DNA of 57,302 nucleotides from an uncultured Candidatus Saccharibacteria bacterium. Lineage in GTDB: Bacteria; Patescibacteriota; Minisyncoccia; Phycocordibacterales; Phycocordibacteraceae. The notes below the pieces were generated by a model. That model ran no database searches, was not told the DNA's origin, and saw nothing but the letters and a program-made list of their open reading frames with translations. The stretch lies in the NCBI GenBank assembly GCA_964652615.1, contig CAZZAT010000003.1:1-57302 (forward strand). Reading direction: 5' to 3'. The translations under genes and the position numbers were made by a program. This document shows, one piece after another, positions 1 through 57,302 of the stretch (position 1 is the first letter of the stretch; each line of letters opens with the position of its first letter).

Positions 1-7
1 TCCACAT

Positions 8-178
8 ATGATCTTACTCACTATATTCATTTTAATAGGTTTAGCTTGTCTTCTTGCCGTAATTGGTTACGTTACAGGTCAGGATGTACAGGAGTTTGTT
101 GGTAAGGGTCTTATCGCCATTTTTGCGTTCGCTTTTGTAGCGTTTGTTGGGTTCGTCGCCTGGAGCGTACTTGCGTAA
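8..178 (+). CDS. small hydrophobic membrane protein (56 aa), hypothetical
   Basis: Manual translation ATG8-TAA178: MILLTIFILIGLACLLAVIGYVTGQDVQEFVGKGLIAIFAFAFVAFVGFVAWSVLA, two hydrophobic segments; below the ORF-track cutoff. Confidence 0.55.
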   Translation: MILLTIFILIGLACLLAVIGYVTGQDVQEFVGKGLIAIFAFAFVAFVGFVAWSVLA

Positions 179-300
179 GCACTCTTCTGCACAACAACGA
201 TGGTAGTACCCAGGCTACAAGTGAAGCAATTGTGAATCATATTCGCACTGAGTTTGGAGAAGATTCAGCAACTCAAGGTCTAAGTCCACTTTATTACTTA

Positions 301-334
301 AAGGGCCGCTGCATTCTCGCAGCGGCCCTTTCTT
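301..334 (-). terminator. intrinsic terminator hairpin
   Basis: AAGGGCCGCTGC-attctc-GCAGCGGCCCTT 12-bp inverted repeat at the 3' end of the minus-strand gene 333-1025. Confidence 0.7.
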
Positions 335-1025
335 ATACCTCCCTATACACATACACCGGCCGTACAATTCGAAATGAATCGAGCGGCAAGTCTTGTTCGC
401 GTTTCCAGTGCTCGGCCATCTTCTTGAGCGTGAGATACCGATTCCATTGGTGTGCTCTCTCGAAAGAGAGTTTCGAATGCACCTCTGGATCTAGTATGCG
501 CTCGAGCTCCGCTTCAGTTGCAACAATGACGCGGATCTTCCTGCTTTTAATGCCGTCATGCTTTTCATAGCTTACGGCTAGAAGATACGTATCTACGATG
601 ACCGATCTGCCGCTCTGCCATGCAGCAACCCCATCAGGGTACTGCATAGAGAAGCCATTGATGAGCTTTGGTTGCAGCACGTCCATGTCTGCTTCCGCCA
701 TGCAAAGGAAGGGGTCGCTCTTCTTTGTGAAAAGAAACGCCTTCATGAGCTTCAGGCGAAATGCAGGATTTGCGGGAAGCAAATCGCCAAGCGGCAGCTC
801 GAGAAAGGTGCGCAGGTGCAGCTCCCATCCGCCAGCTGTCTTGACGATGCGGTTTGCAGTATAGGTCACATGGTCGTTGAAGCTCTTCGTGAGATAGAGA
901 ATGACGACGATGAGGATAGTGGCAATAGCGAAGGGTGCCCACAGCAAGAATGCAGCGAGAAATGCCGCAGCTGAGGCACTCATGTTCAGGTGTTCGACAA
1001 GGAACAGGGCAAGTGGTTCTTCCAT
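333..1025 (-). CDS. hypothetical membrane-anchored protein (230 aa)
   Basis: Long ORF with strong SD (GAGGAG) upstream, N-terminal TM segment and own terminator; no family recognised. Confidence 0.75.
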   Translation of the reverse strand: MEEPLALFLVEHLNMSASAAAFLAAFLLWAPFAIATILIVVILYLTKSFNDHVTYTANRIVKTAGGWELHLRTFLELPLGDLLPANPAFRLKLMKAFLFTKKSDPFLCMAEADMDVLQPKLINGFSMQYPDGVAAWQSGRSVIVDTYLLAVSYEKHDGIKSRKIRVIVATEAELERILDPEVHSKLSFERAHQWNRYLTLKKMAEHWKREQDLPLDSFRIVRPVYVYREV

Positions 1026-1144
1026 AACAATCTCCTCTTGCGGTGAGTGGAAAATACCACGATTTCTTTAATTGGCAATGTCGTGCAGTCTCATATGAAT
1101 CTTTTTATCTGATACAATTGATTACGTATAAGCACAGTAAACAT

Positions 1145-1546
1145 ATGTCTGAAAAATTCTTTCGATGGCCAAGAACTAAGATTGAATCAGGCGAACAAGC
1201 CATAGCTATTGCTCGTGCAGAAACTGAGTTGGCGAATGTGTTAGACGAGCTTGCCGGGCGCTTGGAAAATGCAAGAAGAGAGGGGGCTAAAATAAACCTA
1301 GAAGCATTAAAGGAAGAAATTGAACTAAAGCTTCAAAGTACAGCCATGCTCGCTACGAAGTACGGTTTCATAAAGTTTGCCGAATATCTTTCGTACGGCA
1401 CTGTTGCCACGGGAGCAGCCAGTGCATTTTTTGGGAATATTCTCGGCCTCTTTAATGCTGGTTTTTTCTTGTCTATAGCGATATATCTAAGAAAAGAAGC
1501 CAAAGCTGTGCAAGAAGAGCTAGAGAAAAGAAAGAGTAATAAATAA
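1145..1546 (+). CDS. hypothetical membrane protein with coiled coil
   Basis: ORF 1043-1546, probable start ATG1145; helical N-part and two C-terminal hydrophobic segments; visibly AT-rich. Confidence 0.65.
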   Translation: MSEKFFRWPRTKIESGEQAIAIARAETELANVLDELAGRLENARREGAKINLEALKEEIELKLQSTAMLATKYGFIKFAEYLSYGTVATGAASAFFGNILGLFNAGFFLSIAIYLRKEAKAVQEELEKRKSNK

Positions 1547-1549
1547 AAC

Positions 1550-1708
1550 ATGACCCAAGACACTCCAGAATCGGTAGAATTTATTATAGAGGAGCTTGAT
1601 GCCTTGAAAAAGAAGGATCCTGAAAAATATCTTGAATTCCTTAATGAGTTCACAAAACAGCTTAAAGATATTAATGCACTATTTGCACAAGAGTCAGAGA
1701 GACAGTAA
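1550..1708 (+). CDS. small hypothetical protein (52 aa)
   Basis: Manual translation MTQDTPESVEFIIEELDALKKKDPEKYLEFLNEFTKQLKDINALFAQESERQ; starts 3 nt after the previous stop. Confidence 0.6.
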   Translation: MTQDTPESVEFIIEELDALKKKDPEKYLEFLNEFTKQLKDINALFAQESERQ

Positions 1709-1729
1709 GTAAGGTGAGTCTGAACGAAG

Positions 1730-1798
1730 AACTTGTGTATGTGTTGGGGATAACTTGTGTATCTCATACACAAGTGGTTGCTAGGATTTGTGTATGAG
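1730..1798. promoter_or_regulatory. candidate LexA operator array (TTGTGTAT repeats; palindrome ACTTGTGTAT-CTC-ATACACAAGT at 1753-1775)
   Basis: Four copies of TTGTGTAT/ATACACAA immediately upstream of and overlapping the lexA start; LexA autoregulation is established. Confidence 0.55.
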
Positions 1799-2483
1799 CC
1801 AAAACGAAGCATTGACGAAAGCACAGGAGGAGACGCTCGCCCTTATACAGCGTTATATAGATACCCATGGATATGCACCTACTCTGGGAGAACTTCAGGC
1901 GGTACTTAAGCTCCGGTCGCTCCGTTCCGTCACCCAAAGAATCGAAGCGCTTGAACGCAAAGGCTTCATCGCGCGAGATAGATTTCAGCGTCGTGGCCTC
2001 AAAGTCGTGGGAACGATGAAGAGCCAGTACGTCCCTTCAGGGTTTGTCGCTGTTCCTGTCATCGCTTCTGCCGGCTGCGACGCCATGGAGGTATATGCGC
2101 AGGATGAGTTCGGAGAGTTTATTGCGGTTGATAAGGCGCTTCTTGGCCGTGCGACCTCTATAGCCGCTATAAAGGCCGTAGGAGACTCTATGCAGGACGC
2201 AGGCATACAGGATGGGGATCATGTGATCGTGGAAGTCACTGACCGTGTAGAGACAGGGGATCGCGTTGTTGCCATCATTGGGAATATGGCGGTCATTAAG
2301 AGACTCGAGCAGCAGAAGGGCTTTACGCTTCTTCATCCTGAAAACAAAGAAGGCGACTACCGCCCCATAGTCGTAAAGCAGGAAGACTCAAAGATATTTG
2401 GCAAAGTACTCTCGGTTATTCCAAACCAAGAGTGGGTAGATGAAGTGAAGATTGAATACTACGACGGGTTTGGGCCAAGATAA
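1794..2483 (+). CDS. lexA: LexA SOS repressor
   Basis: N-terminal wHTH (GYAPTLGELQ...SVTQRIEALERKGFI), Ala-Gly cleavage site (ASAGC), S24 peptidase Ser (GDSM) and Lys (VIKR). Confidence 0.92.
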   Translation: MSQNEALTKAQEETLALIQRYIDTHGYAPTLGELQAVLKLRSLRSVTQRIEALERKGFIARDRFQRRGLKVVGTMKSQYVPSGFVAVPVIASAGCDAMEVYAQDEFGEFIAVDKALLGRATSIAAIKAVGDSMQDAGIQDGDHVIVEVTDRVETGDRVVAIIGNMAVIKRLEQQKGFTLLHPENKEGDYRPIVVKQEDSKIFGKVLSVIPNQEWVDEVKIEYYDGFGPR

Positions 2484-2496
2484 CCTCATAGAGTCT

Positions 2497-2736
2497 ATGA
2501 ACATAAAATACGACACCGTCGCAGACGCAATCTATGTGGCTATGACGCAGGCTAAAGTAGCAAAGACACTGAAGGTCAGTGAGAACCTCATGCTTGATGT
2601 TGATGCGGAAGGAAATACGGTTGGACTCGAGATATTGGAGGCTTCGTCTCAAGAAGAACTTGTAGAAAACATACGCCGCAATGCTGCACACGGCATCCCT
2701 GTGTCTATTGAGTCCAGTACTCCGGTAATAGCCTAG
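2497..2736 (+). CDS. DUF2283 domain protein
   Basis: KYDTVADAIYV...LDVDAEGNTVGLEILEAS matches the DUF2283 pattern. Confidence 0.8.
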   Translation: MNIKYDTVADAIYVAMTQAKVAKTLKVSENLMLDVDAEGNTVGLEILEASSQEELVENIRRNAAHGIPVSIESSTPVIA

Positions 2737-2761
2737 GTAGAAACCAGCAAAAGGATAAAAG

Positions 2762-2787
2762 CAAAAACCGCCCCTACGGGCGGCTTA
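2762..2787. terminator. hairpin terminator between convergent genes
   Basis: AAAAA-CCGCCC-ctac-GGGCGG. Confidence 0.55.
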
Positions 2788-2807
2788 TGCTGCAAGCCTT
2801 ACTTCGC

Positions 2808-3065
2808 TTACTTAAGGTGAGCAGAAACGAGCTTGGTCATTTCGAACATTGTGACCTCGCCCTTACCTCCAAAGACTGCCTTAAGCTTGTCATCCGCGAG
2901 GATGTTGCGCTTATTGGAAGGATTCTGGAGGTCGTGCTTCTTAATGTAGACCCAAATCTGCTTAACGACTTCTGAACGGGGCATCGGGCCCTTGCCGACG
3001 ACGGCTTCAAGCTCGGGAGAAAGTTGCATTGGCTTTGTAAGGGCCGGATTGAGTGCTCTAGGCAT
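2808..3065 (-). CDS. SWIB/MDM2 domain protein
   Basis: LSPELEAVVGKGPMPRSEVVKQIWVYIKKHDLQNPSNKRNILADDKLKAVFG is a typical stand-alone SWIB domain. Confidence 0.92.
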   Translation of the reverse strand: MPRALNPALTKPMQLSPELEAVVGKGPMPRSEVVKQIWVYIKKHDLQNPSNKRNILADDKLKAVFGGKGEVTMFEMTKLVSAHLK

Positions 3066-3182
3066 GAATTAAGGTTAGTTTACTGTCAAATGAAGTTGAC
3101 GAGAGGGATTATACCACAAAGGGGGTATTCTGTCCGCTGTCGAGAGGGGTGTGTTGATAGGGCTTTATGGTAGATTTTGGAG

Positions 3183-3623
3183 ATGAAAGCAAAGGCAAAA
3201 CCACTTTTTGTGGAGAGCATTACGGCATGGATAGGCTCCGTGCCCTCTCTCATCGCGCACACGCTAGTCTTTATCGGCGCCTTTGTAGCGGGGGCTTTGG
3301 GGCTTGAATCATGGGAACTCATTCTTCTTGTCCTTACGACCATCGTTTCCCTTGAGGCCATATACCTCGCTATCTTCATTCAGATGACGGTGAATAGAAA
3401 TACCGAGTCTCTTAAAGAGGTGGAAGAGGATATTGATGAGATTCAGGAGGATGTTGAAGAGCTCTCTGAAGATCTTGATGAAATTCAAGAAGACATTGAG
3501 GAAATCCAAGAGGATGAGGATGCTGATGATACGCGTAAGGCTGACCAGAAGAAAACACTCGAGCAGCTCACTGGAGACGTACGCCGTATTCTGGAAGACC
3601 TCGAAGCGCTGAAGAATAAGTAG
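3183..3623 (+). CDS. DUF1003-family membrane protein with acidic coiled-coil tail
   Basis: LLVLTTIVSLEAIYLAIFIQMTVNR motif, two TMs, heptad acidic repeat. Confidence 0.75.
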   Translation: MKAKAKPLFVESITAWIGSVPSLIAHTLVFIGAFVAGALGLESWELILLVLTTIVSLEAIYLAIFIQMTVNRNTESLKEVEEDIDEIQEDVEELSEDLDEIQEDIEEIQEDEDADDTRKADQKKTLEQLTGDVRRILEDLEALKNK

Positions 3624-3691
3624 TTTTGCCCCTTAGGTACCCGTCTGCTACGATAGGGGTAACACCCGAGCAGGGTTATTTTCATGTATAT

Positions 3692-4492
3692 ATGGCGGTC
3701 GAGCACGATGCAGTAGCTACAGGAACCGCGGCAGAGCATGCCGCGGAGGCTTCTCATGGAGGTATTCATGTGGTCTTGAAGGCCGAAGAGCTTTGGAATA
3801 TCGCAGGATTTCCCATCACCAATTCTCTCCTGATGACGTGGATTACGATGGCAGTCTTAATTGCCTTCGCTTTCTTTATGCGAAGCCGCCTTGCCCTTAT
3901 TCCTGGCAAGCTTCAGGCAGGAGTAGAGTGGCTTTTCCAAGGCGTCTTGAACTATATGTCCGAGACTCTTGAGAATGAGAAGCTTGCTCGCCGCTTCTTC
4001 CCGCTCATCATGACGATATTCTTGTTTGTCTTTGTTGCAAACGAGTTAGCCTTTCTCCCGGGCATTGGTTCCATTATGGTAGGTGATATTCCGCTTCTGC
4101 GCCCTGCGTCTGCAGACCTTAATATGACGCTTGCGCTCGCTATCATCTCCTTCCTTACCATTGAAATCACCGGAGTTGCCGTGCTTGGTTTTTTCAAATA
4201 CGCAGGGAAGTATGTTAACTTCAAATCACCGGTAGACTTTGTGGTGGGCATCATCGAGCTCATCTCGAACGTTGGGCGTCTCATTTCGTTCTCGTTCCGT
4301 CTCTTCGGTAATGTGTTTGCAGGAGAGGTGATGATTGTCGTGGCGATGTTCTTCGCCGCGTACCTCCTGCCGCTTCCCCTGATTGCCTTCGAAGTATTCG
4401 TGGGCTTCATTCAGGCGGTAGTGTTTGCGATGCTTACGTTGTTCTTCATCAAGCTCGCTATCATGGAGCCGCATGGGGAGGAAGCGCACTAG
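3692..4492 (+). CDS. atpB: F0 ATP synthase subunit a
   Basis: SFRLFGNVFAGE with conserved Arg; FIQAVVFAMLT; first gene of the atp operon. Confidence 0.96.
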   Translation: MAVEHDAVATGTAAEHAAEASHGGIHVVLKAEELWNIAGFPITNSLLMTWITMAVLIAFAFFMRSRLALIPGKLQAGVEWLFQGVLNYMSETLENEKLARRFFPLIMTIFLFVFVANELAFLPGIGSIMVGDIPLLRPASADLNMTLALAIISFLTIEITGVAVLGFFKYAGKYVNFKSPVDFVVGIIELISNVGRLISFSFRLFGNVFAGEVMIVVAMFFAAYLLPLPLIAFEVFVGFIQAVVFAMLTLFFIKLAIMEPHGEEAH

Positions 4493-4540
4493 CGCTGCCC
4501 CTCCATGCGGTTCCGGGATGGAATCATTATAAGCAGTTAA

Positions 4541-4780
<240 letters not shown>

Positions 4781-4787
4781 ACACACA

Positions 4788-5234
4788 ATGGACGCGCTTC
4801 TTCACGCATTTGGCATAGACTGGAAGCTCTTAATCGCGCAAGCGGTTAACTTCGGCATACTCTTTGTAGCGCTGTGGTTGCTTTTGTATAAGCCAGTGAT
4901 GAAGACTCTGGACGAGCGCCAGAAGCTTGTCGAAAAAGGCGTGCAAGATGCCAAAGAAGCCCAGGTGAAGCGTGAAAACGCTGACACTGAAGCTGCGAGC
5001 ATTATTGGCACTGCAGACAAAGAAGCGGAAGAGCTTGTACGCAATGCGCGCATGAGTGCTGCCGAAGAGAAGCAGCGTCTGGTAGCGGAAGCACAGATGC
5101 GTGCGGATCAGATAGCGAAAGATGCGCAGGCGAGAGCTACGGAAGAAGTAGCGAAAGCAAAGCGCGAAAGCGAAAAGGATATCGCTCGCCTTGCGCTTCT
5201 TGCTGCGGAGAAGGTGCTACGCGAAAAAGCATGA
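4788..5234 (+). CDS. atpF: F0 ATP synthase subunit b
   Basis: FGIDWKLLIAQAVNF TM anchor, YKPV..LDERQ, long coiled coil. Confidence 0.95.
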   Translation: MDALLHAFGIDWKLLIAQAVNFGILFVALWLLLYKPVMKTLDERQKLVEKGVQDAKEAQVKRENADTEAASIIGTADKEAEELVRNARMSAAEEKQRLVAEAQMRADQIAKDAQARATEEVAKAKRESEKDIARLALLAAEKVLREKA

Positions 5235-5602
5235 AAGACACCTACACACGACTTCTAGAGGTTGCTGCGGAATCAAAAGACCAGAAGGTTGCTGAAGAGG
5301 CGGTTATAAAGCTTGTGCATCACTTGCGAAGCGTTGGGAGACTCAAGATGCTTCCTTCGATAGCTTCCGAGCTTCGTCTTATCGAAGCGCGCCGCAAAGC
5401 GCTTCGCCCTACCGTTGAAGTTGCACGCAAGGAAGACGCAGAGTACGGACTCAAAGAAGCCAAAGCGCACGGCATAGAAACCAAGGAAGCGATAGTAAAC
5501 ACTTCCCTTATTTCCGGATGGCGAGGAAGCTACAAAGGCATGCTCGTGGATCGCACCGGTAAGCGTTCACTCATCGATATTTATAAGAATGTTACTTCGT
5601 AA
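5231..5602 (+). CDS. atpH: F1 subunit delta (short form)
   Basis: Operon position between b and alpha; C-terminal SLISGW...VDRTG motif resembles the delta/OSCP C-domain. Confidence 0.8.
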
Positions 5603-5604
5603 TC

Positions 5605-7152
5605 ATGGACAGCATCATTAAGCAGATAGAGAAGGAGATAGCCGCCTTTGCACCAACTCAAGGCGCAGAGGAGACGGGCGTTGTGCGCGCTGCCGGAGAC
5701 GGCATCGCAGAAATCGATGGCCTCGGTAATGCGCTCATGAGCGAAATGGTGCTTTTTGATGCAACCTTCGATCGCACTCTTGAAGAAGCTCTGAAAGACA
5801 GCGCCCCTATCTACGGCCTTCTCTTGAACCTTGAAGAGGATGGTGTGCGCGCTGCTATTTTGGGAGATGCGTCCAAAGTATATGAAGGCATGTTGGTTCG
5901 CCGTCTTGGGAAACTCCTTTCTCTTCCTGTGGGAGACTCGCTTATCGGCCGTGTCGTTAATCCGCTTGGTGAAGCGGTAGATGGCAAGGGCCCAACGGGG
6001 GCAACGAAGTTCGTTCCTATCGAGCGTGAAGCCTACGGCGTTATCGACCGTTCTCCCGTAAACGTGCCGCTTCACACGGGCATCAAAGCCATTGATGCCA
6101 TGATTCCAATTGGACGCGGCCAACGCGAGCTTATCATCGGCGACCGCGGTGTTGGTAAGACGACAATCGCTATCGATACCATTTTGAACCAGAAGTCAGA
6201 GCCGAAAGAAACTCGCCCTATCTGTATCTATGTCGCTATCGGCCAAAAGGAGAGTAAGACGGCAAAAATTGTTGCAGAACTGCAGGAGAAAGGAGCGATG
6301 GAGTACACGATTGTCGTTACAGCGCCTGCGTCTGCTCCTGCCGCCTATCAGTTCCTTGCACCGTTTGCCGGAGCAGCTATTGGCGAGCATTTCATGGAAG
6401 CTGGCAAAGATGCGCTCGTTATCTATGACGACCTCTCAAAGCAGGCGGTTGCCTATCGCCAGCTTTCTCTTCTTCTTCGTCGCCCGCCAGGACGCGAAGC
6501 ATATCCTGGCGATATCTTCTATCTCCACTCCCGTCTTCTTGAGCGAGCGGCAAAGCTTTCGAAAGAAAAGGGCGGCGGCTCTTTGACGGCACTTCCTATT
6601 ATTGAAACTCAAGAGGGTGACGTCTCTGCCTACATCCCGACCAACGTCATCTCGATTACGGACGGGCAGATCTTCCTCATCTCGGATCTCTTCAACAAAG
6701 GCATGCGCCCCGCAATTGATGTTGGTATCTCGGTGTCGCGCGTGGGAAGCTCGGCGCAGACAAAAGCGATGAAGAAGGTGTCGGGAAAGATTAAGCTTGA
6801 ACTCGCGCAGTTTCGAGAGCTTGAAGCCTTCATGCAGTTCTCCTCTGATCTTGATGAAGACACGAAGAAGCGTATCGATTCAGGACGCCGCATGACCGAA
6901 GTACTAAAGCAAGGCAACGGCAAGCCGCTCGCCTTTGAAATGGAAGCTGCAATTATCTTTGCAGCGGTAAACGGGTACTTCGATGCGCTTCCACCTGAAG
7001 ATGTTTCAAAAGCAGAACGCTCACTCCAAGACTATCTTTCTCGCGAGGCGGGAGACGCACTTGCTGCTATACGTGAGAAGAAAGAAATCGGAGAAGAAAC
7101 AGAAGCTCTGCTTCGCAAGGTGCTTGATGCGTTTGCTGCCCGTCAGAAGTAG
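5605..7152 (+). CDS. atpA: F1 subunit alpha
   Basis: [40 protein letters not shown]. Confidence 0.99.
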
Positions 7153-7157
7153 TACCT

Positions 7158-8066
7158 ATGGCTCTCAAGGATATTAAATCAAAGATTGCAGCGACGAAGC
7201 GGATGAATACCGTGACGCGCGCTATGGAAGCGGTGTCTGCCGTGAAGATGCGCAAGACGCAAGCCGCAGCATTTGCGGGGCGTCCGTATGCGCGTGCGGC
7301 GCTCTCCATTCTTGCACGCCTTTCAGGAACCGATGAAGTGCTTCGCCATCCGCTTGCAACAAAGCGCGATGCGAAACGCTTTGCACTCATCGTTATTACA
7401 AGCGATAAAGGGCTTGCCGGAGCGCTCAATTCAGGCGTCTTGAAGGCTGCTACTGAATATGTAGCCGCAAAAGAGATAGAGGCGGTAACGGTGTACGCGA
7501 TTGGCAAGAAGGGGCAGGAATATTTCTCTCGTCGCGGATATACGCTTGGTGCCTCCTATGACAACAAACGCGATGCTATCGAGCTTTCGGTTCTCGAAGC
7601 GCTTTCACACGAGGTGTCGGACGGTTTTGCTAAAGGCGCATACGATGAAGTGGTCGTTTGCTATAGCAACTTCAAGTCTACTTTTGAGCAGTTTCCAACA
7701 TTGCGCACCCTTCTTCCGCTTTCAGTAGAAGGCGTGCAGGAGCTTGTTGATGATATTCGCCCAGTAAAAGGAAAGGATGCAGCTTCTGTTGCAGTTTCCG
7801 CTCCCGCGTCCTATACCATCGAGTCGAGCGGAGATGACATTCTCGGTATTCTCGTTCCAAAACTGGTCGCTTCCTCCCTCTATCACATGCTTCTTGAAGC
7901 AAAAGCATCAGAACACTCTGCCCGCATGGTTGCCATGAAGAGCGCGTCTGATAAGTCAAAGGAGGTCGCACGCGATTTGACGCGCGTGTATAACAAGATT
8001 CGACAGGCAGCTATTACGCGGGAAGTTTCGGAAATTGTAGGAGGACGTGAAGCATTAGCGGCATGA
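7158..8066 (+). CDS. atpG: F1 subunit gamma
   Basis: ITSDKGLAGALN, SEHSARMVAM, RQAAITREVSEIV. Confidence 0.98.
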   Translation: MALKDIKSKIAATKRMNTVTRAMEAVSAVKMRKTQAAAFAGRPYARAALSILARLSGTDEVLRHPLATKRDAKRFALIVITSDKGLAGALNSGVLKAATEYVAAKEIEAVTVYAIGKKGQEYFSRRGYTLGASYDNKRDAIELSVLEALSHEVSDGFAKGAYDEVVVCYSNFKSTFEQFPTLRTLLPLSVEGVQELVDDIRPVKGKDAASVAVSAPASYTIESSGDDILGILVPKLVASSLYHMLLEAKASEHSARMVAMKSASDKSKEVARDLTRVYNKIRQAAITREVSEIVGGREALAA

Positions 8067-8067
8067 T

Positions 8068-9788
<1,721 letters not shown>

Positions 9789-9792
9789 GCGC

Positions 9793-10041
9793 ATGAAGAA
9801 GACCTTTCATCTCACCGTAGCAAAGGTTGGCGAGAACCTATATGAAGGCGAGGCGCTTGCCGTACACCTTCCAGGAAGTGAAGGAGACTTCACGGTGCTT
9901 GCAGGACACGAAGCATTTGTTTCTGAACTGAAAGAAGGAACAGCGTGCATCGAAACACCAGAAGGAGAGGTGCGCGAGGTTGCGATTACCGGGAGCGGCG
10001 TTGCAGAAGTGTCAGAAGGACAAGCAACCATACTTCTCTAG
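9793..10041 (+). CDS. atpC: F1 subunit epsilon, N-terminal beta-sandwich only
   Basis: LPGSEGDFTVLAGHEAF motif; ends at 82 aa without the C-terminal helices. Confidence 0.9.
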   Translation: MKKTFHLTVAKVGENLYEGEALAVHLPGSEGDFTVLAGHEAFVSELKEGTACIETPEGEVREVAITGSGVAEVSEGQATILL

Positions 10042-10103
10042 ATACTCTAGAGAGAGTGTGTTATAACACCAGCGGAACCTGCCAGAGACAAGGAGGCAGA
10101 GAG

Positions 10104-10706
10104 GTGACCTTTTCAACACATAGAACAGGACTGCGTCCTGCCAGTTGCTTGTTTATTGACGAGCCAAATTGTGGGAGAGAACAGCTCAATTGGAAACGAG
10201 TGAGCAACTATATGCTTCGCACGAAGCGGGACTTCGACCACACAGATATGTACTTTGCCGCAGCATACTCGCGCGTAGACACACGTGCCGTAGATGTGCA
10301 GTATTGGATTGACCGTACCTTTGCAAAGTTCGGTCGACACATGACGTACGTTGACCCAGTGGAGTTTTCAGTCATCGCAAGAGCTAATAAGGACATCGAT
10401 TCGCTCATTGTGAACGATATGTGGAAATCAGTCGTGAACTTTGAGAAATCGACGCTTGAAAAAGCAGGCATGGATGTCTACCCACTTCAGATGCGCTTCG
10501 TGCTGTTTTCAGGCGATGGCGACTATCTGGACACGTATGATGCGATACAAGACGCATTCGGAGAGCGACTTGAACTTGAGCTCATCGTGTATGCGTGGCG
10601 TGAAAAACTAAACACTGTGCTGCGCAGGATGGCTTCTGAAGTCCGCTACTTGGACGACATCCCAGACCTGTTTCTCCAAAACGAACCACAACGAACCGCC
10701 CCCTAG
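10104..10706 (+). CDS. NYN (LabA/DUF88-like, PIN-fold) domain protein 1
   Basis: LFIDEPN, KDIDSLI, LFSGDGDY, AWREKLNTVLRRMA motifs; GTG start after AGGAGG. Confidence 0.75.
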   Translation: MTFSTHRTGLRPASCLFIDEPNCGREQLNWKRVSNYMLRTKRDFDHTDMYFAAAYSRVDTRAVDVQYWIDRTFAKFGRHMTYVDPVEFSVIARANKDIDSLIVNDMWKSVVNFEKSTLEKAGMDVYPLQMRFVLFSGDGDYLDTYDAIQDAFGERLELELIVYAWREKLNTVLRRMASEVRYLDDIPDLFLQNEPQRTAP

Positions 10707-10737
10707 CATCAATCGCGATGCAGGGGGTGGTTTTTCA
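10697..10737 (+). terminator. intrinsic terminator
   Basis: CCGCCCCCT-AGCATC...GATGC-AGGGGGTGG followed by TTTTT. Confidence 0.6.
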
Positions 10738-10792
10738 TTCAAGCTGTGCTGTGCTACGCTCCGCAAGGATCTGAAAACCTAAGGAGAGCACG

Positions 10793-11419
10793 ATGGCCCT
10801 GTGGTCGTTGTTACAGAGGCTGTTTGGCTTTCGAAGGAGGGTCAAGAAGCTTCCAGAGGTAGTACCACCCCCTGTTCCGAAGGCGCCAGTGCCCAAGAGT
10901 ATGGTGGTGATTGACATTCCAAATATCATCAACAGAGAGGAACCAAAAGACGGCAGGCGCAGTATGCGTGTGCGATGGGACTTTTTGCGCATGTATATCG
11001 CCAAAGAGCTATCTGGGACAGAGTGCGTCTTTAAAAAGGCGTACAGCTCCATTCGGACTTCTAGCAAGATCCGTACAGATCTGCTCATACGAGAACGAAG
11101 TATGTGGCTCGAAAACGGCTATCTCTTCAAGAACCATGGCGCAAAAGATATCGACGCCTTCATGCGGCATGACATACAAGAAAATGTTGCGCGGCATTTG
11201 CGCGGCGCCCCAGAAGCATCTATGCATATCGTGCTGGTGTCAGGTGATGGCGGCTACTTGCACGTGCTTCGAGGCCTACTCACACGGTTTCGCGGACGCG
11301 TTCGTATTACCGTAGTAGCCTGGAATCGTAGCCTCAACCGCGCATACTACGGGCTCGGTGAAGGTCATGCGATACAGCTGCTTGATGCATTTCAGGAAGA
11401 GTTTGTTGAAGAGGAATAA
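10793..11419 (+). CDS. NYN domain protein 2
   Basis: VIDIPN, KDIDAFM, LVSGDGGY, VVAWNRSLN motifs; SD AAGGAG. Confidence 0.75.
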   Translation: MALWSLLQRLFGFRRRVKKLPEVVPPPVPKAPVPKSMVVIDIPNIINREEPKDGRRSMRVRWDFLRMYIAKELSGTECVFKKAYSSIRTSSKIRTDLLIRERSMWLENGYLFKNHGAKDIDAFMRHDIQENVARHLRGAPEASMHIVLVSGDGGYLHVLRGLLTRFRGRVRITVVAWNRSLNRAYYGLGEGHAIQLLDAFQEEFVEEE

Positions 11420-11424
11420 CTACT

Positions 11425-11456
11425 ACCGCCGCGGCATGCATGCCGCGGCGGTTTTC
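11425..11456 (+). terminator. perfect 28-bp palindrome / terminator
   Basis: ACCGCCGCGGCATG|CATGCCGCGGCGGT (11425-11452) followed by TTT. Confidence 0.65.
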
Positions 11457-11480
11457 ATTGCATGCTATACTGCCCCTACT

Positions 11481-11711
11481 ATGGGACTACAGAATTTTCT
11501 TGTGCGACAGGTTGCAAAAGCAAAGATGAAAGATGTGCCGGAAGCGCAGCGCGAGCAGCTTCTTACGCTTCTTGAAAAGAATCCTGATCTTATGAAAAAG
11601 ATAGGAGAGGAAATAGAGCGGCGCACTAAAAAGGGCGGCGAACCACAGATGAAAGCAACGATGGAGGTCATGAAGAAGTATCGTGCTGAACTAGCTGAAT
11701 TGATGCGATGA
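11481..11711 (+). CDS. small helical hypothetical protein (76 aa)
   Basis: MGLQNFLVRQVAKAKMKDVPEAQREQLL...; TATACT box 9 nt upstream; stop overlaps the next start. Confidence 0.75.
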   Translation: MGLQNFLVRQVAKAKMKDVPEAQREQLLTLLEKNPDLMKKIGEEIERRTKKGGEPQMKATMEVMKKYRAELAELMR

Positions 11712-12304
11712 GACGCAAGAAAATATACATACTGCTCGGGAATCCCGACAAAGAAGGAACGCTCGGCAATGAGCTTGCGTCAGCATATGAAGGAGCAGCA
11801 CTTGCTGCAGGGCATGAGGTGCGACGTTCAAACATTGGCGATCTTTCCTTTGACCCTATTTTGCATAAAGGATATCGAGCTATTCAGGAGCTTGAACCGG
11901 ACTTGAAACAGGTACAGGAAGATATCAAGTGGTGCGATCACTTTGTACTCGTGTATCCGCTCTGGTGGTCTTCTGCTCCTTCTTTACTGAAAGGAATGAT
12001 AGACCGGATGTGGCTTCCTGCCTTTGCCTTCCGCTTCATTAAAGGATCTGACGGCAAGACAACGATGGGCTGGCAGAAGCTTTTGAAGGGCAAGACAGCA
12101 CGCGTTGTCGTTACCTTAAAGAATCTTCCTATTGTCGAGCGCTTTATGTTTGGCGACTACTCTGCAGAGATAGTCGATGCAGTGCTTCGCTTTTCAGGAG
12201 TCAAAGTATTCCTAACCGAAGTAGGGAATGCGGAAGCGCTTTCGGATGGGCAGAAAAAGGCTTGGCTAAAGCGCATATCTCGGTACGCTCGTCGGGGGGC
12301 TTGA
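11708..12304 (+). CDS. NAD(P)H-dependent oxidoreductase, flavodoxin-like fold (KefF/MdaB family)
   Basis: ILLGNPDK, WCDHFVLVYPLWWSSAPSLLKGMIDR, LLKGKTA. Confidence 0.9.
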   Translation: MRRKKIYILLGNPDKEGTLGNELASAYEGAALAAGHEVRRSNIGDLSFDPILHKGYRAIQELEPDLKQVQEDIKWCDHFVLVYPLWWSSAPSLLKGMIDRMWLPAFAFRFIKGSDGKTTMGWQKLLKGKTARVVVTLKNLPIVERFMFGDYSAEIVDAVLRFSGVKVFLTEVGNAEALSDGQKKAWLKRISRYARRGA

Positions 12305-12329
12305 CAAAATATAGGGCACGTGATACCTT
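12301..12329 (+). promoter_or_regulatory. sigma70-type promoter
   Basis: TTGACA-17 nt-TACCTT with TG extension. Confidence 0.6.
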
Positions 12330-12333
12330 ATGT

Positions 12334-12495
12334 GAGCTGTGCGGGTACGTGGTCTGACCTTCCAGCCGCAGGCAGCCGCCTAAAAACGGTATCCACGTTG
12401 TCAGGGGAAGCGTGCTTGAGATGCACCCCCGAAGTTTTTGTTCTCATGATAGTTAAAGCAGTGAAGCCCTCACAGAAATGTGGGGGCTTTTTCTA
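12334..12495 (+). ncRNA. candidate structured non-coding RNA (possibly 6S/SsrS-like)
   Basis: Promoter at 12301, several complementary segments, terminator AAGCCCTCACA-gaaa-TGTGGGGGCTTTTT at 12464-12492, no convincing ORF. Confidence 0.45.
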
Positions 12496-12530
12496 TTTTC
12501 ATTTACTCGTTCATCCTGTACTCTCATCTG

Positions 12531-13628
12531 ATGCTTAAGATAGGTATCGTCGGACTCCCAAACGTCGGCAAATCGACGCTTTTTAATGCGCTCACCAAAG
12601 CGGCAGTGCCTGCTGAAAACTACCCGTTCTGCACCATAGACCCATCAGTGGGTGTCGTTGGGGTTCCTGACGAGCGCCTCACGAAGCTTGCAGAACTCTC
12701 ACAGAGCGAGAAGACCATTCCTGCTGCCATAGAGTTTGTTGATATTGCAGGTCTTGTGAAGGGTGCTTCTGAAGGCGAAGGGCTCGGGAATCAATTCCTT
12801 GCAAATATTCGCGAATGCGATGCGGTGCTTCAGATGGTGCGCTTTTTTGATGACCCAGATGTTACCCATGTGCACGGAGACGTTGATCCGGTGCGTGATA
12901 TTGAAGTCATTAATCTTGAACTTACGCTTGCTGACCGTGAACAGGCAGCGTCTCGCAAAGAGAAGCTTGCGCGTGAGATACGCGCAGGCGTCAAAGAAGC
13001 GGTGCTTGAAGACGCAACGCTTGCAAAGCTTTTGCAGGCTTTGGATGCAGGTAAGCTTGCGCGTTCAGTTGAGCTCACTGAAGAAGAGCGTAAATCCGTA
13101 CAACATCTCCACCTCCTTACCCTAAAGCCCATCCTCTACGCATTTAACGGCAAGACAGGAGGGCACACGCTCTCTGAAATGAATGATGGGCGTGCACAAG
13201 CTGCGTATGAATATGTAGAGTCGCTTGGTTCCTCGTATGTGCATGTAGATGCGCGCACCGAGCATGAACTAAATGATGTTGCAGAGAGCGACAAGGAAGG
13301 ATTTCGTCAGGAGCTTGGCGTGCAGGTAGACGGCCTTGTTGATCTTATTCGTGGCGCATACAAGACGCTTGGCCTCATTACCTTCTTTACCACGGGTCCA
13401 AAAGAATCACGAGCATGGACGGTATCGCTTGGTGCATCTGCTCCAGAAGCTGGCGCTAAGATTCATAACGACTTTAAGGATAAGTTCATACGCGCTGAAG
13501 TTATCGGATGGGATACACTGCTTTCTGACGGCTCATACGCTGTTGCGCGAGAAAAAGGGCATGTACGCACTGAAGGAAAGACGTACATCGTCAAAGACGG
13601 GGATGTGATGGTGTTTTTGCATTCGTAG
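12531..13628 (+). CDS. ychF: redox-regulated ATPase YchF
   Basis: GIVGLPNVGKSTLFNALT, NYPFCTIDP, DIAGLVKGASEGEGLGNQFL, C-terminal TGS domain. Confidence 0.98.
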   Translation: MLKIGIVGLPNVGKSTLFNALTKAAVPAENYPFCTIDPSVGVVGVPDERLTKLAELSQSEKTIPAAIEFVDIAGLVKGASEGEGLGNQFLANIRECDAVLQMVRFFDDPDVTHVHGDVDPVRDIEVINLELTLADREQAASRKEKLAREIRAGVKEAVLEDATLAKLLQALDAGKLARSVELTEEERKSVQHLHLLTLKPILYAFNGKTGGHTLSEMNDGRAQAAYEYVESLGSSYVHVDARTEHELNDVAESDKEGFRQELGVQVDGLVDLIRGAYKTLGLITFFTTGPKESRAWTVSLGASAPEAGAKIHNDFKDKFIRAEVIGWDTLLSDGSYAVAREKGHVRTEGKTYIVKDGDVMVFLHS

Positions 13629-13654
13629 GATTCGAAAAAACGACCACATCGCAT

Positions 13655-14101
13655 ATGAAATATTTTGCTTATGGTTCAAACATGAACCAAGAACAAATGA
13701 AAAAGAGATGTCCAGATGCAATGCTTGTTGGTCCGGCTTTTCTGCACGATTATAAAATAGCTTTTACTATTTTTTCTAAAAAAAGGAATTGTGGTTGCGC
13801 AGATATTATTCAGTCAACCGGGGATGTGGTGTGGGGCTTGCTCTATGAGGTATCAGAAAGTGACCTTATGAATTTAGATAAAGAAGAAGGGCATCCAAAT
13901 CACTATAAACGCTTCCAAGTTGAAGTTAGAGACACCAATGAACAATCCCACATAGCAGAGACCTATGAGGTTGCCACTAAAGAGGCGGATTTCCTCAAAC
14001 CTTCGAAAGAATATCTTGGTCTTATGGTTGATGCCGCGATTACTTTTAATTTTCCAGCAGAATATCGAAATTATATTTCTAAAATTGAGACTTCTGATTA
14101 G
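13655..14101 (+). CDS. gamma-glutamylcyclotransferase (AIG2-like) family protein
   Basis: YFAYGSNM, VWGLLYEV, LDKEEG..Y motifs; visibly AT-rich. Confidence 0.88.
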   Translation: MKYFAYGSNMNQEQMKKRCPDAMLVGPAFLHDYKIAFTIFSKKRNCGCADIIQSTGDVVWGLLYEVSESDLMNLDKEEGHPNHYKRFQVEVRDTNEQSHIAETYEVATKEADFLKPSKEYLGLMVDAAITFNFPAEYRNYISKIETSD

Positions 14102-14112
14102 TGGAACAAACG

Positions 14113-15078
14113 CTACGCAGCGCTCGTGTCAGACGCAGACAAAAGGAAAGCAAAAGCAGCAGACTTCTTCGGGTAGTGGGCAGACTGCTCTTTATAGTGA
14201 GGATCAAAACTACCGTCCTCCGCAGCCCGTGTCATTGCTTCAAAGACGTCATAGCCCTGCAGGTTTCGACGTGGCTTCTTGGCGAACTCTTGTACGACTG
14301 AAATCATATTTCCAATACCTGTTTGGTAGGCATTCACAAGACATAGTGAGAGAAAGGTAGTGCGAAAGGCAGCTTCGTCGTTGAAGTAGAGTTCCTGTAT
14401 CTTTGAAAGTGCTTTTCTAGCATCTTTAGTGATGATGTTGTAGCTGTCAGTGAGCAGTCTTCTCGTGAACTCCACCTGTATCTTCAGTTTCTTCATATCT
14501 GCTTGTGTATATCCATAGAGCGTATACGTTTCCGGCATTGCTTGCGCAATGAATTGTGCTCCTACACCACTTTCAAGGTCGTTTCGATACTTTGATTCTT
14601 CTGCAAACATGCCGGTTACATAGAAAGAGAGTTCTTGGCGAATATCAGGAGGGATAGCATTAGCTCCTCTCATTACTTCCTCGCGCACATAGTCTATGCG
14701 CGAGCGCCCAGCATCATCGCCTATAGTCCTTGCCCTGCCGTTTTCAGGATGAAGAGCAAGCGCAAGTTCATCGCCGCGGTACTTTTTGATGTATTCCTCT
14801 AGGCGTTCCATGAAAAGCGGGGAATCTGCCATGATAGTGAGACGTTCTTTTACCTCAAGAGGGATGCGAGAAAGCTCCTCTTCGTTCAGTACGTCTTGTG
14901 TAGGAGTGTCGGTATCAAAAAGCTCCTTAACAGTTCCGGCAACAACCGCAGCGCCGCCAAAACCTGCAAGAACACGCAGTACGCCCCGCCTTGTTGCTTT
15001 GTCGAGCTCTTCTTTTGGAGCTTCTGTCTTCTTCGTATTTCCCAAGGCTGACCCGAATAGTTCCATTTTCCGTCTCAT
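14113..15078 (-). CDS. putative exported lytic transglycosylase (SLT-like)
   Basis: RRGVL plus hydrophobic segment; AEESKY...SGVGAQFIAQAMPET and NAYQTGIG resemble SLT motifs ES / GAxGLMQxMPxT / AYNxG. Confidence 0.55.
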   Translation of the reverse strand: MRRKMELFGSALGNTKKTEAPKEELDKATRRGVLRVLAGFGGAAVVAGTVKELFDTDTPTQDVLNEEELSRIPLEVKERLTIMADSPLFMERLEEYIKKYRGDELALALHPENGRARTIGDDAGRSRIDYVREEVMRGANAIPPDIRQELSFYVTGMFAEESKYRNDLESGVGAQFIAQAMPETYTLYGYTQADMKKLKIQVEFTRRLLTDSYNIITKDARKALSKIQELYFNDEAAFRTTFLSLCLVNAYQTGIGNMISVVQEFAKKPRRNLQGYDVFEAMTRAAEDGSFDPHYKEQSAHYPKKSAAFAFLLSASDTSAA

Positions 15079-15127
15079 AGGAGAGAGTATATAGCCAAAA
15101 GGCCTTCGTGTTATAATGCACTCCACT

Positions 15128-15646
15128 ATGGCTACCCACCCTAAATTCGTCCGCTGGGCACTCCTTATCGGTATTGTGATTGCACTCAACCTCTTTTTTG
15201 TTGCAGCACGTTCTTTGGTGATTGCAGAACCGCAGTATGATGATTTTTGTCCGACAGGAGCATATGTTGATGAAGAAATGTGTATCGCGCAGGGTGGTAT
15301 GTGGGTACAAGATACCCAAAGGGAAGGTCTTCTTAATAAGGCTGGATACTGTGAATTAGGTGAACTGTACCAGAAATGCCAGCCCGTATATGAAGATGCG
15401 CGCGCAGACTACGAGATGTACGCCTTTGTTCTCATGGTAGGACTTGGTGTCCTTTCGCTTATTGCAGGTGTGATTCCTATGGGCTCCTCTATCGTTTCTT
15501 CAGGACTTTCCTATGGCGGCGTACTTGCACTTCTTATTGCAGCAGGAGGCTACTGGGGTGAAGCGGGGAATTTGGTGAAGCTTGGCATGTCGCTTGTTGC
15601 TCTTATTGCTCTCATATATGTCGGAATCAAGCGCTTTAGAGACTAA
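15128..15646 (+). CDS. hypothetical membrane protein (4 TM, Cys-containing external loop)
   Basis: One N-terminal TM, loop with four Cys, three C-terminal TMs; TATAAT upstream. Confidence 0.8.
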   Translation: MATHPKFVRWALLIGIVIALNLFFVAARSLVIAEPQYDDFCPTGAYVDEEMCIAQGGMWVQDTQREGLLNKAGYCELGELYQKCQPVYEDARADYEMYAFVLMVGLGVLSLIAGVIPMGSSIVSSGLSYGGVLALLIAAGGYWGEAGNLVKLGMSLVALIALIYVGIKRFRD

Positions 15647-15668
15647 TAAAAAAGGGTACCGTCTTGAG

Positions 15669-16157
15669 ATGTACAAAGATACAGGTGAGCCTTTGTTCAT
15701 CGACACTACCCCTGAAGGAGCTGTAAAAGAAGGGAAAGAAACAATCGAGCGCCAAGCAATTATGGCGATAGTGCGCAATCCTTCTACTAATGAATACCTT
15801 GGCCTTACGTGGAAGAAGATTGACTGGAAAACGCTTATTACCGGAGGAGTTGAAGAGGGACAAACACCCGAAGAAGCTGCGCGCGAAGAAATACTGCAGG
15901 AGACGGGATATAAAAACCTTTGCATGGTTAAGCAACTTACCAATGTGCACTCAATCTTTTATCACGGACCAAAAGGCGTGAATCGTCTCGCACACTTTAG
16001 TGTGCTGTATTTCGAACTTGAGAATGAAGAGCGAGAATCTATTACTGATGAGGAAAAGGAAAACCACGACCCTTCGTGGTTAAGTGCAGAAAAGATGGAT
16101 TCTTTTGGACTACTTCCTGCACATCAGTTCTCATGGAACGAACTTATGGGGAAGTAA
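15669..16157 (+). CDS. stand-alone NUDIX hydrolase
   Basis: Nudix-box-like GGVEEGQTPEEAAREEILQETGY. Confidence 0.85.
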   Translation: MYKDTGEPLFIDTTPEGAVKEGKETIERQAIMAIVRNPSTNEYLGLTWKKIDWKTLITGGVEEGQTPEEAAREEILQETGYKNLCMVKQLTNVHSIFYHGPKGVNRLAHFSVLYFELENEERESITDEEKENHDPSWLSAEKMDSFGLLPAHQFSWNELMGK

Positions 16158-16160
16158 CGT

Positions 16161-19049
16161 ATGGCGAAGGAACGTTTTGATCACAAAGCGATAGAGCAAG
16201 CTGCTGCAGAGAAATGGGCGGCGCAAGACCTCTATCGCTCAACTGAAGACGCAAGCAAGGAGAAAGTGTATGTGCTTGATATGTTCCCGTATCCGTCAGG
16301 TGAAGGCCTTCACGTGGGACATCCAAAAGGGTATATCGCAACCGATATCTACTCCCGCATGCAGCGGATGAAGGGAAAGGCAGTTTTGCACCCCATGGGA
16401 TGGGATGCGTTTGGCTTGCCTGCGGAAAACTACGCCTTAAAGCATAAAGTGCATCCGCGAAAAGCGGTAGAGAAGAATATTGAGAATTTCAAAGGCCAGC
16501 TTTCGCGTATTGGTTTTGATTACGACTGGTCTCGAGAAATCAATACAACAGACCCTACGTACTACCACTTCACGCAGTGGATCTTCTTGAAGTTCTTTGA
16601 GCAAGGCCTTGCCTATCAGTCTGATGAACCCATTAACTGGTGTCCGTCGTGTTTAACAGGTCTCGCAAATGAAGACCTTGATGGCACGACCTGCGAACGT
16701 TGTGGCTCTGAAGTCGAGAAGAAAAAACTCCCGCAGTGGGTACTCAAAATTCGCGAATATGCGGATCGTCTTCTCGCTGATCTTGATACGCTTGACTGGC
16801 CAGAGCACATTAAAGAAGCACAGAGGAATTGGATAGGAAGGAGCAAGGGTGCGACTATTGATTTTGCGCTCTCATTCAAGAAAAACGTTGAAGCAAACTC
16901 GTGGAAAGACAAAGACGGCAAGCCTGCGCACATCTCAGTGTTTACTACCCGTCCAGATACACTTTTCGGCGCAACCTATGTCGTACTCGCTCCAGAGCAT
17001 CCGTGGGTGCGTGCTGTCTTCGACACGCCGCATGATGATGTTATTACTAACAAAGAGGAGGTTGCAGTATATGTAGCAACGGCGAATAAGAAGACAGAGC
17101 GTGAGCGTCTTGAGAACAAAGAAAAGACTGGAGTCTGTCTTGAAGGTGTTGTGGCGATTAATCCTGCGACCAAGGAAGAGATTCCGGTATATGTTGCAGA
17201 CTATGTCCTTTCTACGTATGGCACAGGCGCAGTGATGGCGGTGCCAGCCCACGATGAGCGTGATTATGCGTTTGCGAAGAAGTTTGATCTTCCACTGCGC
17301 CAAGTGGTGGTGCCGTGCGCTGTTGATACAGGCAATCCGCCACAGGACGGTTTTCCTGAAGTAAAGCGCAACACGGTAATTGTGCACGTGCGTGATACGA
17401 CAACAGGCAAGTATGCGCTCCTTGATTGGCATGGAACGCTTGAGGGTATTACCACAGCCATTATGGGCGGTATTGAAGAAGGGCAAACACCCGAAGAGGC
17501 TGCGCTTGCTGAAATCAGAGAAGAAGCGGGACTAGAAAATGCGCGCATAGTGCGCATGGCGCCATGGATAACCGCTGCAAAGTACTGCGCATCTCATAAA
17601 CAGCAGAATCGCACTGCACATGCCTACGGTTTTCTTGCAGAAGTAGACGGACTTGGTGATCAGAAAGAAACAGATGCATACGAACAAGACACCCATACCC
17701 TTGTCTGGGTAGATGAGAAAGATATTGCTGCACGCCTCACGCCAGAGCACCAAAAGCTCGTATGGCGACTCTTAAACGATGCAGAACCTTTGACTAGTGA
17801 TGGCTATCTTATTAATTCAGGAGAATATGATGGGCGCGATAATCGGGAAGTGGCGGACGACATCATTAAGCAAGTAGGTGGCGAAGCTACGGTGCAGTAC
17901 AAAATCCAAGACTGGGTCTTTTCCCGCCAGCGTTATTGGGGAGAACCTATTCCCATCATTCATTGCCCAAAAGACGGCGCTGTTGCGGTGCCCTATGAAG
18001 ATTTGCCCGTTCTTCTTCCTGAAGTGTCGCACTATGAGCCTACCGGCACAGGAGAGTCGCCGCTTGCCGCAATTGAGTCATGGGTGAATGTACCGTGTCC
18101 TAAATGCGGTGCAGACAGCAAGCGCGAGACAAACACTATGCCGCAGTGGGCAGGCTCTTCGTGGTACTACCTGCGTTTTATGGATCCGCATAATGCGGAG
18201 GAAGCGGTTGCGCGCGAGAAGGAGCAGTACTGGGGTCCGGTGGATGTATACGTAGGAGGAGATCATGCAGTGCGCCATCTTATTTATGCGCGTTTCTGGC
18301 ATAAATTCCTGTATGACATTGGCTTGGTTTCAACAAGTGAGCCATTCAAGCGTCTCGAGTTTCTTGGCTTTATCTTAGCTGAAGACGGCAGAAAGATGAG
18401 CAAGCGCTACGGGAATGTCATCAATCCTGATGATGTGGTTGAAGAGCATGGCGCAGACGCCTTCCGCACCTATTCCATGTTCATGGGACCTTTTGAAAAC
18501 ACCATTGCATGGAGTACTGCCTCTATTAGCGGCACAGCACGCTTCATTTCGCGCGTCTATAACGCTCGCACGCTTGTGAGTGAGGAAGCGCCTTCACTTG
18601 TTGCTTTGGCGCATAAGACCGTGCAGAAAGTGGGAGAGGATATCGAAGCGTTTAAGTTCAATACGGCAGTAAGTCAGATGATGATCTTCTTGAATGCCAT
18701 TGAAAAAGAAGGAAGTGTAGGAAGAACTGAATGGAGTATGTTTGTACGTGCGCTTGCACCGTTTGCTCCTTACCTTACCGAAACGCTTTGGGAAGAGCTT
18801 GGTGAGGAAGGTAGCGTACATCATGCGTCGTGGCCTACCGTAGACGCACAGTATCTACAGCAAGACGAGGTGAAAATTGCCGTACAGGTAAACGGAAAGA
18901 GAAAGGGAGAAGTAGTGCTTTCGGTAGATGCTTCCGAAGAGGAGGCAAGAACAGCAGCCCTCTTACTCCCAGCGCTTTCTGGAGTCGAGGTCCAGAAATT
19001 CATTTATGTCCCTGCAAAAGTTATCAACATAGTCTCGAAAAAGGCCTGA
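16161..19049 (+). CDS. leuS: leucine--tRNA ligase with NUDIX insertion in the editing domain
   Basis: MFPYPSGEGLHVGH, TTRPDT, GTGAVMAVPAHDERD, SRQRYWGEPIP, KMSKR; insert ~17310-17785 with GGIEEGQTPEEAALAEIREEAGL. Confidence 0.98.
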   Translation: MAKERFDHKAIEQAAAEKWAAQDLYRSTEDASKEKVYVLDMFPYPSGEGLHVGHPKGYIATDIYSRMQRMKGKAVLHPMGWDAFGLPAENYALKHKVHPRKAVEKNIENFKGQLSRIGFDYDWSREINTTDPTYYHFTQWIFLKFFEQGLAYQSDEPINWCPSCLTGLANEDLDGTTCERCGSEVEKKKLPQWVLKIREYADRLLADLDTLDWPEHIKEAQRNWIGRSKGATIDFALSFKKNVEANSWKDKDGKPAHISVFTTRPDTLFGATYVVLAPEHPWVRAVFDTPHDDVITNKEEVAVYVATANKKTERERLENKEKTGVCLEGVVAINPATKEEIPVYVADYVLSTYGTGAVMAVPAHDERDYAFAKKFDLPLRQVVVPCAVDTGNPPQDGFPEVKRNTVIVHVRDTTTGKYALLDWHGTLEGITTAIMGGIEEGQTPEEAALAEIREEAGLENARIVRMAPWITAAKYCASHKQQNRTAHAYGFLAEVDGLGDQKETDAYEQDTHTLVWVDEKDIAARLTPEHQKLVWRLLNDAEPLTSDGYLINSGEYDGRDNREVADDIIKQVGGEATVQYKIQDWVFSRQRYWGEPIPIIHCPKDGAVAVPYEDLPVLLPEVSHYEPTGTGESPLAAIESWVNVPCPKCGADSKRETNTMPQWAGSSWYYLRFMDPHNAEEAVAREKEQYWGPVDVYVGGDHAVRHLIYARFWHKFLYDIGLVSTSEPFKRLEFLGFILAEDGRKMSKRYGNVINPDDVVEEHGADAFRTYSMFMGPFENTIAWSTASISGTARFISRVYNARTLVSEEAPSLVALAHKTVQKVGEDIEAFKFNTAVSQMMIFLNAIEKEGSVGRTEWSMFVRALAPFAPYLTETLWEELGEEGSVHHASWPTVDAQYLQQDEVKIAVQVNGKRKGEVVLSVDASEEEARTAALLLPALSGVEVQKFIYVPAKVINIVSKKA

Positions 19050-19097
19050 AACGGGGGTACTTGCGGGGTTATAGACCGTCTGGTATAATTACAACAC

Positions 19098-20171
19098 ATG
19101 ACTATGAAAGCCAAGAAATCAGCCGTTTCTTCGAAGAAGCGCTCGGGGAAGCCAGCGTTTGATAGTTCTGCGCTTATTAAAAAACTGCTTACTGATATTT
19201 CAGAGCGCGGCCGCGAAGTTCTTACGCTTCGCTTCGGGCTTGGTACCTCTGCTACGCGCGAGACCCTTGAGTCTATTGGCGAGCGCTGGAGCATTACCCG
19301 CGAGCGCGTGCGCCAGATAGAAGCATCTGCGCTTGAGGCAGTGCGCGGTTCAAGGGCGTTCAAGGATGCTGAAAAGCAGTTTAACGAGCTTGCAACGTTT
19401 GTTGATTCTCTTGGCGCAATTATTCCTGAAGACCACCTCCTTGATGAGCTTGCAGACGATGAGAAGGGCCGTAACCGCTTCCGTTTCCTCCTTGTTGTTG
19501 GTAGCGAGTTCTTTCGCGAGCGCGAAACCGATGAATTCTATGCTCGCTGGCACGTTGATCATGCAACTGCAAAGCGTGTGCACAAAGCACTCTCATCTTT
19601 GTACTCATCTCTTTCAGATACCGAAGTGCTTTCTGAAAGCGAACTCTTCAGCCGCTTTGTTGCAGAGCTGAAAGATGTTGAGACTGCATACCGCAATGAG
19701 GAGGTTTTGAAGCGCTGGCTCTCTCTTTCAAAGAATATTTCGTCTAACCCGCTTGCTGAATGGGGCAAGGCACATGCGCCGTCTATTCGCACCAAAGGTA
19801 TTCGCGATTATGCCTACCTTGTGATTAAGCGCGCTGGTGCGCCTATGCACTTCCGCGATGTGGCGAACACCATTACCGAGCTTTTTGCAAAGAAAGCCCA
19901 TGTTGCTACAACGCACAACGAGCTCATGAAGGACGAGCGCTTTGTGCTCGTAGGCCGCGGCCTCTATGCTCTCTCTGAATGGGGGTATAAGCCAGGCGTC
20001 GTACGCGATGTTATCCGCGATGTGCTTAAGGCTGGCGGTGCTATGAGCCGTGATCAGATTGTTGCCGCAGTGAAGAAGGTTCGTTATGTTAAAGACAATA
20101 CGATTCTCGTAAACCTTTCCGACCCGCGCTACTTCAAGCGCAACAAAAATGGCACCTATGCTCTTGCGTAA
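19098..20171 (+). CDS. sigma-70 region 4 plus C-terminal winged-HTH (HARE-HTH-like) protein
   Basis: LRFGL...TLESIGERWSITRERVRQIE (sigma r4); C-terminal PMHFRDVA...HNELMKDERFVLVGRGLYALSEWG; no sigma region 2 seen. Confidence 0.8.
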   Translation: MTMKAKKSAVSSKKRSGKPAFDSSALIKKLLTDISERGREVLTLRFGLGTSATRETLESIGERWSITRERVRQIEASALEAVRGSRAFKDAEKQFNELATFVDSLGAIIPEDHLLDELADDEKGRNRFRFLLVVGSEFFRERETDEFYARWHVDHATAKRVHKALSSLYSSLSDTEVLSESELFSRFVAELKDVETAYRNEEVLKRWLSLSKNISSNPLAEWGKAHAPSIRTKGIRDYAYLVIKRAGAPMHFRDVANTITELFAKKAHVATTHNELMKDERFVLVGRGLYALSEWGYKPGVVRDVIRDVLKAGGAMSRDQIVAAVKKVRYVKDNTILVNLSDPRYFKRNKNGTYALA

Positions 20172-20172
20172 G

Positions 20173-20206
20173 CAACACACGCCTCCGCAAGGAGGCGTTT
20201 TGCTTT
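20173..20206 (+). terminator. intrinsic terminator
   Basis: ACGCCTCC-gcaa-GGAGGCGT followed by TTTGCTTT. Confidence 0.7.
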
Positions 20207-20221
20207 GCTATACTTGCAGTC

Positions 20222-21577
20222 ATGGCTTCAGGCGGACCAACGCTACCGTTTTTAAAAGAACTGCAGGACGCACTTGATACTACCGGCTCAAAGGGAGGTC
20301 TTTCTGTTCCAGGCAAAGGCGTTATTGTTTCGTTTCTTGTCGTACTTCTTCTCTTTACCGCGCTTGCACCTTCCCAGTCTGACTACAATTGGTCCTTTCT
20401 TTTTCTTAGCGCACCCCTCTGGCTTCCGCTTATCGTAGGGCGTATGGCAGTACTGCGCTGGCTCCAGTACAAACGCATGGAGTTTCTTTCAGGCAAGAAG
20501 TTTGTCTTGCTTGAGATGCGTATTCCGCGCGACACCATGAAGACGCCTGCTGCCATGGAAACGGTGCTTTCAAACCTTCACTTAGGGCCAAATGAAAGTA
20601 CGTGGTACAAGAAATACTTCGTGGGAGGCTCACGACCATGGTGGTCCTTTGAGCTTGTCTCAATTGAAGGCACCATTCATTTCTATATTTGGACGCGCGA
20701 TGATTTCCGCCGTGCCGTTGAAACCTACATTTACGCCCAGTATCCTGATGTTGAAATTATTGAAGCGGCAGACTATAGCCGCCTGCTTGATCCATCACGA
20801 AAGCCGTATAAGATGGCCGCGTTTGAATTCGGACATACCGAAGCAGACCCGTATCCCATAAAAACGTATGTCGAGTACGGTCTTGATAGGCCGCCGGGAA
20901 AAGACGAGGAGCAAGTGAATCCTTTGGCGCAGGTCTTGGAACTTCTTGGATCAGCTGGTCAAGGAGAGCAGATTTGGGTGCAGATATGCGCACGCGTGAC
21001 CAAAAGCGAGAAGTTTCGTGGGAAGGTGAATGATAAAGGCAAACCCTATACCTGGAAGGACGAAGCGAAGACTGAAGTAGAAAGCATCAGAAAGAAAGGA
21101 CTTATCGAAGGCGGTAAAGATCAGAAGCTTCCTGCGCCTACTGAAATGCAAAAAGACACCATTGCATCAATTGAACGCAATATCGGCAAACCCGGATTTG
21201 ATGTGGGTATACGTGCTGTCTACTTTGCAACCGAAGAGAAGTTCTTTGGCTCCATGGGCGGCTACATTGCAAACCTCTGGAAGCCATTTGGAACGTCTGG
21301 CATGAATGGTTTTCGCACGATGCCAGGATTTTCTGATGCACCTGACTATCCATGGTTTGATCCAGGAGGAAAAAAGCAGGCAGGCGCAATGCACGAGGCA
21401 ATACAGCTCTATCGTCGTCGTGCCTTTTTCTATCCGCCGTACCGCTCTGGCTGGATGATTATGAGTAGCGAAGAGCTTGCGACTTTGTATCACGTACCTT
21501 CTGCAAACATTAAGACGACCGCCATCCCACGCATACAGTCGACGACAAGCTCTGCGCCTTCGAATCTCCCTACCTAA
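20222..21577 (+). CDS. membrane-anchored hypothetical protein of a type common in CPR
   Basis: Two N-terminal TMs; LLEMRIPR, SFELVS, IYAQYPDVEI, SEELATLYH motifs, which I associate with CPR proteins near VirD4-like ATPases (not verified). Confidence 0.8.
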   Translation: MASGGPTLPFLKELQDALDTTGSKGGLSVPGKGVIVSFLVVLLLFTALAPSQSDYNWSFLFLSAPLWLPLIVGRMAVLRWLQYKRMEFLSGKKFVLLEMRIPRDTMKTPAAMETVLSNLHLGPNESTWYKKYFVGGSRPWWSFELVSIEGTIHFYIWTRDDFRRAVETYIYAQYPDVEIIEAADYSRLLDPSRKPYKMAAFEFGHTEADPYPIKTYVEYGLDRPPGKDEEQVNPLAQVLELLGSAGQGEQIWVQICARVTKSEKFRGKVNDKGKPYTWKDEAKTEVESIRKKGLIEGGKDQKLPAPTEMQKDTIASIERNIGKPGFDVGIRAVYFATEEKFFGSMGGYIANLWKPFGTSGMNGFRTMPGFSDAPDYPWFDPGGKKQAGAMHEAIQLYRRRAFFYPPYRSGWMIMSSEELATLYHVPSANIKTTAIPRIQSTTSSAPSNLPT

Positions 21578-21581
21578 TTGC

Positions 21582-22556
21582 ATGCATTTTCTTCGCGTTA
21601 TTTCCCATCATGTGCGCCGTCGCATGCGCACCTATGCACTCTCGTTTCTTGGGGTTTGTGCATTCCTTGCCTATCTCTTCTTCCTGCCGCCTCTTGGTTT
21701 TCCGAAAGGGGAGAGTTTTGTTGTTCGTCCGGATGCTTCTTTTGATGAGACAGCAGCGGGACTTGAAGAACGTGGGTTTATACGTTCAGCACTGTTGTTT
21801 ACAGCAGTAGCGCGTATTGGACAAGCAGATAGAGATATACAGGCGGGACGATATCTTTTTGAGCGTTCAGAAGGCCTTACCTTCATTTTGTACCGTCTTG
21901 CAAACGGCCTACAAGGCATCCCTACGGTACGCATAACTTTTCCAGAAGGATATACCGTGCGTGAAATGGCCGATACGCTCGAAGCGGCTCTCCCAGAATT
22001 TGATGGAGAGAGGTTTACAGAGCTTGCAACAGAGCACGAAGGATACCTTTTCCCTGATACCTACCATATTTCAGAGGACGCAACGCCTGACGAGGTCATA
22101 GACCGCATGCGCGATACCTTTGAGAAAAAGCTCGAGACACTTTCTGATGTGCTGCCGCTTTCAAGCCGTTCTTTGGATCAGCTCGTCGTCATGGCCTCTC
22201 TTTTGGAAAAGGAAGCAAAGACAGAAGAAGACATGCGTATTGTTGCAGGAATACTGTGGGATCGCATTGAGATTGGCATGGCGCTTCAGGTAGATGCGGT
22301 ATTTGGCTATATCAAAGGCATCGATACCTATCATCCAAGCGGTGAGGACTTGGATATAGATTCTCCGTATAACACGTACAGGAATAGAGGACTTCCACCT
22401 ACTGCAATTGGAAACCCAGGACTCTCTGCACTACGGGCTTCGCTTACACCTCTTGATACCCCCTACCTCTACTACCTCACCGGCCAAGACGGGCAGATGT
22501 ACTATGCCGAGACGTTTGAAGAGCATAAGAAGAATAGGGAGTTATATCTAGATTGA
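21582..22556 (+). CDS. mltG: endolytic transglycosylase MltG
   Basis: ITFPEG, EGYLFPDTY, MASLLEKE, LQVDAV, SPYNTY...GLPPTAIGNPG. Confidence 0.95.
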   Translation: MHFLRVISHHVRRRMRTYALSFLGVCAFLAYLFFLPPLGFPKGESFVVRPDASFDETAAGLEERGFIRSALLFTAVARIGQADRDIQAGRYLFERSEGLTFILYRLANGLQGIPTVRITFPEGYTVREMADTLEAALPEFDGERFTELATEHEGYLFPDTYHISEDATPDEVIDRMRDTFEKKLETLSDVLPLSSRSLDQLVVMASLLEKEAKTEEDMRIVAGILWDRIEIGMALQVDAVFGYIKGIDTYHPSGEDLDIDSPYNTYRNRGLPPTAIGNPGLSALRASLTPLDTPYLYYLTGQDGQMYYAETFEEHKKNRELYLD

Positions 22557-22557
22557 T

Positions 22558-22803
22558 ATGTGGCGCTCGCTGGTATTCCTTGGCGTAACGGCTCTTCTCT
22601 TTTCAAGAGCTTTGTTTTTCTTTTTTAATGATCCAGAAGGACCAAATCTCTTAATTGTTGTAGTTCTTGCAGTTTGTATATGGAGTATTTCTGCGGCAGT
22701 ACATAGACACCTCCCTATATCAAACAGAGTAAAAAGATTTGGTATAGCTATCGGTGTTCAAATGCTTACCATTTGTATTCTTTATGTTCTTTCCTTCCTA
22801 TAA
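22558..22803 (+). CDS. small membrane protein
   Basis: 81-aa ORF with three hydrophobic segments, 1 nt after the mltG stop. Confidence 0.65.
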   Translation: MWRSLVFLGVTALLFSRALFFFFNDPEGPNLLIVVVLAVCIWSISAAVHRHLPISNRVKRFGIAIGVQMLTICILYVLSFL

Positions 22804-22804
22804 A

Positions 22805-22842
22805 AGAAAAACCGCGAGTATATAGATCTACTCGCGGTTTGA
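22805..22842. terminator. bidirectional terminator
   Basis: AAAAACCGCGAGTA-tatagatc-TACTCGCGGTTT between convergent ORFs. Confidence 0.7.
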
Positions 22843-22844
22843 AG

Positions 22845-23168
22845 TCAGTTGATTTCAACCGGATCTTTGTCCGGGTACATGATTTGGAAGGCATCTTCCC
22901 ACTCCCCGTCTTCGTTTAGCTGTTGGAGCTCGAGCTCTTCGTTGTCCCAAAGTGCCCGCAGGTGGTCTTTTGAAAGCCCTGCTTGCGCAAGAATTTCAAA
23001 GCCGTCTTCCGTCTCCTTGGTCTCCACCCACACGCCAAGCGTAGGCGCAAGCGTGGCAAGGATTCGGTAGCTGCGGACATTGGGGCTTGGTTGCACAAGC
23101 TCCCTACGCATATAGCGAAGACGCGTAAGCAGAACGCCTTCCGTTGCAAGGTGCATGCAGTTCATCAC
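22845..23168 (-). CDS. hypothetical protein
   Basis: 107-aa ORF ending at the terminator; start uncertain. Confidence 0.55.
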   Translation of the reverse strand: MMNCMHLATEGVLLTRLRYMRRELVQPSPNVRSYRILATLAPTLGVWVETKETEDGFEILAQAGLSKDHLRALWDNEELELQQLNEDGEWEDAFQIMYPDKDPVEIN

Positions 23169-23217
23169 TGCCTCCTTCGCGTGGTCCCTCCAAATAGAGT
23201 ATATTCCGTATATCTAT

Positions 23218-24258
23218 ATGGCTGTCAACAACCCATCGAAAAAGCGCGTATTTGTTGGCCTCTCGGGAGGGGTTGATTCGGCGGTGTCTGCAAAACTCCT
23301 CCAGGAAGCGGGGTATGACGTTGTGGGAGTTTTCATTAAAGGTTGGTATCCAGAAGGCTTGCCGTGCACTTGGGCCGAAGATAGGCGCGATGCTATGCGC
23401 GTTGCGGCACATCTTGGCGTTCCTTTCCACACACTTGATGCATCCAAGGAATATAAAGAAAGCGTTATCGACTATCTCGTGCGCGAGTATGGAGCAGGCA
23501 GAACACCTAATCCAGATATCTTCTGCAATCGCGATGTGAAGTTCGGAGCGTTTTATGCGTTTGCAAAAGCGCATGGTGCAGATGCTATTGCAACAGGGCA
23601 TTACGCGCGCACAAAAGACGGCAAACTATACCGAGCGGCGAATGCAGATAAAGATCAAAGCTATTTCCTGCATGCGGTACCTGCGGACGCGCTCACCTAC
23701 ACACTCTTTCCTCTTGGGGAGATGAAGGATAAGGCGGAGGTTAGGGGACTTGCAAAGAAGTATGCGCTTCCAGTAGCAGACAAGCGGGACAGCCAAGGCG
23801 TGTGCTTTCTTGGGCCAGTTTCTATGGAAGACTTTCTGAAAGCAGAGTTTGGGATACGTGTTGGCGTTGCAAAAGACGGCGAGGGGCATGAAATAGGGAA
23901 GCATGAGGGCGCGCTCTTGCATACGTTAGGCGAGCGCGTGGCGCTTAGCGGCGCATCTGATGGACCCTGGTATGTGGTTTCTAAAGACGTGGAAAAGAAT
24001 GAGCTTATTGTCTCTAAAGAGCGCTTAATACAAGACACAAAGAAAGACATTGCCTTTACGCATCCAAACTGGTTTGAAAAGCCTGCAGACGGTTCAGCAG
24101 TGTTCGCACAGTACCGCTATCACGGACCGCTTGTTGAAGGGACGCTTACCGGTGAGCGATTTATACCCGCGCATGCTCTTCCAGAGCCAGCTGCCTCAGG
24201 ACAATCCATTGTTTTCTATAGAGATGCTGCGTGTCTTGGCGGCGGTACGATTTCATAA
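23218..24258 (+). CDS. mnmA: tRNA 2-thiouridine(34) synthase MnmA
   Basis: LSGGVDS, TPNPDIFCN, IATGHYA, KDQSYFL, SQGVCF, GQSIVFY. Confidence 0.97.
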   Translation: MAVNNPSKKRVFVGLSGGVDSAVSAKLLQEAGYDVVGVFIKGWYPEGLPCTWAEDRRDAMRVAAHLGVPFHTLDASKEYKESVIDYLVREYGAGRTPNPDIFCNRDVKFGAFYAFAKAHGADAIATGHYARTKDGKLYRAANADKDQSYFLHAVPADALTYTLFPLGEMKDKAEVRGLAKKYALPVADKRDSQGVCFLGPVSMEDFLKAEFGIRVGVAKDGEGHEIGKHEGALLHTLGERVALSGASDGPWYVVSKDVEKNELIVSKERLIQDTKKDIAFTHPNWFEKPADGSAVFAQYRYHGPLVEGTLTGERFIPAHALPEPAASGQSIVFYRDAACLGGGTIS

Positions 24259-24285
24259 AAAGAACGGATGGTATGATGAGGTGTC

Positions 24286-25122
24286 GTGACTAACATCATC
24301 AAAGCAGACGGTACGTCAGAACCTTTCGAGGGAGCAAAGCTTGAGAGTTCGCTTCGAAAAGCCGGTGCGGGAGCTGCTGTTGCTTCTCGTATTAGGACGA
24401 CTATAGAGAAAAGTATTGTCGCTGGAGTAGGGACGCATGAGATATACAAGCGTGCCTTTACGATGCTTCGAAATGAAGAGCGGGCAACGGCTGCCCGCTA
24501 TAGCCTGCGCCGCGCCCTTTTTGAACTTGGCCCAACAGGACACCCTTTTGAAGACTTTGTAGCAGAATTGTTTCGCGTTGAAGGCTGGGAGGTGGAGTGG
24601 CGCAAGACCATTCCTGGAAAATGCATCTCACATGAAGTGGATGTATATGCCAAAAAAGGCAACGACCACATCGCTGCAGAGCTAAAGTATCACAATAACC
24701 CGAACTATAAGACGGACGTAAAGACAGCGCTCTATGTCAAAGCGCGTTTTGATGATATTTGGCAGTGCGATCCCAAGAAAAACACAACGTGCCCTGTTGA
24801 TTTCGGGTATCTCATCACCAACACAAAGTTCACCGAGACTGCTATTCAGTATGCGCACTGTTCAAACATTGGCCTCATTGGTTGGAGCTACCCAACGGAA
24901 GGCAACCTCTATGACCGCATCATTGCTGCTGGCATATATCCAGTTACCGCACTCACCCAGCTTCGAAAGGCCGAGCGACGCCTCTTGGTTGAGCAGGGTA
25001 TTGTCACGGTAGGGCAATTGAAGAATAAGCGAGATGCACTACGCGAGCTGCGGCTTTCTCCAGCTCGTATCGGAGCTGTCGCAGCTGAAATAGAGGCGCT
25101 TTTGGCTCCGGTGTCGCGCTAA
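24286..25122 (+). CDS. ATP-cone plus Mrr-like restriction endonuclease domain protein
   Basis: IIKADGTSEPFEGAKLESSL (ATP cone); GHPFEDFVAELF...EVDV...AELKY (PD-(D/E)xK/Mrr). Confidence 0.8.
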   Translation: MTNIIKADGTSEPFEGAKLESSLRKAGAGAAVASRIRTTIEKSIVAGVGTHEIYKRAFTMLRNEERATAARYSLRRALFELGPTGHPFEDFVAELFRVEGWEVEWRKTIPGKCISHEVDVYAKKGNDHIAAELKYHNNPNYKTDVKTALYVKARFDDIWQCDPKKNTTCPVDFGYLITNTKFTETAIQYAHCSNIGLIGWSYPTEGNLYDRIIAAGIYPVTALTQLRKAERRLLVEQGIVTVGQLKNKRDALRELRLSPARIGAVAAEIEALLAPVSR

Positions 25123-25152
25123 GAGCTCATATCGCGTACACTATTCATCTAT

Positions 25153-25932
25153 ATGGCATGGAAAACAAAGACCTTTGATCCCTCCTCCTCTGAACCGTTT
25201 GTCTTGAGCCGTTCAAAAATAGACATGTTTACCGAGTGCCCGCGCTGCTCGTACCTTGATTTGCGCCTTGGCGTAAAGCGCCCGTCGATGCCGTCCTTTA
25301 CGCTCAATAATGCGGTGGACGAACTCTTCAAGAAGGAATTTGATACGCATAGGGCAGAAGGCACTCCCCACCCTCTAATGAAAAGCTACGGCCTTGATGC
25401 GGTTCCCTTTAACGATGAGCGTATGGAAGAGTGGCGTGATGCGCTTCGAAGAGGCATCAAGACGCATCACCTGCCAACTAATTTAATTCTTAGAGGCGGT
25501 ATCGATGATGCATGGATTACTCCTGAAGGAGAGATTATTATCGTTGACTATAAGGCAACATCGAAGAAAGAGGGGCCGAAGTCTGAAGATGATCTCTATG
25601 ATTCGTATAAGAAGCAGATGGAGGTGTATCAGTGGCTCTTTCGGCAAAATGGCTTTACGGTCTCTCCAACCGGCTATTTCGTATATGCAAACGGACGCTC
25701 TGATGAGAAAGCTTTTGATGCAAAGCTTGAGTTTGATATCGAGCTCATACCGTACACCGGAGATGATTCATGGATAGAGCCTACGCTCCATCGCCTAAAA
25801 GATACCCTTATGAGTGATGCTATTCCCGAGGTAGGTACTTCCTTTGGCGGGGGGCCGTGTGAGTACTGTACGTATAGAGAGGCAGCAGGGAAGATACTGC
25901 TTAGCGTGCATGCGAAGAATAAGAAGAAATAA
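25153..25932 (+). CDS. PD-(D/E)XK nuclease family protein (RecB/Cas4-like)
   Basis: LSRSKID..ECPRC, GGIDD, IVDYKAT, C-terminal CEYC. Confidence 0.88.
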   Translation: MAWKTKTFDPSSSEPFVLSRSKIDMFTECPRCSYLDLRLGVKRPSMPSFTLNNAVDELFKKEFDTHRAEGTPHPLMKSYGLDAVPFNDERMEEWRDALRRGIKTHHLPTNLILRGGIDDAWITPEGEIIIVDYKATSKKEGPKSEDDLYDSYKKQMEVYQWLFRQNGFTVSPTGYFVYANGRSDEKAFDAKLEFDIELIPYTGDDSWIEPTLHRLKDTLMSDAIPEVGTSFGGGPCEYCTYREAAGKILLSVHAKNKKK

Positions 25933-25988
25933 GAACTTGACTTTCTACATAAAATAAGGCATGATTTCCTTAGGTTAAGGAGGTGTAA

Positions 25989-26279
25989 ATGCCTGTTTCC
26001 GAAAAAGCAGAACCCGAAGAACAAGGACACAACGGCACGTATAAATCCGTGACGTGGGCAATCTTCATGACGCTCGTTACCGTCGCAGGCCTCGTGCAAG
26101 TCTTTGCGTTTGGCAGCGATGATTTCGACCCGCTGCTCATGATGCTCGGTGTCGTGATGAGCGTAGCGGCGTGGATTGCGGTGTTCAGCTCGTCGGTGGG
26201 GATTCAAAAGATCTTCTCGACGATAAGCGTCGCCGCTTGCCTCGTCGCCGTGCTCTACCTCTTCGGCGTGTTCTCTTAA
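25989..26279 (+). CDS. small membrane protein
   Basis: Strong SD AAGGAGG, upstream TTGACT promoter, three TMs, hairpin terminator at 26283-26310. Confidence 0.75.
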   Translation: MPVSEKAEPEEQGHNGTYKSVTWAIFMTLVTVAGLVQVFAFGSDDFDPLLMMLGVVMSVAAWIAVFSSSVGIQKIFSTISVAACLVAVLYLFGVFS

Positions 26280-26336
26280 CCAAACGCCCGTCGCATTGCT
26301 GCGACGGGCGTACCATTTTTGCTATACTTCTTTTAT

Positions 26337-26594
26337 ATGAAATCAACGTTCGCCGAGCGTGTACGCAGTGTCGTACGAAGCATTCCCAAGGGAAAGACCA
26401 TGAGCTATGGCCAAGTAGCGCGCGCTGCCGGTGCTCCAGGAGCTGCACGGGCAGTAGGTATGGTTATGAAAAATAACAACGATAAGAGTGTCCCGTGCCA
26501 CAGGGTAATACGCGCAGACGGGAAGATAGGCGGATATAACGAGATAAACGGACCGTCCAAAGAGGCTTTGCTTCGCGCAGAAGGCGCTCTCTGA
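26337..26594 (+). CDS. O6-alkylguanine-DNA alkyltransferase, C-terminal domain only (MGMT family)
   Basis: IPKGKTMSYGQVA, ARAVG, VPCHRVI active-site motif. Confidence 0.9.
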   Translation: MKSTFAERVRSVVRSIPKGKTMSYGQVARAAGAPGAARAVGMVMKNNNDKSVPCHRVIRADGKIGGYNEINGPSKEALLRAEGAL

Positions 26595-26619
26595 TACTCT
26601 GTTTGGCGGGAGGTACAAA

Positions 26620-26727
26620 ATGCTGCCCTTTGTGCAATTCAACATATTGGTGTCCCTCTATGGAGTCGCATGGTCCATGCCTCTGTTTTGGACGTTTGCT
26701 GCAGTGAATGCGGCGACAGCAAAATAA
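26620..26727 (+). CDS. putative micropeptide (35 aa)
   Basis: SD GGGAGGT then MLPFVQFNILVSLYGVAWSMPLFWTFAAVNAATAK. Confidence 0.4.
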   Translation: MLPFVQFNILVSLYGVAWSMPLFWTFAAVNAATAK

Positions 26728-26770
26728 CGGAACGCGCCTATGTCTAGGCGCGTTTTGCTATACTCGCAGC

Positions 26771-27433
26771 ATGGACGTGAAGCTCGAGCCCTCGTGGAAG
26801 CAAGCACTGCAGGAACAATTTGAAGAACCGTATTTCAAAGAACTGACTGACTTTGTACGTGAAGAGTATGGAAAAGGGACGGTATATCCGCACCCAAAGA
26901 ACATCTTTCGCGCTTTTGAACTCACGCCCTTCTCGAAGGTGAAGGTGGTGATACTAGGCCAAGATCCGTATCACGGAGAGCAGCAAGCGCACGGGCTTTC
27001 TTTCTCTGTGCAAGAAGGCGTGCGCACCCCTCCCTCGCTTCAGAACATCTTCAAAGAGCTTGCAAGCGATATTGGAGGGCAAGCGCCTTCAAGCGATTTA
27101 TCGGCATGGGCTAAACAAGGCGTGCTACTTCTTAATGCAACCCTTACGGTGCGCAAAGCTTCCGCAGGTTCGCATCAAGGAAAAGGTTGGGAACGCTTCA
27201 CCGATGCCGCCATACGTGCACTTTCAGACTCGCATGAAGGTCTTGTCTTCATACTCTGGGGCAATTACGCAAAGCAAAAGGGAAGTCACATCGATACTGC
27301 AAAGCATCTCGTCATTACATCAGCGCACCCTTCACCACTATCTGCATACAATGGGTTCTTTGGGTCAAAACCTTTTTCAAAGACAAACGCATATCTAGCT
27401 TCGAAAGGGAAAGAAGTGATTTCGTGGGCATAA
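26771..27433 (+). CDS. ung: uracil-DNA glycosylase (family 1)
   Basis: ILGQDPYH, QGVLLLNA, LWGNYA, HPSPLS. Confidence 0.98.
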   Translation: MDVKLEPSWKQALQEQFEEPYFKELTDFVREEYGKGTVYPHPKNIFRAFELTPFSKVKVVILGQDPYHGEQQAHGLSFSVQEGVRTPPSLQNIFKELASDIGGQAPSSDLSAWAKQGVLLLNATLTVRKASAGSHQGKGWERFTDAAIRALSDSHEGLVFILWGNYAKQKGSHIDTAKHLVITSAHPSPLSAYNGFFGSKPFSKTNAYLASKGKEVISWA

Positions 27434-27434
27434 G

Positions 27435-27465
27435 AAAAACCACCCGATAAATCGGGCGGTTTCTT
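27435..27465. terminator. bidirectional terminator
   Basis: AAAAACCACCCGAT-aa-ATCGGGCGGTTT. Confidence 0.65.
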
Positions 27466-27468
27466 CGT

Positions 27469-27549
27469 TTAGGGGAACAAGTGTTGAGCGCCTTCCGCCG
27501 CGTACACGACGAAAAGCACGATGCACAATGCGACAAGAGCATACTTCAT
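27469..27549 (-). CDS. putative hydrophobic micropeptide (26 aa)
   Basis: SD GGGAGG then MKYALVALCIVLFVVYAAEGAQHLFP, ending at the terminator. Confidence 0.45.
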   Translation of the reverse strand: MKYALVALCIVLFVVYAAEGAQHLFP

Positions 27550-27602
27550 CTGACCCTCCCGTAACGATTCTAAGATATCATCAATTTATATAATTGTCAA
27601 CC

Positions 27603-29567
27603 TCACCAAATATCTGCTCTCGCTTTCTTCTCTCGATACAACGCATCGCCTTTCTGAACAGCAAAGGTTCTATAGAAGTCAGGAAGATTTGAGGCAGGGC
27701 CGTTGATACGAAATTCCCCTGGTGAATGCGGATCGGTTAGTACGCGCATCTTTATAGCTTCAGGGCGAGAGTTTTCACATTCAAAGACCGCAAACCCGAG
27801 GAAGAAGCGCTGTTCCGGAGTGAAGCCATCTATAAGAGGTTCTGCTTTCTGCATCGCACGAAGACGGTACGCATCAAGAGCGATAGCAACACCCCCAAGG
27901 TCTGCAATGTTTTCTCCAAGCGTGAGCTTTCCATTTACCTTGATGCCATCAGCTACTTCGTACTGATCAAATTGCTTTTTTAAGACGGCGGCGCGCTTCT
28001 CAAAGCGTTTGCGGTCTTCTTTCGTCCACCAGCTCTTGAGGTTGCCCTTCGCATCGAATTTCGATCCTTCGTCATCAAAGCCATGAGTAATCTCATGTCC
28101 AATAACTGCTCCTATGGCGCCATAGTTTACGGCATCATCGCCATGGAGGTTGAAGAATGGCGGCTGGAGAATCGCAGCAGGAAAGACTATATCGTTCATA
28201 GATGCTGCAAAGTACGCATTCACGGTTTGCGGATACATAAACCACTCTTTGCGGTCTACTGGTTTGGCAAGCTTTTTCATCTCGCGCTTATGCTCGTACT
28301 CCGCTGTGCGCATAAAGTTTCCTACATAGTCATCTTTCCGTATAACAAGGCCGGTATACGTCTTCCACATATCCGGATATCCTATCTTCGTATTGAGCGC
28401 GCGAAGTTTTGCAAGAGCTTTCTTTTTCGTTGCAGGACTCATCCATGCGAGGTTTTTGATACGTGCTTCGTATGCCGTAAAGAGGTCTGCAACGAGTGCG
28501 AGCATCTTCTTTTTTGCTTCAGGAGGGAAATGCTTTGCGACATAGAGTTTGCCGATGAGCTCTCCAAGACAAGCATTCGTAGCGTTCAGAGAACGTCGCC
28601 ACAAAGGCTTCATCTTCTTCGTTCCGCTAAGGACGGTGCCGGAGAACGAGAAGGACTGCTTTACGAACTTTTCAGAAAGAGCATTTGAGAAATAGTCCAC
28701 CAGATGCCACGAAGCGTATTGCTTCCATGCAGTAAGGGGTTCATTCTCAAGAAGACGAGATACTTCTTTGAGGAATTTTGGCTGGTTTACAATAACGGTC
28801 TTTATATTGCCTATACCACTATCAGAAAGATAGGTGCTCCACGTAATAGCTGGCGAAAATTTCTGCAAAGCGGAAACACTCATTTTGTTGTACAACTTGT
28901 GCGGATCACGACGGTCTTCTTTAGTCATAGAAGCCCGTGCAAGCTTGGTTTCAAGAGAAAGTTGAGTAGCCATGCGCTCTTTAGCCTCCTTGGGGGATGC
29001 ACCCATAAGGCGGTAGAGTGCTTCTCCGTGTGCGGAGTAGGCAATGCGTACGCGAACTGACTCAGCATCATCTTTTAGGTAGTAGTCTCGCTCTGGCATG
29101 CCAAGGCCGCTCTGGCAGATGCGCAGCATATATTTGGCGCTGTTCTTGTCGTCTTGATCTATATAAAACGCAAAGGGCATATGAGCTCCTATGCGTGCGA
29201 GCTTTGCGAATAGACGCACAAGCGCATCCTTAGAAGATGCCTCCTCTATAGCTTTCAAGAGGGGTGCAAGAGGCGTGATGCCAAGCGCATTTCTGCGCTT
29301 CATGTCCATGCCGCTTAGATAGAAGTCGCGAATCATTTGTTCGGGGCTGCCGCGTCTTGCACGTTTCTTCGAGGACACCTCATCAAGTAGCGCCTTAAGC
29401 TGGGTGTCGACACGATAGCGAAGCTGTATAAAGGTGCCCCAACGAGACTCGTTATCAGGGATAGGATTCTTCTTTAGCCATCCGCCGTTTGTATAGCGAT
29501 AGAAGTCGTCTTGTGCTCTCACGCTCGTATCCATGTCGCGCACATCAAAGCCCCATTGTTTTTTCAT
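27603..29567 (-). CDS. M13 family metallopeptidase (neprilysin/PepO-like)
   Basis: VNAYF, HEITHGFD zinc motif, TLGENIAD, DPHSP. Confidence 0.97.
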   Translation of the reverse strand: MKKQWGFDVRDMDTSVRAQDDFYRYTNGGWLKKNPIPDNESRWGTFIQLRYRVDTQLKALLDEVSSKKRARRGSPEQMIRDFYLSGMDMKRRNALGITPLAPLLKAIEEASSKDALVRLFAKLARIGAHMPFAFYIDQDDKNSAKYMLRICQSGLGMPERDYYLKDDAESVRVRIAYSAHGEALYRLMGASPKEAKERMATQLSLETKLARASMTKEDRRDPHKLYNKMSVSALQKFSPAITWSTYLSDSGIGNIKTVIVNQPKFLKEVSRLLENEPLTAWKQYASWHLVDYFSNALSEKFVKQSFSFSGTVLSGTKKMKPLWRRSLNATNACLGELIGKLYVAKHFPPEAKKKMLALVADLFTAYEARIKNLAWMSPATKKKALAKLRALNTKIGYPDMWKTYTGLVIRKDDYVGNFMRTAEYEHKREMKKLAKPVDRKEWFMYPQTVNAYFAASMNDIVFPAAILQPPFFNLHGDDAVNYGAIGAVIGHEITHGFDDEGSKFDAKGNLKSWWTKEDRKRFEKRAAVLKKQFDQYEVADGIKVNGKLTLGENIADLGGVAIALDAYRLRAMQKAEPLIDGFTPEQRFFLGFAVFECENSRPEAIKMRVLTDPHSPGEFRINGPASNLPDFYRTFAVQKGDALYREKKARADIW

Positions 29568-29627
29568 AGGTGTCAGTATACGAGCGACCCTCGAAATACG
29601 CCATTTTCATGGTATCTTCTGGCGTAT

Positions 29628-31544
29628 ATGACCGTCTCTGAAGTACGAAAGCGCTATCTCGACTTCTTCGCAAAGCGAGGTCATGTCGTTATTCCTTCAG
29701 CGCCTATCGTGCCAGGAAATGATCCGACAACACTCTTCACTTCGTCAGGCATGCAGCCGTTGCTGCCGTACTTTCTTGGTAAAGATCACCCAGAAGGAAA
29801 GCGCGTTGTGAACTCGCAGATGAGTTTTCGCGCAGGCGATATAGAAGAGGTGGGCGATAACCGACATACGACCTTCTTTGAAATGCTCGGAAACTGGTCC
29901 TTCGGAGACTACTTCAAGCAGGAACAGCTCTCATGGGTATTTGAATTCCTTACTTCAAAAGAAGAAGGGCTGGGACTTTCTCCGGAAAATCTGTATGTAA
30001 CTGTCTTTGCAGGAGACACAGATGCCGGCATGGGCGAAGACACAGAAGCAGTAGCGCTTTGGAAGGAATTGTTTACTGCAAAGGGCATTAGTGCCGAATA
30101 CGCGAATATCGGAAGCGAAGAAGCAGGATACGAGAAAGGTATGCAGGGCGCTCGCATCTTTGCATACGACGCTAAGAAAAACTGGTGGAGCCGTGCAGGC
30201 GTTCCTAAAAACATGCCTGCAGGGGAACCTGGAGGTCCTGACTCGGAGATTTTCTACGACTTCGGCACATCCCATGATGCGAGGTGGGGGAAGGAGTGCC
30301 ATCCAAACTGCGACTGCGGACGTTTTGTTGAGATTGGAAACTCGGTGTTCATGCAGTTTCTTAAAAATGAAGACGGAAGCTTTTCAGAGCTTCCCAAAAA
30401 GAACGTCGATTTTGGAGGAGGACTGGAGCGCCTTGCCTTTGCAACACTTGGAACTGCAGATGCTTTTTTGATTGATGTATTTGACGGAGCGCGCAGCGTG
30501 CTTGAAGAGAAAACAGGAAAGAAATATGGAGAAGATGAGGCGTCTACGCGCTCAATGCGCATCATTCTAGACCATATGCGCGCAGCTTCCTTTATGCTCG
30601 CAGAAGGCATCGTCCCTTCAAACACTGAAGCAGGATATGTGCTTCGCCGCCTTATACGCCGCTCCATACGAGAAGCTGATAGGCTTGGTGTACAAGAGGC
30701 GCTTTTGGGAGATGTGGCGGAAGGGTATGCGAAGGTATATGCAGACCACTATCCGCATATTAAAGAAGCGGCAGAAAAGATACGCGAAGAGCTTTCTAAA
30801 GAAGAGGAGCGCTTCCGGAAGACACTTGCGACAGGCTTGAAGGAGTTTGAGAAGCTCGCATCTGAAGGCTCTATTTCTCCAGAAAGTGCCTTTACCCTCG
30901 CTACCACCTACGGTTTCCCTGTTGAATTAACAGAGGAGATAGCAAAGGAGCGAGGACTCTCTATTGATCTTGAAGCGGTGAAAGCGAAGATGAAAGAACA
31001 TCAGGATGCATCTCGTGCCGGTGCTGCGCAGAAGTTTGCGGGAGGACTGGCAGATCATAGCGAGCAGACCGTGCGCTATCACACCACGCACCACATACTC
31101 CTTAAAGCGCTTCAAATGGTACTTGGAGAGGAGGTGAAGCAGCGCGGCAGCAACATTACGGCAGAACGCCTTCGCATTGACTTTGCTTCTCCTGCAAAGA
31201 TGACGGATGAGCAGAAGAAAGAGGTTGAGAAGATAGTGAATGACGTCATATATCAAGACCTCCCAGTAACGCGTACTGTTATGCCCCGAGAAGAAGCAGA
31301 GAAGCTTGGCGCGCAGATGGAGTTTGGGGTGAAGTATCCAGATATGGTGTCCGTATATTCAGTGGGTCCTGTTCATGCAACAGAAGAGTTGCCGGATATT
31401 CCAAACGCATTCTCCCTTGAGTTTTGTGGAGGGCCGCATGTAGGGAATACGTCAGAAATACATAAAGGAGGAAAGCGCTTTACGATACAGAAAGAAGAAG
31501 CGGTAGCTGCGGGGGTGCGTAGGATTAAGGGGGTGGTGGGGTAA
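29628..31544 (+). CDS. alaS: alanine--tRNA ligase lacking the C-Ala domain
   Basis: TLFTSSGMQP, HTTFFEMLGNWSFGDYFK, editing HTTHH and CGGPH; stops right after GVRRI. Confidence 0.97.
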   Translation: MTVSEVRKRYLDFFAKRGHVVIPSAPIVPGNDPTTLFTSSGMQPLLPYFLGKDHPEGKRVVNSQMSFRAGDIEEVGDNRHTTFFEMLGNWSFGDYFKQEQLSWVFEFLTSKEEGLGLSPENLYVTVFAGDTDAGMGEDTEAVALWKELFTAKGISAEYANIGSEEAGYEKGMQGARIFAYDAKKNWWSRAGVPKNMPAGEPGGPDSEIFYDFGTSHDARWGKECHPNCDCGRFVEIGNSVFMQFLKNEDGSFSELPKKNVDFGGGLERLAFATLGTADAFLIDVFDGARSVLEEKTGKKYGEDEASTRSMRIILDHMRAASFMLAEGIVPSNTEAGYVLRRLIRRSIREADRLGVQEALLGDVAEGYAKVYADHYPHIKEAAEKIREELSKEEERFRKTLATGLKEFEKLASEGSISPESAFTLATTYGFPVELTEEIAKERGLSIDLEAVKAKMKEHQDASRAGAAQKFAGGLADHSEQTVRYHTTHHILLKALQMVLGEEVKQRGSNITAERLRIDFASPAKMTDEQKKEVEKIVNDVIYQDLPVTRTVMPREEAEKLGAQMEFGVKYPDMVSVYSVGPVHATEELPDIPNAFSLEFCGGPHVGNTSEIHKGGKRFTIQKEEAVAAGVRRIKGVVG

Positions 31545-31620
31545 CTTCTGTTTCAAGAATAGAAATATGCTTTATTTATTGAATATTTTCAATCTGCATT
31601 CTTCATCTCCGTAAAAACAC

Positions 31621-31649
31621 TTGACAAATCTTTACACATCTGATACAGT
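31621..31649 (+). promoter_or_regulatory. sigma70-type promoter
   Basis: TTGACA-17 nt-TACAGT. Confidence 0.6.
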
Positions 31650-31722
31650 ACTGGCAGATGTACGAGCGGGCTAGTCGAACTAGGGGTCTCTTCCCAGTTC
31701 AATTAGTTTCTCGGAGAGGTTT

Positions 31723-31827
31723 ATGACGAGGCTAAATCGCAGGAATTGGAGCCCTGCACGGCAGATTAGTGCCAAAAAGGATCCTTGCCTCGAAACAAAA
31801 CCCAAGCCGTCTCCTTCGAACTACTGA
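31723..31827 (+). CDS. putative small basic protein (34 aa)
   Basis: SD GGAGAGG, MTRLNRRNWSPARQISAKKDPCLETKPKPSPSNY; overlapped by a terminator hairpin. Confidence 0.4.
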   Translation: MTRLNRRNWSPARQISAKKDPCLETKPKPSPSNY

Positions 31828-31848
31828 GGGGGGCGGCTTTCTCTTTAT
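31803..31848 (+). terminator. intrinsic terminator
   Basis: AAGCCGTCTCCTTC-gaactact-GAGGGGGGCGGCTT followed by a pyrimidine-rich run. Confidence 0.6.
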
Positions 31849-31866
31849 TTAGTATACTATTTCCAC

Positions 31867-32976
31867 ATGTTCTCTTTCGGGAAAAATAAGATAAGAAATA
31901 TCGCCGTCGTTGATCTTGGTTCAACGTCAGTAGGCGCTGCATATGCAACCTACTCCGGTGTTGCTTCTCCCACTACCGTCTTTTCTGTACGCCTGCCGGT
32001 AGAAGCGTACGGTACAGGCACCACGGGAGCTTTACGTACTCTTGATGCAGTCGCAAAAGAAATGACCGCTAAAGGCGCTACCCGCCTTCACGAAGCAACA
32101 GGAAGTGGTGCCATAGAAGAGGTGGTGGTTCTCATTGAAAGTCCTTGGCAGACTTCAAAGCTCTCTGTCTCCACAATTACCAAAGAAAAGCCCTTCCTCT
32201 TCACTAAAAACCTCCTTTCGGAAGCAATGCCAGAAAAAGGTAGGGCAACCGTAGTGGCTACGGTCTTGAATGGATACGAGACTTTAGAACCTGTGGGGAA
32301 ACAGGCTTCGAGAGCTGAAATAGCCGTGCTCTCCTCTCATATAGATCCTGAAGTAGAGCGCCTCACAAAACGAGCCGTGCGAAGCTTCACGGGAGCCGCT
32401 CCACTGCGCTATGTCGCCTTTGCTGATGCGGTGCCGCAAGTACTAAAGGACTTCTTCCCTCATGAACGAGAGTTTCTCGCGCTTTCAATTGGAGAAACCA
32501 CGACTGATGTTGCGTTTATAAAGCAAGGACATCTTGCAGGCTTTGAAACTGCTCCTGCAGGCTCTGCAGGCTTCTACGCTTCAGCAAAAAGTGCGGGCGT
32601 TTCGGCTCGAGGTGTTGTGGACGGCATCATAGATACTGAAAAGAACAGCATGCTTCAAAAGCGCGTTGAAGAGGCAACAGCGCTTTGGGTGCAGACAATG
32701 CGCGATACACTACTTACTGTTGCCGCTGAAGGCGCTCTCCCGCGCACGCTGTTTGTCTTTTGCGATGAACGTACGCTTCCTCTGTTTAAGCGTCTCTTGG
32801 ATGCGTCTGAACTGCATACGCTCTGGCTTTCTGATGAACCGCTTTCTATTATTCCGATGAACAAGGCGAGCCTTGCGGCGTCAGTCCAAAAACTGGATGA
32901 GCGCGTAGAGAACGATCCAATACTCGACCTCCTCTGTTTATTATCGCGAGTGGACACCCGCAAAATGGTATACTAG
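31867..32976 (+). CDS. actin-fold (FtsA/PilM-like) hypothetical protein
   Basis: IAVVDLGSTSV and LALSIGETTTDV resemble the two phosphate-loop strands of ASKHA proteins, with the second degenerate. Confidence 0.6.
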   Translation: MFSFGKNKIRNIAVVDLGSTSVGAAYATYSGVASPTTVFSVRLPVEAYGTGTTGALRTLDAVAKEMTAKGATRLHEATGSGAIEEVVVLIESPWQTSKLSVSTITKEKPFLFTKNLLSEAMPEKGRATVVATVLNGYETLEPVGKQASRAEIAVLSSHIDPEVERLTKRAVRSFTGAAPLRYVAFADAVPQVLKDFFPHEREFLALSIGETTTDVAFIKQGHLAGFETAPAGSAGFYASAKSAGVSARGVVDGIIDTEKNSMLQKRVEEATALWVQTMRDTLLTVAAEGALPRTLFVFCDERTLPLFKRLLDASELHTLWLSDEPLSIIPMNKASLAASVQKLDERVENDPILDLLCLLSRVDTRKMVY

Positions 32977-32981
32977 CGCGT

Positions 32982-34238
32982 ATGCCGAAAACCATCACTG
33001 ATATCATTCCTCCTTCAAGGAGACGAGCTATGGGAGAAGGGGAGGTGCCTGTTTCTCCTGCTATGAACGATATGAGCGTACCGCCCCCTCCGCCTCCTCG
33101 CTTCTCCACACCAAAACGCGAAGGTTCATTTCCTTTCAAATGGCTCTTTGCCGCTCTTGGCGTCATTATTCTTTCGGTTATTGCACTCTTTGCGTTTGGC
33201 GGCGCAAAAGTAGAAGCAACCCCTACCGCAAAGCCTGCTACCGTATCCGCTTCTTTCTCTGCCACCCCTTCAGCAGGGGATTTGCCGTATCAGATAATCA
33301 CGGCAGAGGCTTCAGTTTCGCTCTCTGTTAAGGCTGAAGGCACTGAATCGGTTGATGTCCCTGCTCAAGGCACTATTACTATCTTCAATGAGCAGACGAA
33401 GACGCAGGAACTCATCAATAACACCCGTTTTGAGACCTCTGACGGCCTTATCTTCCGCATTCGCGAGTCAGTGCGCGTTCCTCCAGGAACCGCCGAGGCT
33501 CCAGGAAAACTTGAAGTTACCGCCTATGCAGACGTAGGAGGAGACCGCTATAACATTGGTCCTTCTTCCTTCACCCTTCCAGGGCTTCGCGGCTCTGCCG
33601 TCTATGAGCAGGTATACGCAACCTCTGAAACAGGTATGAAGGGCGGCTTCACCGGCACGAGAGCATCTGTTGCAGAAACAACACGCACAGCAAAGTACGA
33701 AGAGATGCGTCCTGAAATTGATGCGGGACTCTCTGAAGCGGTTCTCGCAAAAATTCCTGCAGGCTACACTCTCCTTGAGGGCGCAACCTTCATCGACTAC
33801 ATCGCAGAACCTGATGGTGAAGCGGCAAGCGACTCTGTAGCACTTCGCGAGCGCGGTGTTGCAACTGCTGTTGTCTTTCCAACTGAAGCGCTTGCACGCG
33901 CTATCGCCTTCTCCTCTCTTGGCGTGTATGGCGGCCAGCCCGTAACACTCCTTTCTTCAGAGGGCCTTACCTACGCCTCTGAAGGAGGGGTACGTCCCGT
34001 TGCGGGCGAGACAATGAACTTCACCCTCACCGGAGAAGCAACGGTTGTCTGGATAATCAGCCCTGATGAAATACGCGGTGCAATTGCAGGAAAGTCGAGA
34101 GATGCCGCTAAAACCCTTCTTTCAGGATTCTCGGAAATAGACGAGGCACGGCTTGTATTGAAGCCTTTCTGGAAGGGAACGTTGCCTGAAGACCCCTCTG
34201 AAATCGAGGTCGTAGTTAAGGGTCCTCGGGTCAACTAA
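32982..34238 (+). CDS. membrane-anchored protein with baseplate J/gp47-like domain
   Basis: Pro-rich N-terminus, single TM, GTITIFN...NTRF...GLIFR...LEVTAYADVGGDRYNI...GG pattern typical of baseplate-J-like domains. Confidence 0.6.
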   Translation: MPKTITDIIPPSRRRAMGEGEVPVSPAMNDMSVPPPPPPRFSTPKREGSFPFKWLFAALGVIILSVIALFAFGGAKVEATPTAKPATVSASFSATPSAGDLPYQIITAEASVSLSVKAEGTESVDVPAQGTITIFNEQTKTQELINNTRFETSDGLIFRIRESVRVPPGTAEAPGKLEVTAYADVGGDRYNIGPSSFTLPGLRGSAVYEQVYATSETGMKGGFTGTRASVAETTRTAKYEEMRPEIDAGLSEAVLAKIPAGYTLLEGATFIDYIAEPDGEAASDSVALRERGVATAVVFPTEALARAIAFSSLGVYGGQPVTLLSSEGLTYASEGGVRPVAGETMNFTLTGEATVVWIISPDEIRGAIAGKSRDAAKTLLSGFSEIDEARLVLKPFWKGTLPEDPSEIEVVVKGPRVN

Positions 34239-34245
34239 GGCCATT

Positions 34246-34274
34246 TGACGCTTAGTAAAGCTCTTGGTAGAGTA
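34246..34274 (+). promoter_or_regulatory. promoter of the infA-alpha operon
   Basis: TTGACG-17 nt-TAGAGT. Confidence 0.55.
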
Positions 34275-34290
34275 GTCTCATACGCTTCAC

Positions 34291-34527
34291 ATGGAAGAAG
34301 AGAAAGCGCAAGGAACGGTAGTAGGCACCGTCGAAGAGGTGTTGCCAAATTCGTTGTTCCGCGTCCGCCTACCATCTCCTGAAGGAGAAGGTGAAGGACA
34401 ATTGCTCTTGGCATATCTTGCAGGGAAGATGCGTCTCCACCGAATTCGCGTACTTGTAGGCGATTCAGTGGAACTTGTCACCGATCCTTACGGGGGTCGT
34501 GCCCGCATTGTGAGGCGTCTATCTTAA
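34291..34527 (+). CDS. infA: translation initiation factor IF-1
   Basis: [32 protein letters not shown]. Confidence 0.96.
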
Positions 34528-34535
34528 CTACACAC

Positions 34536-34652
34536 ATGAAGGTCAGAGCGAGCATCAAGAACCAGCAAACGGGGGACAAGCTAGTCCGCCGCGGTGGTCG
34601 CTTGTACCGCATCAATAAGCTCAAGCCGCGCCGCAAAGCGCGTCAGGGTTAA
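34536..34652 (+). CDS. rpmJ: 50S ribosomal protein L36, zinc-ligand-free
   Basis: Manual translation MKVRASIKNQQTGDKLVRRGGRLYRINKLKPRRKARQG; canonical position between infA and rpsM. Confidence 0.95.
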   Translation: MKVRASIKNQQTGDKLVRRGGRLYRINKLKPRRKARQG

Positions 34653-34670
34653 TTTTCATACTGTTATCCT

Positions 34671-35051
34671 ATGCGTATCGCCGGCGTTACCATTCCAGAC
34701 GACAAGCAGCTCTTCTACGCGCTGCCGCAGATCTTTGGTATTGGTCCAAAGCGCGCTAAGGATATTTTGAAGGAAGCAAAGGTTGATGGCACACGCAAAG
34801 GAAGCGAGCTTTCAGCTGATGAGGAGCAGAGCGTACGCGCACTTGCCGAGGCATACCTTATTGAAGGTGAACTCCGCCGCGAAATCGCACAGAACGTAAA
34901 GCGTCTTAAGGATATTGGTGCTGCTCGTGGCGTACGCCATACCCGCCGCCTTCCGGTAAAGAACCAGCGCACGAAGACGAACTCACGCACAGTTCGTGGC
35001 AATACGCGCAAGACCATGGGTTCAGGCCGTAGAACGCTTGAGAAGACTTAA
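34671..35051 (+). CDS. rpsM: 30S ribosomal protein S13
   Basis: MRIAGVTIP, IFGIG, LPVKNQRTKTNSRT. Confidence 0.98.
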   Translation: MRIAGVTIPDDKQLFYALPQIFGIGPKRAKDILKEAKVDGTRKGSELSADEEQSVRALAEAYLIEGELRREIAQNVKRLKDIGAARGVRHTRRLPVKNQRTKTNSRTVRGNTRKTMGSGRRTLEKT

Positions 35052-35065
35052 TTTGATATACAGCT

Positions 35066-35500
35066 ATGGGTAAGAAACGAATCATCAAGAAAAGCGGCAA
35101 GGGTCTCGATCAGGGACGCAAAGACCGTGCACTCTCGAAAATCTCGAAGAAGCGCATCGAGAAGGGTGTTCTTCATGTGCAGGCTACCTTCAATAACACC
35201 AAGGTGGTGTTGACCGACGAAAAGGGCAACGCGATTATGTCCTCTTCTTCTGGTGCGCTTGGCTTCTCGGGTGCTCGCAAATCGACTCCGTACGCAGCAA
35301 CTAAGGTAGGAGAGCTTCTTGGCGAAAAAGCAATGACGATTGGTCTTAAGGAAGCTTCTGTTGTTATCCGCGGCGTAGGGGCTGGACGCGAGTCTGCACT
35401 TCGCGGCTTTTCGTCAAAGGGTATTGCTATCCGTTCCATTAAGGACGCAACACCAATCCCGCACAATGGTCCTCGTGCGCCTAAGCCTCGTCGCGTCTAA
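35066..35500 (+). CDS. rpsK: 30S ribosomal protein S11
   Basis: HVQATFNNT, KSTPYAA, GAGRESA, PIPHNGPRAPKPRRV. Confidence 0.98.
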   Translation: MGKKRIIKKSGKGLDQGRKDRALSKISKKRIEKGVLHVQATFNNTKVVLTDEKGNAIMSSSSGALGFSGARKSTPYAATKVGELLGEKAMTIGLKEASVVIRGVGAGRESALRGFSSKGIAIRSIKDATPIPHNGPRAPKPRRV

Positions 35501-35508
35501 TATTACCT

Positions 35509-36123
35509 ATGAAAACTATTTCCAAGTACAAGCTCGCTAAGCGTCTCGGCCCTTCTATTTTCGAGAAGACCCAGTCGCAGAAGTTTGCCCTCTCGGCAGA
35601 GCGCTCCGCGAAGAATAAGCGCGGAGGCCGCGGCCGTGGCGCATCTGAATACGGCAAGCAGCTCTTGGAAAAGCAGAAGGTGCGCGTTACGTACGGCCTT
35701 TCAGAGCGCCAGTTCCGCAACTATGTGGAGCGCGCAATGGCCATTAAGGGCAAGAGTCCGGTTGAGGCGCTTCACGAGTCGCTTGAGATGCGCCTTGATA
35801 ACCTCGTGTACCGCATTGGCCTTGCGTCAACGCGACGCGCGGCGCGCCAGATGGTTTCGCATGGACACATCACTGTTGATGGTACGAAAACAACTATCCC
35901 ATCAAGACGGGTGTATCCGGGCGACGTCATTGCGGTTCGTGAAGGCTCTAAAGGAGCAAGCCTCTTTACCTCGTTTGCCGAGAAGTTTGCGGAACGTCCG
36001 CTTCCTTCGTGGCTCTCTTTCGATGCGAAAGCAATGAAAGGGGAGGTGAAGGTGCTTCCAACAGTAGAGTCTGCGGACCCAGCAGGAGACCTCGTCACGG
36101 TTATTTCGTTCTACTCCCGCTAA
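35509..36123 (+). CDS. rpsD: 30S ribosomal protein S4
   Basis: SEYGKQLLEKQKVR, LEMRLDNLVYR, ARQMVSHGH. Confidence 0.98.
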   Translation: MKTISKYKLAKRLGPSIFEKTQSQKFALSAERSAKNKRGGRGRGASEYGKQLLEKQKVRVTYGLSERQFRNYVERAMAIKGKSPVEALHESLEMRLDNLVYRIGLASTRRAARQMVSHGHITVDGTKTTIPSRRVYPGDVIAVREGSKGASLFTSFAEKFAERPLPSWLSFDAKAMKGEVKVLPTVESADPAGDLVTVISFYSR

Positions 36124-36150
36124 TTTACAAACGGTAACTACGATTGAGTT

Positions 36151-37092
36151 ATGGACTACCAAATTACTTTGCCTTCTAAGCCCCGCGTCGTCTCTGAAGA
36201 CGGCTTGCAGGGTATTTACGAAATTGACTCCCTCTATCCTGGCTACGGCCATACCTTGGGGAACAGTCTTCGCCGCATCATCCTTTCTTCGCTTTCAGGC
36301 GCAGCTATTACCTCAGTAAAGATTGAGGACGTACAGCATGAGTTTGCCTCTATCGAGGGCATGCGCGAGTCGGTTATGGAGCTTCTCTTGAACCTTCGTC
36401 GCGTACACTTTGTCCTTCATGGCGATGAGCCACAGACGATAAAACTTAAGGTGTCTGGCCCAAAGAATGTTGTTGCAGGCGACCTTTCTATGCCGTCGCA
36501 AGTATCTGTTGCAAACCCAGATGCTCATCTCTGCGAGCTCTCGGGAAAGAACGGACTTGAACTTGAAGCGACTATTGAGCGCGGCCTAGGCTACGTGCCT
36601 CGCGAAGTTCTCACTAAAGAAAAGGTGGACATTGGCACCATCGCGCTTGATGCAACCTTCACGCCAATTCGCCGCGTGAACTACGAGGTAGAGAACATGC
36701 GCGTTGGAGACCGCACTGACTTCAACCGCCTTCGTGTTCTCATTGAAACCAACGGCACCATGGCGCCGCGCGAAGCTCTTGAGAAGTCTATCGAAATTAT
36801 GATTCACCAGTTGAAGTCTGTTGTTGGCTTCCAGGAAGAGGAGGTAGCGCAAGCTTCTGAAGCTTCAAATACAACCTTCTCTGGAAAAGATCCAGCAAAG
36901 ATGAAGCTTGAGGATCTTGAACTTTCAACCCGTACCATCTCTGCACTCACCGAAGGCGGTGTGAAGAGTGTTGCTGGCCTTCTTCGCAAGTCAGAGTCTT
37001 CTTTGAAGGAGCTTGACGGCGTAGGCGACAAGGCGATTGAGGAAATCAATGCCGCACTTATGGGCCTTGGCCTCTCCCTAAAGGGCGAATAA
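36151..37092 (+). CDS. rpoA: RNA polymerase subunit alpha
   Basis: PGYGHTLGNSLRRIILSS, ERGLGY, VGDRTDF, alpha-CTD. Confidence 0.98.
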   Translation: MDYQITLPSKPRVVSEDGLQGIYEIDSLYPGYGHTLGNSLRRIILSSLSGAAITSVKIEDVQHEFASIEGMRESVMELLLNLRRVHFVLHGDEPQTIKLKVSGPKNVVAGDLSMPSQVSVANPDAHLCELSGKNGLELEATIERGLGYVPREVLTKEKVDIGTIALDATFTPIRRVNYEVENMRVGDRTDFNRLRVLIETNGTMAPREALEKSIEIMIHQLKSVVGFQEEEVAQASEASNTTFSGKDPAKMKLEDLELSTRTISALTEGGVKSVAGLLRKSESSLKELDGVGDKAIEEINAALMGLGLSLKGE

Positions 37093-37099
37093 CGAATAT

Positions 37100-37450
37100 A
37101 TGCCGCAGCGACCCTCACATCGTTCATTTGGAAGACCAGCAAGCCAGCGCAAGGCGCTCTTGAAGGGCTTGATGCGCTCACTCGTTATCCACGAGCGTAT
37201 TTCAACCACTGAAGCAAAGGCGAAAGAAATTCGCCCCCTTATCGAGAAGCTTGTGACGCGCGCACGCACCGATACGGTTGCAAACCGCCGTCTTGCAGCT
37301 TCACGTCTTGGAGATGCTGAAGTTGTTGCAAAGCTCTTCACGACGATTGCGCCCCGCTATAAGAACCGCGAAGGCGGCTACACGCGCATCGTGAAGCGTG
37401 TCGTTAAGGCTGATGGACGCAAGAATGCGTACATTGCATTCGTAAAATAA
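37100..37450 (+). CDS. rplQ: 50S ribosomal protein L17
   Basis: ERISTTEAKAKE, REGGYTRI. Confidence 0.97.
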   Translation: MPQRPSHRSFGRPASQRKALLKGLMRSLVIHERISTTEAKAKEIRPLIEKLVTRARTDTVANRRLAASRLGDAEVVAKLFTTIAPRYKNREGGYTRIVKRVVKADGRKNAYIAFVK

Positions 37451-37452
37451 GT

Positions 37453-37860
37453 ATGGCAACGTCAAACCGCATGCATAAAGATGACCGCAACCGCATCGAC
37501 CACAAGGTCGCTCACGTCGAGTACACTATCGACGCTAAAGGCCGTACCCTAGGACGCGTTGCTTCAGAAGCTGCTTCAGCCTTGCTTGGCAAGAAGTCGG
37601 TTCACTTTGTAAAGAACAAGGTGCTTCCGATGACCGTGACTATCACAAACGCTTCCAAGCTTTCTCTTTCCGAGAAGCGTACAAAAGAGAAGTCCTACTC
37701 CCGCTATACGGGCTACCCAGGAGGCTTGAAGCACATAACGCTTGCTGAACTTAAGGATAAGAAGGGTATTGCAGCTGTCCTTAAGAAAACCGTTGACGGC
37801 ATGCTCCCACGCAACATGCTTCGCAAGGAGCGCATGAAGCGTCTTGTTATAACCGACTAA
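37453..37860 (+). CDS. rplM: 50S ribosomal protein L13
   Basis: IDAKGRTLGRVAS, YTGYPGG, GMLPRN. Confidence 0.97.
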   Translation: MATSNRMHKDDRNRIDHKVAHVEYTIDAKGRTLGRVASEAASALLGKKSVHFVKNKVLPMTVTITNASKLSLSEKRTKEKSYSRYTGYPGGLKHITLAELKDKKGIAAVLKKTVDGMLPRNMLRKERMKRLVITD

Positions 37861-37864
37861 TCCT

Positions 37865-38263
37865 ATGCCTGAACTCGCCTACACCACCGCCGTTGGACGC
37901 CGTAAGACCGCTACTGCACGCGTAAAACTCACCCCTGCAGGGAAAATGAGCGTTACCGTTAACGGAAAGCCTGCTGATGAATACTTCAAGACAGGAGAGC
38001 GCCAAGCACGCACTCGTGACGCTTTCCATGTTGATGGCGTTGAAGGAACGTTTGAAGTGATGGCACAGGTTTCTGGAGGCGGTCCTTCTGCACAGGCTGA
38101 AGCTATTCGCATGGCTATCGCACGTGCGCTTGAGAAGGGAAATGCAGGTCTTCGAAAGCCTTTGAAGGCGGCAGGGTACCTAAAGCGCGACCCACGTGCT
38201 GTAGAGCGCAAGAAACCAGGTCTTTTGAAGGCTCGCAAGCGTCCAAGCTGGTCGAAGCGTTAA
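37865..38263 (+). CDS. rpsI: 30S ribosomal protein S9
   Basis: GRRKTATARV, GGGPSAQAEAIR, RDPRAVERKKPG, SKR. Confidence 0.98.
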   Translation: MPELAYTTAVGRRKTATARVKLTPAGKMSVTVNGKPADEYFKTGERQARTRDAFHVDGVEGTFEVMAQVSGGGPSAQAEAIRMAIARALEKGNAGLRKPLKAAGYLKRDPRAVERKKPGLLKARKRPSWSKR

Positions 38264-38269
38264 ACAAGA

Positions 38270-38302
38270 AAAAAAACACCGCAGATACCTGCGGTTTTTT
38301 TC
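38270..38302. terminator. bidirectional terminator
   Basis: A-run, ACCGCAG-atac-CTGCGGT, T-run. Confidence 0.8.
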
Positions 38303-38311
38303 TAATGCTGT

Positions 38312-38581
38312 TTACGAAAGCTTATCCAGCACTGACTCAATCATGGTTATATTTCCTGCATTTCCTTGCGGAAGTTCCCCTTCTTTCGCGAAGCCTAGGT
38401 ACGCACGCAATTTCTCTACTCTCTTTTGACGTGCTTCGCCGTTAAGGCCTTGTATCTTTGCAACAGCATCATCTACGCTTTTTTCTCCAACAACGGTCAT
38501 TGCAGCAATTGACGCGGAGATAATGGCACCCTCTCTATCCGTACCTTTTTCCTGCTTCCTTGGAAAAGCATTAAATCCCAT
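38312..38581 (-). CDS. hypothetical protein (89 aa)
   Basis: Fills the rpsI-grpE gap and ends at the terminator; possible SD AGGAG upstream. Confidence 0.5.
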   Translation of the reverse strand: MGFNAFPRKQEKGTDREGAIISASIAAMTVVGEKSVDDAVAKIQGLNGEARQKRVEKLRAYLGFAKEGELPQGNAGNITMIESVLDKLS

Positions 38582-38653
38582 ATGCGCACATGGTACTCCT
38601 AAAAACGGCTTCCATTTTGACTCTGTTGATAACTTCAGGCATAGTCTTACGTA

Positions 38654-39190
38654 ATGGACAGAGATGACGATGTGGTCGTAGAGGCAGACGGCTCTGAAGA
38701 ACTTTCGCACGATGACGCAGGAGAAGCGTCGGGGAAAGTCGCTAAGCTAAAGAAAGAGCTTGAGACGGTAAAGAAGGAGAAGCAGGAGTACTTGGATGGC
38801 TGGCAAAGGGCAAAGGCAGACTATGTAAATGCGCTGAAGCGTTTTGACGAGGAAAAGAAAGGTGCTGTTGAAATGGGTAAAGTGCTCACCATAGGTGCTT
38901 TCTTGCCGGTCATGGATTCACTCTCACGTGCAGAGGCTTCAGGAGAGATACCCGAAGCATTCCAAGGCATTGCAAAGCAGCTCCATACTGCAGCTCATGC
39001 ACTGAGCCTTACGAAGATTGGGGAAGTGGGAGAGAAGTTTGATCCTGTGCTTCACGAAGCACTCGGCCAAGATACGGCTGCATCAGAAGATGAAGACGAC
39101 ACCATTTCCGCAGTGCTTGAGGTTGGATGGAAATCAAAGAATGCGGTGATTCGTCCGGCGAAGGTGCGGGTGGCGCATATTGGAGGATAG
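38654..39190 (+). CDS. grpE: nucleotide exchange factor GrpE
   Basis: WQRAKADYVN, GEKFDPVLHEA, VIRPAKVRV. Confidence 0.96.
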   Translation: MDRDDDVVVEADGSEELSHDDAGEASGKVAKLKKELETVKKEKQEYLDGWQRAKADYVNALKRFDEEKKGAVEMGKVLTIGAFLPVMDSLSRAEASGEIPEAFQGIAKQLHTAAHALSLTKIGEVGEKFDPVLHEALGQDTAASEDEDDTISAVLEVGWKSKNAVIRPAKVRVAHIGG

Positions 39191-39282
39191 TTGTTGGTAC
39201 CCCCTCAGGACAGGTAAGGGAGATTTGATATTTCAGGTCGTGTAATGCACAGTGTATAAAGGCTGAACCTAGGAGAACTTCG

Positions 39283-39486
39283 ATGATCCCAAAGCCAATT
39301 CCGATGTGGGTTATTGTGTGTTCCTTGTGTGCGGTAGTGCTAGTGCCAGTCTTTCTGGCGCTTTGGCTGCAGTCGGCTTTCGGCAATTTTCTTGCGCTGA
39401 TAGCGTTTTCTGTCCTTGTATTTCTGACAAGCCATCTTCTGCGCTTGAGAGTTCGGCACTACAAGGCATACGGTCCACATCGATAA
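39283..39486 (+). CDS. small membrane protein
   Basis: SD AGGAG, two TMs, terminator AAACGCCGCCCC-ttcg-GGAGCGGCGTTTT at ~39490-39520. Confidence 0.7.
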   Translation: MIPKPIPMWVIVCSLCAVVLVPVFLALWLQSAFGNFLALIAFSVLVFLTSHLLRLRVRHYKAYGPHR

Positions 39487-39612
39487 GAAAAACGCCGCCC
39501 CTTCGGGAGCGGCGTTTTGCATCAAGGAACTAAGGCAGATTTATTGCACCAGAAATTTTCTGGCACGCTTCATTGCGCTATACTCCTCTCCAGAAGAAGA
39601 GGAGTACCAGCA

Positions 39613-39891
39613 ATGAGCAACGAGCTCTTGGAGAAACTCGTCAAAGCCCTTTGGGTATTTGTTATTGGTTCTCTACTTGGCTTAGGCTTGGTAGAAATCG
39701 ATAGAATGCACAAAAGTGAGTACACTGAGACTACGATTGCTTCTGGCGTTCAAGTGTTCTCGGACGCACGAAGTGCTCGCCTTAATTGCCTTGAGGGACG
39801 CTATGCGGACATGACAAAACCAGATGAGACGGAGTCCACCTACGCCTGTCCCATCTATGTGCGCGTGCGCATATACCTGCCGCCGGAATAA
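39613..39891 (+). CDS. small membrane-anchored exported protein
   Basis: TATACT box and SD GAGGAG, N-terminal TM, two Cys; inverted repeat GCCGCCGGAAT-A-ATTCCGGCGGC over the stop. Confidence 0.65.
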   Translation: MSNELLEKLVKALWVFVIGSLLGLGLVEIDRMHKSEYTETTIASGVQVFSDARSARLNCLEGRYADMTKPDETESTYACPIYVRVRIYLPPE

Positions 39892-40004
39892 TTCCGGCGG
39901 CTCGCGTTTTTGCTACGACTTGAAAGGCTGTCCCGACAAGCGTAAAATGGGGGGTATCTGGGCTGTGGGCCTCTTTTTTATCCACCCTTTTCATCTTTTT
40001 CACT

Positions 40005-41885
40005 ATGGCAAAAATTCTTGGCATCGATCTTGGAACCACAAACTCCGCAATGGCAATTATGGAGGGTGGCGAACCGCGTGTACTTGAAAACACAGAGGGC
40101 GGACGCACAACTCCTTCGGTTGTTGCGATTGCAAAGAATGGCGAGCGCCTTGTAGGTACGCTTGCAAAGCGCCAGGCGGTAACGAACCCGAAGAATACCG
40201 TGTACGGCATCAAGCGCTTCATGGGACATCGAGCAGAGGATGAGGCGGTAAAGCGCGATAAGGACATTGTGCCGTATGAGATTAAAGCGGGCACTGACGG
40301 AGGCGTACTGGTGCACCTTGGCGAGAAGGACTATCGTCCCGAAGAAATATCCGCAATGATTCTCGGAAAGCTGAAAGCCGATGCGGAAGCAAAACTCGGT
40401 GAGAAAATTACCGAAGCAGTCATTACCGTTCCCGCATACTTTGATGACGCACAGCGCGCAGCAACCAAAGCTGCAGGGCAGGTTGCAGGGCTCGACGTGA
40501 AGCGCATCATTAATGAACCAACTGCAGCTGCTCTTGCGTATGGCCTGAACCGCAAGAAAGATGAGAAAATCGTGGTCTTTGACTTTGGCGGCGGAACCTT
40601 TGACGTATCAGTGCTTGAAGTGGGAGATGACGTCATTGAGGTAAAGAGTACTGATGGTGACAGCCACATGGGTGGACGCGATATCGACCAGAAAATTGTC
40701 CGCTTCCTTGCAGATGAGTTCAAGAAGCAGTCAGGACTTGATGTAACAAAAGATCCGCTTGCCTTGCAGCGCCTTGATGAGGCTGCGGAGAAGGCAAAGC
40801 TCGAACTTTCAAGCTCAACAGAGACTGAGGCAAATATTCCGTTTATTACGGTTGGCTCTGACGGTACGCCGCAGCATTTGCTCGTCAAGATGTCGAGAGC
40901 AACGCTTGAGTCTCTTTCTGAAGAGTTCGTATCGCGCTCTATCGATATCACGAAACGCGCACTTGAAGCAGCTTCTTTGAAGCCTTCTGAAATCAATGAG
41001 GTTATCTTGGTTGGGGGCCAGACCCGCATGCCTAAAATTCAGGAGGAGGTGAAGAAGTTGTTTGATAAGGAACCGCACCGCGATGTAAATCCTGACGAAG
41101 TAGTTGCCATTGGAGCTGCAATACAGGCAGGTATCTTGCAGGGAGACGTTAAAGACATTCTTCTTGTTGATGTTATCCCGCTTTCGCTCTCAATTGAAAC
41201 TATGGGAGGAGTGGCAACTAAGCTTATCGAAAAGAACACTGCTATCCCAACTTCAAAGAGCCAGACCTTCTCAACCGCAAGCGATAACCAGACATCGGTA
41301 GAAATACATGTGTCTCAAGGAGAGCGCGCTATGAGTGCAGACAATAAGTCGCTTGGCCGCTTTAACCTAGATGGCATTCCTCCTGCGCCTCGCGGACTCC
41401 CGCAAGTGGAAGTTACCTTCGACGTGGACTCAAACGGTATTTTGACCGTGAAAGCGAAAGAGAAGACAACGGGCAAAGAGCAGTCCATTCGTATCGAAGG
41501 CTCTACCGGCCTCTCAACAGAAGATATCGAGCGCATGAAGCAAGATGCCGAAGTACATGCGGCAGAAGACGAAAAGCGCAAAAGCCTTATCGAGACCAAG
41601 AACATTGCGGAGCAGATGGTGTATACCGCAGAGAAAGCATTGAAGGATGCGGGTGATAAGGTGCCTGATGACGTGAAGAAGGAAGTCGAAGAGAAGATAG
41701 GTGATTTGCGAAAGGCACGCGAAGGCGAAGATGCGGATGCCATTAAGACTGCCTCTGAAGCCTTGTCTTCTTCGATGCAGAAGATAGGGGAGACGATGGC
41801 AAAACAAGCAGAAGAAGCTAAGGGAAATGAAGCGCCTCCCGAAGGAACAACAGATGCGGAGTTTACGGAGAAGCCGAAGGAATAA
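40005..41885 (+). CDS. dnaK: chaperone DnaK
   Basis: [37 protein letters not shown]. Confidence 0.99.
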
Positions 41886-41949
41886 GAGGTATTGACAGAA
41901 ACTTATACTTCAGTGTAATATATACCCTTGTTCTTACGAGGAGGGCTTG

Positions 41950-42213
41950 ATGCAAGAACTCAAAGACTTGGTCGTTGAAGTTCTGAAAACGAACAAAAAC
42001 GAACAGGTGAGCTACGAGACGCTCCGTAAGCGCATCATAGAAACGGTGCGCGCTGCTGCAAAAAAGAAGAAAGGTTCGAAAGCGGCGTTGCCGTCGCACG
42101 AAGATCTTTCGACCGCACTGTGTCAGCTCGAAAGAGAGCGCGTGGTGCGCAGCCGCCTGCGTCCACTCCGTTATCGGGCGCTTGGCGAAGAACGCGTCTA
42201 CTGGCTTGCCTAA
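41950..42213 (+). CDS. small basic hypothetical protein, possibly winged-helix-like
   Basis: Own TTGACA promoter (41893), SD GAGGAGGG, terminator ACGCCCGCAGC-atcta-GCTGCGGGCGTTTT. Confidence 0.7.
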   Translation: MQELKDLVVEVLKTNKNEQVSYETLRKRIIETVRAAAKKKKGSKAALPSHEDLSTALCQLERERVVRSRLRPLRYRALGEERVYWLA

Positions 42214-42285
42214 GAACAGCACGCCCGCAGCATCTAGCTGCGGGCGTTTTGCATTTCTTGAGGATGTTTTGCATACTGTCCCCTA

Positions 42286-43350
42286 ATGGCTAAGAACTAC
42301 TACGACATCCTCGGCATCGAGAAGAAAGCGACAAAGGAGGACATCAAAAAAGCTTTCCGCAAGCTTGCTCAAAAACACCATCCTGATAAGGGAGGGGATG
42401 AGGCGAAGTTCAAAGAGATTACGGAAGCGTATGCAACGCTTGCTGATGATAAGAAGCGACGCGAGTACGATTCCTATGGGCAGACCTTCCAAGGAGGCGG
42501 AGCGCCAGGTGGGTTTGACTTCTCGGGTTTTCAGGGCGCCGGTGGCGTTGAGTTTGATCTTGGCGACTTGTTCGGAGAGTTTGGGGATATCTTTGGCGGA
42601 GCGCGTGCAGGCGGGCGCAGAGTACGCCGCGGACGCGATATCTCAATTGATGTTGAGGTGTCGTTTAAGGAATCTATTCTTGGTGGGAATCGCTCCGTCT
42701 TGATTACGAAGGTAGGAAAGTGCGATACCTGTGAGGGAACCGGTGGGAAGCCAGGAGTAGGTCTTGAGACCTGTAAGTCCTGCAATGGTGCAGGAAAGCT
42801 CCATGAGACGCGCAATTCTCCGCTTGGCGCGTTCACGAGCGTACGCAGCTGCCCGTCATGCGACGGTCAGGGTCAGATGCCAAAAGAAAAGTGCAAGACC
42901 TGTGCTGGAAACGGCCTCATGCGCAAAGAAGAGGAAATCAAGATTGAGCTTCCAAAAGGTATTGATGACGGCGAGATGATTCGCATGCCAGGACGAGGAG
43001 AAGCGGCAAAGGGAGGTATCTCTGGCGATTTGTATGTCAAAGTGCATGTGCATCCGCATCCGGTGTTTCGTAAGGACGGCATGAACATTGTTATGCAGCT
43101 TCCCATCAAGCTTACTGATGCCTTGCTTGGCACGACGGTTTCTATAACAACAATTGAAGATAAAACGCTTGAGGTGAAGGTGCCTGCCATGACGAAGGTT
43201 GAGGAAACGCTGCGGCTTCGCGGTAAGGGCGTCATGTATCCAGAAGGAGGTGCTGGTGATCTTCTTATCCGCGCATCAGTCATTATGCCTAAAAAGCTCT
43301 CCGGCAAAGCAAAGAAAGCAATAGAGGATTTGAAGGGAGAGGGGTTATAG
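42286..43350 (+). CDS. dnaJ: chaperone DnaJ
   Basis: HPD motif, G/F region, four CxxCxGxG repeats. Confidence 0.98.
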   Translation: MAKNYYDILGIEKKATKEDIKKAFRKLAQKHHPDKGGDEAKFKEITEAYATLADDKKRREYDSYGQTFQGGGAPGGFDFSGFQGAGGVEFDLGDLFGEFGDIFGGARAGGRRVRRGRDISIDVEVSFKESILGGNRSVLITKVGKCDTCEGTGGKPGVGLETCKSCNGAGKLHETRNSPLGAFTSVRSCPSCDGQGQMPKEKCKTCAGNGLMRKEEEIKIELPKGIDDGEMIRMPGRGEAAKGGISGDLYVKVHVHPHPVFRKDGMNIVMQLPIKLTDALLGTTVSITTIEDKTLEVKVPAMTKVEETLRLRGKGVMYPEGGAGDLLIRASVIMPKKLSGKAKKAIEDLKGEGL

Positions 43351-43369
43351 ATAAGGTAGAATAGAGGGA

Positions 43370-43900
43370 ATGGATGGGCTCGAGACATCTCTCATTGAAG
43401 TGGGTATGGTAGCGACGACCATAGGGTCTGACGCATGGTTGTGGGCAGGAAACTTTCTGGTGCTCATCATCCTTACGCTTGGGCTCTTGTTCTTTGCGAT
43501 GCACCAAGGAGCGGCAGGCCTTATTTCGCTCAACCTTTCGCTGTATGCAGGCTACGCACTCTATATGGTCTTTCCGTATAGAGAGGGGATTGTCGGGATA
43601 GGCTCAACGCCTATTATTCAGGCGGTTATTTCTATAGCGCTGTTTATCGGACTTACGGTTATACCGTTCATGGTTTCCATGCGCCTTACCGCCCCCTCAT
43701 TTGGACAGCTCTCAATTATTCAGAACCTACTGTTATCGCTTGCCGCTTCATTCTTCTTGATGGCACTTGGATATCACGTGTTCGATGTATCAAATATTTA
43801 CTCCTTTTCAGATCCGCTCAACTATCTCTTTGCTCCTGAAGGCTATTTCTTCTATTGGTTTATCGCTCCATTGATAGGACTCTGGTTCTTGGCGAGATAG
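43370..43900 (+). CDS. hypothetical multi-pass membrane protein
   Basis: Five hydrophobic segments. Confidence 0.8.
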   Translation: MDGLETSLIEVGMVATTIGSDAWLWAGNFLVLIILTLGLLFFAMHQGAAGLISLNLSLYAGYALYMVFPYREGIVGIGSTPIIQAVISIALFIGLTVIPFMVSMRLTAPSFGQLSIIQNLLLSLAASFFLMALGYHVFDVSNIYSFSDPLNYLFAPEGYFFYWFIAPLIGLWFLAR

Positions 43901-43917
43901 CCGTATACTGGATACGT

Positions 43918-44055
43918 ATGGGATTTCGCAACACACTCATGATTGTAGGGGGCATACTGTTGCTCACCTCTGCGCTTTTAGGAGACTGGGCGATATGGGT
44001 TGGGGCACCGCTTCTCTTTACCGGCTTTTCATTGAAGTTTCTTGATGTCAGCTAA
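43918..44055 (+). CDS. small membrane protein (45 aa)
   Basis: TATACT 8 nt upstream; two hydrophobic segments; overlaps the next gene. Confidence 0.55.
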   Translation: MGFRNTLMIVGGILLLTSALLGDWAIWVGAPLLFTGFSLKFLDVS

Positions 44056-44599
44056 CGGCTGGAATACGTATATAGAACGCACAAAAGGGATTCCACCTCG
44101 ACCCCTTCTTGTGGAAAGTTTGCAGTACGTACAAGGAAGAAAGGCTCTTGATCTTGGCGCAGGCCCCATGAATGATGCTCGCTATCTCATGTCAAAAGGG
44201 TTTGAGGTGCTTGCTGTCGATTCAAATCCTAATGCGCGCACGGAAGACGTTCCTTTTGCTCATGCCTCCTTTGAAGATTTTGTGTTTCCGAAGGAAGCAT
44301 ATGATTTGGTGTCAGCACAATATGCGCTACCGTTTACCAAACCAGATGCGTTCCCGAAAGTGTTTGAAGGCATACAACAATCTCTGAAGGAAGGCGGTGT
44401 GTTTACAGGTCAGCTCTTTGGTCCACGCGATGGCTTTGCAGGAGCAAAGACAATGACGTTTCTTGAAAGAGAAGAGGTTGAAAGACTTTTTAGTGGATTT
44501 GAAATATTAAAACTTGAAGAGGAAGAATCTGATAAAGAGTCGGCAATAGGAGAGATGAAGCACTGGCATATCTTTTATGTGATAGCGAGAAAACGTTGA
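44045..44599 (+). CDS. class I SAM-dependent methyltransferase (TehB-like)
   Basis: ALDLGAGP, VLAVDS, YDLVSA, LKEGGVFTG. Confidence 0.9.
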   Translation: MSANGWNTYIERTKGIPPRPLLVESLQYVQGRKALDLGAGPMNDARYLMSKGFEVLAVDSNPNARTEDVPFAHASFEDFVFPKEAYDLVSAQYALPFTKPDAFPKVFEGIQQSLKEGGVFTGQLFGPRDGFAGAKTMTFLEREEVERLFSGFEILKLEEEESDKESAIGEMKHWHIFYVIARKR

Positions 44600-44709
44600 T
44601 TTTACGCACTCTTTTCCTACTTGCTTTATATTATAAGATGTGATGTAATATAGAGACGCGGCGAATCGTCGTCGCAGAACCTTCAACCCTAGACTAGTGG
44701 GAGGTTGCA

Positions 44710-45450
44710 TTGAGCGAAGTAACACCGCTTGAAAGCCGCACTCCTTCAGGGAAGGCGGTACATCCGTTTGTATGGGTTCTCCTCACGATACTTGGGGGAT
44801 TCATCCATTATGGATTGTGGGTCTTCGACAGAGTCTTCGAGTACGTCTGGTACCCACAAGTCATCATCGCGCACGGCGTCGTAAATGGCACCTTGCTCAT
44901 GATGGTGGCCTCGTGGCTTATCTGCCTATTCTTCCTCTGGGGCTACGACAACTGGCCCTGGCAATGGCTCCGCGATGCGCTTCGCTATGAATCGCTCAAG
45001 GGGTTTGGTAAGGAAGTGGAAGAGGAGCTCCTACATCCGGAGCCTCCGAAGTTCCTGCTCGGAACGAAAGAGTTCGCGGACAGAGGTCCGTGGATTTTGT
45101 TTAGCTGGCTTTGGGGGCTTATAAAAGCGGTCCTCGGAGTTCTCTTAATTCTGGCGCGGGTGCTTCTATACCTGTTCCGGAAACACATCTTACGACCGCT
45201 CTGGCTTGCCTTGCCGTGGCTTCGACCGACTCTACTCTTTCTCTACCTGTCTCTGGCCTTTGACCCGATGACTACTGCCATCATGATGCGACCGCAAGGA
45301 AAACACACGATGGGGAAGGGTGATTGGGCAATCTTCTATGGAAGCGTCTTTATTTCAAACGCTTCCTGGGGGCTGATGATATGGACTGGGGTTGAAACGT
45401 TAGAGGCGCTCGTTCCTGGCATCTGGGACAAGTTAAACGGACTCTTCTAA
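44710..45450 (+). CDS. hypothetical multi-pass membrane protein
   Basis: TTG start after GGGAGG, Trp/Leu-rich TMs, terminator GGGGCGCGGCA-gtata-TGCCGCGCCC. Confidence 0.75.
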   Translation: MSEVTPLESRTPSGKAVHPFVWVLLTILGGFIHYGLWVFDRVFEYVWYPQVIIAHGVVNGTLLMMVASWLICLFFLWGYDNWPWQWLRDALRYESLKGFGKEVEEELLHPEPPKFLLGTKEFADRGPWILFSWLWGLIKAVLGVLLILARVLLYLFRKHILRPLWLALPWLRPTLLFLYLSLAFDPMTTAIMMRPQGKHTMGKGDWAIFYGSVFISNASWGLMIWTGVETLEALVPGIWDKLNGLF

Positions 45451-45508
45451 GAGGGGCGCGGCAGTATATGCCGCGCCCTTTGCTTATGTACGCTGTATAC
45501 TATCCCTT

Positions 45509-46438
45509 ATGGCTTGGCTTGCTTTTGCCCTTGGCGCAACGTTTCTCTGGAGCGTTTCAAGTTTCGTGGATAAGCTTTTGATTGAGCGTTTTACACCAGA
45601 GCGCAGTGTCGCGCTCGCGCTTGGTATCTATTCGGGAGTATTTAGTCTGTGTCTTCTTCCGTTCCTGTTCTATTTCAATCAGCATGTGTTCTCGATAGAA
45701 GCTCTAAATGCGCTCCTATTTATTGCAACCGGCATACTTGAGATTACGGCAATTATTCTCTATTTGCGCGCTCTGCAGCATGAGGATACTTCAACGGTTG
45801 TGCCATTCTTCCAGACCATTCCCGTCTTCAGCTTTATACTGGGCTTTCTTATTCTTGGAGAGACGATAAGCGGGGCACAGGCGCTTTCTGGCCTTGGCAT
45901 TATCCTAGGCGGTATCTTGCTCTCGCTTGAGATATCAAAGGATAAAAAGGTAAGTTTCCGGCTTCCGCTCATCCTCCTTATGGTGGGCGCATCCGTCTGT
46001 TATGCACTCTTTGATGCGGTGTTTAAATACGCAGCTCTTCGAGAAGACTTCTGGTCAGGGGTCTTCTGGCAGCATGTGGGTATTGCGCTTTCCGGCTTCT
46101 TCATCCTTCTTGCCCGCAAGCGCTATCGGGAACGCTTCTTGAAGATACTGCGCGGGGAAGGAGCGCTTGTCTTTGGAGTAAATGTGGCAAATGAATCTTT
46201 GTACGCGGGAGGCATGATGCTCTCAAACTATGCGCTGCTTCTTGCTCCTATCGTGCTTGTTTCGCTCGTGAATGTGTACCAGCCGGTCTTCGTATTTATC
46301 ATCGGCATGCTCATTACCGTGCTTGCGCCGCGCATACTTAAAGAACAGACGTCGCGTGCACAGCTTTTGTTGAAGATACTCTCCATTATCATCATTTTGA
46401 TCTCAAGCATTTTCCTTGTACTTGCAACGGGGAGTTAA
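45509..46438 (+). CDS. EamA/DMT family transporter
   Basis: Two repeats of about five TMs; STVVPFFQTIPVF.FILGFLILGETI motif. Confidence 0.92.
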   Translation: MAWLAFALGATFLWSVSSFVDKLLIERFTPERSVALALGIYSGVFSLCLLPFLFYFNQHVFSIEALNALLFIATGILEITAIILYLRALQHEDTSTVVPFFQTIPVFSFILGFLILGETISGAQALSGLGIILGGILLSLEISKDKKVSFRLPLILLMVGASVCYALFDAVFKYAALREDFWSGVFWQHVGIALSGFFILLARKRYRERFLKILRGEGALVFGVNVANESLYAGGMMLSNYALLLAPIVLVSLVNVYQPVFVFIIGMLITVLAPRILKEQTSRAQLLLKILSIIIILISSIFLVLATGS

Positions 46439-46475
46439 GCGCATTCGCCATGGTAGAATATAGCTACTTGCGTTC

Positions 46476-47330
46476 ATGAGTTCCTCACGAAATTCCGTTC
46501 GCGTGGGCGTCTCAAAACTCCTCAACCTGGAGCATCTTTTTAAGCCCGCACGATTGAAAGTGCTTACACCGCTTCTTGGCGCCGCAGAAGAGCTTCGTCG
46601 GCGCCAAATGGATCCCCATTTGCGAAAGAAGGTTGAAGACTATTTGAAAGACGACATTCCTGACCACTTTCGCAAAGAACCCATTTTGTATTTAGCGCGG
46701 CACATTGCGACCCCGAATTTTGAGACGCTCCGGTTCCTCCATTTGACTGAACCACTTGATATGTCTGCCATCATCGGCCAAGACGTGAATGATAAGTTCG
46801 TTCCCTCTGACAATTTGCTAAAGCGTGCGCTCGGAAAGCTTTCCATTTCAAAAGGTATTTCACACAAAGATAAGAATTTTCATGAGCATTTTGCAAACGT
46901 TACCGTCATTGATTTCAATAGCTCAAGTGGCAAGCAGTTAAAAGACGTGCGCACGCTCTGGGGAGAGGATTTGGTTGGATTTCATAACAGGCTCTTTAGG
47001 ACTATCTGCAAGAACGACGTGCGTATTGTTGATGACTCAGCGTGGATAGATCGTCAGGAACGAGGGAAACTTCTTGAACACTACAAGCGTTTTCTCGCTC
47101 TCTTCATCGTCCACGGCATCTTATTCGAAGACATCGAGCTTGAACATGAAGGCGAAATACGCTTCATTCAGAAAATACTCATACCAGCGTTTCAGTTTGT
47201 TGAAAAGAAGTTTGGCGTACGGCCGCTCATCAGCCAGCTTATTCCTACGTCCGTAGAAAGCCCACGATTCTGGCTTAGCTATCCGCATGTGGTTCAGGAT
47301 GCTATCCAAAAGAAGCGGGTGGTATCATAG
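46476..47330 (+). CDS. soluble protein of unknown function, enzyme-like
   Basis: 284-aa ORF with alternating helix/strand pattern and motifs LARHIATPNFE, DKFV, FHNRLF, HGILFED; no family recognised. Confidence 0.85.
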   Translation: MSSSRNSVRVGVSKLLNLEHLFKPARLKVLTPLLGAAEELRRRQMDPHLRKKVEDYLKDDIPDHFRKEPILYLARHIATPNFETLRFLHLTEPLDMSAIIGQDVNDKFVPSDNLLKRALGKLSISKGISHKDKNFHEHFANVTVIDFNSSSGKQLKDVRTLWGEDLVGFHNRLFRTICKNDVRIVDDSAWIDRQERGKLLEHYKRFLALFIVHGILFEDIELEHEGEIRFIQKILIPAFQFVEKKFGVRPLISQLIPTSVESPRFWLSYPHVVQDAIQKKRVVS

Positions 47331-47334
47331 CCCT

Positions 47335-47724
47335 ATGCGAAATATCTCGGCCCTACTTTTCATTCTCGTACTCATCGGAGTACTTGTGTCTGTTGGTGTC
47401 TCATACCACAAAGTGTTTATTGCTGAAGCGTATGACGTAGAGTATGCGTCCGCGTGCGATCCTGAAACGCATCGCTGCTTTATGTACGCGGAAGAGTGTG
47501 ACGATACAGAGGAGTGCTCCGAACCCGAATACTATATGGTTATTCGCTCAAGCGCAGACATTTCGACCGCCTCTTGCGAAGCAGGGAACGATGCGTGCGA
47601 ACTTATATACTGCGATTCCGAACAAGGGGAAGCGTATGTAGAAATCCTTGGAGAATGCTCGGAAGAGTCTGTGCCTGAAGTTGAAATGACAGCGTCTGAA
47701 GAAATGACCGTCGATACGGAATAA
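47335..47724 (+). CDS. Cys-rich acidic membrane-anchored exported protein
   Basis: N-terminal TM/signal, eight Cys, very acidic; coupled to its neighbours. Confidence 0.8.
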   Translation: MRNISALLFILVLIGVLVSVGVSYHKVFIAEAYDVEYASACDPETHRCFMYAEECDDTEECSEPEYYMVIRSSADISTASCEAGNDACELIYCDSEQGEAYVEILGECSEESVPEVEMTASEEMTVDTE

Positions 47725-47727
47725 AAT

Positions 47728-48570
47728 ATGCCACACGAACCGCGCCCTCCAAAGACATACTGGTCAATAACAGAAGGAGTCTTTAACTGTCTTATTGATG
47801 AAGATAGGACTGAAGCGTTTGGAAATGCCATACGAAACGCCGTGCGCAAAGGTGATGTAGTAGTGGATATGGGGTCTGGCAGCGGCATTCTCGCACTTAT
47901 TGCCGCTAAAGCCGGTGCTTCGCGTGTATACGCGGTTGAATTTGACGAGGACAATGTAAAAACTCTAAAAGAGGTTGTGCGCCGCAATGGTCTCGAGGAG
48001 ATAGTACACATTATTCATGGAGACGTGACGACTGTTGATTTGCCCGAGCAAGTTGATGTGATTGTTGGTGAAATGATTGCAACTGGTCTTATTGAAGAGC
48101 TTCAGGTACAGGCTTCAAATAACATATTGCGATTTGCAAAACCTGATACAAGAGTTGTCTTAGAAAAGTTTGAAAGCAGCATCGACCTTGTCTGGAATAA
48201 TGCATCGTTCTACGACATGCACTTTGACGTTGTGCGCTATGAATATGCAGGTGAAGAATCGCTCGCCTCTACTCCGCATTCAAATTCTTTCCCGTACTCG
48301 CTTGTTGATTTCAGCAAACAAGTAACCGACAGAAACGTAGCAGTACAGGTACAGATACCTATTACAAAAAAGGGAACTATCAACGGCCTTCGTATTAGTA
48401 GTCGTACTATTTTCTCTGACACCTCAACATTCGGGTTTTCTTTTGCTTATAGCTACCCAATCATTCTTCCTATTCCTCAAAGGGAAGTAGCGGTTGGTGA
48501 AGAGCTTTCCGTAGAGCTTTCCTATGAGTTGTGTGGCGGATTTAACACGCTGCGTTATTCTGTAGCATAA
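47728..48570 (+). CDS. PRMT-like class I SAM-dependent methyltransferase
   Basis: LIDEDRTEAF, VVDMGSGSGIL, AGASRVYAVE, LPEQVDVIVGEMIATGLIEE (double-E loop), C-terminal beta-rich domain. Confidence 0.85.
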   Translation: MPHEPRPPKTYWSITEGVFNCLIDEDRTEAFGNAIRNAVRKGDVVVDMGSGSGILALIAAKAGASRVYAVEFDEDNVKTLKEVVRRNGLEEIVHIIHGDVTTVDLPEQVDVIVGEMIATGLIEELQVQASNNILRFAKPDTRVVLEKFESSIDLVWNNASFYDMHFDVVRYEYAGEESLASTPHSNSFPYSLVDFSKQVTDRNVAVQVQIPITKKGTINGLRISSRTIFSDTSTFGFSFAYSYPIILPIPQREVAVGEELSVELSYELCGGFNTLRYSVA

Positions 48571-48572
48571 CT

Positions 48573-50195
48573 ATGAACGAACTGTACTGCGACGGCACTC
48601 CTTATATACTCGGTCTCTTTGATCCAAGTTATGTGCCACAGCTCTTGTGGTACGCCTATGTTCCAATAACCGTTATCGCCCTTGTGTTTGGCGTATTTCT
48701 TCTTGCAAAAGACCGCTTCTCACTCCGCTCATGGCTCTTCTTCGGTATTGCGCTCTTATTCTCTCTGAATCTTGTGAACGAGACTCTGCAATGGGTCACG
48801 GTACCTGTAGCGGGGAATCTTTTTGCTTGGCACCTTACGGCGCTTCTTCAGACACTAATCTATGTAGCCACTTTCTACTTCGCTTATGTCTTTACGCGCA
48901 GAGCGCTTCCGAATACATGGATTAATCTTGGCGCCGCTCTTCTTGTCGCACCGGTACTCATATTGCTCCCAACCCACTACAACATCATTGGCTTCGATGT
49001 CTTAAACTGCGAAGGTTTAAACGGATATGGCTGGCTCTATTTCTATGGCCTTCAGGCACTAATAACAACAGGTGTCATCCTTCTTGCATTCAAGAAGGAA
49101 TCCTCGACTGAATCACTTGTGCAAAAACAACAGCGTATATCTATCGTCTTGAGCGCATTTATCTTCCTTGCGGTAATGTTGGCCGTTCACGTATTTGGCG
49201 ACCTACTTGGAGAGTATGTTATTTATCTGGCTGTTTCTCTTAGTATGGCCGCATTTATTGGTCTTGTAACGCACTCCATTGTTGCGTACCGCACCTTTAA
49301 CATTGGACTTATTGCTGCACAGGCACTCATCTTCGCTCTTATTGCTCTAATAGGATCTCAATTCTTTTTCGTTGAATCGAATGTCAATAGAATTCTAATC
49401 TCCGTTACTCTGGTGCTTACTGCCGGCATCGGTCTAGTGCTTATACGAAGTGTTAAAAAGGAAATCGAACAGCGTGTTCACATTGAAAAACTTGCTAAAG
49501 AACTTGAAGCTGCAAACGGCCGACAGGTAAGCCTTATTCACTTCATTACGCACCAAATTAAAGGCTTTGTTACCAAATCAAGAAATATCTTTGCGGGAAT
49601 GAAGGAAGGGGACTTTGGAGCACTCCCCGACACTGCAAAGCCAATGGTAGACGAAGGATTCTCCTCTGATACCAAGGGCCTCACTATGATTCAAGACATC
49701 TTGAATGCAGCAAACATCAAGAGCGGAAACGTGGAGTTCAAGATGGAGCCGTTTGATTTGAAAGCGCTTATTGAAGAAATTGTTGCTTCGTTAAAACCTG
49801 CTGCAGAGCAAAAAGGACTCGAGTTCACGGCGGAAGTAAGTGATATGACCATTACGGGCGATCGCGTACAGCTTGCAAACGTCTTCAAGAATGTGATTGA
49901 TAACGCCATTAAATACACGCCAAGCGGAAAGGTCTCTATTACGCTCCAGAAGAAGGATGGTAAGGCGGTATTTGTCGAGGAAGATACGGGCGTAGGTATT
50001 ACCAAAGAAGATATGGAGAAACTGTTTACGGAAGGCGGGCACGGCGTTGAATCGAAGAAGGTCAATGTAGAGTCGACCGGCTTTGGCCTCTATATCGCAA
50101 AGTCTATTGTCGAGAAACATAACGGCCATATCAAAGCTGAATCAGAGGGTGAAGGAAAAGGTTCGCGCTTTACTATCGAACTCCCCGAGAAGTAG
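48573..50195 (+). CDS. sensor histidine kinase with N-terminal 7TM-type domain
   Basis: About seven to eight TMs; H-box THQIK; NVIDNAIKYT, DTGVGI, TGFGLY, SEGEGKGSRF. Confidence 0.93.
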   Translation: MNELYCDGTPYILGLFDPSYVPQLLWYAYVPITVIALVFGVFLLAKDRFSLRSWLFFGIALLFSLNLVNETLQWVTVPVAGNLFAWHLTALLQTLIYVATFYFAYVFTRRALPNTWINLGAALLVAPVLILLPTHYNIIGFDVLNCEGLNGYGWLYFYGLQALITTGVILLAFKKESSTESLVQKQQRISIVLSAFIFLAVMLAVHVFGDLLGEYVIYLAVSLSMAAFIGLVTHSIVAYRTFNIGLIAAQALIFALIALIGSQFFFVESNVNRILISVTLVLTAGIGLVLIRSVKKEIEQRVHIEKLAKELEAANGRQVSLIHFITHQIKGFVTKSRNIFAGMKEGDFGALPDTAKPMVDEGFSSDTKGLTMIQDILNAANIKSGNVEFKMEPFDLKALIEEIVASLKPAAEQKGLEFTAEVSDMTITGDRVQLANVFKNVIDNAIKYTPSGKVSITLQKKDGKAVFVEEDTGVGITKEDMEKLFTEGGHGVESKKVNVESTGFGLYIAKSIVEKHNGHIKAESEGEGKGSRFTIELPEK

Positions 50196-50222
50196 CGCAC
50201 GTGTTAGGATGGCGATGAAGCC

Positions 50223-51788
50223 ATGAATAAAGGACAGAGACTCGATATTTCAAAACTAAGCAGGGAGGGTACTGCTTGGGCGGATGCTGCCGCAGATGTC
50301 ATCATTGCAGCACATCCGGACGCACCCCTCTATACGACTGCGGCTGGCATCAGTCCTTCAGGCGTCGTTCATTTTGGCAACTTTCGAGATATCGTCACGT
50401 CGCATCTGGTGCGAGAAGCACTAAAACGCAAAGGGAAGAATGCGCGCTTGATATTCTCTTGGGATAACTTCGACCGATACCGCAAAGTGCCTTCTGGTGT
50501 TCCTGAATCTTTTGCAGAACATATCGGAAAGCCCCTTTCAAAAATTCCTGACCCTTTTGGTGAGCTGTCTTCGTATGCCGAGCGCTTTCAAGCACCTTTT
50601 GTTGAAGCAATGGAGCGCCTTGGTATTGAAATAGAGTATAGAAACCAGACCGAACTGCATGAAAGCGGCGTGTATGACGAGGCATTGTTTGAAGCGATGC
50701 GTTCGCGAGGCGCCATTGCCGACATACTGCTCTCGTTTATGACCGACAAGGCAAAGGGAGAGAAGGGTATTGATCCGGTAAGCTACCGCGAACACTACTA
50801 TCCAATTGCTGTGTATTCACGCTTTACCGGAAAGGATGCAACGAAGATACTTTCGTATGACGGGGCATCAACCATTACGTATCTTTGTGCTGAAACAGGC
50901 AAAGAAGATACGGTAGACCTCTCACATGAGCATATTGCAAAGCTTGCCTGGAAGGCGGACTGGCCGATGCGCTGGCGCCATGAAGGCGTGCATTTTGAGC
51001 CGGGAGGACACGACCACGCTTCGCCAGGAGGCAGCTATGACGTCGCTTCCGTTATTGCAAAAGACATATTCGGCTTCGAAGCTCCTGTCTTCGTGGAATA
51101 TAAATTCGTTGGGATTCAGGGACTTGGAGCGAAGATGTCGGGCTCAAAAGGAAACGCCGTATCGCCCCTTGAACTCCTTGAAATATACGAGCCTGATGTA
51201 TTGAAATGGCTGTACTTTAGAAAGTCGCCCGACCAGTCATTCGAACTCGCCTTTAACACAGATATCTACCGTCAGTACGAAGAGTATGATGCGGAACACT
51301 CTGGCAGAAGTGCAATTCCATTTCGCCAAGCGGTCAGCTTTGGGCAAATCGTGCAGTGGGATACAGGGAAATTGAAACACATACTGGAGAGTCTCGGTCA
51401 CTCGTACGATGAAGAAAGTATTGCTACGCGCCTTCCACTCGCACAAAACTGGCTCGTAAAGTACAACCCCGAAGAAGTAATCGCTGTTCTTGATGCTCCC
51501 AACACCACATACAGAGCATCAATGAATGAGAAGCAAAAAGAGCAGATAACACGTCTTGTAGAAGAACTTGAGAGCAAGGCCGATGCTGGCATAAAAGAAC
51601 TGGAAGAACTTGTATATGCCATTCCCAAATCGCCAGAACTCTCTGAAGCTGACCTCAAGAAAGCGCAGCGCGCATTCTTCAAAGACGTCTATAACCTCCT
51701 TATCGGAAGAGATACGGGGCCGCGTCTTGGTACCTTTCTGTGGGTTATCGACCGAGAGAAAGCACTCAACCTTCTGCGCAGTTCATAG
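50223..51788 (+). CDS. lysS: lysine--tRNA ligase, class I
   Basis: AGISPSGVVHFGN, KLAWKADWPMRW, EPGGHDH, KMSGSKGN, GPRLGTF. Confidence 0.96.
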   Translation: MNKGQRLDISKLSREGTAWADAAADVIIAAHPDAPLYTTAAGISPSGVVHFGNFRDIVTSHLVREALKRKGKNARLIFSWDNFDRYRKVPSGVPESFAEHIGKPLSKIPDPFGELSSYAERFQAPFVEAMERLGIEIEYRNQTELHESGVYDEALFEAMRSRGAIADILLSFMTDKAKGEKGIDPVSYREHYYPIAVYSRFTGKDATKILSYDGASTITYLCAETGKEDTVDLSHEHIAKLAWKADWPMRWRHEGVHFEPGGHDHASPGGSYDVASVIAKDIFGFEAPVFVEYKFVGIQGLGAKMSGSKGNAVSPLELLEIYEPDVLKWLYFRKSPDQSFELAFNTDIYRQYEEYDAEHSGRSAIPFRQAVSFGQIVQWDTGKLKHILESLGHSYDEESIATRLPLAQNWLVKYNPEEVIAVLDAPNTTYRASMNEKQKEQITRLVEELESKADAGIKELEELVYAIPKSPELSEADLKKAQRAFFKDVYNLLIGRDTGPRLGTFLWVIDREKALNLLRSS

Positions 51789-51802
51789 GCTATACTCTCT
51801 AC

Positions 51803-52996
51803 ATGAATCTTGTTGAAGAGCTACAAGCACGCGGCCTCGTTGAACACGCTTCTGCGCCACTTGAGACCGTTCTCAAGGAAAAACGCTTCGTATACCTTGG
51901 CGTTGATCCAACCGCAGATTCGATGCAGGTTGGAAATCTTGCGCTGGTGCTTTTGTTAAAGCGCCTTTCAGATGCGGGCCATCGTGTGATGCTGCTGGTA
52001 GGCGGAGGCACGGGGATGATAGGGGATCCAAAAGAAAAGGGTGAGCGAGCGCTTGTAGACACCAAAACGGTTGAACGCAATGCGCGTGCCGTTAAGCGCC
52101 AAATGGAGCGCATTATCGGAACGAAAGTACCCGTCGTAAACAATGCGTCATGGCTTTCGAAAGTGCAGCTTCTTCCATTTCTTCGCGACATCGGCAAGCA
52201 CTTTACGGTAAACGAGCTCATAAAGCGGGACATCATACGCCGCAGGCTTGAAACTCCTGATGAAAGTATTTCGTACACCGAGTTCGCGTATGCCTTGCTT
52301 CAGGGCTACGACTTCCTCCATCTCTTTAAGACTAAGGGAGTGAATGCGCAGATAGGCGGGTCGGACCAGTGGACCAACATCCTTTCGGGTGTCGAACTCA
52401 TTCGCCGCAAAGAAGCTAAGGAAGCATACGCGCTGACCTGTCCTTTGGTAACTGATGCTTCTGGAAAGAAGTTTGGGAAGTCCGAAGGAAATGCGGTCTG
52501 GCTCGATGCGTCAAAGACGTCGCCCTATGAGTTTTACCAGTTTTGGATAAACCAACCTGACGCTTCAGCGGGAGAGTACTTGAAGAAATACACCTTCCTC
52601 TCCCTTCAAAAGATTGATGCGCTTCTTGCCGAACATGCAAAAAATCCAAGCGAACGACTTGCACAGAAAACACTTGCTGCTGAAGTAACAGAACTTGTGC
52701 ATGGCCGCCATGAAGCAACTGCAGCGGTAAACGCGAGCAATGCACTCTTCGGGAAGGGAGGAGACGTGTCAAAACTTCCTTCACATACCATTTCTCCTGA
52801 TGCCACGATTTTGTCTGCAGGTGCCCAAAGCTTGGGACTCTCTAAGTCTGAAATGCGCCGCCTTATCGATGCAAAAGGCATAAGGTTGAATGGGCAGACC
52901 ATAGAGACGGATAGGGCCTTTACCGACGCAGACTTTACTGACGGCACTGCCATCTTACAAAAGGGGAAGACCGAGAAGATAGTCATACGACGATAG
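51803..52996 (+). CDS. tyrS: tyrosine--tRNA ligase
   Basis: YLGVDPTADS, LQGYDF, QIGGSDQWTNI, KKFGKSEGNAVWL, C-terminal S4-like domain. Confidence 0.98.
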   Translation: MNLVEELQARGLVEHASAPLETVLKEKRFVYLGVDPTADSMQVGNLALVLLLKRLSDAGHRVMLLVGGGTGMIGDPKEKGERALVDTKTVERNARAVKRQMERIIGTKVPVVNNASWLSKVQLLPFLRDIGKHFTVNELIKRDIIRRRLETPDESISYTEFAYALLQGYDFLHLFKTKGVNAQIGGSDQWTNILSGVELIRRKEAKEAYALTCPLVTDASGKKFGKSEGNAVWLDASKTSPYEFYQFWINQPDASAGEYLKKYTFLSLQKIDALLAEHAKNPSERLAQKTLAAEVTELVHGRHEATAAVNASNALFGKGGDVSKLPSHTISPDATILSAGAQSLGLSKSEMRRLIDAKGIRLNGQTIETDRAFTDADFTDGTAILQKGKTEKIVIRR

Positions 52997-53050
52997 AACT
53001 TGTGTATGAGTAGAGGATAGCGAATCTCGCATACGCGGGATACTTACGGT

Positions 53051-53833
53051 ATGGCTAGACGTTGGACGACGGAGGAAGAAAACAGGTACCGGAAGGAACT
53101 TGTGGAGCTATACGTACAAAAGAACCTAAGCATAGGAGAAATTGGCAAGCGCCTACATCTTACCCAGGGCTCCGTATTCAAACGAATGCAGCGTCTTGGC
53201 ATACCTTCCACACCCTTAAGAAAACAGGGATACCTGAATACCCTTAAAGAAATCTCCTTGCCGAAAAAGAGAACCGAGAAGGTCGCGGAATTCTTCGGAA
53301 TAATGCTCGGAGATGGCCATGTGTCGCATTTCCAGACCTTTGTGACGCTAGGAAATAAGGAACTTCAATATGTTTCGTATGTCGCAAACCTGATGAGGGA
53401 ATTATTTAACACTCCCAGTAAGATCTTTGTCCGAAAAGACGGGTATCGAGACGTATATATCGGTTCTGTCGTTCTTACAAAGTGGCTTAGAGATGAAGGT
53501 CTGGTATCAAATAAAGTTGCATCGCAAGTAGACGCGCCTCTATGGGTGCACCAAAAGCCGGAATACATGCGCGGCTTTCTGCGTGGATTTTTTGATACCG
53601 ATGGCTCTTTATACCGGCTTCGTTTCGGAAAGCAGATTTCATTAACGAACCATTCGTTGCCACTCTTACATTCTTTACGGAAGATGCTCCTTGCATTAGA
53701 ATACAGACCGTCTGAGGTAAGTGCGTTTCGGGTATACCTTACTCGAAAAGGCGACATGGAACGCTTTTTCAGAGAGATATGTCCTGCCAATGCAAAGCAC
53801 CTCAGACGGTTCAGAGACTTGACGCGTCGGTAG
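53051..53833 (+). mobile_element. free-standing LAGLIDADG (DOD-type) homing endonuclease with N-terminal HTH
   Basis: AEFFGIMLGDGH and RGFLRGFFDTDGS motifs; N-terminal LSIGEIGKRLHLTQGSVFKRM HTH; stop codon lies inside tRNA-Tyr. Confidence 0.88.
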
Positions 53834-53906
53834 GTAAGTGGTCAAAACATCGTGGCTGTAAACCACGCGGCGTTAGCCTTCGGAGGTTCGAATCCTCCCC
53901 GGCGCA
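53824..53906 (+). tRNA. tRNA-Tyr (GTA), CCA not encoded
   Basis: Acceptor GCGTCGG/CCGGCGC+A73, anticodon arm CGTGG-CTGTAAA-CCACG, long variable arm, T-arm GGAGG-TTCGAAT-CCTCC. Confidence 0.93.
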
Positions 53907-53968
53907 CACGAAGAAAGACCGAAGCATCTGGCTTCGGTCTTTCTTATTTCTGTGCTATAACCGACGCT

Positions 53969-55810
53969 ATGAAGCGGGAAAAGGTGCTCTCATTACTCCT
54001 CATGATCGCGCTCTTTGGGGCGCCACTTTCTATTGTTGCCGAAGAGGGAATTCCTCTTGAAGAACCCGTAGTGGAAGAAGCTGAACAAGAAATGCTTGTT
54101 ATTGAAGAAGGTATCGGAGAGATTCTTGCCACCTCGACAGAAGCCGTCATTGATGAAGAACCTATTCAAATGGAAGCCGATGAGATAGAAGCTTCTTTTG
54201 TCGAAGAGGTCGAAGTCATAGACCCTAGCACCTATGTTGAAGGCGAGGTTATTGTGAAGTTTGAAGGCGAAGACGAAGCAATTCTCGTTCAAACGAACGA
54301 TGTGGAAGAACTCATCGAAGAACTGAGTGAAGATCCTGCTGTTGAGTATGCGGAGCCAAACTATATCCGCAGCATTAGCGTATTAAGTTCAACTACCGAC
54401 CCATACGCAGAAGAGCTTTGGGGTCTTGCAAAGATTCAGACAGATGAAGCGTGGGACTTTTCAATGGGTGAGGAAGTTATTGTTGCAGTGATCGACACCG
54501 GCATTGATTACACGCATCAAGAATTAGCGGGGAGGATGTGGGATGGGAACAATTGCGTAGGAGTTGATGCTTTGGGGAATCCCATAAACGGAGGATGCCA
54601 GCACGGTTTTGATTTCGTCGATAATGACTACGACCCTATTTCTGAAGATGGGTTCAAGTCATATCACGGAACCCATGTCGCAGGGACCATCGCTGCGAAT
54701 TTTAATAATCAAATCGGAGTCGTTGGCGTGGCGCCTAAAGTCAAGATTATGGCGCTGCGTATAATGGACAACAACGGTACTGGAAGTGTGGTACAGGGGA
54801 TAGCGGCCATTAAGTTTGCAACTGCGAACGGCGCAAAGATAATAAACGCAAGCTATTCCGGCTCCGGAGAGCACGCAGGCGAAAAAGAAGCTATCGAAAA
54901 CTTCCAGAATGCCGGAGGCCTTCTAATCGCCGCCGCTTCAAACAACGGAACTGACGGAGATATAACTCCTGCCTATCCGGCAAACTATACTCTTTCAGGA
55001 ATCATCAGCGTCGCTGCAACTGATCAAAACGATTTACTTGCTCCTTTTTCTAATTATGGCAAAAACTCTGTTGACCTCGGAGCGCCCGGCGTTGCCATTC
55101 AAAGCATCGAGCCAAATAACCCTTTTGGCGTACGTACACTTGAAGGCACTTCAATGGCAGCACCGCACGTGACAGGTGCCGTAGCGCTCATTAAAGCGTT
55201 TCGTCCTGCACTTGGTGCAAGTGATGTAAAAAGTCTCATTCTAAACGAGGGCGATACAGTAGCGGCTCTTTCAGGAAAGACCGTATCGGGAAAGCGTCTA
55301 AACGCATATGAGACGCTTCTTGCTGCAGAAGCACTCACAGCAGATACTACGCCCCCTGTCATTACCATTATTGGCGATAATCCTCTCGAGCTTATCGTAG
55401 GAGAGACTTTTACTGACGCAGGCGCAACTGCTGAAGATGAAACTGATGGCGACCGTACTGCACACATCACAACTGAAGGGACTGTTGATACGGCAATCGC
55501 AGGCAGCTACCCGATTACATACCGCGTAAGCGATCTTTCGGGAAATGCAGCAAGCGCAACGCGTACCGTTATTGTTTCCAATCCTCCGGCTCCTGAAGAA
55601 CCTACGCCTGAACCAAAACCAAAGAAACGCCGCAGCGGTGGCGGGGGAGGAGGTGGAAGTAAAAGCGATAATCCAGAGCGCACACCACAAGTGCTTGGAA
55701 ACAGTACGGCACTAACCCCAGAAGTACAGGCGCAAATAGCGTACTTGACTGCGCTTGTGCAGAAGCTTCTCGCGCTCATTGCTGCAATGAAAGCAGCAGG
55801 AATGACCTAA
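53969..55810 (+). CDS. secreted S8 (subtilisin-like) serine peptidase with Ig-like (DUF5011-type) domain
   Basis: Signal peptide; VIDTGID, HGTHVAG, GTSMAAPHV triad; DTTPPVITIIGDNP...DAGATAED Ig-like repeat. Confidence 0.95.
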   Translation: MKREKVLSLLLMIALFGAPLSIVAEEGIPLEEPVVEEAEQEMLVIEEGIGEILATSTEAVIDEEPIQMEADEIEASFVEEVEVIDPSTYVEGEVIVKFEGEDEAILVQTNDVEELIEELSEDPAVEYAEPNYIRSISVLSSTTDPYAEELWGLAKIQTDEAWDFSMGEEVIVAVIDTGIDYTHQELAGRMWDGNNCVGVDALGNPINGGCQHGFDFVDNDYDPISEDGFKSYHGTHVAGTIAANFNNQIGVVGVAPKVKIMALRIMDNNGTGSVVQGIAAIKFATANGAKIINASYSGSGEHAGEKEAIENFQNAGGLLIAAASNNGTDGDITPAYPANYTLSGIISVAATDQNDLLAPFSNYGKNSVDLGAPGVAIQSIEPNNPFGVRTLEGTSMAAPHVTGAVALIKAFRPALGASDVKSLILNEGDTVAALSGKTVSGKRLNAYETLLAAEALTADTTPPVITIIGDNPLELIVGETFTDAGATAEDETDGDRTAHITTEGTVDTAIAGSYPITYRVSDLSGNAASATRTVIVSNPPAPEEPTPEPKPKKRRSGGGGGGGSKSDNPERTPQVLGNSTALTPEVQAQIAYLTALVQKLLALIAAMKAAGMT

Positions 55811-55812
55811 AC

Positions 55813-55852
55813 AAAAACCGCCGCGCTTGTGGGCGCGGCGATCGTTTGTTTT
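55813..55852. terminator. bidirectional terminator
   Basis: AAAAA-CCGCCGCGC-ttgtgg-GCGCGGCG...TTTGTTTTT. Confidence 0.65.
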
Positions 55853-56025
55853 TACGTGACCACCTCGAAGCCGGTGACGCCGGCGCCAGAAGCGGCTGCA
55901 GTGATGTCGACTTGCGGACGATCCCGACGCTTGTAAGAATCGGGATTGTACGCCGGACGAGGAGCTTTGGGGGGAGCGGTTTTTTCACGCACGAAGCGCG
56001 CCAAACCGAGAATTGATTCGAGCAT
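55852..56025 (-). CDS. small hypothetical protein (57 aa)
   Basis: Manual translation MLESILGLARFVREKTAPPKAPRPAYNPDSYKRRDRPQVDITAAASGAGVTGFEVVT; SD GGGAGA; ends at the terminator. Confidence 0.5.
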   Translation of the reverse strand: MLESILGLARFVREKTAPPKAPRPAYNPDSYKRRDRPQVDITAAASGAGVTGFEVVT

Positions 56026-56130
56026 GTGTTTCTCCCTAGCAGTCTGTTAGAGGTTATACCACACCCCGTGCATATGCACAACCTTTGTACCTTTGAAAGG
56101 GTGTGAGTAGCGGTTAGTATTGAAAGACGC

Positions 56131-57302
56131 ATGTTCCATAGGAGACGCTTTTCTTCGCATCATAAAAAACCGCACCACGGCGGTACGCACGCATCACTCT
56201 TTCTCGTGTGCGCAATGATGCTGTTTTGGACCCTTTCAGAAGGCATCGTTTCGTTCATTGTGCCGCTCAAAATAGAGGAGACCGGACTCTCCGACACGAT
56301 GATGGGTATCATTCTCGGCACGTCCTCAATTGCAGGCGCTGTCTTTGATCTTGTTGCTGTGCGGCTGTTTAAAGATACGTACTACAAGCGGATATTCGGC
56401 GCGATGTTTGCGCTCTGCCTTATTTTCCCGCTCATCTTGATGCAGGCAACAACGCCGCTTCTCTTTGTGCTCGCTATGGTCGTCTGGGGTGTCTACTATG
56501 ATCTTCGCAATATCGGCAGCTTCGACTACATAGCGCGCACCACCGACCATCGGGGCAACACCAAGAGCTTCGGTATTATCCAAGTCTTTTCATCCATAGG
56601 ATGGGTCTTAGGTCCCATTATCGTCGGCTTTCTCGTTGGCGAACAGGTAGGATGGGAGTCCTTCGCTGCCATATACGTCTTTCTCGCGCTCGCGCTCTTC
56701 TTCTTCCTTATACTCGTGTTCTCAACGAAAAAGCGCGTCTTGCACGAGCACAAAGGAGAAGAGAAAGAATGCCGCCGCGGCACATGGTCTGAAATACGCA
56801 TGATGGGAGATGTAGGGCGCGTTCTCTTCCCAGCGCTTCTGGTTATTTTCTGTCTGAACTTTATCGATGCATTCTTCTGGTCGATAGGGCCGCTGTTTGC
56901 CGAAGAGATAGGGCTTGGCGGGTTTGCAGGCTTCTTTATGACTGCTTGGTCGCTTCCAGCGCTTTTGCTTGGATGGTGGGCTGGAGAGTTTGCCGCAGAA
57001 CATGGCAAGGAACGGACCGCCTACTATTCGCTTCTTATCGGCTCGCTCTTCCTTATCCCGCTCTTCTTTGCAGCTTCCGGCATTGCCGTCATTGCGGTTG
57101 TGTTTGTGGCAGCCTCATTCATTTCGGTAAGCTGGCCTGCCATACAGGGAGCGTTTGCCGACTACATCAATCAGCGTGAAGATCTCGAGAAAGAAATAGA
57201 AGGACTTGAAGATCTCTATACGAACCTCGGGTATGTCTTCGGGCCAATTTCTGCCGGCATGCTTGCGGATGCTTTTGGATATCACACGGCGTTTGGCGTG
57301 CT
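56131..57302 (+). CDS. MFS transporter (runs off the window end)
   Basis: Open from ATG56131 with no stop noticed (so absent from the ORF track); repeated TMs, FGIIQVFSSIGWVLGPIIVGFL and NLGYVFGPISAGML motifs. Confidence 0.85.
   Translation, partial: MFHRRRFSSHHKKPHHGGTHASLFLVCAMMLFWTLSEGIVSFIVPLKIEETGLSDTMMGIILGTSSIAGAVFDLVAVRLFKDTYYKRIFGAMFALCLIFPLILMQATTPLLFVLAMVVWGVYYDLRNIGSFDYIARTTDHRGNTKSFGIIQVFSSIGWVLGPIIVGFLVGEQVGWESFAAIYVFLALALFFFLILVFSTKKRVLHEHKGEEKECRRGTWSEIRMMGDVGRVLFPALLVIFCLNFIDAFFWSIGPLFAEEIGLGGFAGFFMTAWSLPALLLGWWAGEFAAEHGKERTAYYSLLIGSLFLIPLFFAASGIAVIAVVFVAASFISVSWPAIQGAFADYINQREDLEKEIEGLEDLYTNLGYVFGPISAGMLADAFGYHTAFGV

Follow-up and report, generated by a model that had tools for sequence, protein, structure and literature searches.

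LexA is a textbook regulator whose binding motif is ever-changing. The SOS box of E. coli and other Gammaproteobacteria reads CTGT-N8-ACAG (consensus CTGTATATATATACAG / TACTGTATATATATACAGTA), and an SOS network of Patescibacteria was reportedly described by Sanchez-Osuna, Barbe and Erill in 2017 (Environ Microbiol 19:3465). The latter paper is cited among the lineages with direct-repeat LexA recognition (PMC7739468), a mode that evolved several times (PMC8565304; PMC7739468), and by 2021 the number of LexA motifs on record stood at 17 (PMC8565304). In Balneolaeota, the LexA motif TTACACATATTTTWTACATA was validated by EMSA (Kilic et al. 2020, PMC7739468).

The locus examined here is a group of repeats in front of a lexA gene. 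The window, i.e. the whole stretch of 57,302 nt that was analysed, corresponds to contig C3 of a 637-kb genome, which is 96.5% complete. The closest public relatives of this genome are labelled Kaiserbacteria, Paceibacterota, Minisyncoccia or Parcubacteria, and the host looks like an ultra-small bacterium of the Patescibacteria, of a Kaiserbacteria/Paceibacterota-like type. The features of the lexA region are the following:

1729-1754, + strand: distal composite site GAAC-TTGTGTAT-GTGT-TGGGGATAAC, with the top PWM score of the genome (36.9 bits)
1753-1775, no strand: perfect palindrome ACTTGTGTAT-CTC-ATACACAAGT with a GTGT-N7-ACAC core, at about -41 to -19 of the putative promoter
1779-1787, + strand: putative extended -10 element TGcTAGGAT, 6 nt before the lexA ATG
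1786-1795, + strand: proximal half-site ATTTGTGTAT, reaching from the end of the -10 element into the start codon
1794-2483, + strand: lexA, 229 aa, PF01726 (LexA wHTH) 4.7e-16 and PF00717 (S24 peptidase) 5.8e-22

The lexA ORF aligns over its full length with E. coli LexA 1JHF (3.5e-18), and the cleavage and catalytic residues are present. Ala93-Gly94 (IASAGCD) falls in the region aligned with E. coli VAAGEP, while the segments with Ser132 (GDS132M) and Lys169 (VIK169RL) align with GMSM and VKRL, respectively. As judged from sequence, the ORF at 1794-2483 encodes a complete LexA with both domains, the cleavage site and the Ser/Lys dyad, and it is the single LexA-like gene of its genome, with no second copy. 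On the 3' side of lexA lies a DUF2283 gene (2497-2736), which is not conserved in the relatives, followed by a gene with a SWIB/MDM2 domain (2808-3065, - strand) that is kept in the closest relatives; an F-type ATP synthase operon begins at about 3626.

Upstream of lexA, ACTTGTGTAT is present at 1731-1740 and 1753-1762, and its reverse complement ATACACAAGT at 1766-1775. With at most one mismatch, ACTTGTGTAT occurs 10 times in the window compared to 2.2 expected, and none of 100 shuffles got to 10. An 11-nt inverted pair (1763-1773 and 1788-1798) overlaps the lexA ATG at 1794. The half-site at 1731, the palindrome at 1753-1775 and the inverted pair 1763/1788 had all been pointed out in the initial annotation and were recovered at exactly these positions. 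The palindrome with 10-bp arms is not, however, the conserved unit, which is a heptamer half-site in direct repeat. In the distal composite, the two heptamers start 11 bp apart, and the proximal half-site is located 33 bp from the copy at 1753 and 55 bp from that at 1731, both distances being multiples of 11. A simple sigma-70 scan of the lexA promoter returned no -35/-10 pair; the lexA promoters of relatives carry TGCTAGCAT or TGnTAnnnT at the place equivalent to the putative extended -10. Since the latter sits only 6 nt before the ATG, the lexA mRNA is probably leaderless.

This lexA was found in 16 of the 61 sampled genomes of the genus. From 27 distinct lexA promoters recovered, the heptamer TGTG(T/G)A(T/C) was counted in the ~120 nt upstream of the gene (123 nt). 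It is present in every one of them, with a mean of 2.7 copies versus 0.06 expected, and conservation upstream of lexA orthologues, on which the initial annotation had staked its proposal, is thereby observed in 27 of 27 distinct genomes. The genes flanking lexA vary from genome to genome: only the SWIB gene is common, and this only among the closest genomes. Since the neighbours are not conserved, lexA is the sole gene always attached to the motif, and a transcription factor co-inherited beside lexA could be ruled out as the binder.

The motif copies in front of lexA form direct repeats or a GTGT-N7/8-ACAC palindrome, and within the genus GTGT-N8-ACAC dyads are part of several further lexA promoters. 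One clade carries AAAGTTGTGTAT-N-TTGTGTAC-ATAG-TTGTGGATAAC, and another TTGTGTAT-N-TTGTGTGG, after which come a GTGT-N8-ACAC dyad and a third TTGTGTAT. In the nearest relative, G068, whose LexA is 79% identical, the layout of the lexA sites is the same as in the window, except that the distal copy and the two arms of the palindrome read GGTGTGTAT and that the spacer has 4 nt versus 3 nt here. Both arms of its palindrome are altered together, giving AGGTGTGTAT-CTCT-ATACACACCT, and the flank CTT is replaced by GGT in the distal copy as well as in both arms. The GG is also found at the uvrA and endonuclease sites of G068, unlike at its alkB site, which retains the TT flank.

Presence of the motif follows presence of the gene. 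The pattern TGTGTAT-N5-GNGGA was detected in 12 of 16 genomes with lexA versus 0 of 15 without it (Fisher p = 1.6e-5), a link that leans heavily on one promoter, because the only clear site of most relatives is that of lexA: nearly all of their matches fall at the lexA promoter. For AANTTGTGTAT, the frequency in 45 genomes lacking lexA is that of the controls. Strict patterns revealed almost no wider regulon beyond lexA in the relatives, the rest of the matches lying mostly in coding sequence and at chance expectation; the sole intergenic composite match other than lexA, found in G071, precedes a 96-aa ORF. We propose, on comparative sequence grounds, that the LexA lineage with this motif is a diverged one, confined to a Kaiserbacteria-like genus.

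In the genome of the window, the motif takes the form of a 26-nt composite, rAAs-TTGTGTAT-N4-TGKGGATAA (rAAsTTGTGTAT-N4-TGKGGATAA), with its heptamers 11 bp apart. With at most one mismatch, TGTGKAT-N4-TGTGKAT occurs 7 times in the genome, whereas Markov simulations give 0.25 and the reversed pattern is found once. A PWM was then derived from 11 training sites and scanned over the whole genome, yielding about 15 sites at 17-37 bits against a background of 15 bits or less. All of these sites are intergenic save one, which is reversed and falls within the ORF that precedes recA, and the 13 sites with a recognisable downstream gene point, without exception, at that gene. Similarity between the sites stops at the 26-nt motif. 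Outside the endonuclease-like genes described below, the candidate targets are:

C1:6860: uvrA site, found with the PWM and appearing twice through a scaffold gap
C1:19172: weaker site, PIF1-type helicase
C1:70240: site upstream of the gene of a 125-aa repeat protein
ORF start at C1:133927: alkB-like 2OG-Fe(II) oxygenase gene with a site upstream
C1:139999: C5 DNA methylase gene with a site upstream, convergent with a LlaMI-type restriction enzyme gene

The uvrA site is to be counted once, because the flanks of the N-run look like a scaffolding duplication: around C1 ~6918-7100, 100 N are bordered on both sides by the same ~50 nt, which include this site. Two further high-scoring composites lack an obvious downstream gene. 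The one at C2:103345-103370 (- strand) lies beyond a hairpin 3' of a greA-like gene and is antisense to it; the other, at C1:370428-370453 (+ strand), is placed within the ORF upstream of recA and faces away from recA. Neither a recA site nor a translesion polymerase with a site was found in the candidate regulon of this genome.

The most extended group of targets consists of homing-endonuclease-like genes, one of which is carried by the window:

52996-53021, + strand: intergenic composite site GAAC-TTGTGTAT-GAGT-AGAGGATAGC (= GAACTTGTGTAT-GAGT-AGAGGATAGC), PWM 30.4 bits
53039-53044, + strand: putative -10 element GATACT, as read from the sequence, 6 nt away from the ATG (53051), as for a leaderless mRNA
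53051-53833, + strand: free-standing two-motif LAGLIDADG_3 gene with an N-terminal HTH (PF14528 6.7e-17, two stretches)
C3:53051, C1:38121 and C1:340368: the three LAGLIDADG_3 genes with a site
C1:82671, 92380, 279371 and 282300: the four HTH plus LYxGEG-type genes with a site
C3:53824-53907, C1:38112-38197, 83350-83427 and 91582-91658: adjoining tRNAs Tyr, Leu-CAA, Val and Phe
C1:341040-341124, 278630-278701 and 281535-281608: adjoining tRNAs Leu-GAG, Gly-TCC and Gly-GCC

The site at 52996-53021 lies between tyrS (end 52996) and the endonuclease ORF, whose 3' end overlaps tRNA-Tyr (53824-53907; aragorn). A simple scan of the endonuclease promoter gave no sigma-70 consensus. The sequence AGAACTTGTGTATG at 1728-1741 has an exact second copy at 52995-53008, which ends 42 nt before the endonuclease ATG (53051). 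This recurrence, already noticed in the initial annotation, is real; the copy had been taken there for a bare half-site, whereas it belongs to a full 26-nt composite of the same form as the distal lexA site at 1729-1754. The link with endonucleases even turned out to be stronger than had been thought, as the composite precedes 7 of the 7 free-standing homing-endonuclease-like genes of this genome, and in G068 a site is likewise found at one endonuclease gene of the HTH type. The count is complete, because tblastn and Pfam show no other free-standing member of either family. LAGLIDADG_3 domains were also seen at C4:13266-13514 and C2:16703-16939, inside ORFs of 890 and 1,520 aa, presumably as inteins, and the PWM found no composite site at these two intein-like loci.

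All seven endonuclease-like genes abut or overlap a tRNA gene of the same strand, and the promoter of one site reads directly into tRNA-Leu(CAA). The paralogues are only ~28% identical and their flanks are unrelated, which rules out recent duplication of the copies; the shared 26-nt site is thus not a leftover of such an event. An N-terminal HTH was detected in 5 of the 7 proteins, once above the Pfam cut-off, twice just below it and twice as a weak sub-threshold match.

Among DNA-repair genes, uvrA carries the composite in this genome (AAACTTGTGTAG-TCGC-TGGGGAAAG), in G068 (AAGGTGTGTGG-TAGC-AGGGGATAG) and in G071 (AAACGTGTGTAG-TTGC-TGTTAGTAA), which are the three most closely related genomes. 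In three further genomes with lexA, TTGTGTAC is placed at uvrA between the -10 element and a conserved leader hairpin. The heptamer was found at uvrA in 0 of 15 genomes without lexA, where this stretch is usually CCGTAC. The alkB-like site is present in this genome and in G068, and the same elements occur at another spacing in G079; in G083, which has the sole alkB-like orthologue from a genome without lexA, no site was found. At the PIF1-type helicase, the site of this genome is weaker. Among the genomes compared, the motif is kept at DNA-repair genes other than recA (uvrA and the alkB-like gene), and only where lexA exists. The initial annotation had suggested inspecting both lexA and recA upstream regions, and for recA the outcome is negative: no conserved site was found upstream of the gene in 29 genomes, which excludes recA as a target, although two GTGTAT hexamers 22 bp apart and the reversed site ~215 nt upstream are present here.

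Both repair genes have conserved leaders of their own. In most of the 29 genomes, recA (L091-L119; C1 ~370215-370330) has a conserved TATACT -10 element and a ~100-nt leader containing ACCGACCGNTTCGG and no LexA-type site. The uvrA leader forms a stem-loop, GTACCTGCCCCGCCACGGGCAGG, just 3' of a -10 element of the TGGTATAAT type (C1 ~6865-6905; L061-L090); it is seen in most of 30 genomes, with or without lexA, and its stem shows compensatory changes (CCTGTCCC...GGACAGG).

As to promoter geometry, a TAnnnT hexamer, in many cases after TGn, is located 6-8 nt in front of the ATG of most targets. Many promoters of this genome likewise carry TAnnnT 6-8 nt before the ATG without a Shine-Dalgarno sequence, and this arrangement suggests that leaderless mRNAs are widespread in this genome. 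From the end of the site to TAnnnT, the distances in the 11 training sites are 11, 12, 19, 20, 20, 21, 21, 29, 30, 30 and 30 bp, and the alkB-like and PIF1 sites are each 11 bp away from it; these spacings have the appearance of helical phasing. TTGTGT as a -35 element or TGTGTAT as an extended -10 element could be discarded, since the spacings do not fit and sigma-70 scans are empty. At lexA, uvrA, alkB, PIF1 and the 125-aa gene, the sites overlap the -35/spacer region or the start point of the predicted promoters, whereas several endonuclease promoters and one lexA clade have them upstream of -40. In one large lexA clade and at three endonuclease promoters of this genome, the sites span ~-80 to -40, i.e. 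upstream of the place expected for a -35 element.

The conservation of the motif at all lexA promoters, the restriction of the composite pattern to genomes with lexA and the occurrence of uvrA and alkB sites only together with lexA support the lineage-specific SOS box that the initial annotation had put forward. It is probable, in our opinion, that the diverged LexA encoded just downstream has the TTGTGTAT repeats as its operator. The half-site, approximately (A)A-s-T-TGTG(T/G)AT, would be bound by LexA dimers in one of two arrangements, direct with an 11-bp period or inverted (GTGT-N7/8-ACAC); the 11-bp tandem and the dyads fit a tandem or two-fold symmetry of the LexA dimer. At lexA itself, four half-sites would cover ~-60 to +2 of the probably leaderless extended -10 promoter, leading to autorepression, and RecA-stimulated self-cleavage at Ala93-Gly94, catalysed by Ser132 and Lys169, would release the protein. 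Elsewhere, composite sites 11, ~20 or ~30 bp upstream of the -10 element would place the uvrA, alkB-like, PIF1-type, methylase, 125-aa and 7 endonuclease-like genes under the same control, so that these genes would be induced by DNA damage.

Part of the evidence does not speak for LexA. Endonuclease promoters in genomes without lexA also have single TGTG(G/T)AT or TTWTNCACA boxes, at a frequency well above chance, and one can ask whether the repeats are rather DnaA boxes, or sites of another universal factor, in which a weak (TGTGTATnn) array beside a strong TGTGGATAA would let replication status control lexA and the endonucleases. DnaA arrays with 9-mers 2 bp apart, hence with an 11-bp period, are a known layout. 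Moreover, TGTGGATAA, which on the opposite strand reads exactly as the canonical DnaA box, is the invariant third repeat in one lexA clade; the second half TGKGGATAA of the composite is near a DnaA box, and sequences of the TGTGGATAA type also occur at the lexA promoters of other families, which use TTCTA-N6-TTCTA. Canonical TTATCCACA boxes flank the dnaA gene of this genome, and TTWTNCACA is found in 5 of 10 HTH-type endonuclease promoters from genomes without lexA versus ~0.007 expected per promoter. However, only the second half fits when the composite is scored against the DnaA 9-mer TTWTNCACA, in which TT and CACA are invariant: the required AA is missing from the first half, TGTGTAT(G/C)N, whose conservation runs in the 5' direction (rAAs-TTGTGTAT) while the two 3' AA positions that DnaA needs vary. 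In addition, the dnaA locus has no TTGTGTAT, the 9-mers would overlap in the palindrome, and the composite is absent from 15 of 15 genomes without lexA; DnaA is presumably universal, yet the uvrA and alkB sites exist only where lexA does. DnaA, or another universal factor, as the reader of these repeats therefore seems rather unlikely to us, while a dual composite site of the LexA/DnaA type is possible. These relaxed DnaA boxes are located, in either orientation, ~40-90 nt upstream of endonuclease-like genes (HTH-type promoters of genomes without lexA at L193, L198, L200, L201 and L213; also L143, L148, L152 and L156).

A different doubt concerns not the binder but its action. All 11 training sites face the downstream gene, the site-to--10 distances cluster at 11-12, 19-21 and 29-30 bp, which would keep the sites on one helix face, no -35 element is recognisable, and in many relatives the sites are wholly upstream of -40. 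LexA could accordingly bind there but activate or fine-tune, or the motif could be a directional promoter element that co-travels with lexA. A position at ~-80 to -40 would be more natural for an activator than for a repressor acting by simple occlusion, and tRNA-Leu(CAA) as a direct target would be odd for tight repression. Nevertheless, the sites at lexA, uvrA, alkB, PIF1 and the 125-aa gene overlap the putative -35/spacer/start region, as is classic for repressors, LexA proteins as a rule repress, and with only ~15 sites in the genome the motif is not a general feature of promoters; we hold this second reading to be improbable. That the endonuclease-like proteins bind the motif through their own HTH, in an autoregulatory manner, or that the motif is part of a copied mobile cassette, might be suggested by the HTH in 5 of these 7 proteins and by the mobile, tRNA-linked character of their genes. 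But G071, G027 and G079 have the lexA motif without a detectable homologue of either endonuclease family, the G071 site being also at uvrA and the G079 elements at uvrA and alkB; likeness that ends at 26 nt between proteins of ~28% identity, and sites at repair genes and the methylase, make this explanation very unlikely. The palindrome, finally, could form a 10-bp stem, and its arms covary between this genome and G068, as expected for an RNA hairpin that terminates or attenuates transcription of the 52-aa ORF lying upstream, or that belongs to a 5' leader. This is scarcely credible: a U-tract and a terminator call are both lacking and the fold z-score is only -1.85, on which grounds the terminator/RNA hairpin was rejected; the hairpin would sit upstream of the predicted transcription start, and most copies, here and in the relatives, are direct repeats unable to pair.

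Control by the diverged LexA thus remains our preferred reading, and it would add a further, well-supported variant of the LexA motif within Patescibacteria, an earlier description of this exact variant being possible. The regulon would be unusual, as it comprises every free-standing homing-endonuclease-type gene, each abutting a tRNA gene, and is devoid of recA. DNA damage may then switch on tRNA-linked homing-endonuclease-type genes. A literature search returned no description of LexA control of free-standing homing endonuclease genes located beside tRNAs. More tentatively, and with clear reservations, one could imagine that the diverged LexA captured all seven tRNA-flanking endonuclease cassettes, of two unrelated-looking families, together with the restriction-modification methylase and uvrA/alkB, so that homing, i.e. 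double-strand cutting at tRNA loci, would be licensed by the damage response; with one LexA half and one DnaA-box-like half, the composite might read replication status and damage together. If true, selfish nucleases would be wired into the host stress circuit in minimal genomes, and this would offer a testable handle on the timing of homing.

Comparison with described LexA boxes modifies one statement of the initial annotation, which had considered the motif unlike the E. coli and Bacillus boxes: it resembles the Balneolaeota direct repeat and, in G068, the E. coli SOS box. The Balneolaeota motif, bound by a canonical LexA, has the same 11-bp direct-repeat period, and its reverse strand reads TATGTAWAA-AA-TATGTGTAA, with a core TGTGTA/TGTAWA that matches TGTG(T/G)AT here; the likeness is at the level of the motif. 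The two systems belong to different phyla, and AAsT- flanks and a second half -GGATAA are found here. Their regulons differ as well, with recA and translesion polymerases in Balneolaeota versus uvrA, alkB and selfish genes, without recA, in this genome. The dyad of G068, GTGTATCTCTATACAC, has the same 16-bp geometry as the textbook E. coli SOS consensus and is identical to it at 12 of 16 positions. The outer base is nevertheless G instead of C, the dyad of the window's genome has N7 and is 1 bp shorter, and across the genus it is the direct repeats that are conserved and not the dyad. At the positions aligned with the recognition helix, the residues are SLRSVTQRIEAL here and SPNAAEEHLKAL in E. 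coli.

The GTTC-N7-GTTC motif of Alphaproteobacteria also shares the 11-bp period, but the half-site here is TTGTGTAT and not GTTC or TTCTA. In other families of the order, LexA homologues are found with TTCTA-N5/6-TTCTA over the -10 element of lexA, and a GGGGATAAC or TGTGGATAAC element is located ~28 nt upstream. The left half of the Gram-positive (Cheo) box GAAC-N4-GTTC is superficially matched by AGAAC-TTGT-GTAT. However, GAAC is not kept in the relatives (AAAG, CAAC, GAC and others) and GAAC-N4-GTTC boxes are at chance frequency in this genome, so that a degenerate Gram-positive box could be ruled out. A second LexA-like paralogue of ~190 aa (FYRKHKRMPSITE...LGHIRAGF), with a perfect GAAC-N4-GTTC over its own -10 element, was observed at loci L025, L026, L028, L030, L031, L033 and L034 (G003, G022, G004, G018, G021, G035); some genomes have it alongside the TTGTGTAT-type lexA, and the genome of the window lacks it. 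Such a GAAC-N4-GTTC-boxed paralogue in the same genus fits the duplication-and-divergence scenario proposed for the turnover of LexA motifs.

The DnaA box TTATCCACA is nearly the reverse complement of TGKGGATAA, and TGTGTATAA equals the R2 box of E. coli oriC; the first half of the composite departs from DnaA-box conservation and the composite as a whole tracks lexA. As to the endonucleases, free-standing homing endonuclease genes beside tRNA genes are known, for example SegB of phage T4, and here too the genes are flush against tRNAs. In contrast to T4 SegB, those described here are chromosomal and of LAGLIDADG type, in a CPR bacterium, each lying behind a candidate LexA operator.

Follow-up and report, generated by a model that had tools for sequence, protein, structure and literature searches.

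Organization of the leuS locus

The window analyzed here is a 57,302-nucleotide stretch of DNA from an uncultured Candidatus Saccharibacteria bacterium, in which a membrane-protein gene, a free-standing Nudix gene, and leuS lie in succession (Table 1). The leuS product carries a Nudix module of its own, embedded in its CP1 editing domain. The two modules belong to different subfamilies, referred to below as type A (embedded here) and type B (free here).

Table 1. Features of the leuS locus; positions are counted from the first nucleotide of the window.
Feature	Position	Strand	Basis
Membrane-protein gene, weak DUF2157 match	15116..15646	+	Pfam, synteny
Free type B Nudix gene, 179 aa from ATG 15618	15618..16157	+	Pfam, AF2, HMM
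Nudix box of free protein, GGVEEGQTPEEAAREEILQETGY	15843..15911	+	Box alignment
leuS, bacterial-type leucyl-tRNA synthetase (LeuRS), 962 aa	16161..19049	+	TIGR00396, AF2, Foldseek
Type A Nudix module in CP1 editing domain, LeuRS aa 384-547	17310..17801	+	Pfam, AF2, HMM
Nudix box of insert, GGIEEGQTPEEAALAEIREEAGL	17466..17534	+	Box alignment
Loop 3' of insert box, KYCASHKQQNR	17580..17612	+	Family alignment

The first-pass annotation began the free Nudix gene at ATG 15669, which would give a protein of 162 aa. The upstream start listed in Table 1 is favoured instead, since the N-terminus that it adds (MSES..ALETN) is conserved in an ortholog (P0003) and the AF2 model shows a folded segment at residues 8-19; with this start the gene overlaps the membrane-protein gene by 29 nt. 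Its stop codon (TAA, 16155-16157) is separated from the leuS ATG (16161) by 3 nt, as had been noted, and neither a promoter-like nor a convincing terminator-like site was found in the spacer region between the two genes, which are probably co-transcribed.

In relatives, the DUF2157-like membrane-protein gene is syntenic with leuS, and only in this lineage does the free Nudix gene lie between them. The arrangement of free Nudix gene and leuS is also seen in L001/L002, and the free protein of one relative is 75% identical to that of the window. The four close relatives with a type A insert whose contigs were read (P0005, P0007, P0009, and P0020) have leuS without a free Nudix gene upstream, and the idea that a type A LeuRS always requires an upstream type B gene was rejected on this account. 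An assembly artefact was likewise discarded, given that positions 15400-18000 read identically in the contigs of three independent runs (word depths of 11.5, 117.3, and 16.7) and that the architecture is common to more than 100 independent LeuRS clusters.

The synthetase and its embedded Nudix module

By score, motifs, and fold, the 962-aa protein is a bacterial-type leucyl-tRNA synthetase. It matches the NCBIfam model leuS_bact (TIGR00396) at 941.4 bits (cut-off 548.4) in two stretches, with the insert between them. The HIGH (HVGH, aa 51-54) and KMSKS (KMSKR, aa 745-749) motifs are present, the editing motifs TTRPDT (aa 262-267) and AHDERD (aa 363-368) are intact, and HIGH, KMSKS, TTRPDT, and AHDxRD are invariant in 62 LeuRS relatives. 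The AF2 model (pLDDT 87.9, pTM 0.80) retrieved known LeuRS structures with Foldseek (2bte, E 6e-74; also 4aq7 and 5omw), with TM scores up to 0.82 (normalised to target length) for E. coli LeuRS-tRNA complexes.

The CP1 domain of LeuRS handles the CCA end of the tRNA. Here the Pfam editing domain (PF13603) covers aa 222-386 (profile positions 1-143 of 185), and CP1 is interrupted between KKFDLPLRQVV (aa 373-383) and GYLINSG (aa 548-554) by 164 aa, in agreement with the roughly 160-aa Nudix interruption reported in the first-pass annotation. The NUDIX family (PF00293) was detected at aa 410-534 (E 1.2e-8, 35.5 bits, cut-off 21.1). Since the corresponding flanks of T. thermophilus LeuRS end at residue 363 and resume at 379, the module replaces a loop of about 15 residues (364-378). 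In the AF2 model of the full-length synthetase, a check that the first-pass annotation had proposed, the module is folded (pLDDT ~89-97) with the same order of secondary-structure elements as the free Nudix protein. It scores higher with the type A HMM (E 8.7e-82) than with that of type B (E 2.9e-34).

An intein or other self-splicing or mobile element was considered and rejected: the inserted stretch gives NUDIX alone in Pfam, a C-terminal HN followed by C, S, or T is absent, and type B modules start with P.F and carry no junction Cys. Type A inserts share a mean of 63% identity among themselves, close to the 67% of the LeuRS backbones that carry them; judged by this agreement, the type A insert is an old and conserved resident of the CP1 site.

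The free protein and its relationship to the insert

The free protein also matches PF00293 (E 2.7e-12, 47.3 bits, cut-off 21.1), as expected from its earlier description as a Nudix paralog, and a Foldseek search with its AF2 model (pLDDT 92.7) retrieved hundreds of Nudix structures at a probability of 1.00. HMM scores assign it to type B (E 1.5e-72, versus 1.2e-24 for type A). A possible relic of the LeuRS flank (..QKF.LP..) at the N-terminus of the free protein, which would mark an origin inside leuS, scored above shuffled sequences in an ungapped profile comparison for P0003 (p = 0.018); the score of the window protein was not significant.

Insert and free protein are 33% identical over 150 aa (BLASTP E 8e-17). 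The alignment spans the N-terminal extension, so that the N-termini do align as had been claimed, with the two labels exchanged: PCAVDT is the sequence of the insert, and PLFIDT that of the free gene product. The EEGQTPEEAA motif common to both and the accompanying DNA run were also recovered, the latter as the 14-mer CAAACACCCGAAGA, which occurs at 15861 and 17484, in frame and within both Nudix boxes. Together with adjacency, these identities are what would suggest a recent duplication or transfer in progress between the free gene and the neighbouring leuS insert, a scenario to which we assign very little probability. Against it, nucleotide identity is 45.8%, and third codon positions are 32% identical, which is near random; on these values the synonymous sites are saturated. 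The identical 14-mer falls in the most conserved motif of the domain. The free protein is 45-51% identical to inserts in the LeuRS of other organisms, versus 33% to the insert beside it, and in a neighbor-joining (NJ) tree, built on these short domains, it is nested among type B inserts. Finally, the arrangement is already conserved in the relative with the 75%-identical free protein. Tree position, third-position identity, and subfamily HMM scores thus refute a recent duplication, and we infer that modules A and B are ancient paralogs. Both domains belong to one Nudix family, and within it to different subfamilies.

Nudix boxes and predicted catalytic residues

Neither copy contains a complete Nudix box (GX5EX7REUXEEXGU). 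The box of the insert reads G-x5-Q-x7-AE-I-R-EE-A-G-L, in which the first E is replaced by Q442 and R by A450, and all three metal-ligand glutamates (E451, E454, and E455) are kept, each of them shared by at least 90% of 62 LeuRS. That of the free protein reads G-x5-Q-x7-EE-I-L-QE-T-G-Y, with Q at position 7, E at 15, and Q at 19; two of the three metal-ligand glutamates are kept, and Q replaces E19. The first-pass annotation was thus right that both boxes deviate alike (GQ for GE and an altered RE). The deviation is nevertheless no sign of private shared history, as the loss of E7 is coupled to that of R15 across 280 modules from the family, of which 158 retain both residues; of the 82 with Q7, 80 lack R. 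The pair is missing in ~30% of modules, both copies here included, and the shared deviation is best read as this family-wide coupled loss.

The remaining box glutamates are retained in nearly all of these modules (E16, 99.6%; E19, 97%; E20, 100%), and a fully canonical box occurs in 151 of the 280. Conservation of ExxEE at 97-100% argues for real hydrolases and favours a catalytic role over a pure sensor. One or both of the copies described here may be impaired, given their non-canonical boxes (Q7 with A15 or E15) and the Q of the free copy at the 97%-conserved E19. Within type A, E16, E19, E20, and E508 (LeuRS numbering) are invariant or nearly so, the E7/R15 pair is missing, and the box G is often absent too.

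The family also has invariant positions of its own (K..NR, E, and W), and type A adds others, including C386, C476, and several His (LeuRS numbering). Past the box, in a register set by sequence, an F or Y occupies position +16 in 96% of modules, followed at +17 by Y, F, or C; the residues are Y+16/C+17 in the insert and F+16/Y+17 in the free protein. The KYCASHKQQNR loop of the insert thus combines the aromatic residue at +16 with a Cys at +17 that is specific to type A and with the family-invariant K..NR.

Family distribution and module traffic

Among the 120 LeuRS clusters nearest to that of the window, 114 carry a Nudix insert and 6 do not. A rough motif assigned 43 of the inserts to type A, and the NJ tree assigned 49 of the 114; the remaining 65 are termed type B. 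A profile search of 1.84 billion representative sequences returned 130 clusters at E<=1e-30. The best 150 matches comprise ~100 LeuRS or LeuRS fragments and ~40 free proteins of 150-210 aa, and a single ProRS is the only non-LeuRS host identified. In loci from GTDB species, the module lies within leuS in ~72 of 80. Two separate lineages (L008 and L036) have a free gene immediately before leuS, and other free members (L024, L029, L053, L061, and L079) have no aminoacyl-tRNA synthetase (aaRS) gene nearby and occupy heterogeneous neighbourhoods. Taken together, these profile matches and loci place the insert and the free protein in a widespread Nudix family that is almost confined to leuS genes or their neighbours. 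No description of a LeuRS-linked Nudix family was found in open-access papers and preprints. Several insert-bearing LeuRS are annotated just as 'class I tRNA ligase family protein' or 'alpha/beta fold hydrolase'.

In the sets examined, type A occurs only at the single CP1 site, and no free type A protein was found in searches that were biased to type B or of low sensitivity (word-indexed, with few hits and an apparent loss of long proteins). Type B occupies many settings: the same CP1 site in the LeuRS of other Patescibacteria, at least three other LeuRS loops, tandem copies, the one ProRS, and free genes. In the numbering of the window LeuRS, the insertion loops lie at ~aa 210 (S1), ~aa 240-258 (S2), aa 383 (S3), and ~aa 650 (S5). 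Fusions that combine A and B also recur (P0098 and P0133); by Rosetta-stone reasoning, they speak for a functional partnership between free B and LeuRS.

In the tree, free forms are scattered among embedded ones, with at least 19 state changes, and stand-alone proteins exist that retain both CP1 flanks of the insertion site (P0277 class). LeuRS backbones that are 82-87% identical carry unrelated inserts or none, from which it follows that modules are gained, lost, and swapped across the family; relatives' LeuRS also host Ser_hydrolase, HAD, and Ham1 domains. The earlier suggestion of a domain caught moving in or out of LeuRS consequently holds for the family, and fails for the pair in this window, which is divergent and saturated.

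Proposed role and alternative explanations

On balance, and with only slightly better than even confidence, we interpret the window as a two-module LeuRS-associated Nudix system typical of Patescibacteria (CPR), in which A is embedded, B is free, and each is a putative hydrolase. In this model, both modules would be Nudix pyrophosphohydrolases that depend on Mg2+ and are kept at the synthetase, with A acting in cis and B either in trans or simply by being co-expressed; their target would be a nucleotide derivative that builds up at LeuRS or disturbs its function. The sequences themselves show the architecture, family membership, metal-ligand conservation, association with LeuRS, and module turnover; hydrolysis by this pair, its substrate, and contact between free B and LeuRS are predictions. 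As a guess, substrates could be adenine dinucleoside polyphosphates (Ap4A/Ap3A, from Leu-AMP and ATP/ADP) or related NDP-X compounds, based on the F/Y at +16 in the putative X-loop and on a box match to the lupin Ap4A hydrolase described below. LeuRS is not known as one of the strongest producers of Ap4A, and aminoacyl-adenylates, not being nucleoside diphosphate-X compounds, are no typical Nudix substrates. Several observations count against this interpretation: the sequence and fold matches are generic as to substrate, B is not obligatory beside A (four close relatives lack it), and the use of at least four LeuRS loops, along with the insertion of unrelated hydrolases, fits a permissive scaffold as well as it fits geometry-dependent coupling.

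The last point leads to a reading that is a real possibility, though we think it rather unlikely, namely that the modules are passengers: ordinary nucleotide 'house-cleaning' enzymes fused into tolerant surface loops of a large, essential protein that streamlined CPR genomes express constitutively. Their association with LeuRS would then be historical (a recombination hot spot) and not mechanistic, and the upstream free gene a by-product of the traffic. Insertion at S1, S2, S3, and S5, the presence, absence, and swapping of modules among closely similar backbones, the five free members far from aaRS genes, and the fact that every other inserted family is a small-molecule hydrolase are all consistent with this. 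It leaves unexplained, however, the near-restriction to LeuRS (~100 of the best 150 matches, with one ProRS otherwise), the free genes abutting leuS in two lineages, and a type A module that is fixed at one site and conserved like the synthetase core.

That last feature also bears on an improbable reading, in which the hydrolases protect the synthetase by detoxifying a LeuRS-directed inhibitor (an adenylate mimic of the agrocin-84 or microcin-C type) or by repairing a toxin-modified tRNA 3' end at the target, and module swapping reflects an arms race. Fast module turnover, several hydrolase classes on one target, placement in the domain that handles the tRNA CCA end, and the precedent of a small-molecule-modifying domain in another aaRS (IleRS with GNAT, NF040702) would suit it; yet type A evolves slowly, unlike an arms-race locus, no toxin or inhibitor gene was seen, and the support is wholly circumstantial. 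Phosphoramidate and sulfamoyl adenylate mimics are not known as typical substrates of Nudix enzymes. Similarly improbable is the notion that the type A insert has lost catalysis, and possibly the free copy here too, and now serves as a structural element, a tRNA-binding domain, or a nucleotide sensor through which CP1 movement or editing is modulated. The missing E7/R15 pair and frequently missing box G of type A, its own invariant Cys and His residues, and the Q at E19 of the free copy agree with such a role, and the Nudix clan does include non-enzymatic members according to PMC5389931. The near-invariance of E16, E19, E20, and E508 in type A is, on the other hand, hard to explain if the domain does not bind metal and catalyze.

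A broader possibility, which we consider unlikely though less so than a purely protective or a non-catalytic role, is that patescibacterial LeuRS serves as a platform that recruits Nudix domains (in cis or in trans), and in relatives Ser-hydrolase, HAD, or Ham1 domains, for a new synthetase-linked reaction. Candidate reactions would be destroying a LeuRS-specific toxic nucleotide or inhibitor, unblocking the tRNA 3' end, or an obligatory recycling of by-products derived from the adenylate in nucleotide-scavenging symbionts.

Synthetases are among the best-studied enzymes, and domains that they acquire usually mark added functions; in this case, the LeuRS proofreading domain of a large share of Patescibacteria houses a catalytic-looking Nudix domain. 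The modules would represent a new synthetase-coupled activity if they act on synthetase by-products or inhibitors, and would add a new level to aaRS quality control or defence if LeuRS is a recruiting platform. As passengers, they would offer a clear natural example of how domains are inserted, swapped, and split off within an essential gene when genomes are reduced. In any case, the insertions mislead LeuRS annotation.

Comparison with known systems

Compared with canonical bacterial LeuRS (T. thermophilus 2bte, E. coli 4aq7, and N. gonorrhoeae 7nu8), the window protein is 32-36% identical with the same domain order. The solved chains matched comprise 621-876 residues and have a 15-20-residue loop where the leuS product has a 164-residue folded domain.

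As members of the Nudix superfamily (PF00293), the modules share the alpha/beta/alpha fold, the ExxEE ligands of the box, and an N-terminal beta extension like that of ADPRases; they differ from other Nudix proteins in forming a separate family with its own invariant positions, nearly always within or beside LeuRS. The best full-length Foldseek match is an uncharacterised MutT/nudix protein of E. faecalis (2azw; E 2.7e-9, TM 0.79 by target length and 0.66 by query length), followed by NudI, ADP-ribose pyrophosphatases (ADPRase), T. thermophilus Ndx1 (an Ap6A hydrolase), and RppH. In the PDB, the best sequence match of the insert is the lupin Ap4A hydrolase 1f3y (E 2e-4), confined to the box (residues 52-88 of the 164-aa query). 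The modules score far below the cut-offs of the RppH NCBIfam models and show no full-length similarity to characterised ApnA hydrolases. Transfer of function from PDB, NCBIfam, or Foldseek matches was therefore rejected, as these are generic Nudix only and include no characterised close relative. A conserved Tyr in the X-loop, ~17 residues past the box, marks ApnA hydrolases (Dunn 1999, as cited in PMC5389931). In a register set by sequence, an aromatic residue of the modules, F or Y (C in type A), falls ~16-17 positions past the box and may correspond to the Tyr of the ApnA enzymes (lupin 1f3y, human NUDT2, and bacterial RppH/NudH).

Among synthetases, a parallel in NCBIfam is IleRS with an N-acetyltransferase domain (NF040702, ileS_w_GNAT), since both systems join a class Ia synthetase to an unrelated small-molecule enzyme domain. 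The synthetase and the domain family differ, and the Nudix module lies in CP1 and also occurs free, in several loops, and in multiple copies. Editing modules are likewise known in both embedded and free form, as the INS domain of ProRS versus YbaK/ProXp and the AlaRS editing domain versus AlaX. Like these, the Nudix module exists in synthetase-embedded form and as a gene of its own, at times within one genome, and the P0277-class proteins, with a CP1 fragment plus Nudix, resemble free-standing editing-module spin-offs. The ProRS and AlaRS modules, however, are aminoacyl-tRNA deacylases with proven proofreading, whereas the LeuRS-linked module has the fold of a Nudix pyrophosphohydrolase.

Results

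A Nudix module inside the editing domain of LeuRS

The window protein is a member of the bacterial LeuRS family, with a score of 941 bits for the NCBIfam model TIGR00396, whose cut-off is 548. Its CP1 editing domain (PF13603) is broken after position 143 of the 185-position profile, and Pfam places a NUDIX domain at aa 410-534. The insert lies in the CP1 region, where the first-pass annotation had put it: 164 aa separate KKFDLPLRQVV (373-383) from GYLINSG (548-554), compared with only ~15 residues (364-378) between the equivalent flanks of T. thermophilus LeuRS. Modelling of the full-length enzyme with AlphaFold2, a check proposed in that annotation, gave a pLDDT of 87.9 and a pTM of 0.80 from a 62-sequence alignment, with the inserted stretch at pLDDT ~89-97 and its strands and helices in a Nudix-like order. 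In Foldseek searches the whole model matched solved LeuRS structures that are 621-876 residues long, none of which contains the extra domain. Fold and Pfam score place both the embedded module and the product of the free upstream gene in the Nudix superfamily, and both fail the strict Nudix box consensus.

Features of the window discussed in the text
Feature	Position	Strand	Remarks
Overlap of membrane-protein gene and free Nudix gene	15618-15646		29 nt, with start at ATG 15618
Free Nudix gene	15618-16157	+	NUDIX, Pfam E 2.7e-12; stop TAA 16155-16157
leuS	16161-19049	+	Bacterial-type LeuRS, 962 aa; HVGH, KMSKR, TTRPDT and AHDERD present
C386 codon	17316-17318		Invariant in type A modules
C476 codon	17586-17588		Nearly invariant in type A modules
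Sigma70_r4 and HARE-HTH protein gene	19098-20171		357 aa; downstream of leuS
DUF8128 gene	20222-21577		Downstream of leuS
tRNA-Tyr (GTA)	53824-53907		Sole RNA gene detected across the 57-kb window

The insert (aa 384-547) belongs to a Nudix subfamily designated type A, and the free gene to a second, type B. Type B lacks the two type A Cys residues, as well as several His that are invariant or nearly invariant in type A; C476 occupies position +17 past the box, in place of an aromatic residue. These Cys and His positions could form a metal site or a disulfide.

The free gene and its surroundings

A gap of 3 nt separates the stop codon of the free gene from the leuS ATG. A start at ATG 15618, yielding a 179-aa product, is favoured because the ortholog P0003 keeps this N-terminus and the model of the free protein (pLDDT 92.7) shows residues 8-19 as folded. 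An overlap with the membrane-protein gene equal to that in the window is annotated in the related locus L001 (genes 4514-5029 and 5001-5534). Scanning between the membrane-protein, Nudix and leuS genes revealed nothing promoter-like, nor any convincing terminator-like site, and positions 15400-18000 were reproduced exactly by contigs of three independent sequencing runs.

Comparison of window positions 12480-21577 with five patescibacterial loci (L001, L004, L006, L088, and L089) showed that gene order around leuS is kept: YchF GTPase, membrane protein, leuS, sigma70_r4/HARE-HTH protein, DUF8128 and, in the relatives, YceG. Only in the lineage of the window (the window, L001/L002, and L008) does a free Nudix gene intervene between the membrane-protein gene and leuS; four close relatives with a type A insert (P0005, P0007, P0009, and P0020) have none upstream of leuS. 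In L008 (1457-2527), the nearest GTDB relative with an upstream free Nudix gene, the 5' part of leuS reads FPYPSGDLHIGH, followed by a masked N run, and not FPYPSGEGLHVGH; this N-terminus could be chimeric or divergent.

Relation between the two window modules

All of the sequence likenesses first reported between the free gene and the insert hold. The two are similar (33% amino acid identity over 150 aa, E 8e-17), have EEGQTPEEAA and the in-frame 14-mer CAAACACCCGAAGA in common, and deviate alike in the box, where Q replaces the first Glu and the Arg is missing; in the free copy, Q also takes the place of the leading Glu of the EE pair. Their N-terminal extensions also align, although the labels of the two had been swapped. 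The view of this pair as a domain caught moving in or out of LeuRS is not borne out. Codon-aligned nucleotide identity is 45.8%, falling to 32% at third positions, and the 14-mer falls within the most conserved motif. Subfamily HMMs assign the insert to type A (E 8.7e-82, vs 2.9e-34 for type B) and the free protein to type B (E 1.5e-72, vs 1.2e-24 for type A). A Neighbor-Joining tree nests the free protein, together with the related P0003 and P0002, among type B inserts from LeuRS of other organisms, nearest to P0021, P0029, and P0055, to which the free protein is 45-51% identical, vs 33% to the neighbouring insert. Judged by these sequences, the free gene and the adjacent insert are no recent pair; recent duplication is ruled out by nucleotide and third-position identity together with subfamily placement.

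Distribution of the family

The 120 best clusters matched by the whole LeuRS are 54-70% identical to it (100% for the window's own protein) and are placed by their source names in Patescibacteria (Parcubacteria, Paceibacterota, Minisyncoccia). All except six carry a NUDIX domain at the aa-383 site, the CP1 loop; 49 of these 114 are type A in a Neighbor-Joining tree of inserts, and the remaining 65, many with a fully canonical box, were labelled type B. In a search of 1.84 billion representatives with the type B profile, 130 clusters passed E<=1e-30, and relaxing the limit to E<=1e-10 raised this to 369. Among the best 150 matches were ~100 LeuRS or LeuRS fragments, ~40 free proteins of 150-210 aa, a few tandem Nudix or CP1-fragment-plus-Nudix proteins, and one class II ProRS (P0261, 643 aa), so that this LeuRS-associated family is not strictly LeuRS-specific. 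In P0261 the module sits between the anticodon-binding and C-terminal domains. Another protein, P0128 (379 aa), consists of two tandem Nudix modules.

Modules occur in at least four LeuRS loops (~aa 210, 238-258, 383, and 645-654 in window numbering), and some LeuRS carry two or three (P0124, of 1140 aa, P0125, P0126, P0131, P0133, P0143, P0151, P0155, P0221, and P0098), including tandem pairs within one loop. In the sets examined, type A is found solely at the aa-383 site (52/52) and never free; type B is found at every site and also free. In approximately 72 of the 80 best GTDB species loci, the module lies within leuS. It is free and immediately upstream of leuS in L008 (66% identical to the free gene of the window), whose leuS carries a type A insert as well, and in L036 (41% identical), whose leuS lacks an insert. 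In L087 a free Nudix gene (4932-5444) precedes by 300 nt a different class I synthetase gene (5744-7861), whose 705-aa product is of Val/Ile/Leu type by Pfam; the Nudix gene is unlinked in five GTDB loci. Many of the listed LeuRS (P0009, P0053, P0060, P0073, P0085, P0086, and P0087 being in the list) bear only the name 'class I tRNA ligase family protein', whereas that given to P0087 is 'alpha/beta fold hydrolase'; it seems that the rule by which LeuRS are named automatically fails on account of the insertions.

Module turnover

On sequence comparison, insert and backbone histories disagree among these LeuRS. Between P0006 (type A) and P0036 (type B), identity is 87% for the backbone but 29% for the insert; P0037 and P0043, both type B, show values of 87% and 32%; and the backbone of P0083 (type B) is 82% identical to that of P0112, which has no insert. 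The module tree implies at least 19 changes between free and embedded states and 35 changes of site, rough counts given a Neighbor-Joining tree of a short domain. Stand-alone proteins of ~275 aa (P0277, P0282, P0283, and P0234) show a colinear match to aa 333-560 of the window LeuRS (E 1e-27), and thus retain both CP1 flanks around the module: a C-terminal CP1 part with a degenerate AHDxRD, the Nudix module, and the LeuRS 'INS.EY' flank. This class, at least, has left a leuS gene. The P0277 gene (L091, 5001-5828) comes from a host of 25-27% GC, and CYTH-HAD and CYTH genes adjoin it.

Discussion

Catalysis and candidate substrates

Over 280 modules the metal-box glutamates are conserved at 99.6% (E16), 97% (E19), and 100% (E20), and the box is fully canonical in 151 of them. 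Positions E7 and R15 show nearly perfect covariation: E occurs with R in 158 modules, and R is missing from 80 of the 82 with Q7. The deviation common to both window boxes is therefore a family-wide joint loss of seemingly coupled residues, probably a salt bridge. Also near-invariant are K..NR just past the box, a Glu farther downstream (E508 in LeuRS numbering), and a Trp, and type A inserts are about as conserved as their backbones (63% vs 67%). Such conservation speaks for a domain that binds metal and is catalytic, and against one that is decaying or only structural. That type A has a non-catalytic role seems improbable. Owing to its Q at E19, the free window copy is the weaker enzyme candidate.

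Sequence and fold searches yield generic Nudix matches. Over the full length, the uncharacterised 2azw of E. faecalis comes first, ahead of NudI, Ndx1 (an Ap6A hydrolase), ADP-ribose pyrophosphatases, and RppH. The insert's top sequence match is lupin Ap4A hydrolase, over the box region only, and an aromatic residue is kept 16 residues past the box, in the X-loop; PMC5389931 gives a Tyr in this region as a mark of ApnA hydrolases. On the strength of the lupin match and the X-loop aromatic, we tentatively rank adenine dinucleoside polyphosphates, or similar NDP-X compounds, first among putative substrates. Aminoacyl-adenylates seem less likely, as they are no nucleoside diphosphate-X compounds.

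Alternative explanations

LeuRS might instead be a permissive scaffold for house-cleaning enzymes, with Nudix modules as passengers. LeuRS of related Patescibacteria do carry Ser_hydrolase (PF06821) or alpha-beta hydrolase (P0066, P0081, P0087, P0108, P0144, P0174, P0179, P0210, P0247), HAD_2 (P0186, P0201), and Ham1/ITPase (P0093, P0152) domains in other surface loops (~aa 238-258, ~604-609, and ~645-654 in window numbering, and near KMSKS), alongside the Nudix module and bringing total length to 1120-1330 aa. These inserts, and the placement of Nudix modules at multiple sites, are what a scaffold would lead one to expect. Nevertheless, we consider it a rather unlikely account, since the Nudix family is tied near-exclusively to LeuRS, free genes repeatedly adjoin leuS, the A-plus-B combination recurs as fusions (P0098, P0133), and type A is fixed and conserved. 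Protection against LeuRS inhibitors or tRNA-end toxins is a further conceivable role for the modules, to which we attach little probability.

Comparison with known systems

Full-text searches of open-access papers and preprints turned up no account of a LeuRS with a Nudix domain or of this Nudix family, and in public databases the architecture is visible solely as automatic Pfam matches. The system matters mainly because it is widespread, seemingly selected for catalysis, and cheap to test. Like the window LeuRS, IleRS with a GNAT domain (NCBIfam NF040702) is an aminoacyl-tRNA synthetase with an embedded enzyme domain. For a module that is both embedded and free, the closest analogy is provided by INS/YbaK and AlaX, synthetase editing modules that also occur as free proteins.

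Follow-up and report, generated by a model that had tools for sequence, protein, structure and literature searches.

Genes of the cassette in the window

The window analysed here, a stretch of 57,302 nt from an uncultured Candidatus Saccharibacteria bacterium with a genome of 637 kb, contains a cassette of genes lying on the same strand, which includes the gene of an undescribed family that is the subject of this work (hereafter T). The genes are the following:

44710..45450, + strand: m8, polytopic membrane protein of 246 aa with about 4 transmembrane (TM) segments, no Pfam match
45509..46438, + strand: EamA/DMT-family transporter of 309 aa, candidate exporter (Pfam EamA, E = 1.5e-17)
46476..47330, + strand: T, soluble 284-aa protein of an undescribed family, open reading frame (ORF) from ATG to TAG
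47335..47724, + strand: c4, small single-pass membrane protein of 129 aa, no Pfam match
47728..48570, + strand: PRMT-like class I methyltransferase of 280 aa, in the slot of an interchangeable N-modifying enzyme
48573..50195, + strand: sensor histidine kinase of the HisKA_7TM type, 540 aa, about 7 TM segments (HATPase_c, E = 1.9e-25)

T and the three genes downstream of it were tightly coupled, with gaps of 4, 3 and 2 nt, and the co-oriented EamA gene, preceded by m8, ended 37 nt upstream of T. An earlier note on this DNA had described T as heading the kinase operon. The tight coupling through to the kinase agreed with that description, but T was found to be internal rather than the first gene, since both EamA and m8 recur in the cassettes of other genomes.

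Moreover, several features of the neighbouring products could be defined. The conserved motifs of m8 were YD..RDWLGIE and DP..TT..MR...M..RDW..F..S...N..W. The start of c4 was placed at ATG 47335, a further ATG being present upstream at 47287, where it overlaps T. This small protein comprised a TM helix (residues 1-30), a Cys-rich CDPE..CF domain and an acidic tail (pI 4.1), the Cys-rich and acidic part being presumed, from the positive-inside rule only, to lie outside the cell. The best PDB sequence matches of the PRMT-like gene were all PRMTs (PRMT6 with 3.3e-21, PRMT7, CARM1 and PRMT1), and its Pfam matches were PrmA, PRMT5 and generic methyltransferase families. The TM-like segments of the kinase spanned residues 21-295, its orthologues matched HisKA_7TM and HisKA, and no response regulator adjoined it in the window. 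Furthermore, genes for LysRS and TyrRS were found downstream of the cassette. A functional link of T with tyrS or lysS was rejected in favour of synteny, as the cassette was inserted between dnaJ and tyrS, which are still neighbours in relatives lacking T.

The T family and its predicted fold

The 284-aa soluble protein proposed in the earlier note corresponded to an exact ORF with no TM-like segment and a GRAVY of -0.30. Its best homologues reached E = 5e-112 with 66% identity, and a total of 687 representative clusters (50% identity) matched T at E <= 1e-3, confirming it as a real and well-conserved gene of an orphan family, far beyond chance. All five motif blocks quoted in that note were present, namely ILYLARHIATPNFETLRF at residues 70-87, GQDVNDKFV at 101-109, GEDLVGFHNRLF at 163-174, HYKRFLALFIVHGILFED at 202-219 and FWLSYP at 265-270, and the most conserved stretches of the family alignment contained every one of them. 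The statement that no known family could be recognised likewise stood: T matched zero families in Pfam (E <= 1), NCBIfam, PADLOC and PHROGs, nothing matched diverse members of the family in Pfam (68 members) and NCBIfam (29 members), and searching the PDB with T by sequence and profile returned noise only (E about 1). In all sources, members of the family were annotated as "hypothetical". Genome contigs were searched with a profile made from the closer alignment, not from the very diverse one.

In the alignments, residues K116, H170, Y203 and E218 were invariant across the superfamily, while R43, D106, D186 and H213 were near-invariant in the superfamily alignment. Together with R75 and E83, these are candidate catalytic residues. 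The pI of this copy was basic (9.5), and binding of tRNA or nucleic acids was considered on that account and dropped, because the family median was 6.6 and a basic pI is therefore not a family trait. A basic surface, the one indirect sign that could hint at aminoacyl-tRNA substrates, is not conserved, and T showed no link with aminoacyl-tRNA.

Two independent AF2 models of the T family were obtained, with pLDDT 89.6 and pTM 0.85 for one and pLDDT 86.2 and pTM 0.84 for the other, which had in common the topology b1-a-b2-[hairpin insert]-b3-a-b4-a-b5. The predicted fold is thus a five-stranded Rossmann-like alpha/beta domain with a parallel sheet and a large hairpin insert after strand 2. When both models were compared with the PDB by Foldseek, and one of them also with BFVD, no match was found with E < 0.001. 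The best E value was 0.015, with TMq <= 0.35 and values <= 0.50 when normalised to short targets, and the second model gave a best E of 0.063 against the PDB, again with TMq <= 0.35. Only members of the HUP class (PPAT, PanC and TyrRS) recurred as neighbours of both models, all of them non-significant, including PPAT 5ts2 (E = 0.03, TMq 0.33, TMt 0.50, rmsd 6.5) and TyrRS (E >= 0.058, TMq 0.21-0.32), while matches of the LmbE type (2ixd and 6iiy) had E values of 0.34-0.43 and TM scores of about 0.3. From the recurrence of the HUP matches, T may be distantly related to this class. The folds of CDPS, aaRS, GNAT, LmbE, sirtuin, CheB-like and receiver proteins were considered unsupported for T because no Foldseek match had E < 0.001.

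The families named in the earlier note were also addressed by sequence. The resemblance to tRNA-dependent cyclodipeptide synthases (CDPS) suggested there was not sustained: Pfam CDPS (PF16715) was matched neither by T at E <= 1 nor by any of 68 diverse members at E <= 0.1, and no CDPS chain was present among the 50 PDB matches listed for either model. CDPS of the AlbC type have a catalytic Ser after the N-terminal strand and Tyr/Glu pocket residues. The superfamily alignment of T presented no invariant Ser and no Y..E motif. An assignment to class I aaRS also failed, as hhalign gave a probability of 0.6% between the T profile and that of TyrRS/TrpRS, and the HIGH (HxGH), KMSKS, ISST and PP-loop motifs were absent from T, those of the HIGH, KMSKS and ISST type being checked in alignments A1, A2 and A3. 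Neither a TM score of at least 0.5 on the query nor a significant E value was reached for HUP nucleotidyltransferases or class I aaRS, and membership in them was rejected. A GNAT/Fem fold had been proposed for comparison too, and it disagreed with both the Pfam result (no match) and the predicted parallel-sheet Rossmann-like topology. The fusion proteins P0159, P0207 and P0209 did have GNAT signatures, but these were confined to an N-terminal domain separate from T. As for the LmbE/PIG-L de-N-acetylases, no Pfam match was found, the AHPDD motif was absent, H76 was not conserved and no DD followed it. H76 belongs to the His-containing loop that had been pointed out after the N-terminal strand. 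Strand 1 led to R75 and then to a variable position (H, Q or N), so that the His was not a trait of the superfamily.

The proposal of the earlier note was therefore upheld in part, by the enzyme-like invariant residues, the Rossmann-like models and the HUP-class enzymes as the sole recurring, although non-significant, neighbours of these models, but not as regards CDPS, aaRS or GNAT/Fem. The invariant polar residues were mainly located at or just past the C-terminal ends of the predicted parallel strands, and no glycine-rich loop was found after strand 1 (ARHIATPNFE). As invariant K, H, Y and E near the strand C-termini coincide with the lack of a glycine-rich or HIGH loop, the models argue for acid-base or hydrolytic/transfer chemistry, and not for classical nucleotide activation. 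T is soluble and cytoplasmic and belongs to an undescribed family. It is tentatively an enzyme, the kind of chemistry being suggested by its gene neighbours only.

Partners and distribution of the cassette

The neighbourhoods of T were counted in 36 dereplicated loci with enough flank. In 24 of them a kinase lay no more than 5 kb from T, and in two more just beyond that distance. EamA adjoined T in 17, a Cys-rich protein was near T in 13, and m8 or m14 in 12. When m14 was compared with m8 as a possible divergent form of it, hhalign gave 3%, although the motifs were collinear. In all 12 loci in which T and the kinase apparently abutted, a single-TM ORF of 43-67 aa was found in between, and a small membrane-protein ORF was present in every kinase-linked locus examined. 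Short forms of 43-67 aa thus took the position of c4 in other loci, and the small protein often included a 10-Cys domain of about 100 aa. Thus, the core of the cassette consists of T, a small single-pass membrane protein and the HisKA_7TM kinase, with EamA, the 4-TM protein m8 and one interchangeable N-modifying enzyme as frequent extras. No response regulator adjoined the cassette in most loci, while in locus L046 a receiver followed the kinase. Some loci contained two T paralogues.

The slot filled in the window by the PRMT-like gene was occupied in other loci by SET, GNAT, Formyl_trans_N (Fmt-like) or PlsC enzymes, and gene fusions of the GNAT-T and T-SET kinds were found. By sequence similarity, the SET partner was closest to the SET enzyme of a histone KMT (1e-8) and the Fmt-like partner to Met-tRNA formyltransferase (5e-16). 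PlsC acyltransferases appeared beside GNAT-T genes and also in the T slot of G139, and two GT2 genes were inserted in the cassette of L054. The type of partner enzyme showed no correlation with Lys or Arg in the cytoplasmic N-terminus of the small protein. Furthermore, AdoMetDC was found immediately upstream of T in the genome of L010, and a fusion of AdoMetDC and spermidine synthase lay beside a GNAT-T gene. Both adjacencies are real, but dependence on polyamines or dcSAM as a general rule was rejected, as only 5 of the 28 genomes with T contained AdoMetDC, that of the window not being among them.

Some variants had no kinase. In a distant branch, T was accompanied by an M28 peptidase, followed in L033 and a near-identical locus by a Peptidase_C26/GATase1 gene, and in alpha-proteobacteria a minimal module comprised an XRE-HTH gene, T and m8. 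These modules indicate that T has a kinase-independent function. The pair of T and m8 was the most widely retained: both genes adjoined in CPR and Proteobacteria and overlapped in L097 and L098, and the m8 family alignment (A4) included members from Caulobacter and other proteobacteria. In relatives lacking T, a slot with exchangeable enzymes was also seen upstream of this class of kinase, holding PlsC with a Rossmann protein, or ThiF with a nitroreductase.

The T family was present in 4 of 301 Patescibacteria genomes and absent from those of the same family and order as the window's bacterium, so that a role as a CPR core housekeeping gene was ruled out. It also occurred in Caulobacter: the genome of Caulobacter ginsengisoli has the T-m8-c4-kinase set, with an ArdC-like antirestriction gene next to it. 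The neighbourhood of L098 was that of a conjugative element, with TraG/TrwB-like, ArdC, RadC, SRAP and Ros/MucR genes and a divergent XRE-type HTH gene, while no match to T was found in the plasmid and phage collections searched. The T-linked kinase of Caulobacter scored 234 bits against the window kinase, compared to 193, 161 and 133 for T-less HisKA_7TM kinases from the family or order of the window's bacterium. The T-linked kinases formed a subgroup, closer to the window kinase than those lacking T. The cassette is horizontally mobile, T and the kinase being transferred together.

What the cassette may do

The cassette was not described in the literature searched on HisKA_7TM, on SET and kinase in Patescibacteria, and on CPR quorum sensing with small membrane proteins, and it was compared with known systems. 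The pairs CqsA-CqsS (Vibrio) and LqsA-LqsS (Legionella) consist of an autoinducer synthase gene and that of a polytopic receptor kinase. As in the T cassette, the gene of a cytoplasmic enzyme adjoins that of a multi-TM kinase without any large domain in the periplasm, the two move together, and the gene of the response regulator often lies elsewhere. T differs from CqsA, a PLP-dependent acyl-CoA transferase, in having no PLP-enzyme signature and an unrelated fold, and its cassette further includes a small membrane protein, an exporter and an N-modifying enzyme that can be exchanged. The neighbour of T, rather than T itself, recalls the small membrane-protein modulators of sensor kinases, such as MgrB-PhoQ, SafA-PhoQ and ScrA-SaeS (reviewed in PMC12648545, PMC12239555). 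Both are single-pass proteins (43-165 aa) encoded beside a polytopic kinase and probably acting on it, but the modulators are not known to come with a dedicated cytoplasmic enzyme, exporter or N-modifying enzymes. Enzymes of the HUP class (PPAT/CoaD, PanC, cytidylyltransferases, class I aaRS and CDPS) share with T a five-stranded parallel-sheet alpha/beta core, from which T differs by its large hairpin insert after strand 2, all matches being non-significant (E >= 0.015).

Since T travels with a tiny membrane protein and a sensor kinase, the reading that we favour, and hold as tentative, is that T, as a new enzyme, produces or processes a signal bearing an amine, and that this signal is then tailored, exported and detected by the kinase. 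The gene context thus keeps the "signal synthase" of the earlier note reasonable, although not in its CDPS, aaRS or GNAT form. Under this proposal, T would make or unmask a small molecule bearing an amine or guanidine, derived from an amino acid or polyamine. The variable enzyme, acting on nitrogen atoms of the Lys, Arg or alpha-amino type, would methylate, acetylate, formylate or acylate that product, EamA would carry the modified molecule out, and the small membrane protein and the 7TM kinase would perceive it. As a whole, the cassette would couple a synthase with a receptor in the manner of an autoinducer system, and its 'dialect' would be set by the tailoring enzyme. Against this, T has no significant homologue and its chemistry is read from its neighbours, EamA was missing in about half of the loci, the XRE-HTH-T-m8 module and the T-M28 branch had no kinase, and AdoMetDC, as mentioned above, was infrequent. 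Moreover, the usual substrates of PRMT- and SET-type enzymes are proteins, so that a peptide or protein is favoured as the substrate rather than a small molecule. A further-reaching version is doubtful: that T is the first of a new class of enzymes, has a fold unrepresented in the PDB and produces a previously unknown type of amine or guanidine signal that plug-in PRMT, SET, GNAT or formyl 'writers' modify and that, once exported, is read by the 7TM kinase and a small acidic or Cys-rich co-receptor.

Another reading, which we regard as rather unlikely, is that T is the maturation enzyme of a peptide pheromone system of the agr or RiPP kind. T, possibly docked on m8, would modify or process the small membrane protein, the PRMT, SET, GNAT or Fmt-like partner would decorate this protein at Arg, Lys or the N-terminus, and the product would be sensed by the 7TM kinase. 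The gene order, with a membrane protein in some cases, the enzyme, the small peptide, the 7TM kinase and, in L046, a receiver, mirrors agrB-agrD-agrC-agrA, and the combination of a processing enzyme or membrane protein, a small peptide and a 6-7 TM kinase is common to agrBDCA, comCDE and plnABCD. Like an agr-type peptide, the small protein begins with a hydrophobic N-terminus and ends in an acidic tail, and it was found in all the kinase-linked loci examined. Consistently, the partners were closest to protein-modifying enzymes (PRMT6 with 3e-21, together with the SET and formyltransferase matches given above), ThiF and nitroreductase, typical of RiPP machinery, preceded the HisKA_7TM kinase of a relative, and a distant branch of T was paired with M28 and C26 peptidases. 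However, the bulk of the small protein is predicted outside the cell while T is cytoplasmic, its short cytoplasmic N-terminus was uncorrelated with the type of partner, and the T-M28 and XRE-T-m8 modules had no obvious peptide gene. AgrB is a cysteine peptidase of the membrane whereas T is soluble and Rossmann-like, the small protein differs by its true TM helix and, often, a 10-Cys domain some 100 aa long, and the kinase is of the HisKA_7TM class with HisKA instead of HPK10, the LytTR regulator being absent. An agr-type locus as such was rejected, the likeness being restricted to gene order: m8, T and c4 had no Pfam match to AgrB or AgrD, the kinase matched HisKA_7TM, HisKA and HATPase_c, and no RRE-like domain was detected. 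The retention of T with m8 is instead in line with a role in the envelope, a distinctly unlikely option in which both would act on a membrane lipid or lipid-linked sugar by adding, removing or unmasking a group that bears an amine, with EamA as flippase and with the kinase and its small acidic partner sensing cationic stress and controlling the pathway. Models for such amine modification are the Arn, MprF and Dlt pathways. The overlap of the two genes in L097 and L098, PlsC beside GNAT-T and in the T slot of G139, the GT2 genes of L054, the ArnA-like/Fmt-like formyltransferase with EamA, which recall ArnA and ArnE/F, and the weak Foldseek matches to LmbE-type de-N-acetylases (TM 0.32) agree with it. 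The absence from T of the LmbE motif AHPDD, the unconserved His after strand 1 and the lack in the cassette of an ArnT-, MprF- or DltB-type transferase speak against it, and we know of no precedent for SET and PRMT-like enzymes in lipid or sugar modification.

T might also be a non-catalytic regulator of the 7TM kinase, modulating it through the binding of a metabolite or nucleotide in the cytoplasm, in the way of the USP/HUP domains of KdpD, or it might itself be a protein on which the kinase or the N-modifying enzyme acts. The strong linkage and co-transfer of T and the kinase, the lack of an adjacent response regulator in most loci, the loosely HUP-like fold and the SET and GNAT 'writer' fusions, which could make T their substrate or targeting domain, are compatible with this role. 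It is nonetheless quite improbable, given the invariant Lys, His, Tyr and Glu mainly at or past the strand C-termini, typical of catalysis, the T-M28 and XRE-T-m8 modules, where T has no kinase beside it, and the two T paralogues of some loci. A conflict or defence module, with T as a sensor or signal-generating enzyme and m8 as membrane effector, carried as cargo of mobile elements, would fit the rare and patchy distribution (4 of 301 genomes), the conjugative-element neighbourhood of L098 and the two-gene layout of an enzyme and a small TM protein, which resembles CBASS and Pycsar. We consider it very improbable, because neither PADLOC nor PHROGs gave a match for T, m8 or c4, defence systems are not typically linked with a sensor kinase, an exporter and tailoring enzymes, and no phage or plasmid record with T was found in the collections searched. 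In PADLOC-DB, 0 families were assigned to T, c4, m8 and EamA, and the matches at neighbour genes were limited to generic methyltransferase and HATPase. The original idea of a CDPS-like enzyme derived from class I aaRS, which would use aminoacyl-tRNAs to make the signal, would explain the TyrRS, PanC, PPAT and other HUP enzymes recurring in the non-significant Foldseek tail of both models, the Met-tRNA-formyltransferase-like partner of some loci, and the LysRS and TyrRS genes following the cassette in the window. Nevertheless, the CDPS searches described above (0 of 68 members; none among the 50 matches listed per model), the TM scores <= 0.35 to every HUP match, the hhalign result, the missing Ser nucleophile and Y..E motif, and the unconserved pI make it extremely improbable, and tyrS next to the cassette is explained by the insertion at the dnaJ-tyrS site.

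Patescibacteria (CPR) have tiny genomes and, to our knowledge, their sensing of hosts or of each other is almost unknown. An orphan family of nearly 700 clusters, together with a 7TM kinase and a small membrane protein, is a testable candidate for a module of signal production and perception, tied, sometimes by fusion, to 'writers' of proteins in the style of eukaryotes (PRMT-like, SET and GNAT). If T has new chemistry, it would represent a new enzyme family and possibly a new class of signal, while as an accessory protein of the kinase it would be a new type of partner of two-component systems. The new-signal reading, if true, would provide the first chemical communication system between cells, or between symbiont and host, to be defined in Patescibacteria, and one in common with Caulobacter and other Proteobacteria by horizontal transfer. 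Moreover, since the same cassette is present in Caulobacter ginsengisoli DSM 18695, from a genus that is cultured, non-pathogenic and amenable to genetics, its function is testable without culturing CPR.

The T family and its predicted fold

T (the ORF under study, together with its homologues) starts with ATG at 46476 and ends with TAG at 47330 on the forward strand, encoding a 284-aa protein in which no hydrophobic segment was found (GRAVY −0.30), in agreement with the soluble product described in the earlier note. Its nearest relatives were 66% identical (E = 5e-112). A word-indexed search matched 217 clusters (90% identity), and an exhaustive HMMER search against 1.84 billion representatives retrieved 687 clusters at E <= 1e-3, 494 at <= 1e-10 and 127 at <= 1e-30. 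Judged by sequence comparison, the ORF is a genuine gene, chance being ruled out. That it belongs to no recognizable family, as that note had remarked, was borne out: T had no matches in Pfam-A (E <= 1), NCBIfam, PADLOC or PHROGs, diverse members gave only scattered single noise matches to Pfam (n = 68) and NCBIfam (n = 29), and searches of all PDB sequences by phmmer and with a 68-sequence profile reached a best E of about 0.7. Furthermore, 'hypothetical protein' was the sole name on any member, also in the RefSeq record of a Caulobacter in culture, and no description of the family or its cassette was found in the literature. The T protein family is undescribed. The pI of the window copy was 9.5 compared to a family median of 6.6, so a basic pI is not a family property. 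Some members were extended N-terminally, by about 120 aa in loci L036, L060 and L067 (379-387 aa) and about 230 aa in L046 (493 aa); none of those scanned (L060, P0198, P0219 and P0251 among them) had a Pfam match.

An AlphaFold2 model of T from a 35-sequence alignment had a mean pLDDT of 89.6 and a pTM of 0.85, with disorder confined to residues 1-11, and a second, independent model of the most divergent branch (22-26% identical to that of the window) showed the same topology (pLDDT 86.2, pTM 0.84). The predicted order is N-terminal helices, b1 (70-75), a helix and b2 (97-102), followed by an insert with a long beta-hairpin (121-143) and a helix, and then b3 (182-186), a helix, b4 (214-218), a long helix and b5 (252-254); the modelled fold is a Rossmann-like three-layer sandwich. 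In Foldseek searches of the PDB, the best E-values of the two models were 0.015 and 0.063, with none below 0.001 and all query-normalised TM scores at 0.35 or less, and the T model likewise had no significant neighbour in BFVD. The weak but consistent tail of matches consisted of HUP-class enzymes (phosphopantetheine adenylyltransferase, pantothenate synthetase, cytidylyltransferases, NMNAT, NAD synthetase, ATP sulfurylase, QueC and TyrRS), plus a few LmbE-type deacetylases, and the fold of T is therefore described as Rossmann-like with a loose likeness to HUP enzymes, no homologue being demonstrable. Of the Rossmann/HUP fold that the earlier note had guessed from a His-containing loop, the Rossmann-like part stood in both confident models and the HUP part only as this tail, but in several branches other residues, Q and N among them, stand in place of the His after strand 1 (H76).

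Conservation mapping found K116, H170, Y203, E218, F230 and P250 (window numbering) to be invariant across the superfamily and R43, D106, D186, H213, G214 and W266 near-invariant, while R75 and E83 were conserved in most branches. In the models, these residues lie mostly at or just past the C-terminal ends of the predicted parallel strands, the exception being R43, in an N-terminal helix. Such strand ends are where Rossmann-like enzymes bind their substrates. The invariant residues are enzyme-like, and the five motif blocks quoted in the earlier note fall on the best-conserved columns of the family alignments. A glycine-rich loop, HIGH, KMSKS and a PP-loop were all absent from these alignments. 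The tested defining features of CDPS, class I aaRS/HUP nucleotidyltransferase, GNAT/Fem and LmbE proteins were lacking, and these assignments, including the CDPS likeness that the note had proposed, are not supported.

A cassette with a small membrane protein and a 7TM kinase

In the window, T lies in a cassette between the EamA transporter gene (45509-46438) and the HisKA_7TM kinase gene (48573-50195).

Features of the window cassette
44710-45450, +, m8, polytopic (4-TM) membrane protein family without Pfam match
46476-47330, +, T
47330 (stop) / 47335 (ATG), +, junction of T and c4
47335-47724 (alternative ATG 47287), +, c4, small membrane-anchored protein (8 Cys, CDPE..CF motif, acidic tail)
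47724 (stop) / 47728 (ATG), +, junction of c4 and methyltransferase
47728-48570, +, PRMT-like class I methyltransferase
48570 (stop) / 48573 (ATG), +, junction of methyltransferase and kinase

No credible internal terminator was found within this cassette. Comparison with its homologues makes 47335 the most likely start of c4, in preference to the ATG overlapping T. Its family ranges from CPR bacteria to Caulobacter, most homologues having about 10 Cys. The m8 family has the invariant residues G56, G60, Y79, D89, E94, R194, F209, N217 and W220, the window copy carrying an extra insertion of about 60 aa, and the m8 and T genes overlap in alpha-proteobacterial contigs.

To survey the context of T, ORFs were called and clustered in 93 loci from species-representative genomes, metagenomes and contig look-ups, and counts were taken from 36 loci remaining after dereplication at 95% T identity, whose flanks reached 4 kb or more downstream and 1.5 kb or more upstream. 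In 24 of them, a polytopic histidine kinase of 550 aa appeared within 5 kb of T (in L054 and L058 it fell just past this cut-off), and an EamA transporter adjoined T in 17. Membrane-anchored proteins of about 130 aa, each with about 10 Cys, occurred in 13 loci and 4-TM proteins of about 190 aa (m8 or its positional analogue m14) in 12; a Peptidase_M28 gene came directly after T in seven, and six had a standalone SET or GNAT gene. In L054 (7788-10699), a deoxynucleoside-kinase-like gene and two GT2 glycosyltransferase genes were inserted between EamA and the Cys-rich protein. Moreover, in all 12 loci where T seemingly abutted the kinase, the gap of 130-250 nt held an ORF of 43-67 aa with one TM helix, a conserved CYYVT[IV]Y.G.V.VL-like stretch and a short, often poly-acidic tail. 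The long Cys-rich proteins share the N-terminal design of these ORFs, so the conserved core comprises T, a small single-pass membrane protein and the 7TM kinase. The short forms, without the Cys-rich domain, were mostly missed by gene callers.

The T-linked kinases have HisKA and HATPase_c domains, with the Pfam HisKA_7TM N-terminal domain in several orthologues. Caulobacter ginsengisoli has the same cassette of T, m8, Cys-rich protein and kinase, and its kinase scored 234 bits against that of the window, compared to 193, 161 and 133 for HisKA_7TM kinases of T-less genomes of the same family or order. Every T-linked kinase was nearer to the window kinase than these T-less ones, indicating that kinase and T travel together. 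Overall, the genetic coupling of T to the small membrane protein and the 7TM kinase extends across phyla, and frequent further partners are m8, EamA and one N-modifying enzyme.

This last enzyme, whose type differs by locus, is either fused to T or encoded between T and the kinase. For the window methyltransferase, the PDB matches listed were all protein arginine methyltransferases (PRMT6 at 3.3e-21, PRMT7, CARM1 and PRMT1), the alignment covering only the Rossmann half (residues 21-140) and leaving the C-terminal 140 aa unassigned; it is thus a bacterial (CPR) protein matching eukaryote-type PRMTs. Elsewhere, the slot held a SET domain (nearest to histone-lysine methyltransferases, 1e-8), a GNAT, a 347-aa formyltransferase (nearest to Met-tRNA formyltransferase, 5e-16) or a PlsC acyltransferase. 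Natural fusions were found as GNAT-T (P0159, P0207 and P0209) and T-SET (P0185, P0203, P0235 and P0246). In a distant CPR branch (Uhrbacteria, Magasanikbacteria and Kerfeldbacteria), an M28 peptidase gene always followed T, with a GATase1/Peptidase_C26 gene after it in L033 and a near-identical locus. The partner enzymes all act on amino-acid-type nitrogen (Lys epsilon-amine, Arg guanidine, alpha-amine) or adjoining amide bonds. A fused AdoMet-decarboxylase/spermidine-synthase gene occurred near one GNAT-T gene, with one 152-aa ORF between them, and in the L010 genome T is immediately preceded by an AdoMetDC gene in the same orientation. However, AdoMetDC was present in only 5 of 28 T-carrying genomes and absent from that of the window, which excludes dcSAM as a general substrate. 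Some loci had two divergent T paralogues (L051, L067, L073, L085 and L086); in the delta-proteobacterial L085 and L086 these flank a GNAT gene, followed by an unassigned 301-aa protein and m8, and in L087 and L026 a single T lies between SET/GNAT-type genes.

In the T-less genome G139, of the same family, a PlsC, a Shikimate_DH/ThiF-like Rossmann protein (376 aa, its gene overlapping the next) and a HisKA_7TM kinase occupy the syntenic position downstream of dnaJ (L099, G139:C1:69000-79000, 2234-5717), and a 43-aa TM ORF follows the kinase. In G205, also T-less, ThiF-family and nitroreductase-family proteins, a RiPP-like gene pair, precede a HisKA_7TM kinase with a single-domain receiver, a unit that occurs twice in tandem (L100, G205:C1:126500-135500, about 1900-8700). 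These arrangements indicate that this kinase class habitually sits behind changeable biosynthetic or modifying enzymes, T being one occupant.

Proposed function and alternatives

T would make or unmask an amine- or guanidine-bearing compound, which the variable enzyme would tailor, EamA would export and the small protein and kinase would perceive. We infer this scheme tentatively; of the candidate signal synthase suggested in the earlier note, the enzyme-like residues and kinase-linked context held, and synthesis itself stays a candidate role. The main rival, an agr-like or RiPP-like system with T maturing the small protein encoded next to it, is rather unlikely: gene order, writers of protein-modifying type and the ThiF plus nitroreductase analogue speak for it, but the bulk of the small protein is predicted to lie outside the cell, T-M28 and XRE-T-m8 modules occur without a peptide, and the tested defining features of an Agr locus were lacking.

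Modification of envelope amines by T and m8 appears improbable, and a role of T as a non-catalytic partner of the kinase still more so. Membership in a defence module is very unlikely, the tested features of known defence systems being absent, and a CDPS-like synthase is hardly credible given the failed comparison with that family. Among known systems, the cassette comes closest in function to synthase-receptor-kinase pairs such as CqsA/CqsS and to agrBDCA-type loci, and the small membrane protein resembles MgrB-, SafA- or ScrA-type kinase modulators (reviewed in PMC12648545 and PMC12239555). The T cassette represents a new variant among enzyme-plus-membrane-kinase signalling cassettes; its plug-in writers (PRMT, SET, GNAT or formyl) are unusual, as is its occurrence in CPR bacteria and Caulobacter alike.

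Distribution and genomic mobility

T was single-copy in the source genome (637 kb, 96.5% complete). Of 301 genomes sampled evenly across the phylum, only 4 carried it, and those of the same family and order lacked it. Beyond CPR, it was found in cultured Caulobacter ginsengisoli DSM 18695, and in Caulobacter sp., Burkholderiaceae, delta-proteobacterial, Desulfuromonas and gamma-proteobacterial MAGs. No T was found in plasmid and phage records. In the alpha-proteobacterial contig L098 (1-14759), T-m8 lies amid TraG/TrwB-like, ArdC, RadC, SRAP and Ros/MucR genes, and this neighbourhood is conjugative-element cargo; the C. ginsengisoli copy also adjoins an ArdC-like gene. This rare, patchy spread and the conjugative-element context indicate that T is accessory and horizontally moving, and not a CPR housekeeping gene. 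In many Paceibacteria, the cassette was inserted between dnaJ and tyrS. In the window, an ORF resembling a class I-type lysyl-tRNA synthetase, from motifs read by eye (50223-51788), precedes tyrS (51740-52996), the two apparently overlapping by 49 nt when tyrS is taken to start at the GTG at 51740. The ArdC of L098 has a polyvalent metallopeptidase domain, and an XRE-type HTH gene is divergent there. Finally, in L028 (1-7000), the neighbours of a proteobacterial T-m8 include an ArdC-like gene and one for a large protein of unknown function (894 aa).

Follow-up and report, generated by a model that had tools for sequence, protein, structure and literature searches.

Integrative elements that settle in tRNA genes bring a copy of the part they displace and thereby keep the tRNA intact. 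A tRNA-fMet group I intron of cyanobacteria encodes a PD-(D/E)XK enzyme, and an invaded gene may also stay functional by means of a nuclease-borne copy of its displaced end, as in the interspecific atp6 replacement in Allomyces. In fungal mitochondria, open reading frames (ORFs) of homing endonucleases adjoin partial duplicates of host genes, e.g. of the C-terminal parts of cob and atp6 (PMC6279837). For the free-standing homing endonucleases of T-even phages ('intronless homing'), nuclease-less alleles are found in relatives and flanking markers are co-converted; the nuclease gene also contains promoters on which essential neighbours depend, and this works against its deletion (PMC2988022; PMC13096335). 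In CPR bacteria, insertions with LAGLIDADG endonucleases are described from rRNA genes (PMC11270868; PMC11809585), the first of these papers mentioning tRNA 0 times. In the literature that we searched, which covered few subscription journals, no description of a tRNA-linked LAGLIDADG gene of CPR bacteria was found.

The locus presented in this work lies in a 57,302-nt stretch of DNA (hereafter the window; contig CAZZAT010000003.1 of assembly GCA_964652615.1, uncultured Candidatus Saccharibacteria bacterium, forward strand). It contains an ORF which is probably the gene of a free-standing LAGLIDADG homing endonuclease having the tRNA-Tyr gene itself as its home. The following features are referred to below:

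51803..52996, + strand: tyrS, the gene of tyrosyl-tRNA synthetase (PF00579, E=1.4e-75)
52997..53050, + strand: spacer from the end of tyrS to the ATG of the ORF, containing in relatives a remnant of canonical tRNA-Tyr and a -10 box
53039-53044, + strand: putative -10 box GATACT, its end 6 nt ahead of the ATG
53051..53833, + strand: free-standing homing-endonuclease ORF of 260 aa, HTH plus double LAGLIDADG (Pfam, AF2, Foldseek)
53051..53209, + strand: N-terminal three-helix HTH module, aa 1-53 (AF2 helices, conserved residues)
53291..53317, + strand: LAGLIDADG motif 1, FFGIMLGDG, with the Asp88 codon at 53312-53314
53576..53608, + strand: LAGLIDADG motif 2, FLRGFFDTDGS, with the Asp184 codon at 53600-53602
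53674..53702, + strand: promoter-like pair inside the ORF, codons 208-218 (-35 TTTACG, 17 nt, -10 TAGAAT)
53824..53907, + strand: complete tRNA-Tyr with the anticodon GTA at 53858-53860 (ARAGORN, Rfam)
53824..53833, + strand: 10-nt overlap of ORF and tRNA, the stop TAG at 53831-53833 being tRNA U8-A9-G10
53824..53850, + strand: tRNA nt 1-26 (27 bases here), the re-coded 5' part, probably element-borne as judged by breakpoint and D-arm comparisons
53911..53945, + strand: hairpin of an intrinsic terminator, 15 pairs and a T-run, which would end ORF and tRNA transcripts alike

The tyrS gene is the upstream flank in the window's clade only, and lies outside the element; this flank is common to 8 related occupied loci and 7 empty ones.

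The ORF product carries the LAGLIDADG_3 domain (PF14528, E=6.7e-17 in Pfam), and in its AF2 model (260 aa, pLDDT 89.3), compared by Foldseek, the pseudo-symmetric alpha-beta-beta-alpha-beta-beta-alpha fold is present twice. The best structural matches were the TliVMA intein endonuclease domain (7qsu, E=1.6e-11) and I-Tsp061I (2dch, E=1e-9), and many I-DmoI chains were matched at about 1e-6. Residues G83, G87, D88 and G89 of motif 1 show no variation among 34 sequences and a conservation of at least 90% among 81; in motif 2 F176, G179, F181, D182, T183, D184, G185 and S186 are invariant in the 34; the second catalytic aspartate, D184, is like D88 at least 90% conserved in the larger set. The HTH module (AF2 helices 7-23, 28-35 and 39-48) is presumably an additional DNA-binding domain; this region gave sub-threshold Pfam matches to Sigma70_r4_2 and MarR, and M1, W5, L20, Y21, N25, R45 and R48 are conserved in it. 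As judged from the modelled fold and the motifs, the product is a monomeric double-motif LAGLIDADG homing endonuclease with predicted nuclease activity. The curated NCBIfam models matching the family are those of intein-containing archaeal proteins only, and current pipelines label such genes 'LAGLIDADG family homing endonuclease', 'WhiA' or 'hypothetical' and miss the remnant described below.

Foldseek also matched WhiA (8dy9_I, E=7e-7; 3hyj) and LAGLIDADG maturases (2ab5, 1p8k), which favours another reading of the gene: a domesticated host factor at tRNA-Tyr, either a WhiA-like regulator or a chaperone/maturase for an unusual tRNA-Tyr variant, inherited vertically with the tRNA and lost repeatedly. 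We consider such domestication improbable, as both catalytic aspartates are invariant, unlike in WhiA, and the HTH is located N-terminally, not C-terminally. Further evidence on both sides comes from the distribution of the gene and from the tRNA itself.

The end of the ORF at 53816-53833 reads GAC TTG ACG CGT CGG TAG, and tRNA-Tyr(GTA) was called by ARAGORN at 53824..53907, so by the mapped coordinates the last 10 nt of the ORF are tRNA positions 1-10. The RF00005 match (53824..53906) reached 51 bits against the gathering score of 29 and covered the full model, 1-71, unbroken. This tRNA has a cloverleaf, the GUA anticodon and a long variable arm; no CCA is encoded, G1-C72 and A73 are present (GCGTCGG...CCGGCGC-A), and the D-stem contains two non-standard pairs in the Rfam match. 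An initial annotation of the locus had claimed that the ORF takes its stop from inside an intact tRNA-Tyr, which the ORF, ARAGORN and Rfam coordinates confirm, and had expected the overlap to recur in homologues. It does recur: the ORF ends inside the tRNA in 66 of 80 evaluable loci (79 homologous loci and the window), and for this reason the overlap is more than chance. The stop is an anticodon-derived UAA or UAG in 27 of these 66 loci, and in the remaining 14 of the 80 it lies 0-9 nt upstream of the tRNA. Across homologues, overlaps of 6, 10, 15, 22, 26, 31-33, 37/38, 54 and 61 nt were noticed, the 10-nt overlap of the window being found also in L008, L009 and L066.

Among solved structures, those closest to the product belong to enzymes encoded by inteins and introns, and in CPR bacteria it is mainly from rRNA-gene insertions that LAGLIDADG genes are known (PMC11270868); both facts would fit an intron- or intein-type element. 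This origin, taken together with mobile DNA of another class, borne by an integrase or transposase, and with an artefact of assembly, is nevertheless hardly credible. The tRNA is uninterrupted, as the initial annotation had held when it denied an intron ORF, and no intron family was matched by Rfam anywhere in the 57-kb window, the tRNA being the sole match. Against an intein, the ORF is in frame with no host protein, and against other mobile DNA, the cassette encodes neither an integrase nor a transposase. An artefact of assembly is ruled out by the identical sequence having been assembled as single contigs in three runs, at depths of 11x, 16x and 113x. The runs containing it are DNA runs only; no within-population polymorphism was found in the three source runs, and the contigs of four runs present one form and no joints.

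In all 80 evaluable loci, tRNA-Tyr lies directly 3' of the endonuclease gene, which bears out for tRNA-Tyr the earlier proposal of an intron-less, tRNA-anchored element. Two loci, L071 and L077, had been candidates for exceptions with tRNA-Thr downstream; this was ruled out, since a tRNA-Tyr overlooked by ARAGORN precedes it directly after the ORF. The upstream gene varies by clade (clpB, tyrS, rpsB-tsf-C7/C13, relA-parB, miaA-membrane protein). Essentially full-length ORF matches without frameshift were obtained in 78/80 related loci, the other two being partial.

Among 120 metagenomic tRNA-Tyr loci whose acceptor stem is GCGTCGGT, the gene is absent from 119, L091 being the single occupied one; 87 of the 119 gene-less loci have at least 800 nt of upstream sequence. 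Many empty loci with the same flanks as the occupied ones, with gaps of 14-114 nt, were found in at least five genomic contexts: tyrS->tRNA->trpS, clpB->tRNA, parB->tRNA, tsf-C7->tRNA and membrane protein->tRNA<-clpB. Empty alleles at the tyrS-tRNA-Tyr junction had been predicted, and exact tyrS->tRNA-Tyr->trpS junctions without the gene are now at hand in L104, L116, L118, L120, L136, L168 and L187. In the neighbor-joining (NJ) tree of ClpB from 67 loci, occupied and empty alleles are intermixed down to sister pairs.

A domesticated host factor would agree with the linkage to tRNA-Tyr in 80/80 loci and with the frameshift-free, essentially full-length state of the gene in 78 of the 80 related loci (two partial), and also with the lack of decayed copies: none was found in the 119 empty loci when an HMM of 81 sequences was run against six-frame translations of 1.5 kb upstream. 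Over all 120 metagenomic tRNA-Tyr genes the same search gave the single intact copy of L091 and a weak HTH match at L103. The absence of degenerate copies is unusual for the homing-endonuclease cycle; deletion bias in very small genomes could be its reason. The identities of the endonuclease and of ClpB show a moderate correlation (Mantel r=0.47), so that the gene has in large part been inherited vertically, and this partial congruence likewise favours domestication. With the tRNA the correlation is r=0.17-0.19, and the partial r given ClpB is 0.15 (p about 0.01); on vertical versus lateral inheritance such distance correlations are suggestive. Against domestication stand the presence of the gene, polymorphic between sister genomes and spread over at least five genomic contexts, and the fact that most relatives do without it. 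Compared across these loci, the gene is mobile, not domesticated, and the WhiA-like alternative that the initial annotation had raised against itself does not apply to a gene with the catalytic Asp kept and polymorphic presence.

The mean pairwise identity of tRNA-Tyr over all pairs equals that of tRNA-Trp (0.72 in both cases), thus tRNA-Tyr is not globally fast-evolving; its discordance with respect to the tRNA-Trp and tRNA-Thr controls concerns individual close pairs only.

Other genes abut or enter the same tRNA-Tyr as well: those of GIY-YIG nucleases in L086 and L143, of PDDEXK_5 nucleases in L085, L113 and L115, and of an uncharacterised HTH family in L103, L159 and L176. The GIY-YIG locus L143 carries its own remnant. 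As seen from this gene content, the tRNA-Tyr site is a hot spot, and unrelated nuclease families at the same place are a further argument against a domesticated host factor. As regards a wider class involving other tRNAs, one 334-aa relative, P0152 (L201), lies between two tRNA fragments, with 170 nt to the next tRNA and no overlap.

In 45 of 79 loci, and in 0/79 shuffles, the 130 nt before the ATG contain a significant copy of canonical tRNA nt about 1-27. The remnant of L032, the clearest example, is identical to the tRNA of the empty locus L160 through nt 26 and diverges thereafter. In 46/47 loci the remnant is closer to the canonical D-arm than to the locus's own (mean identity 0.82 vs 0.50). 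Since this canonical 5' remnant is placed upstream of the ORF, the insertion point falls within the tRNA gene itself, between nt 26 and 27. In the window's own spacer, 52997..53050, the remnant scored 14, below significance, and because it is no longer detectable there, the insertion point of the window rests on its relatives.

The D-arm of the window, AGGTAAGTGGTCAAAACAT, differs from the canonical GGTAGAGTGGTCAATTACA of empty alleles. A canonical D-arm was found in 63/81 empty and 3/30 occupied alleles (Fisher p=7e-11, with kinship considered by inspection of the ClpB tree only). Mismatches between occupied alleles and their nearest empty ones are concentrated at nt 9-30 and the pairing partners of these, with an excess beside the breakpoint, at nt 27-30 and 40-45. 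The endonuclease correlates with tRNA nt 1-26 at r=0.19 and with nt 27-end at r=0.13, a weak difference in the expected direction. As occupied tRNAs also diverge 3' of nt 26, co-conversion or compensatory change is needed in addition. That the gene is accompanied by a non-canonical D-arm (canonical in 3/30 occupied alleles) is the remaining point for a domesticated factor, against which the split-gene remnant testifies to insertion into a formerly intact canonical gene. The initial annotation had taken the empty tyrS-tRNA junction as the target. This part has to be abandoned, as the same gene is also found behind clpB, parB, tsf-C7 and the gene of a small membrane protein, and the remnant instead places the insertion at tRNA nt 26|27; we infer that the enzyme's target, with its cleavage specificity and position, lies inside the tRNA-Tyr gene.

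With respect to transcription, a -10-like hexamer ending at -6 to -8 before the ATG was noticed in 48/79 loci. Among the window genes, TAnnnT stands 6-9 nt before the start in 12/42 and an SD-like motif in 6/42. A -10 box ending 6 nt before the ATG suggests a leaderless endonuclease mRNA. Within the ORF, some 120-140 nt ahead of the tRNA, a second -35/-10 pair occurs in 65/78 loci against 25 expected. The Leu209 codon is TTA in 58/58 cases (4-28% TTA at other conserved Leu), and the Leu216 codon is TTA or CTA in 63/72; by this codon usage the pair is held by synonymous-codon constraint. It is predicted to be the tRNA-Tyr promoter, with a leader of about 115 nt, in which case tRNA synthesis need not pass through the endonuclease mRNA. 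In the window, no terminator separates the ORF from the tRNA; the strong one comes after the tRNA, hence a full-length endonuclease mRNA must contain the tRNA.

Bacteria are known to process tRNAs by RNase P at +1 and to rescue non-stop mRNAs by means of tmRNA. These pathways lend plausibility to the idea of the initial annotation that the stop-less overlap is a selected off switch: the RNase P cut at +1 would leave a non-stop mRNA subject to tmRNA tagging, and protein would be made only from unprocessed transcripts. This idea concerns the reason for the overlap and not the identity of the gene. It agrees with the lack of a stop codon before the tRNA in 66/80 loci and with a terminator placed after the tRNA and none ahead of it. 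Post-transcriptional restraint of homing-endonuclease expression is also known in T4 (PMC2988022). On the other side, the ORF of 14/80 homologues terminates at a stop of its own, 0-9 nt before the tRNA begins, and neither a tmRNA gene nor an RNase P gene was found within the window. Where the stop is borrowed, it varies in position and frame, for which reason it looks like neutral read-on to any stop that the tRNA contains. Moreover, transcription from the embedded promoter would, as predicted, supply tRNA without involving the endonuclease mRNA. The initial annotation had itself named a tRNA promoter within the ORF as an observation against its reading, and as a prediction such a promoter exists (65/78 loci). 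An obligate RNase P/tmRNA switch, weakened by this promoter, is a rather unlikely explanation. The related suggestion that clean deletion is hard survives in modified form, the obstacle being that the element carries a working tRNA 5' part and the predicted promoter.

Returning to a homing endonuclease with the tRNA-Tyr gene as its home, the following course of events may be proposed. In Paceibacteria-like CPR bacteria, the enzyme would recognise the canonical tRNA-Tyr gene, which is highly conserved, around the point where the D-arm meets the anticodon arm. Repair of the break from an occupied allele would copy in a cassette of about 0.85 kb, seated between tRNA nt 26 and 27 and made up of the endonuclease ORF, preceded by a short leader that contains a -10 box, and, at the 3' end of the cassette, re-coded tRNA nt 1-26. 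Joined to the resident nt 27-76, the re-coded 5' part would give a complete functional tRNA-Tyr with no splicing, and the restored gene, its D-arm being unlike the canonical one, would no longer be a target. The original 5' part, once displaced, would persist upstream as a dead remnant, of which TTGCAA/TTACAA would become the -35 of a hybrid promoter for the endonuclease, whose mRNA would then probably begin at or near the ATG. The ORF would lack its own stop owing to the tight packing of the ORF and the new tRNA 5' part, and the stop codon would come to lie inside the tRNA because the element carries the re-coded copy of its first 26 bases; the ORF would read on to the tRNA-supplied stop. In the window this stop is U8-A9-G10; many relatives use the anticodon bases U35-A36 together with R37. 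The second promoter, in codons 208-218, would drive the tRNA and, being embedded, make the ORF hard to delete. The complete scenario, i.e. intronless colonisation of an essential RNA gene by cutting, a cassette with re-coded nt 1-26, a stop-less ORF, a hidden promoter and diversification of the D-arm, is given by us slightly less than an even chance. As a more speculative possibility, toxins or defence nucleases directed at tRNA-Tyr might fail to act on the re-coded tRNA.

Such a homing endonuclease would sit inside an essential tRNA gene without any ribozyme, by bringing a re-coded spare of the part it displaces, and would represent, next to introns and inteins, a third way of sparing the host. 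This would explain the variable D-arm of tRNA-Tyr among closely related CPR bacteria, the ORF ending inside a tRNA and the promoter written into synonymous sites of a nuclease gene. If true, the element and at least two unrelated competing nuclease families drive a rapid lateral diversification of the D-arm across Patescibacteria, and an essential tRNA is a chimera of mobile and host halves. The family would offer a natural set of LAGLIDADG enzymes with a predictable target of 20-odd bp and matched immune alleles, useful for specificity studies. Its arrangement would also let one follow, in a natural setting, how RNase P processing, the rescue of non-stop mRNAs and leaderless translation affect each other in ultra-small bacteria.

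Among the known systems, SegB of the T4 tRNA gene cluster resembles the present one in that its gene lies outside any intron or intein and adjoins tRNA genes. SegB, however, is a GIY-YIG phage enzyme encoded in an intergenic spacer, whereas here a LAGLIDADG gene of a CPR cell genome is placed inside the tRNA gene, the tRNA is rebuilt by a duplicated re-coded 5' part and the ORF has no stop of its own. The fungal cases concern 3' ends of protein-coding genes in organelles. In ours it is the first 26 nt of a tRNA in a bacterium that are concerned; the D-arm is re-coded, and the remnant apparently forms part of a hybrid promoter. The rRNA-gene insertions of CPR bacteria share with our locus the phylum, the enzyme superfamily and highly conserved RNA-gene targets, but they are introns or intervening sequences removed from the rRNA, and the tRNA-Tyr family has an additional N-terminal HTH. 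As in bacterial tRNA group I introns, the nuclease would home to a tRNA gene, and the PDDEXK_5 family is common to the tRNA-fMet intron comparison and to L085, L113 and L115; unlike in those introns, no ribozyme takes part, and function would be restored by DNA duplication instead of RNA splicing. WhiA is similar in its LAGLIDADG fold with an HTH and in structural match, and differs by lost catalytic acidic residues, a C-terminal HTH and vertical inheritance, as opposed to invariant Asp, an N-terminal HTH and polymorphic presence. Finally, integrative elements of tRNA genes employ integrases, usually occupy the 3' end and copy it without change as an att site, while in the element presented here, which has no integrase, it is the 5' part that appears to be replaced, and its sequence is changed.

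The open reading frame (ORF) of the endonuclease ends within the following tRNA gene, as the initial annotation had described: GAC TTG ACG CGT CGG TAG (window 53816-53833) closes a frame of 260 aa, its final 10 nt double as positions 1-10 of the tRNA, and U8-A9-G10 serves as stop codon. ARAGORN and the Rfam tRNA model agree on this overlap, the latter with a full-length match to 53824..53906 (51 bits; gathering score, 29). The contig was recovered in three sequencing runs, at 11-113x.

Features of the locus in the window
51803, ATG of tyrS, the gene directly upstream of the endonuclease ORF, itself preceded by class I lysS
53039-53044, putative -10 box GATACT
53051..53833, + strand, endonuclease ORF, 260 aa
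53674-53702, promoter-like pair within the ORF (TTTACG, 17 nt, TAGAAT)
53824..53907, + strand, tRNA-Tyr(GTA), ARAGORN
53911-53945, terminator hairpin of 15 pairs, 3' of tRNA-Tyr

Class I lysS and tyrS adjoin at 50223-52996 and trpS lies 3' of tRNA-Tyr in relatives, forming an aminoacyl-tRNA-synthetase neighbourhood around the tRNA gene. The D-arm of the window tRNA (53833-53849) has two non-standard pairs in its stem (GGUA/AACA), common to L008 and L009 (L numbers denote loci from related genomes or metagenomes); the tRNA is assumed to be functional. Directly downstream, 53969-55810 encodes a secreted subtilase (PF00082, E=7e-51) that has an Ig-like surface domain and a C-terminal stretch rich in Gly and Pro.

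The protein matches LAGLIDADG_3 (E=6.7e-17) and, below threshold, an HTH at its N-terminus; the acidic residues of both LAGLIDADG motifs, D88 and D184, are kept in all compared sequences. In the AlphaFold model (pLDDT 89.3) three N-terminal helices precede two alpha-beta-beta-alpha-beta-beta-alpha halves. Structure comparison matched it best to archaeal VMA-intein endonuclease domains (7qsu, 1.6e-11), to the intron-encoded I-Tsp061I, to I-DmoI and to WhiA as well, and a profile search of PDB sequences was consistent with these matches; NCBIfam has no model for this endonuclease family. The protein is most naturally read as a homing endonuclease, monomeric and presumably active, to which a DNA-binding module has been added.

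At least 744 relatives of the protein were found, nearly all in Patescibacteria metagenome bins; the best 120 of these measure about 250-300 aa at 53-74% identity, and 50% clustering left 278 representatives with E<=1e-30, full length in about 20. With each species represented by a single genome, a scan yielded 80 loci, and in every evaluable one (a single locus was cut off) tRNA-Tyr(GTA) lies immediately 3' of the gene. ARAGORN detected 77 of these tRNAs and two more were recognized by eye in L071 (3790..) and L077 (2027..), where ARAGORN had missed tRNA-Tyr genes with an unusual D-arm (GGGTGCGTAGTCCCATAGGGGGTGGGA..); automated tRNA counts for these two genomes may be too low. The overlap recurs in homologues and is a family trait, because among 80 evaluable ORFs, that of the window counted, 66 end inside the tRNA and 14 end 0-9 nt upstream of it. 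The overlap spans 6, 10, 15, 22, 26, 31-33, 37/38, 54 or 61 nt. Twenty-seven loci take as stop the last two anticodon bases and base 37 (UAA or UAG), and neither place nor frame of the borrowed stop is conserved. The conserved part of the protein ends a few bases upstream of tRNA +1, and reading continues onward. L201 (1-30 and 1396-1428) carries a 334-aa relative with a similar LAGLIDADG domain and a different N-terminus, located between one tRNA's 3' end and another's 5' end, 170 nt from the latter and not overlapping it.

The gene upstream of occupied tRNA-Tyr, i.e. that preceded by the LAGLIDADG gene, varies by clade, and empty loci lacking the endonuclease have identical neighbours.

Neighbours of tRNA-Tyr in occupied and empty loci
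Occupied, clpB upstream: about 30 loci
Occupied, tyrS upstream and trpS downstream: 9 loci including the window
Occupied, rpsB-tsf and a small membrane protein upstream: about 12 loci
Occupied, relA-parB upstream: 6 loci
Occupied, miaA and a small membrane protein upstream: 5 loci
Empty, tyrS, 32-100 nt, tRNA-Tyr, trpS: L104, L116, L118, L120, L136, L168, L187
Empty, clpB, tRNA-Tyr: e.g. L082, L090, L151, L153, L154, L156, L167, L175, L179
Empty, parB, tRNA-Tyr
Empty, tsf-C7, tRNA-Tyr
Empty, membrane protein, tRNA-Tyr, clpB on the opposite strand

A metagenome scan with the tRNA-Tyr pattern GCGTCGGT..CTGTARA..GGTTCRANTC, which 30 occupied tRNAs fit, returned 120 loci; the LAGLIDADG gene was present in one (L091), and no trace of it was found in 87 others having at least 800 nt upstream. 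When 67 ClpB sequences were arranged in a neighbour-joining tree, loci with and without the gene proved intermixed down to sister pairs (L048/L173; L005/L125; L060/L174; L043 with L128 and L175), which is the pattern of a mobile element and not of a domesticated gene. Endonuclease and ClpB identities are correlated (Mantel r=0.47), so inheritance between events is mostly vertical. The empty alleles that had been predicted thus exist, tyrS-tRNA-Tyr-trpS loci without the gene among them, and polymorphic presence together with linkage to tRNA-Tyr bears out the proposed mobile, intron-less, tRNA-anchored class. In many Paceibacteria clpB adjoins tRNA-Tyr, in some cases upstream and codirectional, in others downstream and on the opposite strand, the two orientations indicating that tRNA-Tyr, with or without the cassette, was inverted relative to clpB.

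Empty alleles have a near-uniform, canonical tRNA-Tyr (GCGTCGGTGGTAGAGTGGTCAATTACAACAGACTGTAAATCTGTCG...GGTTCGAATCC), whereas the D-arms of occupied alleles diverge even between sister genomes (e.g. TCGGATAGYGGCTATTCCAG, TACTCAAGYGGTCAACGAGG; window, AGGTAAGTGGTCAAAACAT); the canonical D-arm occurs in 63/81 empty and 3/30 occupied alleles (Fisher p=7e-11). Directly upstream of the ORF's ATG, most occupied loci retain that canonical D-arm, ..GGTAGAGTGGTCAATTGCAA.., and local alignment detected such a remnant in 45/79 loci and in 0/79 shuffled controls. Of 47 loci, 46 have a remnant that resembles a canonical D-arm more than it resembles the D-arm of their own functional tRNA (identity 0.82 vs 0.50), and in L032 (GCGTCGGTGGCAGAGCGGTCAATTGCA) it matches the tRNA of empty L160 exactly to canonical nt 26 and diverges beyond. 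Where occupied tRNAs differ from the nearest empty ones, the mismatches cluster at nt 9-30 and at the pairing partners of nt 27-31. The D-loop core of the remnant is retained at most loci and its acceptor-strand portion decayed; in the window the decay extends to all of it. On the simplest reading, a formerly canonical tRNA-Tyr gene would house the cassette between its nt 26 and nt 27: the cassette's 3' end, a re-coded copy of nt 1-26, would restore a complete tRNA, and the original 5' part would persist upstream as a dead remnant. The target had been placed at the tyrS-tRNA junction, which is wrong in detail, since remnant and breakpoint point to a site inside the tRNA gene. We consider a homing cassette a likely explanation of the locus.

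Homing is also supported by unrelated nuclease families converging on this site, as other ORFs abut or enter tRNA-Tyr at several LAGLIDADG-empty loci. Small GIY-YIG genes (PF01541, E ~1e-17) occupy the same position in L086, ending 7 nt upstream of the tRNA, and in L143, where the ORF extends to tRNA nt 38 with its stop at the anticodon and has a canonical tRNA 5' remnant of its own just upstream. In L085, L113 and L115, PD-(D/E)XK genes assigned to PF11645 (E 2e-7 to 1e-21) stop 3-8 nt before tRNA-Tyr. A family of about 205 aa in L103, L159 and L176, with an N-terminal HTH and a further domain, has no Pfam or NCBIfam assignment; its motif MLYWAEGYK is possibly a single LAGLIDADG-like motif. 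In L089, L098, L117, L184 and L195 short non-coding inserts follow a duplicated tRNA-Tyr 5' fragment, 100-190 nt upstream of tRNA-Tyr, and those of L089 and L098 have in common a hairpin that follows nt 18 (ATGAGAAATGAA..TTCATTTCTCAT); these inserts may be what is left of former cassettes, or else a small element in its own right.

Empty loci in tyrS context have a TATACT/TATAAT box ending 10-12 nt upstream of tRNA +1. A -10-like hexamer ends 6-8 nt upstream of the ATG in 48/79 occupied loci, where TTGCAA/TTACAA of the remnant falls at -35..-30. Together they give standard sigma-70 geometry with a start at the A of ATG, which implies that the endonuclease mRNA would be leaderless and driven by a hybrid promoter. 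Among window genes TAnnnT lies 6-9 nt upstream of the start in 12/42 and an SD-like motif in only 6/42. Many have a TATACT/TATAAT box ending 6-8 nt before the ATG (e.g. starts 19098, 20222, 31867, 32982, 42286, 45509 and 51803, tyrS), and leaderless mRNAs seem to be in wide use in this organism.

The promoter-like pair within the ORF recurs at the equivalent position in 65/78 loci against 25 expected. Leu209 is encoded by TTA in 58/58 sequences, as compared with 4-28% at other conserved leucines (19/19 vs ~5-10% in GC-richer loci), and Leu216 by TTA or CTA in 63/72. This codon usage indicates that the pair is kept by synonymous constraint, and we read it as a predicted tRNA promoter written into the nuclease gene. 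A tRNA promoter inside the ORF had been named as evidence against the initial annotation; the candidate pair is there, and its use is a prediction. Free-standing endonuclease genes of T4 likewise contain promoters of their neighbours, thought to discourage deletion (PMC2988022).

The embedded pair also bears on the meaning of the overlap. The initial annotation saw in it an off switch, RNase P removing the stop and tmRNA disposing of the product. Mechanistically sound as this is, we regard it as rather unlikely, since 14 homologues have their own stop codon, the frame of the borrowed stop varies, and the predicted promoter would uncouple tRNA synthesis from the endonuclease mRNA. More likely than not, and on the view we prefer, the lack of a stop is incidental to the packing of an ORF together with a replacement for the tRNA 5' part in one small cassette; whichever the frame, the tRNA provides a stop, hence no selection for a separate one.

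LAGLIDADG genes of CPR bacteria described to date lie in rRNA insertions, tRNA being unmentioned (PMC11270868), and a literature search of incomplete coverage found no description of the LAGLIDADG gene-tRNA-Tyr arrangement. By analogy, the cassette would work as known intronless-homing endonucleases do: it resembles the free-standing enzymes of T-even phages, of which SegB resides among tRNA genes, and mitochondrial endonuclease genes adjoining partial cob or atp6 duplications (PMC6279837). Unlike both, the CPR element lies within a bacterial tRNA gene, replaces and re-codes its 5' 26 nt, is predicted to draw one half of a promoter from the remnant, and has an ORF without a stop codon of its own.
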